Positions 1-64,000 of a DNA stretch of 64,000 nt are shown in pieces. The notes under the pieces are model-generated. The model was not told where the DNA came from. It saw nothing but the letters and a program-made list of their open reading frames with translations, and ran no database searches. The position numbers and the translations under genes were made by a program. This DNA is from Anthoceros angustus (Eukaryota; Plantae; Anthocerotophyta). Every line of letters starts with the position of its first letter. Within the stretch, counting starts at the first letter, position 1. The stretch covers positions 1,635,776 through 1,699,775 of the forward strand of contig VJWM01000019.1 in the NCBI GenBank assembly GCA_010909165.1, read 5' to 3'.

Positions 1-134
1 CAGCCACAAGAAACCCGAGCACAGCACCAAACCACAGGGGTGCAGCTGCATCCGCATCCCCAATTCCCGCCAGTCAGAATGCAAAGACGAAGCTGCTGCA
101 GAGCCTGGCAAGACAGATAAGAAATTGATCTCAC

Positions 135-312
135 CTAGAGCGTACGCAGCCAGGGTGCCCAGGCCGGCCCCGGCAGCGCTCACCCCAACAGGAACCAGCG
201 CCTTCCTCACCACCTTGTGCACTGTCTTGTAAAAGCGCGAGCGAACCACATTCCAGATCAAAGCGTACGCCTTGTCCTTCACCCAGTGCTTGAATCTCGC
301 CCACCTGCCCAT
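135..312 (-). CDS. First exon of an unidentified gene (MGRWARFKHWVKDKAYALIWNVVRSRFYKTVHKVVRKALVPVGVSAAGAGLGTLAAYALG...), continuing toward or beyond the window start
   Basis: ATG at 312, open frame of 59 codons + 1 nt, then a GTGAG donor at 134; basic N-terminus followed by a hydrophobic segment; no family recognised. Confidence 0.55.
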
Positions 313-392
313 CCCTTTCCACTTCCGCTAGCAGCGATCACCCCTGTCCCTAGGTGAGATCACCTGATCAGAATCATCTCCAATAGCAAGCC

Positions 393-442
393 TGCCCAAT
401 GCAGGACACGCGTCGAGTGCCCAATGCAGGACACGCGTCGAG
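393..442. repeat. Perfect 25-bp tandem duplication TGCCCAATGCAGGACACGCGTCGAG x2 in the divergent promoter
   Basis: Two exact adjacent copies at 393-417 and 418-442. Confidence 0.9.
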
Positions 443-878
443 CGCCACACCGGCGGTCGCATCGAGTGCCAGAGCGGTACCGGTACACAAGATTTCGCAC
501 GAGAATTTAAAAACCTGGGGGCATGTAACGGCCGACATCTGCTCAGGCACAGGTCCCGTTTGGATTTAATTTGCAAGGCCCAGCCCCAAGGGAGTGCCTT
601 TCCAGAAATTCTCAGGGGCCCCGAAAGGCCCAAGAGGGGGGTTGGAAAAAGTTTTCAACCAGCAATTGACGCGTCTCGGTTTGACCTCACAAACTGCGTC
701 ATTGCCCCAAGCGCAAAGATAACAACACCTTGTGGAGGGCCTGCTCATATAGTGCCTGGCGGGTTCACGGTTTTACTGGTCCAATATGGGTTTATTCCGA
801 GGTTCGTATTCCATGACCGGAGTTCCTGCCCGATACGACGGGGCAGGCTGGAGGGAAGGCAGCCAGTCCAGAGGTGTG

Positions 879-2845
879 ATGCTGCGTGCTGTTTCCTCCT
901 CCGCCTTGTGGCGGCCGGTTACGGGACTTGCTTGGATTCGTGGTGGGCCCGGCAGGAGATGGTGGAGTCCGCAGGACAATGCTCCCTTCCTCGCCCCGTC
1001 TTTCTCTTGGGTTGCTCCTGGTGCGAAGGTTGCTGGTAGTGGAAGGCGAATTTGTGCAGCTGGTGAGACCCTCTTTGGGCTTGCACGAAGGGAGCAACTG
1101 CAAGTTGGAACCTGACAAGTGTGCTTGTTCTTGGCATAGGCAGCCTACAGGACGAGATTGTGGGGGCGGATGGTAGTGAAAATGGTGAAGAGCTTGAAGA
1201 CATCCAGTCTGAGGATGAGCAGGCTGTGGAGCCAGGGAATCGTGGACGTGAGGCATGTTCTGTGACCTTTGGAATGGATTTTGTTTTATGCACGGAATGG
1301 CAGGAGAAAGCTCATTTTGTTTTAGGCACGATGTATCAGGGCAAGCTGGAGCCTGGGTTGTATCTGGTTGCAACCCCGATTGGGAATATGGAAGACATCA
1401 CCTTTCGGTGAGGAAGTGTTAATGCAGTAGGAAGGAGACCATGTACTTTCCCAGGCAGCCGTGATGACGTACTGGAGTGGTTGATGAACGATGTGCAGTG
1501 CCATTCGAGTTTTGAAATCAGCTCAGCGGATTCTTGCTGAGGATACCAGGCATTCGAGGAAGCTGCTTACCTACTACAACATTCATACGCGCATGGTGTG
1601 TCATTAACTTCACGGTAGTCTCTTCAACATGCCATGTCCCTCTGCGAGCTTCATGTCTCTTACCGGGATAGTGGTTTGCTACTCATGGGTCAGCTGGTGC
1701 TGAAATGCAGACGAGTTACCACAAGTTCAACGAGACTGCCAGCCAACAGAAGATTGTGGAATGGCTGCAGACGACAGAGGACATCGTTGCTCTCATATGT
1801 GATGCAGGCACCCCGGGGATCAGTGATCCTGGTGCTGATCTGGTATGCCTCACTCTACCATCCGCGCTGCCTTCTCCTGGCCTTGTAACATTCTGCCACT
1901 GACAAGCAGTTCACCTCTTAGGTGCTGGCTTGTGTGAGGGCAAAGGTTCCTGTGTATCCGATCCCCGGCCCTTCTGCTGTCATCACAGCGCTTATTGCAT
2001 CCGGCTTGTCTACGGAAGAGTTCTCATTCGGTGAGCTGCATTCTCTTCCCTTGCCCTCGTTGTGCAGATCGATACCTGAAGAAAGAGTGTGACTCAGTAA
2101 TGTGCTGATGGCAGTTGGGTTTCTTCCAGCACAAGCAAGTGCACGAAGACAGAGGCTGACAGCTGCTGCTCAGTCCCCTGGCACGCAGATATTCTATGTT
2201 CCTCCCCACAAACTGCAAAGCATCCTTGAAGACTGTATACTTGCCTTTGGAGGCTCCAGGTCTCGGAACATGTTTACAGCAACAACCTGAGCCAAGCTTG
2301 TCCTTTCTCTCTCGCATGGCCTCACCTTGAGCATGTATGTGGCAGGCAGTGTGTAGTTGCGAGAGAACTCACCAAAATTCATGAAGAAGTAGGTGAAAAA
2401 TACCTTTCTGTGATGACACTCACTGTCACTGCTCTGGTTGTACATTTACGAAGAATGCTCGATGGTTTCGCAGTTTTGGCGAGGGGATCTGACCGAGGCC
2501 CAGGAGGAGTTTACCAAGAGAACCCCACGAGGGGAAGTCACACTGCTGGTGGCTGGCACTTCTGGTGAAGCCCTGCCAACAGAGGAAGAGGTGGAGTCTC
2601 GAATTGAGTTCTTGCTGGCCTCGGGAATATCTCCTTCAGAGGTACTGCCACGAGCACAGGGCGTTCAGGGCGCTCTTTGTTCATCTGATTGCTCAACACA
2701 GCTCTGTGCACCTTCGCAGGCCAGCAGACAAGTGGCAAAGGAAACCTCAATGAGGAGGAACGTTGTGTATCCTCTTGCTCTGAAGTTGTTCACACGTAAG
2801 CGTCAGGAGGATCAGGTAGCAGGGAGCAAGTGGACACGCAAGTAG
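879..2845 (+). CDS. rsmI: 16S rRNA (cytidine-1402-2'-O)-methyltransferase RsmI-like protein with organellar transit peptide, multi-exon
   Basis: Motifs PGLYLVATPIGNMEDITFR, ILAEDTRHSRKLL, SYHKFNE, ALICDAGTPGISDPG, PIPGPSA, ARELTKIHEE, RGEVTLLV joined by GT-AG introns; stop at 2843-2845; ATG 879 inferred from transit-peptide-like sequence. Confidence 0.92.
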
Positions 2846-3355
2846 CATTAGCAGAAGGCTCCTGTGATGCTGCTGGGTTCCACTCCCACTAGCATCTAAT
2901 GGTACACATGCATGTCATGTTAGATCTTGCCTTGAAATAAACCAGGTGCATGAAAACCTGCTCAACAAGGACTACCACTGGGCATAGCAGACCTGAAGGA
3001 GCAGTACCCGTATCCACCAAGTTGTCTGGCGCCACTACTCCACTGCCCAATAGCCTCGACCACCTCCACATCAAACTGGAGTGACGGCGTATATGTGACG
3101 CTGATTCGGCTGCAGCCTGGGGACTAGTGGCTCCTGTAGCGAGCTCGAGCCTGCTTACTGTCATTGATCAAGCTGAAACCAGTTGGCTTTCCCTTTGATA
3201 CTTGATTGTCGTAGAATAGCCTAAACGCTACGTTAGCCCGGAGGACGATTCTCTTTCGGTACGTATTCCTAGAACAGCGGGATCAATTTCAACTGTAGAA
3301 ACCGATTTGTTATAATCCACGAGCAAATGTAGCTACAGCAGCTTACCGTGGCGCT

Positions 3356-3452
3356 TTGTTGTGTATGGACAAATGGAGGAGGCAGGCCTCATGTTGGCTA
3401 AGCTTGTCACTTTTGCTTGCCTTCTCAAGACTTGTGGAAGCAAATTGTGGTG
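3356..3452 (+). pseudogene. Single degenerate PLS-type PPR motif remnant
   Basis: Frame reads YGQMEEAGLMLAKLVTFACLLKTCGS, resembling the plant PPR consensus Y..M...G..P..VTF..LLKACG; no further repeats. Confidence 0.5.
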
Positions 3453-3461
3453 AACTGGGAG

Positions 3462-4769
3462 GCTGCCAGGGCAAGGGACCGTTGGATGTTAAGGTTGTGG
3501 TCAAGCTCCAAGAAATCAGCTGTTGCTTGGAGCTGAGCACATTATTGCAGCTATCCAGAAACTGATGGCCTTGATTTTGATGGTTGCTGTGGCAAATCTC
3601 CGTCTCATCAGTTCACGTGTTTGTTGCAGGTAAGAAAATCGACTTCATTAAAGCTTGTGGCTGGGTAGGTCTTACTGCCAGCTAGGTTCACCTGGTTTAG
3701 TTTGATTGTACGAGACTCGGCTGCTGTGACCGCAGGAACCAGGAAAGGTCGATCAAGGTCTGCCAAGAAGGAAGACACTGCAGAGCAGCCCTTGAAAAGG
3801 GGCAGGGCTACAAAAGCCAAGACAATTGCTACTAGGCAGCAGAAGGCAGCAGTTGGGCACGGCACTAGAAGTCAATCTGTAGCAGTGTCCAGAAAGGGCT
3901 TGCAGTGTACAGAACGGCTTGCAATCCGAGAACTACCTCCTCTCCAGTCTGGTCTCGTCAATTCAGCAGTTTACAAGCGTTGGGTGCGTACGGATGTGTT
4001 CAGGAGATATGTCCTGGTGCTACATTTCCCAACATAACAAGCTGCGTGCACACGAGATGGGGAACCTGGGTTGCGGGTTTGCATGTCGCTTCTGAGGAGG
4101 CCTGCTTCTCTGGTTTGATCCTCTCAGCAGCAGCTTGGAGACCTTCAAGTAGCATTCCACTTTTTGTAGAGGAATAGCAAGACATGAGAGAGAGTTCAGG
4201 TATCGAACATCGGCTATATTTTTGTTCTTGGGGAATAAAATGTAAGACCCACTTTCAGGGTTTCGGTTAGCAGTTGTTCAGTATGCTGTAGAAAAAGCCA
4301 GCCTTCGTAAGGCAGTCGGATCAGGTGCAGGGCGCTCTGCCGAGCAATGGCTTCGCTGAGGTAGGCGCTGTCCAGCATAGCAGACAACTTTCTACAAGTG
4401 TTTTTGTGTAGTTAAATAAATTGGTTATTCTAGAAGGATGACTGCTGGAAGTAGAATCTCTAACTACCTTCCGACGTCACAGACGAACTACAAGGTATCA
4501 GCAATCACATGCCATCACACAGATCCCTGTGAACCAGGGAGCCATTTCTCTCTCCCAAAATTCTGTAGCGTCTGCATCTCCATCAAAGGTGCTTGAGTTA
4601 CAGATGCCGAAGCGCAGTTCATTACGTTTGGCACGGCTAGTTCTATAAGAACAGAAACATGGCTTCGCACAGAAAATTTTCCAAGCAAAATAGAAGACCT
4701 CATTCTCATTTCCCAACCCAAATTATGTCCTACATCCCTGTGTTGAATGAAGGTCTGCGTTGCACAATC
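3462..4769 (+). pseudogene. Chimeric duplicated segment: 3' part of the Fpg locus (18423-19909, with internal deletions) fused to the 3' part of the unknown gene (14970-15470)
   Basis: Long near-identical blocks, e.g. GCTGCCAGGGCAAGGGACCGTTGG at 3462 and 18423, and AGTATGCTGTAGAAAAA at 4280 and 14970. Confidence 0.93.
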
Positions 4770-5287
4770 CTTGTTACAGGGCAGACACAATCTCACATAA
4801 GCAGCGATGAGCGAAAGCGTGCTCAGCACGCTGCCAACGGTGACGACAGGAACAGGAGTGGTTATTGAAATCCCTTTGAAGGCCTGGTGATCTCACGCCT
4901 TCAAGATCAAGGACCTTGGTGAAACAAGCACGACCGCAGGTCGGCAAGCAACCGCATCTGCTGCCGGAGGCCAAGATCGATAGCTGCTGTGCCCAGGAAG
5001 GGTGCCGGACCACCACCACCACCATAGCGGCGATACGTCGTGCCACCTTCGCCGCCGCCGCCACCGCCTCACACCTTGAGAAGCAACACAGCCTTTACAC
5101 TTTTAATTGTTTACTTGACGCCAATAAAATATAAAATTAAGTCGTTCGTAAGTGTCAAAATTCGTGTCAGCCGTGAAAGGAACAATGGGGCTGATGCTGT
5201 ACGTGGGACCATGTGCTCTGGCCGAAAAAAGTAGCAGCCTGCTAGATGGCAGCCTGGCAAAGTCGGACTCCAACCCTGCGGCCAAGT

Positions 5288-7233
5288 TCACCGAACTTCC
5301 GTCGCCTTGAGGTAGTTGTCAGCAGCCACAGCCACTGACTGAACTGTTACCGGCACACCTCGACCCATCTACACTCTCAACCAGACTAGATTGGTCTCGT
5401 TTTCATATACTTAAACGAAGAACAAACAGCTGTACCGGAGGCCAAGGAAAACGAGCTTACCGTAGATGTCAGATAAATCTTATGCACGTATCCCGCATAC
5501 CGTGAGCCTGGAGATCAGTTGATCCACAACATGAGGACACTTCACAACAAGAAACGACGCTATACGTATGCAGGGACTCACTTTTCTTCAACCCCACGGG
5601 TTTAGCTCCCAATAGCGCAGCCACGAAGGCAGCGATATTCTCTTGCAGAGCTGCTTCGGAGAAGCTAACCTGTCAGAGGTTACCCTTGGTGATCAGTCAG
5701 TCACCTTTTGCTGTTAGGCAACGAGAGAAAGCCTGAAGATTTCTACAATATCAACGAGAATGAACGTTTACACTACAAGAGTGACCAGGGCTAGGACCGC
5801 CTGCCTTGCCGAGTCCAGCGTGAACGATGCCAGTTTTGTCCACTCTGAAGTCAACTCGTCCCTGTTTGGCAGCTTTCACCGCTTCCGCAACATTGTTCGT
5901 CACAGAGCCTACCTGCCAGAGAGAGCGAATTAAGTTCCTGAACTAGAAACACACTGAACTGTTGGACAAACAAACCTCAAGGTAGAACCCAAAATCACCT
6001 TCGGATTTGGCATTAGCCCTCTGGGCCCTAAAATGCGTGCCACCTGTTGAAGACAGAACAGTGAGGTCTCGCACACACGGGCACTGCTGCCTATTTGACA
6101 CCGCATCTAGTCAACTTGAACCTTTAACAGAACTCAAAGCGAGACACGCAAAATCAGCCTATCAGCCACAACCTTGCCGAGTTTCGGCATAAAAGCTGGA
6201 GTGGCAATGCATTTATCAAACTCCAATTTTCCCCCACCTGCAAAGCAAGTGCAATACGCATCAACACCTAGTTATTCACGGCCCTCAGACCACATTAGGC
6301 CAGGCACAAAATGTGACCATTGCTTCCCATAACAGGACGCAACTTACCATCCTTAATGGCATTCACTAGCTCGTCAGCACCAACAATGTCCGCTCCCGCA
6401 GCTTCAGCTTCCTGAGCAGCTGCCCCCTCCGCGAACACTGCCACCCTCACCACCTATTCCCAGCATGAATTCACATTGCTTGCCCTAGCACATAAAAGGC
6501 AGGACAATGGCCGAGCTCATACAACGTAGGATGAGCAACAACACTGACCTTCCCACTACCATGGGGAAGAGTTGCAGCACCACGGACCATCTGCAACCAA
6601 CACAAAACCACAAACCCTAATAAACCACACCGTTCCCCACCCCTTTCTCCCCTCCCCCCCAATGCAAATTCAAGACACCACAAAAACCGACCTGATCTCC
6701 TCGCCGTGGATCAACACCGAGCCGAACATGAGCCTCCACAGTCTCATCGAATCGAGCACGGGCCCCTGTCTACATCCCGAAAATGCAAGCCAATCAGCTC
6801 CGAGACCTGCCATCCTCCATTCAAACGGGCAGCAACTTCCTCCCACCTTCACAAGCCGGATGGCATCCATCAACCCGACCGGATCCGGCCGCTTCTCGAA
6901 CTTCTTGGCAGCGAATCCAGGAACTGGAATTTCCTCAACCTTCGGCTTCGGAACCCGCTTCACGGCCGCCTGCTGCTGCCTCACCACAGCCTCCGGCACC
7001 TCCACACGCACCCGATCCTCCGGCAGCGGCGCCACCCGCGGCTTCTGCAGCTGCACCAGCAGCTCCGAGAGGTTGTATGCGCCGCCGGAGGACGAAGCGG
7101 GATCAGCGCTTCCGCCACCATTTCCCGCATCAGCCGAGAAACATCGACAGGACCGGCAAGCCGCCGTCGCCCGCCCTCCCACAGACGGAAGCAGCCGCTG
7201 CCTGGCCGCCCGCATCGCCATCCCCGACGCCAT
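5288..7233 (-). CDS. RPL1: Organellar (probably mitochondrial) 50S ribosomal protein L1, multi-exon
   Basis: Exons read [45 protein letters not shown]...[53 protein letters not shown]; long R/A/S-rich N-terminal presequence. Confidence 0.93.
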
Positions 7234-7701
7234 CGTCTCCCATCCAATTCTCGAACCCCTGATTGCAAATTACCTCACTGAAAAAATCGAAGAATAAGCA
7301 CGTTTCATTTCACGAACCAAGGCTAGACGAGGCAAAATCTTCGAGCGCTTGGCCTCCATGCGAAAGCCACGCGCGGAATATTTACCCGGTCAGTTTCACC
7401 CGGCAGGTCACCTGCACGAGACTCGCAGCGAGCAATGGGAGACGGCCACGTCTGCCGTGAGCATCCTCGGGCCTGTGGAGCTCTGGTGCAGGAATTTTGT
7501 GTGGAGCGTGAAGCCAAGGAGAGATGCCGGCACCATAGAGTGCGGACGCGGGTCGTGAAGAGTTTTCGGATAGAAACGTGGGTTGCATCGCGAATTCCAG
7601 GCTAGCGGTGGAGGAGGGTGTCGAGGCAGGGAGCGGGAAGGGATAGATTTTGTGGGTTGTAGAATTTCTCTGAGCTTTCGGGGGATTCTGGATTGTCCAG
7701 G
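7234..7701. promoter_or_regulatory. Shared bidirectional promoter/5'UTR region between RPL1 and SufB
   Basis: Divergent start codons only ~470 bp apart. Confidence 0.6.
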
Positions 7702-9528
7702 ATGACAGCAACGGTGGCGGTTTGCGGGGCTGTGGGAGCTGCTGCGGGAGCGTCTTCCTCTCAGCCCTTGGTGGGCGGTTTGAGGACGAGGCAGCCGGGG
7801 AGGGGATGGCAGTCTCTAGGGTTCTCCAACAGCGCGGGATTCGGGTCGCTGGATTTGGTAGCACAGGCTGTGCGTGCCGAGGAGCGGCCAGAGGTGCGTC
7901 GGTTTGGTATCAGGTGTGACGCTACAGCTGCGGAGGCAGCTGCCGAGGCGTCCTCTTCTGTTGTGCTGGAGAAGAAGAGCTCCAGCGAGGAGACCATACA
8001 GAATTTCCTCCAGCGGGAATACAAGTGGGGGTTTGTGTCGGATATTGAGTCGGTGTCTATCCCGAAGGGGCTGTCGGAGGAGACTATCAGGTTGATATCG
8101 GCGAAGAAGAAGGAGCCGGAGTGGATGCTAACTTTCCGTCTGAATGCGTACAAGCAATGGCTGAAGATGAAGGAGCCGGCCTGGAGCGATAACCGCTACC
8201 CGAGTATCGACTTTCAGGATATTTGCTACTACACGGAGCCCAAGCAGCAGGAGAAGAAGCAGAGCTTGGATGAGGTTGATCCTGACTTGTTGGAGACGTT
8301 TGCCAAGCTCGGAATTCCTCTTACAGAACAGAAGCGGCTGGCGAATGTGGCTGTGGATGCTGTTTTCGACAGCGTGTCTATTGCTACCACGCATAGGAAG
8401 ACGTTAGCGGCTTCGGGAGTCATCTTCTGTTCGATATCCGAGGCTGTGAGGGAGTATCCCGAGCTTATTAAGAAGTATCTAGGCAAGGTTGTTCCTGTTA
8501 CTGACAACTACTACGCTGCTTTGAACTCTGCAGTGTTCAGTGATGGGTCCTTCTGCTACATACCGAAGAACACGGTGTGCCCCATGGACATTTCCACGTA
8601 CTTCAGGATTAATGCTCTGGAGACAGGACAGTTTGAGAGGACCTTGATTATAGCCGAGGAAGGAAGCGAAGTTAACTATCTCGAAGGCTGCACAGCCCCT
8701 TCGTATGATAGAAATCAGCTTCATGCTGCGGTCGTGGAGCTGTTTTGTGCGGAGCGTGCGAAAATCAACTACTCTACTGTGCAGAATTGGTATGCAGGTG
8801 ACGACCAAGGGAAGGGTGGTATATACAACTTTGTCACCAAAAGAGGGCTGTGTGATGGGGCCAACTCTTTGATCTCCTGGACTCAAGTGGAGACGGGATC
8901 TGCAATCACCTGGAAGTACCCGAGTGTGGTGTTGAAAGGGGACAACTCGGTGGGCGAGTTTTACTCTGTGGCGCTGACAAACAAAATGCAGCAGGCAGAC
9001 ACTGGGACGAAAATGATCCATGTTGGAAAGAACACACGAAGCCGAATCATCTCCAAAGGAATATCAGCCGGCCAATCTCGGAACTGCTACAGGGGTCTGG
9101 TACAGGTGCAACCTTCAGCTCACAATTCGAGGAACTTCTCTCAGTGTGATTCAATGCTGATTGGTGATAAAGCTGGTGCCAACACGTATCCTTACATTCA
9201 GGTATGCCGTCTGCTATCAGGTTTAGAAGGTCATGTGGAGTCTATTGTGCTCCAAGACCCCTCGTCGTTGTCCCTTACACCATGATGTTTCCCTTCTTTG
9301 TGGCCACAGGTAAAAGATCCAACAGCAAGAGTTGAGCACGAAGCAAGCACCTCGAAAATCAGTGACGACCAGCTTTTCTACTTCAGACAAAGAGGCATTG
9401 ATACAGAAAGGGCCGTTGCTGCAATCATCAGCGGCTTCTGCAGGGATGTCTTCAACAAGCTCCCCCGAGAGTTCGCTTCAGAAGTTAACCAGCTAATGAG
9501 TCTGAAGCTGGAGGGTAGTGTCGGATAA
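7702..9528 (+). CDS. SUFB: Plastid Fe-S cluster assembly scaffold SufB (ABCI8/NAP1-like), 2 exons (7702-9201, 9310-9528)
   Basis: Transit peptide then [87 protein letters not shown]...LEGSVG*; GT-AG intron 9202-9309. Confidence 0.97.
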
Positions 9529-10299
9529 TTGCTCAGCAACTTGGGTGCGCCTCTTGCCGTGCGGTTTCCTCTTGTATTATTTTTAAGCACTTATTAGTAA
9601 GAGTCCATGTGAGCCTTGCCCACAGCAAGGAAAGGCATCTTTGAGCTGGTTTGCAACAGGAGAAGGTTCCTAGTGACGAGCGAGCCGTGGCCCCCAAACG
9701 GTTGTAACGCCGCATAGTCCTCCAAGAAGCATTCTCCAAGATGCAGTCAGTCCTGACGTCGCTGTGGGATGCAACGGCCTGTGATGCACTGCAACTAAAG
9801 CCACTGCGGATCCGGGAGGCTAAACATGAGGCTAGCAAGCACTCAGATTCAGCAGCTTGTAGATTTCGATGTGTGAATTGTACCCTGGTATGTGTTCGAT
9901 GTCATATTTGGCTTCAATCTTTGTCATCTCGGTCTTCCTAACCATCAAACCTCTAAACTAGGTCTAGTTTTCCAAACGCCGTGAGGCGTCCTTTAGCGAT
10001 AAGCCCGAGCCCTTGTTCCGGTCAGCCAAAGCCCGAGCGCGTAACGAGACCGACAAGGCAAATCTCACTTGTTTTCAAGAACTATTAGAACAGGGTAAGA
10101 GCCCTTCCCACTAACTCTCGTGAGGGTTGAGGGTTTGTCTTCGTTATGATCACTAAAGTTTTTGCACGAAATTGATATACCTATTTTTGCATACACTCAG
10201 TGGTCTGGTAGATCTGTCACTATTGCATACCGAGATATGAGAAAACATGTGATCTCAACCATGGATTTCAATGCCACCTTGTTGTTGTGTGGTATTGGT

Positions 10300-11030
10300 T
10301 ATGGAATACCGATATGGTCACTCGGCATCGTGTGTGTGTGACTTTTTTTTTTGGGTGTACGCTACAGAAATATGCCATGACATCTTTCAGATATTTGCAT
10401 ACAATATACGTATAATACGTGCCACATCAGCTTCTGTAGCTTCATACGCGGGGCAAAAACTTTCTACGACACGATGATAGCCTGGTGTTCTGATTGTGTC
10501 ATGCATGCGCATGTTTTCTTGTTTAGGGTTTTAGGGTTCCGATCACCACACATACATGTTAAACAGGCAGCCAAGACACACATACTGCACCCCATAGGGG
10601 ACAGGCCTAGCAAACATTGCAGCCCTATATGCAGCCAGTGCCAAACACTGTAGCTTTGCACGTAAGGGCAAACGCACTCAGCCGCGTCGCAAACATAGAC
10701 GATGAGTGCAGCGCAAACGCAATTGCAAATGGTGGGCACAACGCAAACGCAACCGCTCACATACAGCACCCAGTGCCGCAATGGCGCGGCAACGCAAATG
10801 ACCCTAAACGCAACCCTAAACCCGAGAGAAGAAAGGTTTCTGTATATCGTGAAAGCTTTGTGTGCATCATGGGGTAGGTTGACGACATCGGTACACCGGG
10901 TGGCCGCAGCCCCGATCGATGTGGTCATGCATGACCTACCGAAATAGTTCCGCCGTATACGGCAAGACTGTTTCTTTCTGTCCACAACCCTAAAAAAATG
11001 TGGATGCCGATGATGGATCCAGATTCCATA
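10300..11030 (+). mobile_element. Non-autonomous TIR element copy A (~730 bp)
   Basis: Left end TATGGAATACCGATATGGTCA; degenerate right end ...GGATCCAGATTCCATA; homologous over its whole length to inverted copy B. Confidence 0.8.
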
Positions 11031-11376
11031 CACGGCGAAAGAGTGAAGGAGGGCGGGAATACTTACCAGCGAAATCTCAAAGGTATGGAATACCGATCTC
11101 GTCACGGAGCCGTTTAGGGTTTTTTTTTCGATGGTGACAAAAGAAGTTTTTCTGCCGCATATGGCGGGAAAACTTCTCATGTCACACACTTGACGACATC
11201 GGCCGTGGGCGCTTGCCCCCCTCGTGTCTCGATGTCGTCAAGTGGTGTGTGAAGATTCTTTTTAGGTTGTGACACACAAGGTTTTCTTTTTTAGGGCTGT
11301 CAGAACATGGACCTTCGCACATCCATCCTGCATGACCCCATCTGCCCGTCAGTTTGCCATAAACAAACCGTCACCA

Positions 11377-11777
11377 GGCCTTTGTGGCAGATAGCTTGGA
11401 GGAGCCATCCGCGCCTCGCGCCACTAGCTTTCGCAGCCATCCAGGCCTTTGTGGCAGATAGCCTGGAGGAGCCATCTACACCTCACATGCCTGGCTTTCG
11501 CAGCCATCCAGGCCTCGCGCGCCTGGCTTTCGCAGTCATCCAGGCCTTTGTGGCACATAGCCTGCAGCAGCCATCTGGGCCTCGCGCGATTGGCTTTTGC
11601 AGCCATCCAGGCCTTTGTGGCACATAGCCTACAGCAACCATCCGGGCCTCGGGCGACTGGCTTTCGCAGCCATCCAAGCCTTTGTGGCACATAGCCTGCA
11701 GGAGCCATTCGGGCCTCGCGCGACTGGCTTTCGCAGCCATCCAGGCCTTTGTGGCACATAGCCTACAGGAGCCATCC
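11377..11777. repeat. Minisatellite of ~6 copies of a 67-bp unit inside element C
   Basis: Unit GGCCTTTGTGGCACATAGCC...GCAGCCATCCA starts at 11377, 11444, 11511 (partial), 11543, 11610, 11677, 11744. Confidence 0.92.
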
Positions 11778-11965
11778 ATGTGCGGTACAAGCAAACCCTA
11801 AACATGAGTATGTGTGTTTGACAAAAACCCTAAATGGCAGAAAGAAAAGTAGATGACGAGATCGGAATACGAGGGGGCAAGTTGAGAGACAAAAAAACTT
11901 TGTGGTGCAAGGGGGCAAGTTGCGAGACAAAAAAAACTTTGTGGCGCCTACGGCCCATAGTGCGT

Positions 11966-12058
11966 TGATGTGGCCCGTATGTGATGAAGGAATCTTGAAG
12001 ATACCTGGGCATGATGTGGCCCGTATGTGATGAAGGAATCTTGAAGATGCCTGGGCAT
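11966..12058. repeat. 46-bp tandem duplication inside element C
   Basis: TGATGTGGCCCGTATGTGATGAAGGAATCTTGAAGAT(A/G)CCTGGGCA at 11966 and 12012. Confidence 0.9.
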
Positions 12059-12216
12059 CTTCAAGATTAATACTGGAGAAAAAAAACTTGTCACAGAGAC
12101 CCTGCCTCGTGACGAGATCGGTATTCCATACAAAGGCCAGGTGCGTTCCAACACCTAATCGAGGAAAAGTAAAAACCACACCGTTTTTTTGTTTCATCTC
12201 TATCGTTACCAATATT

Positions 12217-12974
12217 TATGGAATACCGATCTGGTCATGCGGCATCTACATTTTTTTAGGGTTGTGGACAGAAAGAAATATTCCCGCCGCATACGGCGGA
12301 ACTATTTCCGTATGTCACGCATGACCACATCGGTTGGGGCTGTGGCCACCCGGTGTACCGATGTCGTCAACCTACCCCATGATGCACACAAAGCTTTCAC
12401 GATACTTAGAAACTTTTCTTCTCTTGGGTTTAGGGTTGTGTTTAGGCAACTTTTCTTCTCTTGGGTTTAGGGTTGTGTTTAGGGTCATTTGCATTGCCGC
12501 GCCATTGCAGCACTGGGCGCCGTACATGAGCGGTTGCATTTGCGCTGCGCTTACCGTTTGCAATTGCATTTGCACTACACTCATCGTTTGTGTTTGCGGC
12601 GCGGTTGAGTGCGTTTGCCCTTATGTGCAAGGTTGCAATGTTTGGCACTGGCTGCATATGGGGCTGTAACGTTTCCTAGGCCTGTTCCCTATGGGGGTGC
12701 AGTATGTGTGCCTTGGCTGCCTGTTTAACATATATGCGTGGTGATCGGAACCCTAAAACCCTAAACATGTGCATGATACAATCGGAACACCAAGCTATCA
12801 TCGTATCCTAGAAAGTTTTTACCCCGCGTATGAACCTACAGAAGCTGATGTGGTACGTATTATATGTATATTGTATGCAAGTATCTGAAAGATGCCGTAG
12901 CATATTTCTGTAGCGTACATCCAAAAAAACAGTCACACGCACACGATGCCGAGTGACCAGATCGCTATTCCATA
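12217..12974 (-). mobile_element. Non-autonomous TIR element copy B (~760 bp), inverted relative to A
   Basis: Ends TATGGAATACCGATCTGGTCA and TGACCAGATCGCTATTCCATA; reverse complement aligns with 10300-11030. Confidence 0.85.
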
Positions 12975-13178
12975 GCCGTGACGGTGCTACGAAAAGTGTT
13001 TTGTTTTTTTGGCTTATGCAGAAATTTATAATGGTAAAGGTTTTATTGGATCTTCGGCTTCTTGTTTATCCACGATTGTGTAGCACCGAAGACTAGGTCT
13101 GTGCATTTAACAGCTTTGCCCGTAACGGGGGTCTACGCTGGTCGGGACTGGGGTGAAGAAGCAATCAGTCTTGTGGCG

Positions 13179-15049
13179 ATGGTGATGGACTCGCTCTTTG
13201 CGGGCCTCCCGCCCCCGTCGGGTCCGCAGGAAACCCCGGCAGAGCCTTTGGAGTCCTCATCGTCCGTTGTATCCAATGTGACGCATATCGAGCCCGTGCC
13301 TGCGGTGAAATCGGCCTTAGCAGCTTCTGGGAGCAAACGAGGTGCCAAGGATGTGGAGCTAGAAGGTGGTTTCTAGGTCGTCGTCTTCTCTCTGTTCCTG
13401 TTATTTTGTCTTGTGTCTGGAGTAAGAATGGAGAACCTTGGTAATCGCAGGTGAAAAAAGGGTTCGGTTCAGGACCACCGTTGACGCCAGCGCAGAGCAG
13501 GTTTTAAGTGCCATGCACAAAATTGCTGTACATATCAGTAATCCTTCCAAGTTCAACAAGGCTTCAAAGCTGGCTGTGCAACTGCTGGAGGGAGGCAGCG
13601 TAACGAGTGAATCAGCGGAGCCTTTTTTTGGCATTCTGAAGGCGGCCATGGCGCCGCCCTCTCGAGCAACAGAGGCCTCTACCCGGGCAGATTACCTGGC
13701 TCTGTTCGAAGCTGTCCAAGAGCAGCTTGAGGTGAGCTTATGGACTTACTTCCTCTTAATTTCTTACCTGGTTGCCAGTTCCTTTTGCTCGTTCAGAGCG
13801 TTTTTCTTTGGTGTCCGTTGTCTGACTTGACGTGGATGGTTTCAGTGCTTCAGTGCTTCTCAGCAAGCCCAAGTGGACGTGTGGCTTATCTGGGTACAGG
13901 TGGGCAACGATTTGAAAACCGACGATTCTTTCGTGGTAATAATCCTATGGCCTCCACTTGTTTATGCACCTGTATTTATTGACTTGTTGCGTGGTCCAGC
14001 TCAGTACGTTGTGTTGGTGGGGCTTGGATGGTGGGTTTGGCTTTGTATCGCCGGTCAAGGATGCATCTCTAACACCTCAGATAGTCTTGTTTGCATCCTA
14101 GTCCAGCATGGGACTGAACGACAATTATAAGGTGCCATGGCTTCCATGGATGGTCCATTTGGTGAGGGCTTGCTTGACTAGCTCCATCACTGGATTGGCA
14201 GCTCGGGGCCAACTTTGTGTGTAAGTCTGAAGTCCTCTCTGTTTGTAAATGTATTATGGACATATCCACACAGCTCTTTCAGAGTTGGGTGCTGAAAGTG
14301 GACTGTTCGTTGGGTGTTTGCCTGTGGTGTTTTTGCGAAGGAGCCATGCTTCTTCTGATGTCACAGATGTGATGTGTTGCAGTTCTCGAAAGCAGCTGGA
14401 CGTTTGAGGCAGGCTATTGATGCACTCCCAGATGCAACAGAGGAGGACTTGGAGGTCACCAGTGTTCCTGACACGAAGGCACCTCCAACTTGCAGTGATG
14501 TAGAAGTTCCAGAGGGGGCCACTGGGGAAGCTGATCCATTCGGCTTGAATGCTTTTCTGCCAAAACTATCGAAGAAAGAGGAAAGGTTGAAGAGGAAGAA
14601 GGATGAAGAAGCTGCAGCAAGGAAGGCTTCTGAGGATGCCGGAAGACTACTAGGAGAACGCAGGGAAGCGTTACTAGGTTGCTTGAAGGTTGCTGCCGAC
14701 CGTTACAAATTGCCATGGTAGGACCTTGACTGCTTGCTTCAGGTGGTTCTGTTTTGCGTAGCAAATGACCCTGACTCCTGTTACTCTTTTCAGGGCTCAA
14801 ACGATTATCGACATCACAGTAAAGCACGCCAATGACAATCTTGTGAAGTTCACATCCTCTCAGAGAGCAATTGTTGAGGCGCTGTGGTCATCTGTCCGTG
14901 ACCAGCAGACGCGTCGAAGGCAAGGGAAGGTTGCCTCGGATATAACGCCCTTCGAAAGGCTTCAGGCAAAGTATGCTGTAGAAAAAATCAGCATTCGTAA
15001 GGCAGTTGGATCAGGTGGAGGGCGCTCTGCCGAGCAATGGCTTGGTTGA
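13179..15049 (+). CDS. Conserved plant protein of unknown function, multi-exon
   Basis: MDSLFAGLPPPS, KRVRFRTTVDAS, MHKIAVHISNPSKFNKASKLA, VGNDLKTDDSFV|FSKAAGRL, EADPFGL, FERLQAKY...IRKAVGSGGGRSAEQWLG*; frames join at GT-AG introns. Confidence 0.85.
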
Positions 15050-15685
15050 GGTAGGCGTGTACAACAAAATAGACAACTTTCTACAATTGTTTTTGTATAA
15101 TTAAAAAAAAATGGTTATTCTAGAAGGATGACTGCTGGAAGTGGAAACTCCAAAATAAGAGGTGCTGCTATCGTCCGACGACACAGACGAACCAGAAGAT
15201 ATCGGCAACGACATGCCATCTCACAGATCCCTGTGAACCAGGGAGCCATTGCTCTCTCCCAAGATTCTGTAGCGTCTTCATCCAACAAAGGTGCTTGAGT
15301 TACAGATGCCGAAGCGCAGTTCAATACGTTTGGCACGGCTAGTTCTATAAGAACAGAAACATGGCTTCGCACAGAAAAGTTTCCAAGCAAATGGAAGACC
15401 TCATTGTCATTGCCCAACCCAAATTATGTCCTACATCCCTGTGTTGAATGAAGGTCTGCGTTGCTCAATCGCAACAGCAGAGCAGACTTCGCTGTACCGC
15501 TCCTGCCAGGACGCTCTTGCCGCGGTGGATGAGTTGGTCCTAAGGCGTGATGAGGCAAAATGCTCATATTGGAGCTGCTGGATCTGGTGAACTGCGTTCA
15601 AAGTCCAAACAACCTAGCCCCAGCTTGTTCCTCACAGACAAGTGACATGCGCCACGGCATGCTGGCATGGACAATCTAATCTGAT

Positions 15686-16178
15686 TCACAGGAACTTGCG
15701 GGGAGGCTTTCCACCTGACTCGTCCTGCATTCTCTGCAAACAAAACAGACAGCAATTGACGTGTGTCACAGATTTGTTGCTCACTTGCTCCACTCAGCTA
15801 AAATCCTGTCAAATACGATACCCTGACAATGCAAAAACCCTCGTTTGCCATAGAAGACATCTAATTCCCCAGACATACACCAAACCTAAATCACAAATGC
15901 AGAGCCAACGCATCGGATGCAGCGGTCATGCGACAAGAGGAAGGACAGGCCTGCCTGACACTCACAAACTTCATGTAACAAGAAGAATGAAAGGATTTCC
16001 TGACACTTACGAACTCTTTCTTGATGGCCTGGTGCACCACCACGGGAACCAGCAGCCCGAAGGTGAAGACAATGGCGAGATTGCGCCGCGTGAAGCGGAA
16101 GGTCTTCTCAAGGTTCTCCCTGGACGCGGCCCATTCCTCTATGTATCTGTTCTTGTGCACATCCATGCCCCCCGCCAT
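15686..16178 (-). CDS. NDUFB4: Mitochondrial complex I subunit NDUFB4 (B15)-like, 71 aa, 2 exons (16011-16178, 15686-15733)
   Basis: MAGGMDVHKNRYIEEWAASRENLEKTFRFTRRNLAIVFTFGLLVPVVVHQAIKKEF|RMQDESGGKPPRKFL* matches the plant B15 pattern; GTAAGT donor and GCAG acceptor. Confidence 0.88.
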
Positions 16179-16714
16179 CGCTGCCTCTGCTGATCTTCAC
16201 CAGGCAATGTCGCTGCCACTCGTTCGCTCTCACCTTGCGTAGCCTTTACTCCGTGCTGCGTTCACATTGGTGTAAAACCTAACTTGGAATGGGAAGTAAA
16301 ATCGGTCGGCGGCGTCAGCGACGTGGAAAAGGAACACCTGGTGCACGTCAGCCGTATCTCTCGTTTACCCGCCATTTTCGTCGCGATGTCGCTCTAGTCG
16401 GCATGCTGCTCTCCTTCTCCTCCTGAGACCAGCTCGTCGACCTGCGGTTTGGTGAAGTTCTATCCTTGCTGTGAGAATTGAGGCTGCAGCCTGGAGCCTG
16501 ATGATGTTGGACTGAGCTAGTGGATGTCTCTTTGCTGAAGCTGCATCCCGTTATGAGCTAGCTGATTGTTCTGTTGTGAAGTGGTGATTATTTGCGTCGG
16601 TCGGCGGTGTGGGTACAAGTTGTTTGAGGCAATTGCAAGTTGTTTGTGTTGAGGGGACCTGTATTGGTGTGTGTCAGGGGAACGTTCCTGTCGTGGTTCT
16701 AGCTGAGGTAATCA

Positions 16715-19144
16715 ATGCCAGAGCTTCCAGAAGTAGAGGCTGCTCGTCGGGTACTGGAGGAGCATGCCAAGGGGAAATTGATTGTGAGGGCCGTCGTAGC
16801 CGAGGATTCTAAGGTTATTACCGGAGTTGAGCCTCTTCAGCTTCAACAGAGCCTTACAGGAAAGAGAATTCAAAATGTCAATCGCAAAGGCAAGAATATG
16901 TGGCTTGAACTAGATGAGCGGCCATGGCCCACTTTTCAATTTGGTAAGTCCTTTGAGGTTGCAATGTGCATTGATATCGTTCCGATTCTCGGCAGTAAGT
17001 TGTGTGCAGTCTTTATTTGCACCCACCACCCAACTTCGCTTGCAGGTATGGCCGGGGCAATCCACGTCAAAGGAGGGCAGACGGTTAAGTACAAGAGGTA
17101 TTGTTCGTTATTGTTTAGAGGTGACATGCAGGTATGCTTGGAGTTTGAGGACGGCCTTAGAGGTCTTGGGAAGAAGTCTGAGTTTCATTTTTTTCAAATC
17201 GGGCTCTGTGGAGCAGGGCTGTTACTGCCGACGATGATGAATGGCCTCCAAAGTATTCCAAGGTTCTTGCGGAGGTATGACCGCAAGTTAAGTTTCATGT
17301 GTGCCTATTGGCCCCCTGATGCCTGTGCCGTTGCATTATGTTACTTGGTTCTTGTTTGTTCTGCAGCTGGAGGACGGACAGGAGTTCTCATTTTCTGATG
17401 TCCGACGCTTTGCTCGAATTCGGCTTGTTGAGGACGTGAGAAAAGCAGCTTTTTGCGTACGGAACATTATAAGCAGACATATTTGGTGATGCTAGGCATT
17501 GAGCATGTGTCATCATGTCTTCTGTGCAGCCTAAAACATCTCCTCCCATCTCAGAGCTGGGTCCAGATGCATATTTGGAGCTTCCTAGTGAGGAAGAATT
17601 TCTGACGATGTTAAGAGCAAAGAAAGGTTCTATTAAGGCTTTGCTGCTGGACCAGGTTGGTTGCTAGAGCGTGTTGTGTGGTTGGCTGCTTGGAAATGGA
17701 CAGCACTCGGTTCTGCACCTGCTAATTATCTTCGGATGCTGTGATGATGCTTTGTTGGTGCAGAGTTTTCTGTCCGGCATAGGCAACTGGGTGGCGGATG
17801 AAGCCCTCTACCAGGTACTCGTATGGAAATTTAGTTCAATGTCTTTACTTCGAATGCAAGTCCTAGGGCGCTTAATGGCTGGGTTCAGGCTGTCCTCAGT
17901 GTTGAGGTGGTGTGAGTGTGTGTTGCAGGCCAAAATCCATCCAGAGCAGGTAGCATCAAGTCTTTCAGATGAGCAGAGTTCCATCCTCAGGGATGCCATT
18001 AAAAAGGTAGGGAAGGCTCAAGACACGTTTCTACTTTGAGCATGAATCTTGTGCTGGTGGATCTTGCTCACGTGTAGCTTGAAGGTCTGATCGTGTAGGT
18101 TTTGGAATTGGCGGTACACGTTAACGCTGATAGTGCGCAATTTCCCTCTGATTGGATATTCCATAACCGCTGGGGCAAGAAACCTGGCAGTGTCAATGGT
18201 GAGAGCCTCCATTGTTCAGCTTTCTTCTGGACTGTGTGACAGTTAGCCTGCACATTTGCGTGCCAGGTACTTGAAATAGCTATTGAAGCTGGAGCAGACA
18301 GCAGCCGGTATCCTGACGACTGGATTTTCCACATCCGGGACAAGAAGGCAGCCAAGGCCTCTGGTGAGGATCTAAGGCATGGCCGTTTGTCATTCACAAC
18401 TTGTGAATAATACATGGCGGAAGCTGCCAGGGCAAGGGACCGTTGGGTGTCAAGATTGTGGTCAAGCTCCAAGAAAGCGGTTATTGCTTGGAGCTGAGCA
18501 CATTATTGCAGCTATCCAGAAACTGATGGCCTTGATTTTGATGGTTGCTGTGGCAAATCTTCGTCTCATCAGTTCACGTGTTTGCTGCAGGTAAGAAAAT
18601 CGACTTCATTAAAGTTGGTGGCCGGGTAAGGTCCATCTGCTAGCTAGGTTCACGATGTTTAGTTTGATTGTATGAGATCTGTTGTTTATCTTTTGCTGCC
18701 AATTTTTTGCAGACATCAGCGTATGTCCCAGAGTTGCAGAAGCTCACTGGACCATTAGAAGTTGAGAAGCCTCCTCGCAAGAGAGCTTCATCCCGAAAAA
18801 GCGATGATCAGTCAGAGAGCGAGGACAATTCAGGAAAAGCTCAACCAAAAGGGGGCAAGAAAAGAAGGGCCAAGAAAAAGGAGGCAGAGATGGAGTCTTC
18901 AGATGAGGACAATGAGGAAGACCAGGAAGAAGATGAGGAAGACTCGGCTGCCGTGACTGCAGGAACCAGGAAAGGTCGATCAAGGTCTGCCAAGAAGGAA
19001 GACACTTCAGACGAGCCATTGAAAAGGGGCAGGGCTACAAAAGCCAAGCCAATTGCTACTGGGCAGCAGAAGGCACCAGTGACAGAGAAGGTGGGAACTA
19101 GAAGTCAATCTGTAGCAGTGTCCAGAAAGTCCAAGAGGAAATAA
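16715..19144 (+). CDS. FPG: Formamidopyrimidine-DNA glycosylase (Fpg/MutM, plant MMH type) with acidic/basic C-terminal tail and a mutually exclusive exon pair
   Basis: N-terminal MPELPEVE, RKGKNMW, FQFG|MAG, DVRRFARIRL, LGPDA, LLLDQ|SFLSGIGNWVADEALYQ|AKIHP, GGR|TSAYVPELQKL; no zinc finger, as in plant Fpg. Confidence 0.95.
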
Positions 19145-19923
19145 AATGGGATTGAAGGTTAACTTAAGCAGAGTGCTAAAGTTGATCGCCATTTTGTGGG
19201 ATTGTTTGCATGCTTTGCCTCTCAATTATGCTGGCGGCACCTGCATTCTGCAAGCCCCAGTGAGGCCTCCCATGTTTTGCAAGGTCAGTGGAATTGCTGT
19301 CTGGTTTTCAAAACTGTGTGTGGTCACCAGTCGTAGGTCGCGTATTTTTTCTTGTAAAATTGTTAACAATGTTTTGATATGCAGGAACCCGTGCTTGGAG
19401 GTGCAAGAGCCAGTGCCCTGCAGCATTCCATGCCTTCGAGATCTGCATCTGTAGTTCGAGGATACAGAACGGCTTGCAATCCGAGAAATACCTCCTCTCC
19501 AGTCTGGTCTCGTCAATTCAGCAGTTTACAAGCGTTGGGTGCCTACGGATATGTTCAGGAGATAAGTCCTGCTGCTGCATTTCCCAACACAACAAGCTGC
19601 GTTCAGAGGAGATGGGGAACCTGTTCCATCCGCGAACTTGAAGAGGAGAGAGTACTCGGCAAAGCCAAACTCCACGTGCATCAGGTCCGTAGCCTAACGG
19701 TGGGTTTGCGGGTTTGCATGTCGCTTCTGAGGAGGCCTGCTTGTCTGGTTTGATCTTCTCAGCAGCAGCTTGGAGACCTTCAAGTAGCACTCCACTTTTT
19801 GTAGAGAAATCGCAAGACATGAGAGTTCAGTTCTCGAACATCGGCAATATTTTTGTTTTTCGGGAATAAAATGTAAGACCCACTTTCGGGGTTTCAGTTA
19901 GCAGTTGTTAGTCAGGAAACCTT

Positions 19924-21060
19924 TCAAGAGCGGGGCTTTGCGGTCCAGCCAAGCTGCTGCCGCAAGATGAAAGCAAGCGAGGCAAGGCCTGCTGCAAGAT
20001 AAGGAAAGATGGAAACTGCAGCCACAAAAGACGCCACTGTGGCCAAAGCCCTTACAGGATGCTCCCTCAACACAATCCCAACCCCTAGCTGTAGGGGCAG
20101 CGTAATTAAACCTCCGGCGCAAACCCCTGCAAAATATCGTTCAGGAGCAATTCCGGCCGCACCAGCCAGGAACGATGTTGGATTGCGAACTCCGAGCGAG
20201 AAGCGTTCCACAAATCCGATCAAATTGCCGTACCGCTGCACCGAGGCCATCACCTTCTCCACCTGCTCCTTGCTCACGCCAATCTTGTCCCGGATCCTGC
20301 CTCCCGACCTGGCCGCCAGCCTGCCTGCGTAGAACGGCACCATGTCACTGATGCACACTCCCCAGTACACCCAGAGCACCGTGGACGTGATGTAGCCCGC
20401 ATTCTCCGACAGAGATCTGAGCAGAGCGTCCCGGGATCCCTCCAGCGCCAGGCTCCGCCCGAGCGCGGTGCCGACCCAGACGTTGAGCGCCTCCTCGCTC
20501 ACGAAGAGCCCGAATCCGGCAGCCATGAGCAAGCAGAAGTAGATCCAGCCTGGAGTGCGCTGTCCGAGGTCCAGCTTCCTGCCGAAGAACTCCCACGTGA
20601 TATGCACCGGAGCCTGCACCTCCGCGGCAGCAGTAGCAGCAGCAGCAGGTGCTGCAGAGCCGATTCCCTCCACGCCAGCAAACATCCCCCTGCCTAAGGC
20701 CACCATGACCACCAGTCCCGTAGCTACCAAAGCCCCGACCAGCAGCCAGAGCCGCGGCCTTCCCCGCCCCGGTTTGCCTCCCCTCTCCTCCTCCTCCTCG
20801 TCGCCGCTAGTAGAAGCGCCATAGCCGTTTTCCGCATCGAGCGCCCCGTCAGATTGGTTCTCGGACCATCTCACCCTCCGCCTGCAGCTGCCAGTAGACG
20901 CGGAACGTGAAGGTGGTGCCACAGTGAGAGATCCCGGCCGCAATCCCGGCAAGCAAATATAGGCGCGCTTGGCTGTCGGCCTGGCCGCTGGAAGCCGCGG
21001 CGCAGCGTCATCTGCACAGAAACGTGAGATGCTGCACGGCGAAGCTCCCGCGAGCGCCAT
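19924..21060 (-). CDS. Plastid-targeted DedA/VTT (SNARE-associated) family membrane protein, intronless
   Basis: Single ORF; transit-like N-terminus; LLMAAGFGLFVSEE, GVCISDMVPFYAGR, YGNLIGFVERFSLGVRNPTSFLAGA resemble DedA motifs. Confidence 0.8.
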   Translation of the reverse strand: MALAGASPCSISRFCADDAAPRLPAARPTAKRAYICLPGLRPGSLTVAPPSRSASTGSCRRRVRWSENQSDGALDAENGYGASTSGDEEEEERGGKPGRGRPRLWLLVGALVATGLVVMVALGRGMFAGVEGIGSAAPAAAATAAAEVQAPVHITWEFFGRKLDLGQRTPGWIYFCLLMAAGFGLFVSEEALNVWVGTALGRSLALEGSRDALLRSLSENAGYITSTVLWVYWGVCISDMVPFYAGRLAARSGGRIRDKIGVSKEQVEKVMASVQRYGNLIGFVERFSLGVRNPTSFLAGAAGIAPERYFAGVCAGGLITLPLQLGVGIVLREHPVRALATVASFVAAVSIFPYLAAGLASLAFILRQQLGWTAKPRS

Positions 21061-21356
21061 AGCCGGAAGAGGGAGCTTCGCTTGGTGAACGGCCACACAA
21101 CAAACATGCCCGGTCGGCACGGTTTCCGTCCATTCAAATCTAAAACCACACTGGAAGCCGGATTAACGCTGTTTTGGCGGGAAATTGCCGCCATTGTTGT
21201 GTGACTAGCGGCGTCATGTGCGGTTTGCGCTCATCGTCGGATGGTGGATTCTGTGGCAAGGAGGAAGGTGATTCAATTTGAGCGAGCTCCTGCAAGAGGC
21301 CAAGGCTGAGGAGGCGGCAGGATCCCTGATGCCTCGGAGTCGGATCTGTTCGGAGG

Positions 21357-22496
21357 ATGGCTGTGGAAGAAGGTGACCTCGTGTGTGTGGCTCTCGCGAA
21401 ATGAAATGTGATCGTGTCTTATCACCAGCTGGTGCTGATTTCTTGTGCTTGTTTGGTCTTCATCAGCTCATGTGCTCGCGTATGTTAACGAGGTACGCAT
21501 CTGTGCATTCTGAGGGGGTGGTTGAATGTCATCTGTTCCACCTGAACTGACACAGTTGCGAATCTTCAAATATTGGCAGCAAAACAGACCGCTCAATTCT
21601 CAGAATGTTGCTGATGCTCTTCAAAAGTACAACCTCAAGAAAGCTGGTATACAGAAGGCACTTGACAATCTTGCAGACAGTGGAAAGATCTCCTTCAAAG
21701 AATATGGCAAGCAGAGAATATACCTTGCCAAGCAAGACCAGTTTGAAATCCCAAATGCGGAGGAACTGGAGCAGATGAAAAAACTGAACGATGCTTTGCA
21801 AGAAGAGCTGGCAGCAGAGAAGAAGGCAGTGACTGAGCTAGAAGCAGGTGTCATGTCTGTGGTACTTCATCGTTTCGCTGGCATGTCCTTTATCCTGTCA
21901 TACAGCTAAGTTCTCTCAGTTCTTCTGTGCAGAGATCCGTTCTGTAGAATCGAATATGACGGGGGAGCAGATTGCTGAGAAAATATCCAAGCTCACTGAA
22001 AAGGTGAGCGAACCTCTTGGCTGTCAGCCTCCCTCCCCCCCCCACCCAGCATATGCGAGCTTGATCTTGTGAGACCCTATCTCGAAATGCACTTTTCAGC
22101 TCACAGAAACATCCGCACGCAGATAGCCAGAATGGAGAAGAAGCTGGCCAAACTTAGAGAAGGACCTCCAGCGATAACAGCAGAAGAAAGACAGAAAATA
22201 CAAGAGGCATACGAGTCCAAGATGGCCCAATGGAGAAAGAGGAAGCGAATGTTCAAGGATCTCTGGGATATGATTACTGAAACTATGCCAAGGAACCACG
22301 CCGAATTCAAGGTTATCTCTTAACATTGGACTTCCCCTGTTCATGGAGCGAACATATTTCTCCCGCATCCTGCTCTTACATTGCATTGTCCTGCTTGTGC
22401 CTCTGTGGACAGGAAGAGCTAGGTATCGAGACGGATGAGGATGCAGGAGTGAGCTTGCAAAATTTCTGCAACATCTCCAAGAAACAAAAACGCTAG
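21357..22496 (+). CDS. HOP2: Homologous-pairing protein 2 (HOP2/TBPIP), multi-exon
   Basis: VLAYVNE|QNRPLNSQNVADAL, KALDNLAD, KEYGKQRIY, QDQFEIP, WRKRKRMFKDLWD, EELGIETDED; the ATG at 21357 is inferred from exon phase. Confidence 0.92.
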
Positions 22497-22899
22497 AAGC
22501 GAATTGTATGTTTCCCAGTTGTACTAAACAGCAATAAAAACATAAGTCCCGTCTGCACCGTCTCAGCTGCAGCACAGTAAGGGCAGAGTACGGCAATACC
22601 ACACAGGAATACCTCAGAAAACAGTGCAAAACAAAAAAGGAGGGCACAAATGTAGATGTTATTGCACATTGAAGGAAACCGAACAGAACTGAAGAGAACA
22701 ACGAAGTCCCTAGCATTCCCCAGCTGAAAACCCTAGCTGGAGCGGTGGCATTTTAATGCACACGCTCCGCTGGTGAGGGAACCAGCCCTGATGAAGGCCT
22801 CATACTTTCTACTCAAACATGCCAAGCTGCGGAAGCAGCTCAACGTGACTCAAGGTACAAAAAGAATGACTGGATGAACTAAGAAGTATTGAAAACCTT

Positions 22900-23343
22900 T
22901 TACGCCTCTTGCAGCTTATCCTCAGCGTGGGTCTCAATCACCAAGTCTGATGTGGGGTAGGCAACGCAGGTCAGGACATAGCCAGCTGCAACCTGGTCGT
23001 CATCCAAGAAAGAGCCATCGCTTTGGTCGACTGAGCCGTTCTCCACGATTCCGGCGCAGGAAGAGCAGGCTCCCGCCCGGCAAGAAGACGGCAGGTCCAA
23101 TCCAGCTTCTTCGCCGACTTCCAAAATGTACTTGTCATCGGGGACTTCGAGGACGTGCGAGCCGGTCGGGGTCTTGAGCGTCACCTTGTACACGGCGGCC
23201 TGAATGCGGCTCTGGGAGGCCTTGATCCCGAAGAGCGAGCTGGGGGTGGCCGGCTTCAGCGACACCGAGGTCTTGGAGCAGAAGGAGGAGGCCATGGCCG
23301 GGGCCACCACCAGGGACGCCATCGCTGCTGCTGTGGCCGCCAT
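22900..23343 (-). CDS. PETF: Chloroplast leaf-type [2Fe-2S] ferredoxin, intronless
   Basis: Transit peptide then [10 protein letters not shown]; [10 protein letters not shown] and [11 protein letters not shown] cluster motifs. Confidence 0.97.
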
Positions 23344-23699
23344 AGCTGCGCTTCGCGTCCTCGGTGGCCTGCCGGAGCGGGTCGGGGGGCGTGCTGTGCC
23401 TTGCGCTGCTGGAGCTGTGAGCGTGCTGGAAGCGTGAATGCAATGCAAGGGAGAGTCGGAGGCAAAGATTTGAGGGAAATGACGTGCGGCCAGAGTGTGG
23501 TAGCCACAGGTCCCCTGCCGGTTCGGTTTGCCGAGCCAGGCTTATCCTGCTGCACTGGCCTCCCCGTTCCGTTGTGGCCATGAGACGGGATAAGGAACAG
23601 GCGGCGAGCAGGCTCGGGGACCGCTCCGGCCAATCGCCTGCCTTCACCGGACGAGGCTCGGGCCGCTTGAGCACCATAATCCTCAGTAGCCAATGGCCG

Positions 23700-24770
23700 C
23701 CCGCCTGTTGGTTCCAAAAGGGCTGTTGAGGAACCATGTTGAAGGCATGACACGTGCCCTGCTGCTTACGTATAGTGATGAGGATGCATCCGATGCCGAG
23801 CGCATGAAAGGGCCGTTGCTCGATCTCGATGGTGATCCACACACAGGCATACAACCTTGTTCATGATCCTCGTCGAAACGGTGGTCATTTAGGGCTTCTT
23901 CGTTTTCTTCTTTCTCTCTTTCACGTCTTTGGATTGGAACATCGTTCTCCATCTCTTTGCCTTCAAGGTCTGTTTCGATCTTGTGGTTTTCGATGGAGTG
24001 AGTTTATCCCTTGTCTTGAAAAACAAGAACCTGCTGTTTCCTTTTTGTCCTCTTCTTGTATCAGACTGTGAGAAGTTGGGCGGAAATTCACACTTTCAGC
24101 TTGCACTAAAGCACGAATCTATCAGTCCTATGTGAAACACCTCGAGCGAGCCATGGAAGTTTGTGAGCTTGTCAAAGTGCCTCATCCAACGGCCCAGTTC
24201 TGCCTTCTCACATGTGTCGCAATGAGTGGACATACCCGGCCAGATTTGTGCTTTACTGCATGCTGAAAGTGCGAATTTCAACCCAACTTCCCACAAACTG
24301 ATAGAAGAAGAGAAGAAGAGAAAAAGTGAAAAAGATAAAAAGAGAAAGGAGGTCCTTGTTCATCATACTCCACTGAAACGTCTTAAGGGCTTCTTCAAGC
24401 CTTTCTTCTCTTCCTTTAAGTCTTTGGATCTGGAACCTACAGTAGTTCCGAATCTCTTTGCCTTCATGATCTGTTTCGATTTTGTATTTCTTGATGGAGC
24501 GAGTTCATTCCATTGTCTGCAAAACAAGGACCTCCTTTCTCTTTTCCTCTTCTTCTATCAGTTTGTGGGAAGAGTCGGACTTTCAGCGTGCAGTAAAGCA
24601 CAAATCTGTTAGTCTATGTGAGACAACTGTTGCGTTTATCGAGCCAGCCATGGAAGTTGCGCGCATATCAAAGTGCCTCATCCAAGTGACCAGTTATGGC
24701 TTCTCACATGTGTGGCAGTATGTGGTCCATGGTACGAGCTAGTCTGGGTGACTGTACAGGTTGACAGCGC
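23700..24770. repeat. Duplicated downstream region of the CCD tandem unit (paralogous to ~27300-27780), itself containing an internal diverged duplication
   Basis: Shared blocks TCTCTTTGCCTTCA and CAAAGTGCCTCATCCAA near 23950/24170, 24450/24670 and 27540/27655. Confidence 0.75.
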
Positions 24771-24772
24771 TT

Positions 24773-26879
24773 TCAGGCAATGGACTTCAAGCATTCTGTG
24801 TTGTGGGGCATGCTCCTCCAACGTCCCTCCGGCTCGTCCTCATAAAAATACGTGCCGTGATAACCGTATGGAACTCGCTGCGGAAGTTGCAGCTTTGCCA
24901 CAGGCTCTCCGCTGAAGTCCTGCGCATCTATGATGTACAAATACAACACACCAACGCACAACCCCTTACCTTGTGTGGACACGAACACCACATGGAATTG
25001 TGCTGACTTGACTACCAATTTCAAAGCACAAGGATTGGGTGGCGATGGGATGGAGCAAAAGGTCGGTCTTTCGTAGGAGATTCCTGCTTCCTCGTCGTGC
25101 ACATAGGCAACCACCCATCCGTCATCCTCGTCCTGGGAATTGGGCCTTGACACAAAGGATGGTTCTGACACTCCCCAGCCGGTTCCCAGGTCGTGAAACT
25201 CTTACCTTCAACTCCTACAGGCAACAAGTGCTCAGCAGATTAAGAGCTTAATTGGAGCTCAATGTTACCACAGCTGGCTGCTGTGCGAAACTCCGATATG
25301 CAGCGAACCGCCTTTGCAGGTTGTGGGAGTGTCAGCTTGGCCCAACCTTTCATAGGGGGGACACCTGCAAGATCACGCACGTACAGCTGTAACACTTGCC
25401 AGGGACAAGAACTGGATGGAGGATCGTGTATGCTTGATTGTGGCAAGAGCATACCAGTAGATTCCCTCGCCTCTGCCACATTGTACTGAGTCATGTAGCC
25501 GTATTTGTTGTTGACACCGGTGTGAGAACGGTTTATAGTCGGAAATTCCCCACAGAAGCTGTATCCCGAGAGATCACGCTCCGAAACATCACCTGTGCCC
25601 AGAAAAGGGTTGCCGTTACAAAGGGCTGCTGGGCCTGGCTTCGTGTTGTGATGTTCAGGAAAGGTACCTGTGACCATATCAAAGCGCAACTCGTGGACAT
25701 ACCCGGCCAGGGCTCCGTCATTGGCAGGGTCTGGTGCATGTTTAGGATCCATATTCTGCAGACCCCGAGCCCACCACTCCTTCCGATCTGCTGGATTTGG
25801 CAAAGGGATGACGGATCTTCTTGACCGGACCCCAATCACTACAACCTACCGCATGATTCACATGATTGAATCAGCTCACTTTCAAGAGAATCCAAAATAC
25901 ATGTCCACAATGCAATAGATTCTTCCAGGCTGGTGAAACAAGTCCTCACCTCGTCCCCCTCCTCGAAGGAATTCACCTTGTGCAGAGTGGCTTGTCTCTA
26001 CAGGGTTCCACTTTGTAGACTGGCTGTCACCATAGCGGGGGAGTATCCCAACTCGGGATCTGTAATGCTCTTCAAACTCCAGCAGGCTGTTATCCAGCAG
26101 CATAGCAGGTTCAATTACGTATACGAGCAGGCACGAAGGGATTGAGTGCGCCAGCGGCTGCTGTAGATGCTCACCTTTCTCCTCTGCAAAGGAAACACCA
26201 TCACTGTCACTGAGCTTGCAACTTCCGGCATCGTCCCTCGCCAATAAAATGAGCATACCGTCTTGTGATGGCAAGTTCGTTGCACAAGCCGCAGTGGTCC
26301 AGCTCCAAGTCGATCTTATGAGCCAGCCTTTCACCATCAGCTGCACATCCCAATGCTATCCATAGGTTTCAATCTCTGCAATTGTGCTTGAATGACAAGG
26401 AGAGCGGGAGCATGTCAAAGATGACCAGGTCGTTCGTTTCTGGGTCACGCTGGAACATATCTACGACAGTTTGCTACCTCTTGTCTGATATGTCCAGGCT
26501 AGGGAAGTAAGCTCTCGGTGGAATTTATGACTAGGAGGCAGATGTCTTACCACAGGGTGAGCACTGAAGGGACGGTTCCATTGGCCGTTACAGCCATCCC
26601 AGGCAGCGATGGTGGTCAGGTCTGACATCCCTGTCCGGCCCAGCAGCTGCTCGGCAGCGTACATCCGCTCGTCGCGCTTCCCGCAGTGAGAGGTCCAGGC
26701 GTGAATCAACATTTTTTTGCACGACTGCCCGCAACAGAAATGGATCCAATGGCGCCAAACCCACAAACCGTTTTGAGAGGCGGACGCCAGGACTGCCTGT
26801 TGAAGCTGGATTCGGTCGGAGAAGTTGGACATGTCCCAGCGCCGGGAAGCATCCGTGCAAGGTGTGGAGCCGAAGCCAT
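24773..26879 (-). pseudogene. CCD: CCD-like carotenoid cleavage dioxygenase, tandem copy 1, internally deleted
   Basis: Colinear with copy 2 but lacks ~986 bp (N-terminal catalytic exons); second Fe-ligand His is Asn (CNEL vs CHEL); C-terminal EDDGW and LPQRVPYGYHG retained. Confidence 0.85.
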
Positions 26880-27829
26880 GGCGTTGGTGATGGAAGAAAG
26901 GGCACTTTGAGAGGAGGAAGAGCGCAGTCGCAGTGAGCCAACTCGGTGCCGTGCTCCTGCTGCTTGGGGAGGTTGAGCAGAAATGGCTGGATTTGCTGGC
27001 TCTACATCTTGTGCAGTTCGAGACCCGGTTAAACTCCCTTTCTATTTCCTGGCCATGGATCCAGGATTTTCATCCAATTGGTGCATTGAACCCTCGGGGC
27101 CTTCGCCCATCGTCTGGCGTCAAAGCGACTGCCGGCCCCGGGCAGGGATTGGTTAGGTTGGCGGTTGCTGTCTCTTGCGAAGCCAAAGACTTTCTTGTGA
27201 GCAGGTCGAGTCAGTCTATTATGGTTGCGGTGCTGGTGATGGACAGGTGAGATAGCTTAGGGAGATGATAGCCCTAGACTCTCCTGGAAGGATGTTGGAT
27301 CCAGAAGTGCTGCTGAGGAACCATGTTCCAGACATGACAAGAGAACTGCTGCTTGGGCGTGCTGATGAGGAGGCATGCAATGCCGGACACATGAAAGGTC
27401 CATTGGTGGTGAATGGTCATTTCTATCTACAGTATAAACTTGTTCATGATACTCTACTGAAACCTTCAAAGGGCTTCTTCAGCTTCTCCTTTCTTCCTTC
27501 TTCCTTTCAAGTCTTAGGATCTGGAACCTGGTTCTGCATCTCTTTGCCTTCAGGATTTGCTTCGATTTTGTATTTCTTGATGGAGCAAGTTCATCCGTTG
27601 TCTTAAACTCAAGGACCTTCTATCAAGGTAGCCATAACTGTGGCGAGCAAGTCAAAGTGCCTCATCCAAGCGCCCAATGATGCCCTCTCTCACAGGTGTG
27701 GCAGCATGTGGTCCATGGTACGAGCTAGTCTACAATGGTTGACAGTGCATTCAGCCAATGCACTTTGAAACCCTACTTGCAGTCTGTGTTGTGGGGCATG
27801 CTCCTCCATAGTCCGTCAAGCAGCTCTGC

Positions 27830-30800
27830 TTAGTGGGAAGTCTTGGTTCTGGCGAGCACGTGCTCCGGCTCCTCCTCATAAAAATACGTGCCATGATAAC
27901 CATATGGAACTCGCTGCGGAAGTTGCAGCTTTGCCGCAGGCTCTCCGCTGAAGTTCTGTGCATCTATGATGTACAACTGCAACACATCCACGCCACTTTT
28001 CTTGTGAGGACACGAACACCACATGACCTTGTGCTGAGTCCTGAATACATACTAATTTCAAAGCACAAGGTTGGGTGGGATGGGACGGAGCAAAAGGCCG
28101 GTCTTACGTAGGAGATTCCTGCTTCCTCGTTGTGAACATAGGCAACCACCCATCCGTCATCCTCGTCCTGGGAATTGGGCCTTGCCACAAAGGATGGTTC
28201 TGACACTCCCCAGCCGGTTCCCTGGTCATGAAACTCCACCTTCAACTCCTGAAGGCAACAAGTGCTCAGCAGATTACATAGTCAGTTGGAGCATCAATGC
28301 TACTACAACTGGCTGTTTAAACATTCCGAAATGCAGCGAACATCCTTTGCAGATTGTGGGAATGTCAGCTTGGCCCAACCTTTCATAGGGGGAACACCTG
28401 CAAGATCACGCACGTACAGCTGTAACAATCGCCAGGGATAATTAAGAACTGGATGGAGAACAGTGTATGGTCAATAGTGGGCAGTGCATACTATGTAGTA
28501 TATTCCCTCGCCTTTTCCGTGTTGGACAGAGTCATGTAGCCGTATTTGTTCTTGATACCGGTGTAAGAACGGTTTATGGTTGGACATTCCCCAGAGATGG
28601 TGTATCTCGAAAGATCACGCTCCGAAACATCACCTGTGCCCAGAAAAGGGTTGCCCTTGAACGATACCATTTACAAAGGGCTGCTGGGCCTAGCTTCGTG
28701 TTGTGATGTTGAGGAAAGGTGCCTGTAACCATATTAAAGCGCCACTCGTGGACATACCCGGCCAGGGATCCGTCCATGGCAGGATCCGGTGCATGTTTAG
28801 GATCCACATTCTGCAGACCCCGAGCCCACCACTCCTTTCGATCTACTTCGTTTGGCAAAGGAATGATGGGTCTTCTTGACCGGATCCCAATCACTACAAC
28901 CTACCCCATGATTCACATGATTATGGCGTCAATCGATATCAGCTCGGTTTCAGGAGAATCCACAATGCATGGCCAGAATGGAATCGATTCTTCCAGACTG
29001 GTGAAACAAGTCCTCACCTCGTCACCATCCTCGAAGGAATTCACCTTGTGCCACGAGTGGCCTGGCTCTACAGGAAACCACTTTGTAGACTTGCTGTCAC
29101 CATAGCGAGGGAGTATCCCAACTCGGCATGCGTAATTCTCTTCAAATTCCACCAGGCTGCGATCCAGCAGCCGAGCAGGTTCAGAGCAGGCACGGAGGGT
29201 TTGGGTGCGCCAGGCGGTTGCTGTCGATGCTCACCTTCCTCCTCTCAAGAGGCGACACACGTTGATGACGAGAGGAAAGTCGAAGAAGATAGTATAGCTG
29301 CAAGAGGAAACACCACCACTGTCACTCCGCATTGAGCTTGCAACTTCCGGCATCGTCTCGCGCACGAATGGAATGAACAGACCGTCTTATGATGGCAAGC
29401 TCGTGGCAAAAGACACAGCGGTCCAGCTCCAAGTCGATTTTATATACTAGCCTGTCACCATCAGCTGCACATCCCAGTGCCATCCATAGTTTCAAGTCTT
29501 CGTAACTGTATTTGGGTCCCAAGGGGAGCAGGAGCATGCCAAACACGTAGTTCTCACCAGACCAGACTGCAAGCTGGCAATAGGGCTTGCTGGGGTTGAA
29601 GCCAAAGATGACCAGCTCCTTCGTTTCTGGGTCACGCTGAACACATTTGTAACCACAATCACCTAAGCATTGTCTGACGTAATATTTCCAGGGACGAGAG
29701 CTCTGGGTGGAATTCATGACTGGCACGCAGGTGCTTTACCTGGGGGTGAGACGTGACGCGACGGGTCCATTGGCCGTTACAGCCATCCCAGGCAGCGATG
29801 GTGGTCAGGTCTGACAGATTGAACTCATGGGGAAGGTCGCCTTCAGCAATGGCGAAGTACCTTCCAGCGTGTTGGAACACATGAGTATTGCATGTGGGCT
29901 TGGTCACCCTGAAAAACCGCATCTACGTGGGGACACATTCAGAGTGAGCGCAGTTGCTGACTCAGTCTACAGGTGCATGATGGTGATGGTGGTGGTGAGG
30001 GATACCAGGTTGAAGAAATGGCTCAGGGCGATAGCCCCAGCATCCCCATGGAAGGACGTCAACCAAACGCGCCCTCCTCTCTCCTTTTCAAGCTCGTAGC
30101 ATTCCGTGCTAACATATCTGTTGAGGTAAGCAGCCGTTCCTCCCTCCTCGAAGTAGGTTGCGTGAAGCATCCCATCAGCCTCAAATGGGTGGTACTCCAG
30201 TAATCCGAAGGGGCTACTCATGCCGTTCCCTCCAAACTGAGGATTGGGACCTGCACAGCCAGCTCCACGCTGCTCCATTCAAACCCCCTCCCATTCCCGA
30301 CAGTGACAGACCGTCTTCAGACCCACCCCTCTTCGGGTCAGAGAAATTTGCACATGACTGGTGAACACGTTCCCAGGCCACTCACCATTCCTAACGTACA
30401 CTCCAGGTGGGAAGTCTGTCGGAATGGCCCCAGACACCACCCGCACCGCCGTCTTCTTCCCAATCTCCGCCACAGGAGCCCAATTCCCCTGCAGACACGG
30501 ATTTCAGTATTGTTCTCTTTCCAGTGTCAGAGACGTGCAGAACCTGCAACTGCCAAAGAATGGGCACCGGATTCCCAATCTGAACAGACTAGTCATGCAC
30601 TACTACCACCCACCGCGAAATGATTGACAGAGAACTGTGCTTCTTTGAACAGCGAGTGCGCCACTTGAGTCAGAACCCGCTCCTGACGCCGTTGGCAATT
30701 CTTCCAATCCTCTGCAACAAATTCACCTGTTTCTGAACAGGCTTCACAAAGCTGGGCTCGGAAGCTCCCTCAACAACAGCCTGACGGCGCGAATCATGGA

Positions 30801-31087
30801 CATCCCGCCAAGCAGCTGGCTCCTCTATCTCAAGTACTCGGCAGCGTACATCCGCTCCTCGCGCTTCCTGCAGTGACACGTCCAGGCTTGAATCAAATTT
30901 GATCTTCGCAACACTGCCCGCAACCGAAATGAATATGGTACTGATCGAATCGCGCCAAACCCACAAACCGTTTGAGAGGCGGACACCAGGACTGCCCCCT
31001 GAAGCTCAGCAGTGTGGAGTCGGTCGGAGAAGTTGGACATGTCCCACTTCCGGGGAGCCTCCGTGCAAGGTGCGGAGCAGAAGCCAT
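27830..31087 (-). CDS. CCD: CCD-like (CCD1-like/CCDL clade) carotenoid cleavage dioxygenase, tandem copy 2
   Basis: GNWAPVAE, FPPGVYVRNG|PNP, DGMLHATYF, YLNRYV, NTHVFQHAG, TSHP, CHEL, RVGILPRYGD, WHKVNSFEDG, EDDGWVVAYVH, LPQRVPYGYHG; all four Fe-binding His present; 5' exon structure not fully resolved and one donor is GC. Confidence 0.85.
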
Positions 31088-32039
31088 GGCCGATTCCAAC
31101 GTCAACGCAAGCGTGTCTCCCCGCGCACTCCTGGTGATGGAGAACAGCGTAATTTGAAGAGGAGGAGAGTGCAGCAATCTGATGAAGAGGAGGAGGCTGT
31201 GGCAGTCGCAGTCAGCCGACTGAGTGCCGTGCGCCTGCTGCTGTGGAGGTTGAGCAGGTTCCGGTTCTGCTGCATGGGCAGGTTGAGCAGATTCCTGTTC
31301 TGTGGATCCAGGATTTGCATGGAAGAAGAAGAAGTAGTCTCTTATAGTCGCTCGAACAGAATTGTTCCATCCTGTTTCAACTTGACCCATAGTGGACTTG
31401 CACCAAGGGCATCCACTAAACACCAACAGCTCTCAACAACCCATCGAAGTACCGATCTGAGAGCAGGATGCTTAACAGCGGCGTTCCTATACATGTGTGT
31501 CCATTTGGCCCAAGAAGGTTACCCACCAACTTCTCTGTTCCCACCAAGTATCTCATCGATTTTTAAGGTTACCGACTGGATCCTTGAGCTTGAGTACCGA
31601 GCAGCTCCACAAGTCTAACATTCTCCTTGGGAAGTTTGGGACCAAGGTGGGGCCAAACACAGTCTTGGGTGATACACCCAAACACGTAGGTCTCTGTTTT
31701 GTGGCGGGCCGGTGTGCTATGTGCTGAGTGCCCTGGCCCTCTAGTCTTTCGTTTTGATCTGTCCGGACCATGTGCCGGGCTCGTCGTCTATTTCTCATCT
31801 TCATAATGTTTTGAAAGGAAGCGCACTCGCAGTGATTAAGAATGCTGCAAAAGCCATGCCTGCACGCTGTTTGTGGCTTTGGATAGCAGCGTCTCAGGTC
31901 GCACGTTGAGGACCACCCCCCACCCAACGCTGGCGGGGGCATGGTGCCATCGCCTTACGCACGTTGCACATTATTGGCGATCAATGTAGGAGTCCCATGT
32001 GGAGCTGAATGACTGAAATTGAAAATGAATGGACTCTGT

Positions 32040-32255
32040 GGTTTTGCTTACATAACAATAAGGAAAGGTGTCCATGGTGTCCTTGCGTGAGGAGGCCATG
32101 TGAGGAGTGAGGAGGGATGTGGGGTTCATGGGGGGAGATGCTGGCGCCGCCGCCGCAGCAACAGTACTGCATGTACTCCGACATTTTTATGTCATGAAAG
32201 CTCACATGTTGTACACATGTGGCTTCGTCAAGTCTGAAATGCAGAATCTGAGGTG
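32040..32255 (+). pseudogene. Possible third, divergent CCD-like remnant
   Basis: Reads LREEAM*GVRRDVGFMGGDAGAAAAATVLHVLRHFYVMK, versus copy 2 YELEKERGGRVWLTSFHGDAGAIALSHFFNL|MRFFRVTK. Confidence 0.4.
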
Positions 32256-32532
32256 AGTCGGTGGAATGAGTGACTTACCTCCGCCAGGAACTGCTTTTCT
32301 CTATCCTGAGTTCTCTTCAACTATTTTTATATGCATCCTGGCTGTCTTCGAAATGCTTTCGCGCTACGTCTAAGAAATGTTGTGCCGCCTGCTCTTTTCT
32401 CGTGGATGGCTTGGTTGCAGGCAGGAACAGGCGAGGATGATGTGCATGCAGCAAAGAATGGACTGACATTTTTGGACGCATTCAGTGCATTGTAGCGGCG
32501 GCAAATGCCACAAGATGCAGGAACAAATGATA

Positions 32533-32900
32533 TTTTATTGAGGTGAACAGAAGGGGAGAGGAGGAATTGAGCTCCCTACCTAAAATCACCTACCGCACCC
32601 ACAATGTCATATGCAAGAAGAATAAACGGCCTGCAAACCACGGGACATAGGAAGGATGTCGCCGTCTTGTGGAGGATCGCTGTTGAGAATGCCCGTTGAA
32701 GGGCAATTGAAACCCGCTGTCGAAAGTATGCTGCGAAGTACGAGAGGGACAGCCCCGCCTCGTGCTTGCGAGCATGGTAAGCTTTGGCACAAGACTTGAC
32801 AAATTTAGTCCTCAGCCATTGCTCCATACGTTTCTAGTGCAAGCGGAATAAAGAGGTGGCCGCTTACATCCTGCTATATTTGCACACGTTGAGCAGCGGC
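32533..32900 (-). mobile_element. 5'-truncated 3' end of a CRE-like (restriction-like endonuclease) non-LTR retrotransposon
   Basis: GHLFIPLALETYGAM followed, after a frameshift, by SYFAAYFRQRVSIALQRAFSTAIL; AATAAA on the minus strand at ~32533-32538. Confidence 0.7.
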
Positions 32901-34064
32901 TCTCCAAGATATATGCAGGTAGTCATTCCACTTTTCCTGGCGCCTGTGACTACACATCCTTAGCATCACTTCGCATATTTAATTTGCTTTCTCCACATGA
33001 CCTTCAGTCTCTGGATGATAAGCGGATGTTTTTTAACCCTGACATGGCATCCTTGATGGCAGCATGCTCACACTGTATTTTGGGTATTTAAGTCTGGGGG
33101 AGTTGAGAGGTCCGCTTGACTGTGCCCTCTCTCTGCTGCCTTGGGTTTGAGATGTGGAATGTGATGTCTTATCTTCACTTGGACAGATGATTGTTACGAG
33201 TAATCCTACCTACTATTAAGGGAGACAACACCATAATATTTGAACCGGCGGAATATACATCAAGCGGCTTTATGCATGAATATACGCTGAACCGGGTTGT
33301 GGATGGTCACTAAATCGATGTTCATGTATGTAGTCGCGGATAATGTGTTCAAAATTATGGTCAAAATCACATTCTACTTCAAATTTACAAGGAGCTCCAG
33401 TAAAGGGTCGTGGGGACATTCCCTGTGGGGTTTGCAATGATTTAGCACCGACTTCACACTCCCTTTGTGCTGGGATCCGAAACCACAGTGTTACAATATA
33501 TTGTCTTATATCAAGGGAATGGAAGCCACTTTTGCATCCGGGTTCACATTTACGGTGGCAAGGTATGGAAAATGTGCGGTTCCTCTATGGTAGAAAGGTG
33601 AGTAACGCAGAACGCGATGGGCGCATGCCGCGCCATCGCACACCTTGGGCCCTTAGCCATTCCACAGCACCAAACAGTTCAACATGGCCTTTTGATATCC
33701 GTGTGAGCGGAAAAATCTCTGTAGTGTACCATGTTCTTGTGAACCCTCAACAAAACCACAATTTGGCATATCGGCTCGGAAAGGGCTGCCAAGTTTCACG
33801 GAAACATTGGGTTGGCGCCACCATTAAACGAATCCCACTAACAGAGCCATGGCAGCCCGGTGACAATGGAAGGGGCCACTAGGAATAGACGACAAAATGT
33901 GGTGCGGAAGGAGTGCGGCATGCCATCGCAAAGGGTGTTACAAAGGGTTGCGCCATAAGTTCTTAGGAGCGGACCATGATCGGAATATATTTTGCCGTTG
34001 CTTATTCACTCCTCACCGACTCGAGACCGTCGGGTTCTCCATGCCCAAGACACCGTCATCCCCA

Positions 34065-37000
34065 TCATCCTCGTCCACCCGAGGGAGTGCAGGTTGAAGA
34101 TGGGGACGGAGGGCACTTAACTTCTCTTTGATAGCTTTTTATCCACAGCATGATGTTTCCTAGAAGTGAGATTGAACCCATAGTACAATGACTCTTATGG
34201 ACAAACAACTTCAATGTTGGGAGGCTTCCATGCTTTTGCACCTTTGTTGGTAGGAGGTAGTTCTCTGTCCTCCGGGTCCTAACAAAGTATTCTCCCCATA
34301 CTTGCCCTCGTATGCATCTGTGCTCGGTTCGCCACCTGCACCAGAAGTAGGGGTCATCGGTCATGTGCACACTCAAGACCTTTGCAACCCAGAATGCCTG
34401 TGAGTGTCTCACAAGGTGACAATAAACATACCTTTTTATCTCCATGATGTCACCATTCATCCGCTCGACCTCTTGTTCCCGTCTTTCCACACTCGTAAGC
34501 TCCCAAGTACATGTCCGTTGGAGGCACGCCTCGCAATAAGGCTTGTCCAATATAGCCTCCTCCGAACTGCAGTGGTACAAGTGCATCTGCTGCAGATCTG
34601 TCATACCACTTCCTGTCTTTTCGCATACAAAGGCCGATGTTATTGTCCACAATAGTTGCGATCTCCTCTTGATCCTCCAGTCACTCCACCACTCCTCCTC
34701 ACCGTTAGATATGTGTTGGCTTTTGCAAACCCTTTCTTAAGTGGTCTACTCCATCCGTCGAGCTTCCATCAACGCCTTTCTTGTCCTTGGCCTCAGAGCT
34801 AGCAGGTTGTAGGTCCAATCTCGATTTGGAATAAAAGACAAGAACTCCATCTTCTTGCTTCCCATAACGGTGAGGTCGAATCTTTTACTCCGAATAGCAG
34901 TTACTTTACCCCTGCGACTTTTCCTCCCGCGTGATTTTGAACCGGTGTTGGTATGATAGATTGTTTAGCTTGCGAACCGCAGCTTTAAACTTTAGCACTT
35001 TCCTTTTTCAAAGGCCGAGACGAACGGAAGTGGAACCTCGGTCGACCTTCACTGGTTTGGCGTGAAAGCCTTGCTCAATATATCCCGCATGACGGAAGAG
35101 TTTTGCCTCTTTGTGCTTCAAATGTTTGGAAAACACGAGAACATTTGGTCCACTGGTCATGTGTGTGACCTACAAGAAGAAAGCCCACCTTCACTTTTTC
35201 AAAGTCCCCACTCCACGAGCATATTCGGATAAGCAAAGCGATTGATTCTTGTTCTCCGACATGTGTTGTCCAGTTGCAAATATAGAACCTTGGGAAGTAA
35301 GCCAACATATGTATGTATCACATCTTGGATAATGCATATGGTTAAATTAGCATCATTCCGCAAATTTGCGTAGTGCAGATACGCCCTGGACTTGAACGTG
35401 TGATTGTGGATCATACACCCCACCACATGGACAGTAACACGGCAGTCTTCCTTTAGCTCCTTAGGCCATCTAAGTATATGCGGTAAGGATGTTTTTTTCT
35501 GATCCATGCCATCGATACATAACAACATGTACTTGTGAGGCTCGGTGTATCCTTTCGTTCGATGTTTTGTCAACTTCTTCCGCTCCTCCATAAGCTTTAT
35601 GCGATGTTTGTTCAACGCGTCCCGATATATATCGCCTTCAACCAAACATGTCGTGTCCATCCATGAAATATAACGTCATCGCTAACGGGACCAACCAACG
35701 GAGTTCGACATAACCCGTAGGGGCAAGGGGCAATAGCATGATGGCAACCCTCGGAAGGGTCATGCCCCAACAACCTAGGGATCCACCGTTGTATGGCCCA
35801 GCGGTCCTATCCCATCGTAAGGCGGGCGCCCGCCCCTCCCTACCGCCTCAATTAGGGATGTGGCATCGCGCCTCCCAAGCTCCTTTAGGGTTTAGGGTTC
35901 GCATGTTGCCGCCTCCTCTCCCCATTGCACCCCTCACCCATGAGGGGCATCTGCTCCTCCTCCCACAACACATGAGGGCGCATGCCGCGTCCAACCCGGC
36001 CCCGCCCCCGGGTGCAATGTGGCATGCGCCTTCCCTACCTCCTTTAGGGTTTAGGTCCCCGGCATGCCGCGCCTCCTCCTCTCCCCACTCGGCGTTCACC
36101 GCCTTCATCTGCGGGGCCGAACCGGTTGTGCCTCGACCAAGGTTCAACCTCCACCATCACAACGCCCACCGTTAGATATCGGATGGCCTCACTTCTAACC
36201 TTTCACCCTGTTTATACCATGCCGAAAAAGCGGTGTGGAGCGATGAGCTTACCTTGATCCGTCTGCGATCCAAAGGTTCAATGTTGAACTTTAGACCGCA
36301 AAGAGAACATGTTGAAAACCGATTGGATTTGGGTATCTTCACGCTTGAAGTTCTCGCTCCCATAGTCTCGTAAAGTAAGCATACGAAATATCTGGCCCTT
36401 TTGCTCCATGCCACATTTGTATTGTGTCCACACTTCTAGTTTGGTGAAAGTGTCGAAGATTGTAGACTTCAACATTAGGCGGCGCTCGCCACCGCCGCCT
36501 TCATCCGCAGAAAACCGCACCCGACCAAGGTTCAACCTCCACCACAACGCCCACCGTTAGATATCGGATGGCCTGCCACTTCTAACCTTTCACCTTTATA
36601 CCATGCCGAAAAACGGTGTGGAGCGATGAGCTTACCTTGATCCGTCTGCGATCCAAAGGTTCAATGTTGAACTTTAGACCGCAAAGAGAACATGTTGAAA
36701 ACCGATTGATTTGGGTATCTTCACGCGCTTGAAGTTCTCGCTCCCATAGTCTCGTAAAGTAAGCATACGAAATATACTGCAATTTTTGCTCCATGCCACA
36801 TTTGTATTGTGTCCACACTTCTAGTTTGGTGAAAGTGTCGAAGATTGTAGACTTCAACATTAGGCGCCGCCCGCTAATTGCGTAAATGTTGCATCCATCC
36901 ATGCAATAGCGCCCAATGCATGAGAGGATTTCACCCGGGCTTGGCTTGCTACAATCCCATGGTGAATTCAACGGACTCGCCTTCACCTCCTCGTACCTTT

Positions 37001-38019
37001 CCGACCCTATGCAATACACCCTTCAAGGATTTCGTGCAACACTTGATTGGAACCGGTGCCTTCGTGAAAGTATGACTTTGTCTTTGCCATTCAACCATGG
37101 TCGTCTTACAAGGGTCTCTAGGAATGTCTCCCCTCGGACCTTCCCAACCTAAGGAACCTTTGCCTCTTCCGAAACCTTCCTCGAAAGTCGTTGAATACAT
37201 ACTTTGTTGCAACACGGTTTCAAAATCCTCCACGTGTCCGTCTCGCCTTCTTCAAGGAGACACCACCAGCCGTGTTTGCAAACGAAACGCAAGCTCGCTC
37301 GCAGGCTGCAATGTCTCCGACATTGGCTTCGGATGATATGTACCGCAGCCTGTGAGGTGAACGGGAGGGTGGGGAACGTTGTCGCCGCCAAGAATATCGC
37401 CCCCGATGCACCCAAAACTCCACACGGAGGCGAGACCTCTCATTGCCCGCTGATGGCTCACTCGAGGGCGGGCATCTCCTCGCTCTTGGGCTAAGTTCCA
37501 TAGCCGCATACAAGTTCAAGTTCCGAGGCGTCGGTGGCACATAGGGGTGCACGAAGGTGATGAGTCCTTCTGAGCTGCAAGCATGTTTGCCGAATACAAG
37601 GTGAAGCTCATCGTCATCCAGCCGGTGATGATTACCATTGCAAACCCGCATGCCCGTGGCAGAGCAGTTGCTCGGAAAACATCCGGAACGCCGCGAATTA
37701 TGAAACATGAGCTTTTCAACAAGCCGAATGTGGTCGCTCCCTTCGCTCGCAAAGTTTGCAAGCGCTTACGGAAATAGATCGCTGGATGCTCCTTTTTGTG
37801 CATGCGTCGCTTGAGTGCAACATATGCGGACAAGTTCCTCCCATCCACTCGTCGATGCATGACACCCATCAGAACAACGACCCAGCGGATATAAACTACA
37901 TTGAAGGAGCAGCAATCGCTTGAGCTACCTCGTATCCTCATCGGTATGGGTGGAGTGGAGCATGGTGTGACGTTCACGTCTCGCGGAACGCGAACGAGCC
38001 ACCACAACCAGAGCAACAA
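34065..38019 (-). pseudogene. Decayed DDD-type transposase, Sola-like motif pattern, intron-containing
   Basis: YFTRLW...KIPKSNRFSTCSLC; H...EER; LCIDGMDQKKTSLP (~35499-35516); LYLQLDNTCR(E)NKN (~35245-35279); FLLVGHTHDQ(V)DQMFS (~35130-35190); frameshifts present; outer limits approximate. Confidence 0.8.
36130..36870. repeat. ~390-bp tandem duplication covering the Cys-motif exon of the transposase
   Basis: CAAGGTTCAACCTCCACC...TTCAACATTAGGCG present twice (~36138-36482 and ~36525-36865). Confidence 0.9.
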
Positions 38020-40559
38020 ACAAGGAGGTGGGCAAATTAGTATGAGACATCGGAGAACAAGCAGCTGGATGCCTTAGCGTCGAATATTTCCAGCATTCAC
38101 TGTTGGAGAAGATCTACCTATCAAGTGCCGGATCCGACGCCGCCGTCATTTGCTGGCGGACATAAATGTTGCGGCTTTTGCCGTTTGGTATCGGGAATCA
38201 TTTAATGCAGGCACAGAACACCACGCCTGGAAAACATGGGCACCCGTTTTACGTAAAACCATGGCAAAGCAAGCGGGTGCCGAAAATTAGGGTTCCCAGA
38301 AAAATGGACACCTGTCAAACGCGGTGGCGATTACCGTCTGCCGCAGTTTTTAACCCCGGCCCTGACCTTTTTAGGGCAGTTCAACCTTACCGTAATGGAG
38401 CGTCCATCACGGCCTACACCGTGTTCACCAAGCCTGTGAGTTGCGCTCCACTTAGCGTGACGTCGGGATTGCGCCGCCCACGCCGCTTGTTCGTGATTTT
38501 TGTCAATTGCACGCGCCTGACTTCGTGCGGTGCGCGCATCCCACCTCCTTTTGCATTGAGGGAGAAGGGGGTAGTCACCGTAATCAGCTGCGCACATGCG
38601 GTATGGCAAGTGGGCGGTAGAAGGAATTGGGGGCGAAGAAGAAACCCGCATGTAGACAAACCAAAACGTCGGAAGAGACCAAAAGGGAAGAAGGCGGGCT
38701 ACCACGCAAAGGAGCCGTGCGTGGGTGGATGCACACCAAAGTTCGAGCCGACCGGTGTTCCAATTCGGGAGCACATTCTTCAAAAGCTAATGCCGATGTA
38801 TCAGCCTGAACTCTCGGGATCCGGTCGGCAAAGGTGAGCCTAAGGGAGGCGGGAGGGAAATCGAGATGGCCAAGTCACAAAAGCCAGGCTGGATTCTAAT
38901 CCTCACCTTTTACGTTTGAGGCTGTTCAATTCTGCGACACACTAAGATTGATGAGACAATTCTCGGAGAAGGGACATGACCGCAGAGCTCAAGAAGACAA
39001 TGTGGTGTGGACACCCATGCTGAAATTGTGGATTTATGGCCACAATGGTGCTGCCGAATCGAGGGTGGGTATGTGGTCCGGCAACTTTGATAGAAGCGGA
39101 AGGAGATCCGGATATTCACTCTGGTGACTTCAAAGCCTTATGGGTTTGAAGCTTTGCCTGGAAGATTACAGTGTGTTCGTGTTGAGCATAGCTTGCACGA
39201 AAAAGAGCCACGAAGGCTATCTCTTAAATTCGGAAGCTCTTCGATAGGATTGTAAGTGTGTGTCTTTGGAAGTCATTGATTTTGAAGTTTTGGAACATCA
39301 TTGCATCCACTTAACACTTTTGGCACTTCTAACGCTTGGGCGTAATGCAAGGAATTTTTATCGATGCTTATGTGAGGTGATTACAAGTTCTATCATCAAT
39401 CACCGCCGGAGATGTCTTTAGAAGGACCAGTGGCTATCTCGACTATGAACCGGAAGGAGATGAGGACGAGGCGCAGTATGGACCCTCGTGAAGAGGATGG
39501 CCCTATGAGTCTTGGTCGCAGATGACGAAATGTCGGAGGAGGACGGATAAGAGGACTAGAATGGAATTTGCTTCCATAATGCTCGGGCATCCATGCCGGG
39601 TGCCCACTATTCCTTCCAATCCAGATGAGGACATGGGTCGCAAAGTGGGGAATTGCTGTGATACATGGAGTTGGGTACCCCAGTGCATCGGGTTTATATC
39701 GTGGTATGAAGGCATGGGAGGAAACACGATAATTTTTGAAGGGGGATATCGACTTCGGCCGAGACAAGACCCCCTTGTCACTTAAGAACACCTTACCTAG
39801 AACAAAGATATGTGCCCTACTTTGATAATGCACACACCCTTTCCGAGGTCATATCTTTGATAAAAGATGCACTTTCAAGTCTACACCCGAGAACCGGAGC
39901 ATGAGGGTGTGGGCCCGCTTATGCTTTAGTAGAATGCATAGAGGGCTGCCATTTTCATATGTTTATTACAACCGAAAACTTTTACTTTCAAGTGGTGGAA
40001 CACAATGAAAACAATCTGTACTAGCGGAGTCTCATTTAAGTGGTCGTGAGAACATTGCAACAAACAATCAAGGAGGAAGTGGTCATCAAGATCGACAATA
40101 GCCATTCAAGAGTGCGGCCCGGCGACTCATCCATGCGCCGAACCGAGTCACCACCGCCATATTCGAGGCGGTCCATATCCTCCGCCTCGAAGTTGTCGCT
40201 CTCTCCATTGCTTGCTCGTCTTCAATAGTATCATTCTTGGGCCCAGCCCGACGGTGTCGATCGCCACAAAGATCTAGGGTCTCACCTCATCCAAAAGGTC
40301 GCCACCGTGGTCTTCAACCTTCCGCACTCAATGCAACCACTTGGGCTTTAAGGCAATGCCAACGTCCTTAAAATGAACAAAGTTAGTTGCCCATGCGCCC
40401 ATGCAAGCATCCTTAAAATCAACAAAATTGAACTATTGAGGAGGCACGAGGTTTGAACACAAAACCTATTCGTTACTACACTTATTTCCCAAACACTAGA
40501 CCAACAGTCCATGGTTGAGATACTCTTGAGGCGCTAAATATTTATTTTCTGGAAGACAG

Positions 40560-40945
40560 CCTAGGAGGAGGGCGCCGGCCGGCCGGCGCCCATGGGTAGG
40601 GCAGGGTGTGCTAGGGGAGGGCGCCGGCCGGCCGGCGCCCATGGGCAAGGCATGGCGTGTTGGTGGGGGCGCCGGCCGGCCGGCCGGCCGGCCGGCCGGC
40701 CCATGGGTGGTGTGCTAGGGAGGGCGCCGGCCGGCGCCCATGGGCTGGTGGTGTGCTAGGGAGGGCGCCGGCCGGCCGCCCATGGGCGGTGGTGTTAGGG
40801 AGGGCCGGCCGGCGCCCATGGCGTGTGCTAGGGAGGGCGCCGGCCGGCCCATGGGTGGTGTTAGGGGAGGCGCCGGCCGGCCCATGGGCGGTGGTGGGAG
40901 GCGCCGGCCGGCGCCCATGAGCAGATGTTGGGAGGGCCGGCGCCT
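40560..40945. repeat. Very GC-rich tandem array built from GGAGGGCGCCGGCCGGCCGGCGCCCATGGG units
   Basis: About 8-9 variable-length copies visible directly. Confidence 0.9.
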
Positions 40946-41913
40946 CCCTTAGCACCATCCTACGGTGCATACGGGTGAAGCTAGGGGGACAAGAAGGAAC
41001 GTATCCTATCACCGATGGAAGGTGTGGCCCATTTGCGGAAGGGTTAAAAGATTTGCATCCATAGGTAGTTGAAGAGTATAAGTGGTGGGAAGCCTTGGAC
41101 CGGAAGGAGATTGCTATCGTGGAGAATAACATTGGGCTAGTGCTACAGTCATTCTTGGAAGTGGTTTTCACGTGCGTAAGTGGATCATACATGACCACTT
41201 CAAGTGCGGATGAAGCTTTGCTAGATGAGGCATTATTGAGGGACCTCCACGCGTGATATGTATTTGGGGCATATCAAAATGCGGAAGGCAACGGAAATGG
41301 CACGGATGAATGGGGACATAACGGAACCGAGAGGGATGTTTCGCGCGCGGCAATACGGACATGCATACCATTCTCGGATTGGGAGGTCATTGACGTGAAG
41401 CTAAACGCACCACGACCTCACTTTCTTATCCACTAGTATCGGACCGAGCACATAGATGCGTATGAAGGAGATATGTGCAGAACACATAGTCGCGGTGGTA
41501 ACCCATCGGTCCAATCTTGAGGAAAAAGGGAATAAGATCCATTACCTAAAAACATACAGAGGTATTTGTAGATGAAACATCATCATCTATTATGGGTTTG
41601 TGTTGAGCATACGGAAACATCATGTCGGTGGACAAAAAGCGATAAGGGATAAGCTCTGCGAGTTGCGTGGCTTCATACAACTGCGAGTGAAAGTGTCGCG
41701 AAGATAGTGATGACAATGGAGGAGAAATTTGGACCAAGTGATGACGATGGATTGAACTCGGGATGAGTGGCGAAATCTCGTTTTCGGGGTCCCGAGTTAA
41801 TGTTGTAAGTCCGGTTCTTGATGTTTACGTGTTAGGAAATACCACTGTCGTGGCTTTTGTGGTGTCATAACAAAACCACATTTCCATCCCAAAGCGAGTT
41901 CTGATCGTCTTGC

Positions 41914-44900
41914 GTGAGGCAGCCTTCCTCACCGTTCCTACTTTGCATTATTTCCCTAGGTTGGAGTTTGCGACCACCATTGGCCACAAACATTCTTTGG
42001 ATGGAAAGTAGTAATTTTGGTGACACCTTTTTGAATTGTTTTAATGCCTTCAAAGCTTTTTTAGGGCCCATCAAAACCCCTTCGAGATTATTTGCGGAAA
42101 ACCCCTTGAGATTATTAACCCCTTCAAAATTATTAGAGAGGAAGGCAAGGCCGTGCCGCCTTCTTCGCACAACCGCAGGAAGGCGGCATCCAAGTACTGG
42201 GATGCGGGGAGGCACCCAACTAGCCGTAACATCGGCCGGAACCAGCCGCCGCCCAGCACGCACGGAGGGAGGCGCCGGCATGCCGCCTCACGCTGGCCTT
42301 GGGACGAGGAGGGCGCCGGCATGCCGCGCCGGCCTTGGGACGAAGAGGGCGGCGCATGCCGGCGCGCCCGCCGCCTTGGGACGCAGAGGGAGGCGCCGGC
42401 CGGCGCCTCCCGGCCTTGGGGCCGCAGGCGCGGCATGCCGGCGCCTCCCGGCCTTGGGACGCAGAGGGAGGGCGCCGCATGCCGCGCCCGCCAGCCTTGG
42501 GACGCAGAGGGAGGGCGCGGCATGCCGCACCGCCAGCCTTGGGACGCAGAGGGAGGCGCCGCATGCCCGTGATGCTGCGATAGTGGAGGCGTGTCGGGAG
42601 TAGTGGGAAGCGCAAACGGAGTTCGACATATGCACCGGGTTTGGGGGTCAACAAATGTGGAGCCCGAAGAGATTTGAGAAGGAAGAAGGCAAGCGCAGAG
42701 GGCGTGACGACAACGACATCCCGACTATGCATGTCGCGGACGGGAGAGGCCGGAGGCCTCCATTCGTGATGAAGATTATTTATGAGGAATATCGGAGAGG
42801 CAAGATACCAAGAAAGTGGTTCGAAACTTGTTCTTGAAATTAGAGAATTTAAGGCCCATCCTTTCTTTCTCCGTGATGCAGCCTTCCTCACCGTTCCTAC
42901 TTTGCATCATTCCCTAGGTTGGAGTTTGCGACCACCATTGGCCACAAACATTCTTTGGATGGAAAAGTAGTAATATTCTACCTATATGCTAAGGGAATCC
43001 TAACTTTGTATTCTATTTTGCTTTTATGGATGCATGAGAGCACCCATCAAAACACACATGACCAACAACCACGTCCCAAAAAGAAATGAAAAAAGCCAAC
43101 GATGATATCGCTAAAGGAGTACCTAGTCTAAGAAAAAAAGAAAAGCTGATGTATAGGTGTTATATTTCTAATCCAATCATTTTATTTGTCTAGGGAATTG
43201 AGTTCATACTATATGCATTTTATGATCCACATCGAGTTTGAATCTTACAATTTTATTCTATTCTTTTCATAATATTTCATGTGTATAAGGAATTAAGTTT
43301 ATACTATATGCCTTTTGTTACCGTCGAGTAAATTTGGATCTTAGTTTTCGAGGTAAACTGATCATTTAGTACTATATATGTATTGTCTGGGGTACAAAAT
43401 ACTTAACTATTTTCTAAACTTGTCAAGCTTCCATCCCTTAGTTCTATTTGTATCTTGAGTTCAAAGATATGACGACCTATACTCTCTTGCTAGTTTTTAT
43501 TGCTTTGGCAATGGGCACCATGGTAGTGGATGGCAAGAATTTTGTTGAGCTCCAAGCATGTGGGCACTAAATCAAATTCACCGGATGCCCGACACTACGA
43601 GCAATACACCAACTTCCACTATCTCGAGTATGTATGAGATTTTCATTGTTTTGATTGTTGTTGGAAAAGTTTCCTAGTAATAATGCTAACTATAAGCGGA
43701 AGCATGTGTGAATTCTATAATTTATTTCTATGGTTATCATTTTCTTTTTATCTTTTAAGTAGAGTGATTTAAAATGATAAAAACTAATTCCAATGTATAT
43801 TTTTTGTTGCTTTGACAATGTTTGTTATTCTAGGAGTGAGTGGTTATTCAACTCCTCGTGGAAGATATGTTAGGACGTCTAACCATATTGAGTCAAATGT
43901 GTTATACTCCATGAATACAAAGATTTTCATCTTCTCTCAAGTATGTACCGTTGATAGTAGATCGTGTTGCATGATATATTTCTTGGAGCAAATCTACGTC
44001 TGTGCTTGGTGACTTGATGCTTGCTTGGTAGGGCGGGCTAATTTTGGTGACACCTTTTTGAATTGTTTTAATGCCTTCAAAGCTTTTTTAGGGCCCATCA
44101 AAACCCCTTCGAGATTATTTGCGGAAAACCCCTTGAGATTATTAACCCCTTCAAAATTATTAGAGAGGAAGGGCAAGGCCGTGCCGCCTTCTTCGCACAA
44201 CCGCAGGAAGGCGGCATCCAAGTACTGGGATGCGGGGAGGCACCCAACTAGCCGTAACATCGGCCGGAACCAGCCGCCGCCCAGCACGCACGGAGGGAGG
44301 CGCCGGCATGCCGCCTCACGCTGGCCTTGGGACGAGGAGGGCGCCGGCATGCCGCGCCCGGCCTTGGGACGAAGAGGGCGGCGCATGCCGGCGCGCCCGC
44401 CGCCTTGGGACGCAGAGGGAGGGCGCCGCATGCCGGGCGCCCGCCGCCTTGGGACGCAGAGGGAGGGCGCGGCATGCCGCGCCTCCCGGCCTTGGGACGC
44501 AGAGGGAGGGCGCCGGCATGCCGCGCCCGCCGCCTTGGGACGCAGAGGGAGGGCGCGGCATGCCGCACCGCCAGCCTTGGGACGCAGAGGGAGGCGCCGC
44601 ATGCCCGTGATGCTGCGATAGTGGAGGCGTATCGGAAGTAGTGGGAAGCGCAAACGGAGTTCGATATATGCATATTTGGGGTAAAAATAACAAATGTGGA
44701 GCCCGAAGAGATTTGAGAAGGAAGAAAGGCAAGCGCAGAGGGCGTGACGACAACGACATCCCGACTATGCATGTCGCGGACGGGAGAGGCCGGAGGCCTC
44801 CATTCGTGATGAAGATTATTTATGAGGAATATCGTAGAGGCAAGATACCAAGAAAGTGGTTCGAAACTTGTTCTTGAAATTAGAGAATTTAAGGCCCATC

Positions 44901-44914
44901 CTTTCTTTCTCCGT
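41914..44914. repeat. ~960-bp tandem duplication (41914-42873; second copy 42874-42974 + 44043-44914) containing ~40-bp GC-rich arrays
   Basis: Near-identical blocks; arrays of CCTTGGGACGCAGAGGGAGGGCGCCGCATGCCGC at ~42280-42570 and ~44315-44612. Confidence 0.9.
42975..44038. mobile_element. AT-rich ~1.06-kb insertion splitting the second copy of the duplication
   Basis: Uninterrupted copy reads GTAG-TAAT-TTTGG; interrupted copy has TAAT on both sides (42971-42974, 44039-44042); no TIRs recognised. Confidence 0.55.
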
Positions 44915-46850
44915 ATGCATGATTCGGATTGTGGATGAAGCTTGGACCAACTACAGCTCGAGTCATTTCGAAAGGTAGAGTGGAGGAAGGTGTCAGCTCT
45001 ACTATGCATGATTGACCCGGAGTGCGACATTCAATCTATAGATCGGATAAGTTTAGAGCCAAGAAGTATGTCATGGGAGTGCTCGTGGCAATCACACCTA
45101 TGCGATGAAGCATCCGGACATATCTCCATCAAGGCCGATACCAATGGATGGAAGCCCATGTGTATTGTGGGCTCACTTTACCGTAGATGAGGGTTCGCCA
45201 CCACCACAACACTATGTCGACAACGGCGGAAGATGAATTTCATTGAGCAAGTAAGGTACTTGCGAGATGAGTTGCATTGCAAAGAGAGATGGTGTCAATA
45301 TGAGCATGAACTGAAGTTCAACCTATAAGGTGCTAGGCTTGATAGATGATGATGAGGCCGAGAGGATGAGCGATAAGCAAAACAAGGTCCAATCGTACAA
45401 ATATCCTTTGCATCGCCAAACTTGAGGGGAGAGTGTGGGAAAATGTCGATAAGATCTCACGAAGTGGGAGGCCATGGAGTTGCCAGAACAAGCCAAACAT
45501 GTTGCCGCAGGAACTAGCAAGAAAAGCAAGGGGAAACGGAAGACTGCAGATGAGGCGAAGGCGGTGGACCAAAGTTTTGTGAAGCCAAAAGACATGCAAG
45601 GGAAGCCTTGGCGAAGTTTTCAGGGTATTCCACCGGGTGAGATGCCAAAAATGTTGATCGGTCACCGAGAAGGTCTGACAGTCTCATAGACCTCAATGGT
45701 ATGGCCAAAGGAGATCACTCTTCGGAAGAAACTACATGTGATCCAAGTGGCTATGGCGAAGCATCTAGGCTGCAATTCATTCGAGATGGTAAGGAAGGAG
45801 TACCGGTGCACTCAACGGATGAAGTCATTGCATTTTATCGCTTTCAAGGGAAGGTGAGTTTTCTTGTCTTAATAGAACTATTGGAGCGCCGGCATGCCGC
45901 CTCCTCCCTATTGTCCCCATAATCGACTTTCGCAACCTCACTTGTTTTGTGTTATTTTGCAGCAAGTTAAAGATGTTGAAGACCAAAAGCTACCGGAAGA
46001 TTTCCGTGCTTTTTATATTAGAGGTCCACACATGGAAAGGGCTGGAGGATGAGCAGAGGGCACTTGCGGACATGGACATGGAGGAAGGGCTGCAATCTTT
46101 CTGCCCAAAACAGAGGAGTTAGTGAAGTATCAAGTGGTGCGAGATGTGGCGTAAATGAGAGGGTTTCTTTGGGTCAAGTATACAACGCTGGTTATGGATG
46201 TCCCTAGAGATTCAACAAGGGAAGTATGATGTCAAACTTGAGCAAGAAATGGCAAACATATTTCATTCCTTCCATGACATGACAATGTGCGACGAGATCG
46301 TAATGATAGTAATGCATGGTGTGGAAGAGCCGCATATTGTCGTGAGAGTATGAGGAAGTGGTGTGTGTGGAGGCATGGTCTCATTTGTTTGGGACAAAAC
46401 TAATATGCACAATGACCAAGGAGGCTTTGACACCGTGGAGTACATCACGGGTGGGGTGTGACCGCACGAGCAAGAAGACAAAGGTGTCCATCTGCCGAAT
46501 ACCTTGCGTGGCTCTTTCAATAATGGGCGCGGTTATTGCACACGTGGTGAAGAAGTTATTATACATGTCATTGGACAAAATTTGGTTGTTTCCGTGTCGA
46601 GGCCACGGGTCTAATGATGAAGTTGATCAAGAACTTCTCCAGAGAAGGAGATTGGATATTAGATGCATGTGCGAGTGGAACAACGACATTAGCGGCACTC
46701 CTTTGTGGCCGAAATTGCATTCTGTGGAGGTTGACAAACGCTGAGTTCATTCCGCAAAGGATTCATGGCTATGAAGTTTTTCTGGGGCAGAGGAGGAGGT
46801 TGACCCATGAGCCACACCGAGGCCCCACCCAATTCAGGCAAAAGAATTGA
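44612..46850 (+). pseudogene. Decayed ParB-like domain + beta-class DNA amino-methyltransferase (N4-cytosine/N6-adenine) gene
   Basis: KKYVMG..GNHTYA...VYCGLT....HHN (45061-45225); intron 45854-45962; LVMDVP(Y) at 46197 with a 2-nt deletion, followed by IQQGKYDV; FVWDKTN at 46384; FPC..(K)..TGLMMKLIKNFSREGDWILDACASGTTTLAALLCGRNCI at 46590-46722. Confidence 0.8.
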
Positions 46851-46855
46851 GCTTG

Positions 46856-47790
46856 TCCGAGAAGGATGCATCCTGTGCCAGTAGTCCCACTTGGGTTGAG
46901 CAGATGAAAGAGAAGACGGAGATCTTATAGATGATCGCCAAGAAACCCTGCATTGTGGCATCCCGACTATTTGGAGAAGAGCAAGGAGGATGCGGTCGAT
47001 ATCGCGAATGCTATGGTCGAAAACGACAATTTCGAGGATCCCGAGGATGCTCGACTCAAGGACGGAAGTTGTGTTAGATAGCGTGTCGGGACAATGCCCT
47101 CCGGAGCACAGCCTCAGAATCCTCGGTAGGGAAGTGAGTCTAGTTTAGTTTTGAAAGTTCCATAACCGCATGGTTAGAACTAAGACAGGCGCCGGCATGC
47201 GGCATGGTCCTTCTTTACTATGAGTGACATTGTTATTCGTTTTGACAAGGATGACTTCATTGCCTGCAAAATATCCGTAGACCTCGTTTCACACCTATAA
47301 GACATTAAAGTACTGCACGAGGTCCGAGAAGGATGCATCCCAGGTAGTCCCACTTGGGTTGAGCAGATGAAAGAGAAGACTGGAGATCTTATAGATGATC
47401 GCCAAGAAACCCCGCATTGTGGCATCCCGACTATTTGGAGAAGAGCAAGGAGGATGCGGTCGATATCGGAAATGCTATGGTCGAAAACGACAATTTCGAG
47501 GATCCCGAGGATGCTCGACTCAAGGACGGAAGTTGTGTTAGATAGCGTGTCGGGACAATGCCCTCCGAGCCACGCCCTCAAGCCGAGATCCCCCTCTAGG
47601 GAAGTGAGTCTAGTTTAGTTTTGAAAGTTCCATAACCGCATGGTTAGAATTAAGATGCGCCGCATGCCGCCCGTGCTCCTTCTTTACTATGAGTGACATT
47701 GTTATTCGCTTTGACAAGGATGACTTCGCTGACGCTGCAAAATATCCGTAGACCTCGTTTCACACCTATAAGACATCTGCCGTCACGCAG
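46856..47790. repeat. ~467-bp tandem duplication near the right end of the large transposon
   Basis: GTCCGAGAAGGATGCATCC...CACACCTATAAGACAT at ~46856 and ~47323. Confidence 0.9.
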
Positions 47791-50539
47791 AGAGGTCCAG
47801 AATGCACCAACATACCCACATTCGTGTGAAAGCATCCACAAAACGGGGATGCGCTAACCCTGAAGCACTAAACTTGCAGACTACCGGACTGGATGGGGAA
47901 CCCGAATTTGGTCCCGGGTTTTCGAAAGCGGGTTCGTATATTCCGCCGGTTCAAATATTATGGTGTTAGACCGATTTTGTGCAAGCTCACGTAAAGTCGC
48001 GGCCTCGATCTGGGGCCTCGACGTGCCCAATCAATTTTTTAACGGAAACGTTGGGGTAAAAAGAGGAGAGAAAATTACAAATTTGGAATTATGTTGAAAA
48101 ATTTTCGTTACAAGAGGGTAGATTGTAGACAACTAGATGAAAATATTTCACCATTCAAGTCAAAATTAGAACACGAGGGTAAGATCTTAACGGCCAAGTG
48201 AAAGAGAAATCCAACACACCATGGGGTAAACAAAAATTTGCTAGTAAATCCCACCACAATCATTAATCTGGCAATAAAACATTTTATGTTAAGTACTATT
48301 CATGTGAATCCAGGATATACAAAAAACCAACAAAGAAATACATTCTTTGCAGAGTTTCTTGTATATCTAGAATGATTGTCCTCAAAATTTATTTCTTTTG
48401 CAGGTATTGAGAACTTTGCTTCAGCGCAGGGTTAGTTCTCGGATAGTGCTTCTTTTCGCCCCCTTGACTGATCTGTTGTTCTGTCTGTTATGTAGTAATT
48501 TGTATCCGTGTCTCTGTCTTGTTTGTTTTGCTCGGTTTGTGTTTACTGTTAAGATTCGTGGTCCCCGATTCGCTTGCTCTCTTGTCTGTTGTACTTTCTC
48601 GAGAGATGTGTTTTATCTGACAGTCATTCTGTCTCTCTTCGCTTATACCGGGTTGTGGTTTGCTGATATCGCAGGCCGCTGAAAGCCGGGCACCTTCAGC
48701 GCAAGTCGTCCTCTGATATCACTTCTTATTTACGCCCCCTGTATGTATCTCTGTTTGGACGTAGTTAGTTGCATCTTTGTCTTGTCCGTAGTTAGTTGCA
48801 TCTTTGTCTTGTCCGTTTTGCTGACCTGTTCGTTCTGTTGTGTGATTCTTGTCTACATCTGGTCTATTGCATGTCCAGTTCTGCATCTCTCTTTTTTGTT
48901 GGGCCAATTAACTTGCTCAAGAGCTCTATTTGTTGCTCTTTCAATCTGTCATATTGCATTATACCTGGGCAGTTTCCTTTGTTGTCTACTGTTCTTTCAT
49001 TACACGTTAAGTAAAAAGATTGTTCTTGAGTAGTCTACTCGGTCTCCTAAGACCTGGAGACACACCCCTCTTTTTAGAGATAGAGGTCGAAATGACCAAA
49101 TTTTACATTTGAAATCAAATCAAATCGTGATTTCGTGGGTTTTTCCAGACACAAGGGTCAAAAAACACACATCGCAGATAACCTGTGGTTTTCATAACAC
49201 CATTTCTAGCTTTATCATGCCATTTGATCTTGCAAATAATGGTCCCTTTGGATCAAGTTTGAAAATACCGCTTTCAGCACTTTCAAGGACACTTTTCCAA
49301 AATCGGTTAGTCTTTCAAAATCGCCAAGTTTGTGACGCTTTTTGAATATATGTACTAAGGAGCTATGTAGGAGCTATGTTATCTGTTTGTTGACTCGCAG
49401 ATCGAAAAATCTAACATCTCCATACCTTCAACATAGTGTCAGGTCGTGATGGTTCTGCCAGGTCCTTGCCGTTTGATTCTATCTATGTTTGCATGTGTTC
49501 TGCCTCAATTGTATGGATCTGGGTGGCTGCCGTTCTTATCTATGTGTGGTGTAATGCTGGATTGTCAGTTCATGGCTTCCAAGCTTGAGTCCTGACTGTC
49601 TCATTGTTACTGCCAATTGGTTGCTTACTTTTCTTTGTCAGCAAGGATGTTGTCTCTGTTGTGAAACTTGGCTCAAGCGATGCTGACTCTGGACTTCCTG
49701 GATTATTTATTTCATTGCAGATATACGGTTTGCCGGCACGATTTCCTTCTGCTTTTGTGGTGTTCCACGAGTTCCTTCCAACTGTAAGTTTCACGTCGTT
49801 TTAGTTGCTGTTTAGTCTTCATGTGACCTCTATTGTTATTATCATGGTACATAGGTTTGTATTAACCACATTACATGTTTTTGTAGAAAATTGAACTACC
49901 TGGAATTTTCTGCCATCTTCAGGGTCAAAAGGTGTCCTCATAGTTAGGTTTGGTTTAGAGTCTACCTTTAATGCTTCCTCATGATGTTTACTTTGTCAGT
50001 TGCAACCTCAATTGAGGTAAAGCCGTTGTTGTTGTTGTCTATGGGCTAAGTCCCAATTGTCTGGAGGGTCTTTCGAATATGCTGTGGGTTTAAATGGATT
50101 ATGATAGAGGCATGCAGCTTGTCCAGTTCTCTTGCATATGTTAGTTTTTTAGTTGTTAAACAATTATTCTTGTTAATTTCCTGTTTTGCTCGCGTTTTCA
50201 GACTTGTTCTTGGTGTTGTATTTCCAAAAATCTTTGTTGAACAGAAGGGAATCCTATCTAGAGTTTTTCTAGATTTTAGGAGTTGGCTATGTGTATTCTG
50301 TGGAAAAGAAAGCGGGAGGGAATGGAAATCAAAAGAACGCTCAATTTCAAGTGGCTTTCATTGTCACATATTTTGTCCGGATCGTCATTACCATTGCCTA
50401 GATCATCTGATCATCAATTTTTAGACCTTCCAGCACGTTTCAAGTGGGATTTCTTCAATTCAAGTAAGTTCATATGGCCGGTTAGCTTTCAAATTGTCTG
50501 TTTATATATGATCTCACCCCTCTTCCCTCGACAATATTA

Positions 50540-53500
50540 CTTTCCTCTTGTGCATGTACCATGACTCCCTCCAGCCTCCTACATCTTCCCACATCCTCTA
50601 CATCCTCCCACAATTGCTTTCTCCCATGGCTGCCTCCAACATCCACCAACATCCTCCCAGATTGACATCTTTGAAGGCCTCCATCACAGCAATTATCACA
50701 TCCCTCACCACAGCCACTTGAACCTGTTGCACCCTGAACATCTCACAACAATCATCATTTTCCTTACCACAACCACTTGAAACCTGTTGGACCCTGAACA
50801 TCTCAAAGAGCTTCCGTTCCAAAATGGGAGCATCCTTCAAGAGAGCATCCCTTCAAAGCCCTACACAAGACAACGCATGAAATCAGCAATTCCACATACT
50901 GCAACCCATCTTCTGCAGGATGATGCTGAAATTGATGGCGTTCTTGTTCATAGTGAAGGAACGTATTTGGGGCCTAAGAAGGCAGACCTGAAACTGCAAA
51001 AGCGCTTTTCTTTCAAGATGGCTACTCGGCGCGCGGCCGAGTTTGCTCAGAGGAGAAAAAGCGTGGACCAGGTCCTGACCTTTAGCTTTGGTGGAAGGCC
51101 CTCTGTTCGAGATTACTAACTATGTTCCTGTTACCGAGAGAGGTGTTGACTTTGTTGGTGAGAATGATCATTTGATTACTAACGATTCCATGGTCCTTAA
51201 TGCTGCCAAGGCATGTCTGCAGATTGATAGTGTATGTGGGGCTGGCTTGGTGCAGCTGGACAATTGTGCAGTTCTCTGTCATGAGCAGCTTGGTGAGTTC
51301 TCTATGCTTGTGTTGGTGCCTAACCCTGAAGTGATCCCTGATCAAGAATGTCTTGATATGTTTGAAAGATTAAGGTGTGCGGGTCCTGAAGATGATTTTG
51401 CCATGGGAGTGGAAGAGATTGAGGATGAGACTCAGTTCAGAGAGTAGGGGTTTGATCCTTCTGTACCTGATGGTACTGTTAATGATGCTCTGAGTGGTGG
51501 TGAGGATAAGTCCAAATGTCAAAATAATTGGTGCCGAATTTGTCTGAAGGCCTTCATGAAAGTAAGGTGTGTCAGACGTTGGGATAGAGTGATCGAGGAT
51601 ATTCCCCATAGGAATCTTAACCTCATATGGATTCCATTTTTTCACCAAGTGCGCAATCTGAAAGACAACACCAGATTCTCTCCAGAAACGTAATTTTCTA
51701 TCCCTTTTCATTGAGTTATTTTTTGTTGAGAAGTTTCTAAATGTTATCATTTATGCAGGTTAATGTCCTTTTTTCGAGGGTTCAATCGAATCTTGATTAG
51801 AAAATGTGTGTTGGACCAGAGCCATCTCGGATCTAATGTTCCTGTGATCAATATATTTTACGGCATATTCTATGGGGCCCAGGCTGCCCTTGTTGCCTCC
51901 ATGAAAACCAGCAAGGATCTTGGTATCGTTTCATGTCGGAAGGAGGTAAAACTCATTTGTGACAATGATGAGCGGTGCATATTAGGGCACCAGGATCACC
52001 AATGTTATTTTGGCCGTGGCGCCCAGAAAGGGTCTGGCCCACTGTATCTTGGTATTGCTTCGTCTCGTGTCTTTGTCTTATTCCTGTTGATGGTTATATT
52101 TCTATGAATCAGGTGTACATATTTTTGTATGAATCGGTTTGGTGTCCGTGGGGGAGAGGAGTTGCACAACGTTCTTATCAGGTATTTTTCCTTTTCATCG
52201 GATTCTGGTGGAAACTTTGTACAGTACGTTTATTTTACCTTTTAACCTTGTAGTTTCTCTGTCTCTTTTAACCCTATAGTTTCCATGACTATGTTGCTCA
52301 CTTTTTTGTACTGTCTGCAGATATGAGGAACGTATGTAAAAAAACTATAAAGTTGATATGTGCAACTACCAAAGTGAGCATTTTCGGCCAAAGGTTAAGA
52401 ATTACGAGCTGGATTTAATTCAAACCTTCAGAGCTTTCATCGATCACTTCCAAATGACACCCTCTCCGAGTATCAACATATGCATGCGGCTGAGTATTAG
52501 AAGATGTAAGAAAAAGACGCAAGCATAATGGTGTGAACTCCTATCCAAAGTGGACTTCCAATGATCAAAATCCATCTATTCAAGGGTTTCTCTTCAATTC
52601 GCCAATTGATAATCCAAGGTCCAATGTAAGTTCAAGTGTGAATCTTATTTCAGGTAAAGAAAAGTTTTTATTGAGGTGAAAAAACGATGGGAAGAGCCCA
52701 TCCAGGAGGGGACAACCAGAGGGCACCAAGGGGACAATCTTATTTCTGGGAGTTGGTTCTTTAAGTGTATCACTAAATAATTTTTTTTGTTTTGATCAGG
52801 ATAGGTGTTCTACCATTAGCAGTAGTCAATGTGAAGCCTGACATAGTTCTTTCCAGCCAACCTGAAGATGTAAGTTCACCTTTGTGTTAAGAAGTTATTT
52901 TGATGAGTAATAAAGTTTTGATAAGTGATAATTTTGCAGGCTTACGCTGCATGTTTCTTACAAGCCAAAACCATTGACAATGTATGTGTGGGTTCAGATG
53001 TCGTTGAAGGATGTGTGGGATCGGATTTCACGTAACCTGACTCTCTTATTTTGATGGCAGGTTCCGCCCATTGCTGCCATGGATATTGCTCTCCGTGAGA
53101 GCAGTGTGCAAGTTCCTTCCATGAGCACTAAACCATAATTATCATATGTTGATGAAGATCTGTGTGTCAAGAAGGCAAGTTTCTATAATTTGTGCTTTGT
53201 TTTCCTTTGTGGTATTCTTCAAGTTGAATTTATTCGGTTTTTTTTGCTAGCAGGTAATCTCTGTGGCAATGGATGTTGATACTGTAAACAACTTACTATC
53301 ACCATCTATTTGCATACAAGCTAAACGTCCTGAAAAGATAATGTGTTTTGGCTTTGTTTGATTTGGCATTCCCATTCAAGTTGGCCTTTTTTTTTTTTTA
53401 TGGCAAAATTTACAGTCAATTGCTTAAGGTCCCAATATTTATGAGAGCAGCCTATTTGTTCGACAATTCAACATCATCAATGGTGGCACTTTAGAGTCCT
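50540..53500. other. Decayed, unclassified coding-like sequence with short GT-AG-bounded exon-like blocks; probably TE-derived
   Basis: Long frames broken by single stops (50787-51700); several CAG|...|GTAAG-type blocks at 52320-53340; no motif firmly recognised. Confidence 0.3.
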
Positions 53501-56306
53501 GCAAGGTGGACGCAACTGAGGCAGTTAAAGTTCAACAGCGTAGGAATGTGGTAGCACAGGACGAGTCTCAGCATGGCCAGTATAGCACATTTGAGGAGCC
53601 TCTGACTGAGATTTACCAACAACGAGAGCTGGAGCATGCCCTTGACAGCTATGGAGAGGCGATCACACAACATACCAAGACACAAGCTGCAAACAACAGA
53701 TCCATGACGTTTGGGAACCTGAAAACCAAAGAAACCCTCAAGTGTAAGGTGTAGAACAACAGCCGATAAACCAAAATGCCCGGATTTGCAATAGACCATG
53801 AAGGACTGCACTCGGATATAGTGAATAACAAAAAGAACAAAAGAGATAGGAACCAAGACTCATACACCATTTACGAAAGCAGCGAGAACAGACATGCATC
53901 ACTAGGGAAACAGTCGCACAAATGCCTCCTTAAAGCACATACATAAGCCGTAACCAGAGCAAAACATCAGGAACAGAACTGCGCTAGAGGTGGCAGGCTT
54001 TCAAGGTCTGCGAGTAAACAAACAGGTCTCAAAGAGCTACCACAAAAAGGAAGTATAAAACAAAAGCGTGCAAGAAACCTTACGTGTAAGGTTAGACGAC
54101 AAACGCAAAACAACGCCCAGGAATGTGGAGTGAAAAGTGACAGTAATTAAGACCACGTAGAACAGCGCTCGGCCATAGCGAGAACAGATAGGACGAGAAA
54201 GCGAGATGCAAGAACACGAAAGCTCACGAAACAAACACGAAACAGCGCAAGCAAGAGATCTGGGAAAAGACGCAGACGCACAAAGCCTGCCTCAAGGTAA
54301 AGCATGCCTCAAGCACAAATGCTCACATCAACCACAAAGCATAAAAATACAATCATAAAGGAAAGTAACGAAATGACGCAGTCACTGCATACTGCACAGG
54401 GGAACAGAAGCCAGGAAAGGCGAAAGACATTTCTCTCAGAAGAGTAGGCTTTTATAGCCTATCAATCCCTAACATCTCTCTCTGTCGGTGTCGACAATCT
54501 CTCTCTACCAGACATGATTTAAAATTGCCAAACCTACAGTCCGAGGCTTGTTCCCGAACCTACCTACCTACTGTGGAGTGTGAACTTGTGTCTAGGGACA
54601 CCATGAGGTCCACATTTACCCTCAATGTCGTTGTAGGCCTAGGATTCTCTCCCAAGGGAATGGTTTGTGCCAAGGGATGCTAACTTCTATCACTACTGAC
54701 CCTTGCCTAAGTTGGGACACACCTGCCGTCACCTTTCCTATTTGTCTTCTCAACTACTACTGTCACTCGACTTGCCTAACTACCGCGGTTCGCATTCCAC
54801 GACCGCCGCTCCCGAGCTCCTACCACGGTGGCCCTCCCCACTACCAGGTAGTGGTTACAACTACCGAGATGGGTCCCACAACAAACCCTAGCACCTTCTC
54901 TCTGGCGCGCGGCGCCGCAAATCCCTTCCACGGATGGCTGTCTCTACTCGCAGGCCGGGTTTTATTCTGCACTCTAGGCTCTAAACTCAGACCGATTCTT
55001 AGAAGCGGAAGTTCCTAGGTTATCGCACACCCGTTCCACACACACACACACCCACACACACAAACAAAAGAGCGCCACTCACACACTATTTCTCCAGGGA
55101 ACACTGTCCCCCATGTGCACTTTCCACAGACAGCACCGGCTTGATTTCACAATTTCCACATACCAATCCCCATTGTTAGCCCCTCAATCCGTCCTCCTTC
55201 TCTTCCCACTTCCGATCTCACACCTCGCATCGCGTACAGCACTCGATCTCTCCTTCACCTGATCTCTTCTCTCTCTCTTTTTCTCCCCCTCAATGCACGC
55301 ACAAGCTTCCAACCATCTACTCAACACTCTCTTGATTTCGGAACACAACTAACAGGAACAAAGGTGAAGGAAATAAGAACCCCTTGAAATTCCCCTACCG
55401 CCGGCCGGCTTCCACTACCACTTCCCCCTTTCGCGGCCGCTTCTTCCTTCCGCAACCGCCCTTCCAATTTGCCTACCGTCTTCGGAACATAGGCCCCGCA
55501 CACCCCAGTCAGCGACCACTCACCAGTTCAACTACCGCCCGGTTGGTTCGACCACTAGCCTATGGACTTAGCAACCTCTGCCAAATATGAGGACACCCTC
55601 CCCCTATATATACGCCTTTTTATTAAATATTCCAAGACCAAAGGCCAAGGAGTATCAAGTTCATAGTCTAAGGACCGATTATTATTTAACCCAGAAAAAC
55701 AACCCCAAAACTCATAGGCCAAGGACACTTTCTACTATAAATATTCCTTCCTACTGACAACTTGACTCACTTTAACACCACACATGACAAAAAAACAAAA
55801 AAAATCACTCAAAGACACAATCCATCAGGGAGTTTCTAGATTTGAATCGTTTACACCTACCGTCGCGATTGGTTAACGCCAGCCGCCGCCGCCACCCTAA
55901 TTCTCCAAACCTAATTTAAATTCTCCTAACCTAAACACCGAAGCCACCAACATGGTTTACATCTTCATATGATGGATGTCAAACCAATCAGAGATTGACT
56001 CGCAGGTAGGTCGCTGGAAGCCTCTCGAACACTACATCTTCTCTTACTTGTGTCTCTTTCCTCCGCTACAGGCTTCTTTCTAAGTTACTTCCGCTTTCTC
56101 TCTGAGCTCGCTACTGCCTACTTTCTATCGGTGCCGAGGCTGCGCAATCGCCATGGCTGCTTTTGGAGGGGTTTCACATCTTGTTCCTCATTAAGGAGTT
56201 GCTGGAACCACGTTGCTGGCACCCTGGACTAGTTGTGCTCCTTGGACGCTGCCTCCGAACGAAAGCCACCTTTAGTCTGATTCTTCACTTCTTTTGATGT
56301 AGTATT

Positions 56307-56574
56307 TGATGAAATATATCTAGTTTAGGGCACTATTCATTAGGGCCACATCACTTAAACATTATTTTATCATCTAGGGCATTAGGTAGTTATCTATTTA
56401 GTTGTTCTAGATAGTTAGTTGTTAGTAGTTACAACAACTTGGTGGTTATAACAACATAATGTTATAACCACCTAACCACCTCAACCACTTAGCCTATATA
56501 AAGGCTTGTACTTTACTATTTAATTCATTGCATTGTACTACTTTGTATCTAAGAGGAAGGCGTGATTTTCATCA
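56307..56574 (+). mobile_element. 5' LTR of a Ty1/copia retrotransposon (268 bp), followed by an iMet-type PBS at 56575-56586
   Basis: TGATGAAA...TTTCATCA inverted ends; internal TATATAAA; TGGTACCAGAGC (one mismatch to TGGTATCAGAGC). Confidence 0.85.
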
Positions 56575-56882
56575 TGGTACCAGAGCATCTTGCTCTCCAC
56601 TATGCGTGTGCAGCTTCAAGCATCTAAGGAGCTTATCTAGGAGGCACTTTCCAATCTAGCACCTTGCTAGATGGATTGTGTTCATTCTAGAATTGCTGCT
56701 CTTTTATGTTTTCTTCTCATGCGAATATATCTTTTCTAATAATGCTTTTATGCACTAATTCCTTGTCCCCCTTCCATGGAAGTGTTTTCCCTTAGAAGGA
56801 GGAGGCCTAGAATTAGGAAAAGAGATTTCCCTGCAAGACAACAAGAACAAGTTAGGAGCAAGAACATTAGAAGCAATAGAAG

Positions 56883-59800
56883 TTTACACATCATAGTAGG
56901 TGTGGACTACGGACTTCCCTTGGGGGTTAAGAAATAAGTAGGGTTTTGTTTTTTTGTAGGAGCGGAGGATAAAATAAGGCGGAAAAGGGAGGAATAAGCG
57001 GATAGATCCGGACTGCACCGAGTATACCCGACCTGGAGTGGCAACGACCTGACTATGGCGTGCGCCGACCACGCCGGGTACTGGGATAAGTCCGGACTCA
57101 CCCAGTCCAAGGTGATAAGTACGCCTGTGGAAAAGTAACTTAGAAGTTGAGCCGTGAGGACGGACTAGGCGGCGCCACGTGGACGGGCCCGAGTGGAGGT
57201 CGGCATGCACCGCCAGACCGAGCCAGGGCCGCAGGCAGTATTCACGCCCGCTGACGCGGAAGGCCGAGTACGCGCGCGAAGGCCGAGTAAGCGGAGGCGT
57301 AAGGTCGAATAAGCCATGACCTCCTGCGCTGACAGGAAGAGGCGCCTTCCGCCCCGTTACTCCCAAGGCGCGCCCAAGGGGAAGGTCTCCGCGCACCGAC
57401 AATTCGCAGCCTCGCGCCCGCAACCCGCTCGGCGCTATCTCTTGAGCGCCCAAGCACTCGAGCGTAGTTCACCGGGGTTGGAGAAGCGAACGCGAGGAGG
57501 GCGCGCGCGCTGCTGAACTCCCGCGCCATGCGACAAGGGAGACGAGGCGATGGCACCCAAAAGCTCGGAAGTTTGGGAGCCATGGAACCTCGTGGAGCGC
57601 AACATTGTGACCCGCGCTATCCGGACTTTGGGCCCCGGCCGAGGAAGCGGAGAATTAGTGGAGGAGTGGCACTGGATGTGTTCCAGACGGCCCGACGCTC
57701 GACAACACACCGTCCGGAGTTCGCCCAAGATGTTCAACAAGGAGGTGCGGTCCAAGAACCTCCGGAGGACCCGAGGCGATGGACCTTGAGGTCCCGAGGG
57801 CGGCCTACAACCGCCCAAAGGAGGAAGAAGGGGTGTGTGCCGAGCCTCAAGGTGAAGGGAAGATAGGGCCGCAACAAGCGGCGATGCCGAGGCTCGAACG
57901 CAGAGACCACCAACGGCCGGGGTTGATATCCGACCCGCCGGATACCGAGTAAGGGCGGTAGCCCGGATCATTGTCCATTGAACTCGCCACCAAGGTGGAT
58001 CACCTTGGTGATAACCTCGCTGGTATTCTCGCATGCGCCGGGAAGAGGGCGGATCGGGGAAGGATTATCTTCGCCTGCTTAGTGAGGCCCCGCAAGCTCG
58101 GACCGAGAAGCCTCGCCATGGGCCGCCCCATACCGATCCATGTATGGGGACATTTCGAGCTCAAGGAGGGAGAGCTTGAGCGGGCGCCCAAAGGACCGAG
58201 GCCCCGCCGGAAGTGGAGCGCAAGAGGTGGAGGCCGACCAAGGCCAAACGGACCCGGAGGAGGACGATCGAGAGGAATTCGACTCCATACGTGAACGGAC
58301 CCCTCACCACCTGTGGAAGTATGGGAGGAAATCCGCCTCCTCCCGGTGCCCCACCGGAGTGCCCAAGGAGGCCTGACCCAATAGCCCACCACCACCACAA
58401 CCACTACTGGAGCTCACGACCCGGAGGGAACCAAGAGACGCAAGACTACCAACGCAAAGACCTCGACGGTGCCAAGACTTACCCCGCCTACCTGAGTGGC
58501 AAGAAGCGGAGGAAGCGGTAAGGAGGGCAGAAAGGGACGCTGCCCAGGGAGCAGGAGGACACTGGCAGCAGCCGCACCCGGAGCCGGTCCTGTCTCCGAC
58601 AGGAAGGGGCAAAAGGGCTTGCTCCCGGACCCCCTCACCTCCTCCGAGCCCCAGGAGAAAAAGGGCGGAGAAGGAGCTCGCGGCCAAAAGGGCCAAGGAG
58701 GGTGAAGCTCCGAGTCAAAGACTCAGACCCAAGGGTCCCGATTAGGTCCGGAGAACCCACCTGACTCCCGGACTGCGTGGAGGTCTGGATGAAATGCCGC
58801 TCCCACTACGGACTTTGTGGGAGCCTCACTGGCGGCCGTGGAAGAAACACGGCGGTCCTGCCACCGCCATGGATCAGATGCTTTGGGGTCTCGGGATGGC
58901 CGAGAAGACCTGTGAGGTAGAAGCCACCCGAGGCGCATGGTACTCCTCCGTGAGGCTTGGAGGGGCCTGGAGGCAGGAGGAAGGCCAAGCTCGGCCGAAT
59001 GGAAGGGAAAGGGAGGCCGAGAGGAAGTCCGTCCATCCGCAAGGACCGGACTAAATTCCTTCACCGGAGGAGCACCAAGGCAAAAGGGCCAAGGAGGCCC
59101 AAGGCCGAGGACCTCCGCAGTGAGAGGGGTAGCGCAGCAAGGCTAAGAGGCCCGGGCGCAAGCGAGCGCCGACCGCGAGGCGGCCCGACCAGACCAGAGC
59201 CAAGCCGGAGAGGCTCTGTGAAGGTGGCCAAGGAGGCGGAAGCCACGGCACCGCGATCACCATCGGCGTGATCGAACCGTGGAGGGAGGCTACGGGTAGC
59301 CACGCCAATCAAGGCCGAGCAAAGCAAGCAAGAGAGCAAGCACGAGCCGCTGAAACACCGGAGGCCAAGACCGGAAATCGGGACCTGGCGCAGCAGGAGG
59401 TAGAAGGAGGAGCCGGAGGATGCAAGGACACCTTGGAGTTACAACCCCAAGACGCTGGGCAAAGCAAGGGGTTCTCAACGAGAGTCCAAGACTTCGAGGG
59501 AGCGCCCACCGCCTCAAGATGGAGGAGGCGGCGAGCAAGCGCGACCACCAGCCTGTGAAGTTCGCGACAAGGAGATGGAGGATCTCCTGACTCACCGTGA
59601 GGTGGAGCAAGAATGCAGGAGATGGAAGACCGCAAGGAGACCTTGAGTCGCAGCCTTCAAACTACCATTGAGAGGAATGGTAGTCCGCAGACGGTCGCGA
59701 ACGCGAACGAAATAGAGCGGCTGCTGGCGATGACGGCATGGCGAACAGGAGCAGGACGCCGAGATGGAGAAGGCTCGGCGAAGCCCGAGCCCGCAGAGTT

Positions 59801-61501
59801 GCCCGACCGTCTGGAGAGGAGATGGCGAGTTAACATGTAATGGACGGAGAGCGAGCACCGGAAGCGCATAAGAAGCCGTCCAGCTTGAGGAAGGCGAAGG
59901 GGAACGCTATGTTATGGTAAGCCGGCGGAGCAAGCGAGGAGTTGGAGCAGTGGAGCAACGGCGGCCGCGGGAGGTGACCGAGGCACCCTGCGGAAGGCCC
60001 GCCTATCAAACCTCAAGGGAGGTGGTCCAACAAGCGGGCAAAGACGTCACCCGAGCACCTATGGCGAAGGAGTATCGGTGCCCGCACACGTGGAAGAGGC
60101 AATCCAACAAGTGGATTCGGACTTTGCCTATTACCACACCGAGCTAGAGGCCTCTCACCACGAATAGACGGACCCCGGAAGGCCTGAGGGGAAGAAGGGC
60201 ATGGGGACAGACAGGGACTCTAGGGGCCCTGTTTGGAGACGACGGCAGAGGGGGAGAAGAGCCTCAAGAGGAGCGAGACGCAACGGACCCCAGGGTAAGT
60301 TCACCGCAACCGCCTGAGAAGGGAGGTGACCCCAAAGGGAAGGAGGAGCCAACCCGACCCAAGACAAGGGTCGGGGGGTAGGGATGAGGACCTAGCAGTA
60401 CGAGGTCCACTGATAAGGGGTCCGGAGCTTGGGGACCGGACCAGAATGGACCGAGGTCCGAACCTCAGAGACGAGGCCGACCACCGACCGGACTGTGAAA
60501 TAAGACTGACTCGGAGTTCAGACCGGAGTCGAGACCGACCTCGAGGTCCTGACCGCAAGAAGGAGGAGCCCCTTCGACTTACGCTAGGGGAGCAGATAGG
60601 TGGCCCCACCGAGGGGACCCACGGGAGGCTGTGGAGGATGACGCGTGAACGGGCGGCCGCCGACCGCCGCCAGAGCCCAACCCCGATGTGATTCCGGAGA
60701 GAGGAGGGTCCGCCTCGCGGATCATCCGATTGGGTGCGCCAACCGCCGTGACGGGAGATTGGACCACCAATCCCAAGGCGGAACCCGGACCTTCCACCCC
60801 ACCGACAAGGAGATAGGGGAATAGGATGGTAGGCCGATTAGGTATACCGAAATGGCCATCCTAATAGGTGTGTAATAAAGACGACTTGGGCGTAGTATAA
60901 GAGGGTCAGCCTCAATAAATCATCTTCTCTTGGTGTTGATGCTGCTCTGCACCTTTGTGTGTCTTCTGCTAACGTGAGTCCCGAGTCACCCAGCGAAAGC
61001 ACTCCCGGAGAGATTGACTGTGGTCCCGTGACGGACCTAACGTGTTGTGGTGTGCAGGGAGGGTGACTGGGACCCGTGCTCGCCTGCAGCCGCGCCGCCC
61101 GGACCGGAACGCTGGAGCCGAGGGGACTCGGGAGGCGGCAGAGTCTTGGACGAGAGGCGGAACGACGGAGGAGGTCCGGACTATGTAACCCGCCGTTTTC
61201 CCTAAGACCGATAAGTGTAGTGTGAGTGGAGAGAGGAACGACGGGTGTGAGTGACGAACGTGAACGATACGGACGCCGAACGTCCTTAAACGCTTGGCCA
61301 TACCGCCCGTAAGGGTGATTGTTGCGAGTAGTTAGACGTGAACTAATGAATGTGTGCGTTGGAACTGAACGGACGCAAAGTAAGACGAGAATCGCCTGAA
61401 ACGCTGCAAACGGAGCCTGTCATTCCCTTGGGAACGGACTCCTTCCTACAACGATACGGGATTGTGCGCGCCCGGCTGGCCGTCAGCGAAAGTCGCGCCA
61501 C
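56883..61501. mobile_element. Unclassified 4.6-kb GC-rich insertion in the copia gag-protease linker
   Basis: AGAAG at 56878-56882 and 61502-61506; removal rejoins ...TLEAIE-GEIDETSS...; no LTR pair or TIR seen. Confidence 0.6.
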
Positions 61502-61639
61502 AGAAGGAGAGATTGATGAAACATCTTCCTGCATAGCTAACTTCATTGCATCTATTCTAATTTCTAAACCAGATCAAGGGAAGTTGATTAAGCTAGCTAT
61601 ACGTGATTTGCTAGAAGTTCTTAGCCCAATTCATGTCAA

Positions 61640-63615
61640 AGCATTAGAGGGTACTTCGATAGTGGAGCCACTTCACACATCTGTCATAATAAACAATCAT
61701 ATGAGTCCTATTCCCCAGCTATAGGACACCAGACTGTCTTACTGGGCGATGACCATAACCTCCCCATTTTAGGTGTAGGTTCAGTTAAACTCAGATGTTC
61801 TTCAGGTCACACTCTCCTTCTTTCCAACGTCGTTCATGTACCATCCATGTGTAAAAATTTTGTGTCAGCTGCTAGTTTATGTATAGAACATAATATGCAG
61901 GTTATTTTAGATGCAGATAATTGTATCCTTACTTACTCTCCTAGTGAGTCCCTCAACATATGCACAGGCACTATAGAGGACGGGTTATATAAACTCTCAG
62001 TCCAAGTGGGATCCTCATATGATAAAATTAATGTACCTTCCCAGAACTCTGTCACCTCCAATACAACTGTACTTTGGCATTGTAGATTACGACATCCTAA
62101 CAGCCAAAAGCTTGTACAAATGTCAAAGGGAAACCTTTATAGAAACCCTTCCCTTACTAAGATAGAACCATTATCATGGTGTGAAGCTTGTGTCCTCACT
62201 AAAAGACATCAAGCACCTTTCCAAAATAACTCTCCCCAGCAGGCTAAGGCACCCCTAAAGTTAGTTCACACCGACATTTGTGGCCCAATTTCTGCACCAT
62301 CCTTCAGCGGTTGTAGATACTTCATTACTTTCATTGATGATTTCTCCCGCTTTACCACAACATACATCCTCAAGCACAAAAGTGAAGCTTTTAAGTACTT
62401 TAAGGATTACATGATGTGGGCAGAAAGACTTATAGAGAAGAAACTCAAGACCCTTCGTTCCGATAATGGAGGCAGTTTATATCAAATGCTTCTCGATTTT
62501 TGTCGAGCTCAAGGTATAGCTCAACAACTTATGGTATATACACCTCAAAATGGCGAGCAGAATAAGAACTCACGCCTTCAAGAGATGACAGGTTGCTTGC
62601 TCTCCCAAGCTAGTTTAATTAAACCATATTGGGCAGAAGCAATGATAACAGCAACATATCTCATTAATAGACTACCAACCTCAGCGGTTAAAGGTATGAT
62701 ACCTTATGAAGCATTCATTGGAAGAAAGCCTTCCATCGACCACCTTCGGGTTTTTGGTTGTACAGCGTATGTTTATATTCCTAAACCACAAAGCAAGAAG
62801 TTAGATGATAAGGCTGCCAAATATACTTTTATTGGCTATACAGAAGGTATCAAAGGATACAAATTATTTGATCGAGCTACTAAGAGACTCATTTACGCCC
62901 GCAGCGTTACTTTTCATGAGTCTCCCATATTATCTCCAATGAATTCAAGATCTCCTGTTTTTGTCCCAGACGACAATCATCTATCCTCATCCTTTGATGA
63001 TGATGAATTTATTAGCCTACATTACTCTCCTTCCTCTCCTTTGGTTGAACCTATATTGTAGGAGGAGGAGGAGCCACCTTCTCCACGACGACCCACTACT
63101 CCACATCCGGACATGGAAATTCCTCAACACCTTGACGATATTCATGATATCCGGATGATGACTTTTGAGTCGAATATCCGGATGATCACCGTTCCCCTAT
63201 AGTTGAACCACAAGCATATGAAGAAGAAGAAAACTCTTTAGAACAAGTCGTCAACGAAGATGCACAACCCGCACTAAGGTACAACCTAAGAACTGCACTG
63301 CCTCGGGCTCGGGATGAAAGGAACCACCCTTAGGATACCTTACCACTTTTGATGATCCCTCCTCACCTTCTCCCATTTTCATCAAGTTGTTTATAAAGCT
63401 ACAATTGATCCTCAAGAGCCGCTAACCTTGAAACAAGCTTTTCCTCTACGAGAAGGATTTATGGAAAGCCGCGGACTCGAGTATGATTCCCTAGTTAAGA
63501 ACTCTACATGGGAATTAGTCAAACCACCAGGGAGAAAAATAGTAGGGAGCAAATGGGTCTTCAAAATTAAACGTAAGCGATGGTTCCATTGAGAGATACA
63601 AGGCAAGACTAGTAG
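61640..63615 (+). mobile_element. Ty1/copia pol: protease, GAG-pre-integrase, integrase and start of RT, degenerate
   Basis: YFDSGATSHIC; LWHCRLRHP; CEACVLTK; LVHTDICGP, FIDDFSR, LRSDNGG, FGCTAYV, FIGYTEGIKGYK; NSTWELV, GSKWVFKIK, RYKARLVA; frameshifts; copia homology ends at ~63615. Confidence 0.95.
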
Positions 63616-64000
63616 CGGATACGGGTGCCTTAAGATATACTAGGTTGGCATATTGGGTTTGTGCCATAAGAAAACCTTAATCCAGCCTTGGCTAATGGCT
63701 TAGACTTGTAAATAACCTTGGGTTGTACAAAGATCCTTTGAGTTTCAAAGTTAGTGATCACATTTGTGGTACGGTCGGAGCTTGCGGAGAAGCCATGCCA
63801 TAATGACTATTTTACCAAAGGCTACATACTGCTAGATGTGGTGCATTCAAATGTATAGTGGAAGGCGTGGTAGGTAGTGAGGTTGCTAGAAGTGGTTTGT
63901 GTGACCTTGGAGGGTCCAAGAGGCGCTTGTGAAGCTAAGGCCAAGGAGCGAGGACCTTAGAGTTTGTGTTGAGAGGGCCGATAGCAATTACGTGGTTCAA

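Follow-up and report, generated by a model that had tools for sequence, protein, structure and literature searches.

In Ectocarpus, the 21.5-kb Sola-1 element Sola1-1_Ec32 carries, opposite its transposase gene, a gene for a 1104-aa protein with ParB-like and N4C/N6A DNA methyltransferase domains. It was proposed to bind and modify the DNA of its own element, and earlier pairings of transposon and methyltransferase in green and red algae are cited in the same paper (Genome Biol 2025, PMC12477816). The accessory genes PAG2 and PAG3 of red-algal Plavaka elements also encode methylase and ParB-like domains; tandem inverted-repeat arrays beside the ParB gene are the proposed binding sites, and self-binding and self-modification were suggested for these elements too (Bostrychia preprint 10.1101/2025.02.11.637652; Curr Biol 2025).

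We analyzed a 64,000-nucleotide stretch of contig VJWM01000019.1 from Anthoceros angustus (the window), which contains an element of similar make-up. Like Sola1-1_Ec32, to which we liken it by layout and domains, it is a giant DNA transposon with terminal inverted repeats (TIRs), in which an apparent ParB-like/amino-methyltransferase fusion is transcribed opposite a transposase. In contrast to Sola1-1_Ec32, its host is of the land-plant type, with the nearest relatives in the liverwort Riccia, its intact relatives have about 700 aa, their motif IV is DVPY, and this copy is dead. Shared with PAG2 and PAG3 of Plavaka are DNA methylase and ParB-like domains encoded on a transposon, close to inverted-repeat arrays. 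In Plavaka, of the Plavaka/EnSpm superfamily, methylase-SET and ParB-2OG oxygenase are encoded by two genes, whereas the Anthoceros family combines ParB-like region and methylase in one protein.

The gene-transposon pairing is real and already described in algae, and the window holds one more dead copy of it. The novelty implied by a preliminary description of this DNA was overstated, as a ParB-like and N4C/N6A gene opposite a Sola-1 transposase had been published, with earlier algal cases cited. Transposons with a ParB-like/amino-methyltransferase gene of their own had been described from brown, red and green algae; this locus extends their hosts to one of land-plant type. In the literature, we found no paper on DUF7869 or on ParB-methylase transposons in bryophytes or ferns.

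Element architecture and transposase remnant

A 14.7-kb cut-and-paste TIR DNA transposon spans 33227-47967 of the window and encloses a methyltransferase remnant and a transposase remnant (Table 1). Perfect 32-bp TIRs and a 4-bp target-site duplication are present at both ends. Sola elements have target-site duplications of 4 bp. The perfect ends suggest mobilisation in trans, or decay after a recent insertion. The accessory gene on the plus strand (44612-46850) and the transposase gene on the minus strand are divergent, and both lie within the TIRs. The family is multi-copy in the source organism, with 287 contigs at 85-100% in one DNA run.

Two ORF pieces of the transposase remnant matched Pfam PF25273 (DUF7869; E=5.7e-14 and 1.4e-4), and the remnant matched by tblastx the transposase genes that adjoin the methyltransferase genes of Riccia. 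Its ESM Atlas neighbours were DUF7869 and also RNase-H-like transposases. The transposase may be Sola1-like.

Palindrome arrays occupy the space between the two genes, and a further copy of the palindrome lies inside the methyltransferase gene's intron (45886-45903). The element palindrome had nine matches in the window, where 0.02 were expected, and all nine were inside the element. One array and the start of the gene form a tandemly duplicated unit (42012-42880 versus 44039-44919, 95.5% identity). A reading of the GC-rich arrays as CACTA subterminal repeats was rejected; they are internal palindromes, not terminal ones.

Table 1. Features of the element and its genes, in window coordinates
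Feature	Position	Strand	Remarks
Left target-site duplication AGAC	33223..33226		Read directly; identical four bases at 47968-47971
Left TIR of 32 nt, AACACCATAATATT...	33227..33258	+	100% complementary to 47936-47967
Decayed DDE/D-type transposase gene	34065..38019	-	Pfam, tblastx, Atlas neighbours
DUF7869 core of transposase remnant	35075-35660	-	Pfam PF25273
Internal tandem duplication in transposase gene	36134-36489 / 36522-36874	-	
Tandem palindrome array GGGCGCCGGCCGGCGCCC	40561..40941		Periods 33-66
First copy of tandemly duplicated unit	41913..42977	+	Palindrome array 42265-42567 and initial ~250 bp of gene
Array, about 7.5 units of 41-43 bp	44293..44605		Palindrome GGCGCCGGCATGCCGGCGCC in each unit; directly upstream of gene
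Exon 1 remnant	44612..45853	+	Putative ParB-like, then helical region to ..AFYRFQGK; many stops and frame changes
Putative ParB-like region	about 44870-45330	+	VLEIREFKAHP, WMKLGPTTARVISKG, LLCMIDPE, YVMG, GNHT, VYCGL, HHHN
Putative ParB-like motifs	YVMG 45067-45078; GNHT 45087-45098; VYCGL 45160-45174; HHHN 45199-45210	+	
GT-AG intron, phase 0, 109 nt	45854..45962	+	Starts GTGAGT, ends TTGCAG
Exon 2 remnant	45963..46850	+	Linker (QVKDVEDQKLPEDF..) and methyltransferase domain 46176-46741
Motif IV region	46194..46225	+	MDVP 46194-46205 (frame 1), 1-nt slip, TAG, RFNKGS
FVWDKTNMHNDQGGFDTVEYI block (VW.K.N ... EY)	46384..46446	+	FVWDKTN 46384-46404, VEYI 46435-46446
SAM-binding block LMMKLIKNFSREGDWILDACA-SGTT..GRNCI	46611..46741	+	-1 frameshift 46721, then SVEVDKR
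3' tandem duplication	46855..47776	+	46855-47305 versus 47322-47776, 91%
Right terminal inverted repeat	47936..47967	-	Pairs with 33227-33258
Right target-site duplication AGAC	47968..47971		Matches left copy

Methyltransferase gene remnant

The methyltransferase motifs lie on the plus strand in the permuted order of the beta class: motif IV (46194-46207), the recognition part (46384-46446) and SAM motif I (46611-46721). Every motif of the preliminary description was found where it had been placed. For the motif given there as D-V-P-(Y), DVP is present and the Tyr is not: the position of the catalytic Tyr is TAG (46205-46207), followed by RFNKGS (46208-46225) and GKYD (46219-46230). In sister contigs, position 46208 is G, which changes Arg to Gly. 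Past the FVWDKTNMHNDQGGFDTVEYI block, which the family profile aligns on VWRKSN of CcrM, there is an in-frame stop at 46459. The SAM-binding block includes LMMKLIKNFSREGDWILDACASGTT (46611-46685) and GRNCI (46707-46721); its loop, DACA-SGTT, is one residue shorter than DLCSGSGTT of the relatives. In all, the damage to the domain comprises several frameshifts, two in-frame stops, the stop at the catalytic Tyr and the shortened SAM loop. As had been supposed, the copy is disrupted: it is dead and encodes no protein. No transcripts were seen in one RNA run of the same sample.

The piece 46614-46847 matched Pfam PF01555 at E=3.9e-5; being a fragment, it reached only 24.2 bits, where the cut-off is 26.7 bits. 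With a family profile built from eukaryotic sequences only, the window piece scored E=3.4e-14 among 2768 six-frame pieces. When ten stop-free pieces were searched against Pfam, only the C-terminal piece matched; BLAST, phmmer (Riccia protein against the window) and the family HMM on six-frame pieces likewise detected the C-terminal block only. Because searches with single pieces recovered no more than this block, we developed an aligner that tolerates frameshifts, with shuffled queries as controls. Its cheap frameshift setting over-fits, so stricter runs were relied on. The whole domain then aligned to the Riccia protein P0022 with a score of 126, versus 32.4 +/- 4.3 for shuffled queries (z=21.7), and this rebuilding confirmed the methyltransferase domain. 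The N-terminal half alone, from motif IV to the EY block, gave z=5.8 and 4.9 and exceeded 60 of 60 shuffles. Given the profile E-value and the whole-domain z, a chance occurrence of the motifs was rejected.

The exon 1 remnant is colinear with the Riccia proteins P0030, P0048 and P0022, with weaker scores in the same kind of alignment (helical region, z=3.5; ParB-like region, z=2.6-4.6). The predicted spliceosomal intron was found at the position given earlier. It joins frame 0 (..AFYRFQGK) to frame 1 (QVKDVEDQKLPEDF..), and its position is that of the annotated intron in the gene at the Riccia locus L002 (P0007, between ..SFDLML and KERSSS..), which likewise bears the palindrome of its own element.

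The assignment of the upstream region to the ParB/sulfiredoxin fold had weak support. Its ESM Atlas feature neighbours were ParB_N (0.90-0.92), DUF6551 and DUF3723, and its structure neighbours were ParB_N, DndB and ddrB-ParB clusters (TM 0.5-0.7). In contrast, neither window pieces nor Riccia N-terminal regions matched profiles of ParB_N or its clan (PF02195) in Pfam, PHROGs or PDB sequences. The arginine of GxxR (box II) is missing, the family having GGNHS(A/L)A and the window GNHT. AlphaFold modelled this part poorly (pLDDT 40-55; 40.6 for the region alone, unusable for structure search). Atlas language-model and predicted-structure neighbours make it plausible, though only tentatively so, that the N-terminal region is ParB-like.

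Intact relatives in Riccia sorocarpa and the family enzyme

An intact member was found in the liverwort Riccia sorocarpa (P0022, 693 aa), in which the motifs join, as had been expected of intact copies, into one colinear protein. Intact members are single proteins of about 700 aa: an apparently ParB-like N-terminal region is followed by a helical one and, at the C-terminus, by the fold of a beta-class (N6/N4-type) DNA amino-methyltransferase. At the Riccia locus L002, the methyltransferase gene is divergent from a homologous transposase gene, in the same layout as in the Anthoceros element; no TIRs were found around this copy in the 21.8 kb examined. There are many paralogues in Riccia, across several chromosomes. 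Word-index protein searches yielded almost exclusively these paralogues and no full-length relative from another plant, and a 56-aa piece had only 12 matches among representative sequences.

P0022 matched PF01555 at 45.6 bits. The family profile matched CcrM at E=4.8e-9 across the whole domain, with DVPY placed on DPPY, RsrI at 3e-7 and the rotifer N4C enzyme at 0.05; PHROG 67 ('DNA methyltransferase') scored E=1.4e-18. The AlphaFold model of P0022, with pLDDT 60-90 in the methyltransferase domain and bacterial methylases in its input alignment, matched CcrM, M.BceJIV, M1.HpyAVI, MboIIA, rotifer N4CMT and PvuII in Foldseek (E 1e-10 to 1e-8, about 4e-9 for N4CMT; probability 1.00, TM by target 0.5-0.76). 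The earlier claim of a transposon-borne gene for a beta-class amino-methyltransferase fold with an upstream domain and an intron is supported; of the two profiles expected to match, PF01555 did and ParB did not.

The family shares with CcrM (6pbd), RsrI (1eg2), M1.HpyAVI (5hek) and MboIIA (1g60) the IV-before-I order, VW.K.N, (Q)K(P/S), GSGTT and the fold. It differs from bacterial and phage N6-adenine enzymes in its identity of 20-25%, in DVPY for DPPY, in its eukaryotic introns and in its ParB-like and helical N-terminal extension. The ParB fusion was absent from three inspected plasmid methylase genes. Like rotifer N4CMT (8s9m/8s9n/8s9o) and Marchantia MpDN4MT1a/b, the family has a prokaryote-derived PF01555-type fold in a eukaryote. 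However, where the family has DVP(Y), those eukaryotic 4mC writers have a motif of the S type, which the preprint gives as TSPPY for MpDN4MT1. With this difference, and with the profile's preference for CcrM and RsrI over the rotifer enzyme, the suggestion that such elements are a reservoir for Marchantia-type N4C enzymes is not supported.

In Riccia, motif IV is ADVPYGFNFKGC, with DVPY, in which Val replaces the first Pro of PP. Both this motif and the D-V-P followed by a stop in the window depart from (D/S/N)PP(Y/F/W). With DVPY in place of (D/S/N)PPY, catalysis by the family protein is unproven, and 4mC or 6mA writing is not supported by these sequences.

Possible roles of the family protein

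The interval is very probably a pseudogene of an accessory gene in the 14.7-kb TIR DNA transposon, and we propose the following mechanism for intact copies. By analogy with ParB and parS, the N-terminal domain would bind the palindromes of its own element. This binding would recruit the methyltransferase domain onto element DNA, which the domain might mark, more likely at N6-adenine than at N4-cytosine, or merely clamp. In this way the element could control its transposition or evade silencing by the host.

It is very unlikely that the gene is a non-mobile host methyltransferase gene or pseudogene, captured by an unrelated transposon or lying accidentally inside it. The same gene occurs in the same orientation beside a homologous transposase and palindrome arrays in Riccia; the many Riccia paralogues, the multiple copies in the source DNA run and the perfect TIRs around the gene also argue against this. 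In favour of recent contamination with bacterial or phage DNA, or of a prokaryotic ParB-methylase newly acquired by horizontal transfer, the fold is one typical of prokaryotes and phages, and methylases of phages and plasmids give the best matches from outside. However, the methylases found by tblastn in phages and plasmids are all distant, with 24-27% identity and E-values of around 1e-4 to 1e-6, and the gene lies in a eukaryotic TIR element and has a GT-AG intron at a position conserved with Riccia, which makes such an origin hardly credible.

A possible but doubtful alternative is that no member of the family is catalytically active and no base is methylated. The methyltransferase fold would then serve only to bind DNA or SAM, as part of a ParB-like clamp by which the arrays are paired or condensed for transposition. 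All Riccia copies that retain motif IV have DVPY and not (D/S/N)PP(Y/F/W), QKS stands in place of QKP in the family, and even intact proteins are recognised by Pfam over no more than the C-terminal third of the domain. On the other hand, the Asp and Tyr of motif IV, VW.K.N, EY and the GSGTT loop are conserved across Riccia subfamilies that are 40-49% identical, which fits a maintained active site.

The strongest form of the mechanism proposed for intact copies would make the land-plant family an element-encoded ParB/parS and methylase system for self-marking, with subfamily-specific palindromes and a DVPY enzyme that deposits N6-methyladenine or 4mC on the arrays. We consider this form unlikely. 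If it were true, a non-5mC epigenetic mark would govern transposition or block host silencing, and domesticated copies could supply host genes. The copy in the window is inactive and without functional consequence. The family is useful for testing non-5mC self-marking: it retains the unusual DVPY motif, its intron position is conserved, and the palindrome arrays specific to each element may be the sites that are bound or targeted. In three elements that we compared, there were three different palindrome families, all with CATG, and each recurred in the intron of its own element.

A methyltransferase gene remnant inside a DNA transposon

The gene is part of an element whose 32-bp inverted repeats, at 33227-33258 and 47936-47967, are perfect and flanked by a 4-bp AGAC duplication; a decayed transposase gene lies on the opposite strand of this element (see the table of features). 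The Atlas neighbours of the transposase were DUF7869 proteins with RNase-H-like transposase folds. These ends and this transposase remnant, together with the match of the gene to PF01555 and that of its family profile to CcrM, agree with the preliminary description of a transposon-borne beta-class methyltransferase gene. Each of the two ~0.9-kb units in the element contains a GGCGCCGGCATGCCGGCGCC palindrome array (41-43 bp period) and the first part of the gene.

Features of the element and of the gene remnant (window coordinates)
Feature	Position	Strand	Evidence or remark
Decayed transposase gene	34065-38019	-	ORF pieces match Pfam DUF7869, E=5.7e-14 and 1.4e-4
GGGCGCCGGCCGGCGCCC palindrome array	40561-40941		
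~0.9-kb unit, two copies	42012-42880 and 44039-44919		95.5% identical
ParB-like upstream remnant VLEIREFKAHP	44870	+	matches start region of Riccia P0030/P0048
ParB-like upstream remnant WMKLGPTTARVISKG	44932	+	matches start region of Riccia P0030/P0048
ParB-like region, YVMG	45067	+	translation
ParB-like region, GNHT	45087	+	translation
ParB-like region, VYCGL	45160	+	translation
ParB-like region, HHHN	45199	+	translation
Intron	45854-45962	+	109 nt; GTGAGT start; pyrimidine tract then TTGCAG end
Motif IV, M-D-V-P	46194-46205	+	three-frame translation
W.K.N block, FVWDKTN...VEYI	46384-46446	+	three-frame translation
SAM block, LMMKLIKNFSREGDWILDACASGTT...GRNCI	46611-46721	+	three-frame translation
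3′ tandem duplication	46855-47776		91%

The palindrome array and the 5′ end of the gene are tandemly duplicated over 41913-44919 (41913-42018 equals 42872-42977). The second unit includes ~1.06 kb of AT-richer sequence (42978-44038), unmatched elsewhere in the element, which may be a later insertion. Another tandem duplication (36134-36874, 95%) is internal to the transposase region; this and the 3′ duplication indicate that the element was internally rearranged despite its perfect 32-bp ends.

The gene region (44600-47200) was translated in three frames and the motif coordinates were checked separately. All the motifs reported in the preliminary description were present where it had placed them, and its canonical intron had the expected GT-AG borders. 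Across the splice, ..AFYRFQGK (frame 0) leads into QVKDVEDQKLPEDF.. (frame 1). The spread of the motifs over all three frames shows that the gene is badly broken. Strict frameshift alignment of the methyltransferase domain needed frame changes near 46523, 46583 and 46721, with stops read through at 46351 and 46459. After D-V-P there is a one-base frame slip, and TAG occupies the Tyr position (46205-46207); the next residues are RFNKGS, against YGFNFKGC in Riccia. The SAM loop, DACA-SGTT, is one residue shorter than DLCSGSGTT, and the (Y)QK(S) block was unrecognisable in this copy. At least five further frame changes were required in the ParB-like part. This copy, described as disrupted from the outset, is inert, a dead member of an already known kind of transposon gene.

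Only the C-terminal piece was significant by itself, and BLAST and phmmer of the window gave no match beyond it. Its Pfam PF01555 match (E=3.9e-5, 24.2 bits) was slightly below the gathering score because the piece spans only profile positions 172-208; a eukaryote-only family profile matched it with E=3.4e-14 among 2768 six-frame pieces from the whole window. Because BLAST and phmmer were blind to the remaining parts of the gene, we used a purpose-written protein-to-DNA alignment program that tolerates frame changes, and compared its scores with those of shuffled queries. With P0022, a protein of the liverwort Riccia sorocarpa, the whole methyltransferase domain scored 126, compared with 32.4 ± 4.3 for shuffled queries (z=21.7). 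The N-terminal half of the domain (motif IV to the EY block, without the SAM block) scored 56 and 51 against 60-shuffle maxima of 45 and 43 (z=5.8 and 4.9), the helical middle scored 61 against a shuffle maximum of 54 (z=3.5), and the ParB-like part gave z=2.6-4.6. The statistical weight is carried by the methyltransferase domain. Frameshift-tolerant alignment, as proposed earlier, confirmed the methyltransferase domain, and the gene parts were colinear with those of intact relatives.

Intact relatives and further copies

The 56-aa SAM piece was searched against 1.8 billion representatives, and word-index searches were then added; together they revealed a multi-copy family in R. sorocarpa. P0022 is complete and colinear at 693 aa: a ParB-like part (..WRFDCLGGNHS..IVYIGLT..AHDDN..) is followed by a helical region and then by ..KLAIADVPYGFNFKGC.., ..GVWIKTNCKNAGGPR..QEYFSVGFWS.., ..NVYQKSQ.. 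and ..DWVLDLCSGSGTTLVCALLAGRNCIAVEKDERQ. The counterparts of the motifs noticed in the window are colinear in this one intact protein. Two longer gene models, P0030 and P0048, place the ParB-like start further upstream (..IPIEQ..GPYQIRA..). At the Riccia locus L002, the gene (9590-11815, +) is divergent from an adjoining transposase (5164-7684, -) homologous to that of the window, and its intron, between ..SFDLML and KERSSS.., is at the same position as in the window. Riccia subfamilies that share 40-49% identity have all kept VW.K.N, EY, GSGTT and, in motif IV, the Asp and Tyr.

The public model of the L002 gene, P0007, splices out the catalytic part ADVPY...GFPE, and a 408-aa ORF (10589-11815) is uninterrupted there; several Riccia models of the family are likely mis-annotated fragments. 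The short contigs of P0002 (JGI metagenome), P0012 and P0010 (Logan/SRA) encode a second related subfamily with ..WTIGY.., ..NPYQKP.. and DLCAGTGST, whose tails are long and either acidic or coiled. These sequences look eukaryotic and extend the family beyond Riccia.

From a DNA run of this organism, 287 short contigs aligned to 45064-46925 at 85-100% identity. Many had single-base indels relative to the window copy (e.g. at 46010, 46243 and 46365), and most had G at 46208, giving a Gly that matches Riccia DVPYG. These divergent contigs imply a multi-copy family in which the window copy has private lesions. An RNA run of the same sample gave no match to the gene.

Class and possible function of the encoded protein

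The eukaryote-only family profile matched CcrM (6pbd) over the whole domain (E=4.8e-9), aligning A-D-V-P-Y on A-D-P-P-Y and VWvKtN on VWRKSN. Further matches were to RsrI (3e-7), HpyAVI (1e-5) and MboIIA (1.5e-4), with just 0.05 for the rotifer N4C enzyme. The AlphaFold model of P0022 (mean pLDDT 60.9; methyltransferase domain 60-90) matched these beta-class enzymes in Foldseek (E 1e-10 to 1e-8, TM by target 0.5-0.76). PHROG 67, 'DNA methyltransferase', matched at 1.4e-18. In phage and plasmid collections, all relatives were distant (identity 24-27%, E 1e-4 to 4e-6), with no recent prokaryotic donor visible there. The fold and architecture are established, as are the transposon context and palindrome arrays.

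In the family motif, DVPY, Val replaces the first Pro of DPPY, and methyltransferase activity is putative. As the putative mark, 6mA is favoured over 4mC, though not decisively, by the D-type motif and by the stronger resemblance to N6-adenine enzymes. The catalytic motif of Marchantia MpDN4MT1a/b is TSPPY, in contrast to DVPY, which places the window/Riccia family in a different lineage; the idea that such elements were a reservoir for the Marchantia enzymes is thus unsupported.

The N-terminal region, in the window and in Riccia, had no profile match in Pfam, PHROGs or PDB, was of low confidence in both AlphaFold attempts, and lacks the box II arginine among its motifs. The sole positive support came from ESM Atlas neighbours: ParB_N clusters (0.90-0.92), DUF6551 and DUF3723 by feature, and ParB_N, DndB, ddrB-ParB and RepB clusters by predicted structure (TM 0.5-0.7). 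The strand-helix pattern and the order ..Y.(I/M)GGNH.. / ..(I/V)Y.GLT.. / ..HD(D)N.. are consistent with a ParB/Srx core. The region is probably ParB-like, in agreement with the algal papers on their proteins. The helical region (P0022 residues 190-290; window ~45560-45853) was the best-modelled part (pLDDT 85-92); it had no family assignment and could be a DNA-binding module.

A comparable gene is known from the Ectocarpus transposon survey (Genome Biol 2025, PMC12477816): the 21.5-kb element Sola1-1_Ec32 encodes, opposite the transposase strand, a 1104-aa ParB-like + N4C/N6A DNA methyltransferase protein. That survey cites earlier cases (2011; Petroll et al. 2025) and proposes that such proteins could bind the element that encodes them and modify it. 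Our literature search found no description of this pairing in land-plant transposons.

Palindromes

The 18-mer palindrome core had 9 matches in the window (≤3 mismatches) against 0.02 expected, all of them inside the element. The window palindrome, GGCGCCGGCATGCCGGCGCC, occurs in arrays between the genes and once in the intron. L002 has at least 12 copies of GCAACTCATGCG-N-CGCATGAGTTGC, two of them in the intron, and a second Riccia locus, L001, has arrays of GACGTCCATGAGGTTCATGGACGTC. Each element has a separate palindrome family, with completely different sequences. CATG is common to all three, central in the window and on both arms in Riccia, which may be chance. Red-algal Plavaka elements show a similar pattern beside ParB-domain genes, and there the palindrome has been suggested to be the site that the protein binds. 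The protein of intact copies would bind the palindromes of its element and might methylate the element's DNA.

The palindromes span 5532-12000 in L002, 6740-14558 in L001 and 40561-45903 in the window. The presence of two different palindrome families in L001 points to a pair of elements, adjacent or nested. One contig of the DNA run (X1) joins 44487 to 45905, omitting 1417 bp; one end of the junction is a palindrome in the upstream array, and the other is the intronic palindrome. In another genomic copy, the ParB-like exon thus seems to have been deleted via recombination between palindromes.
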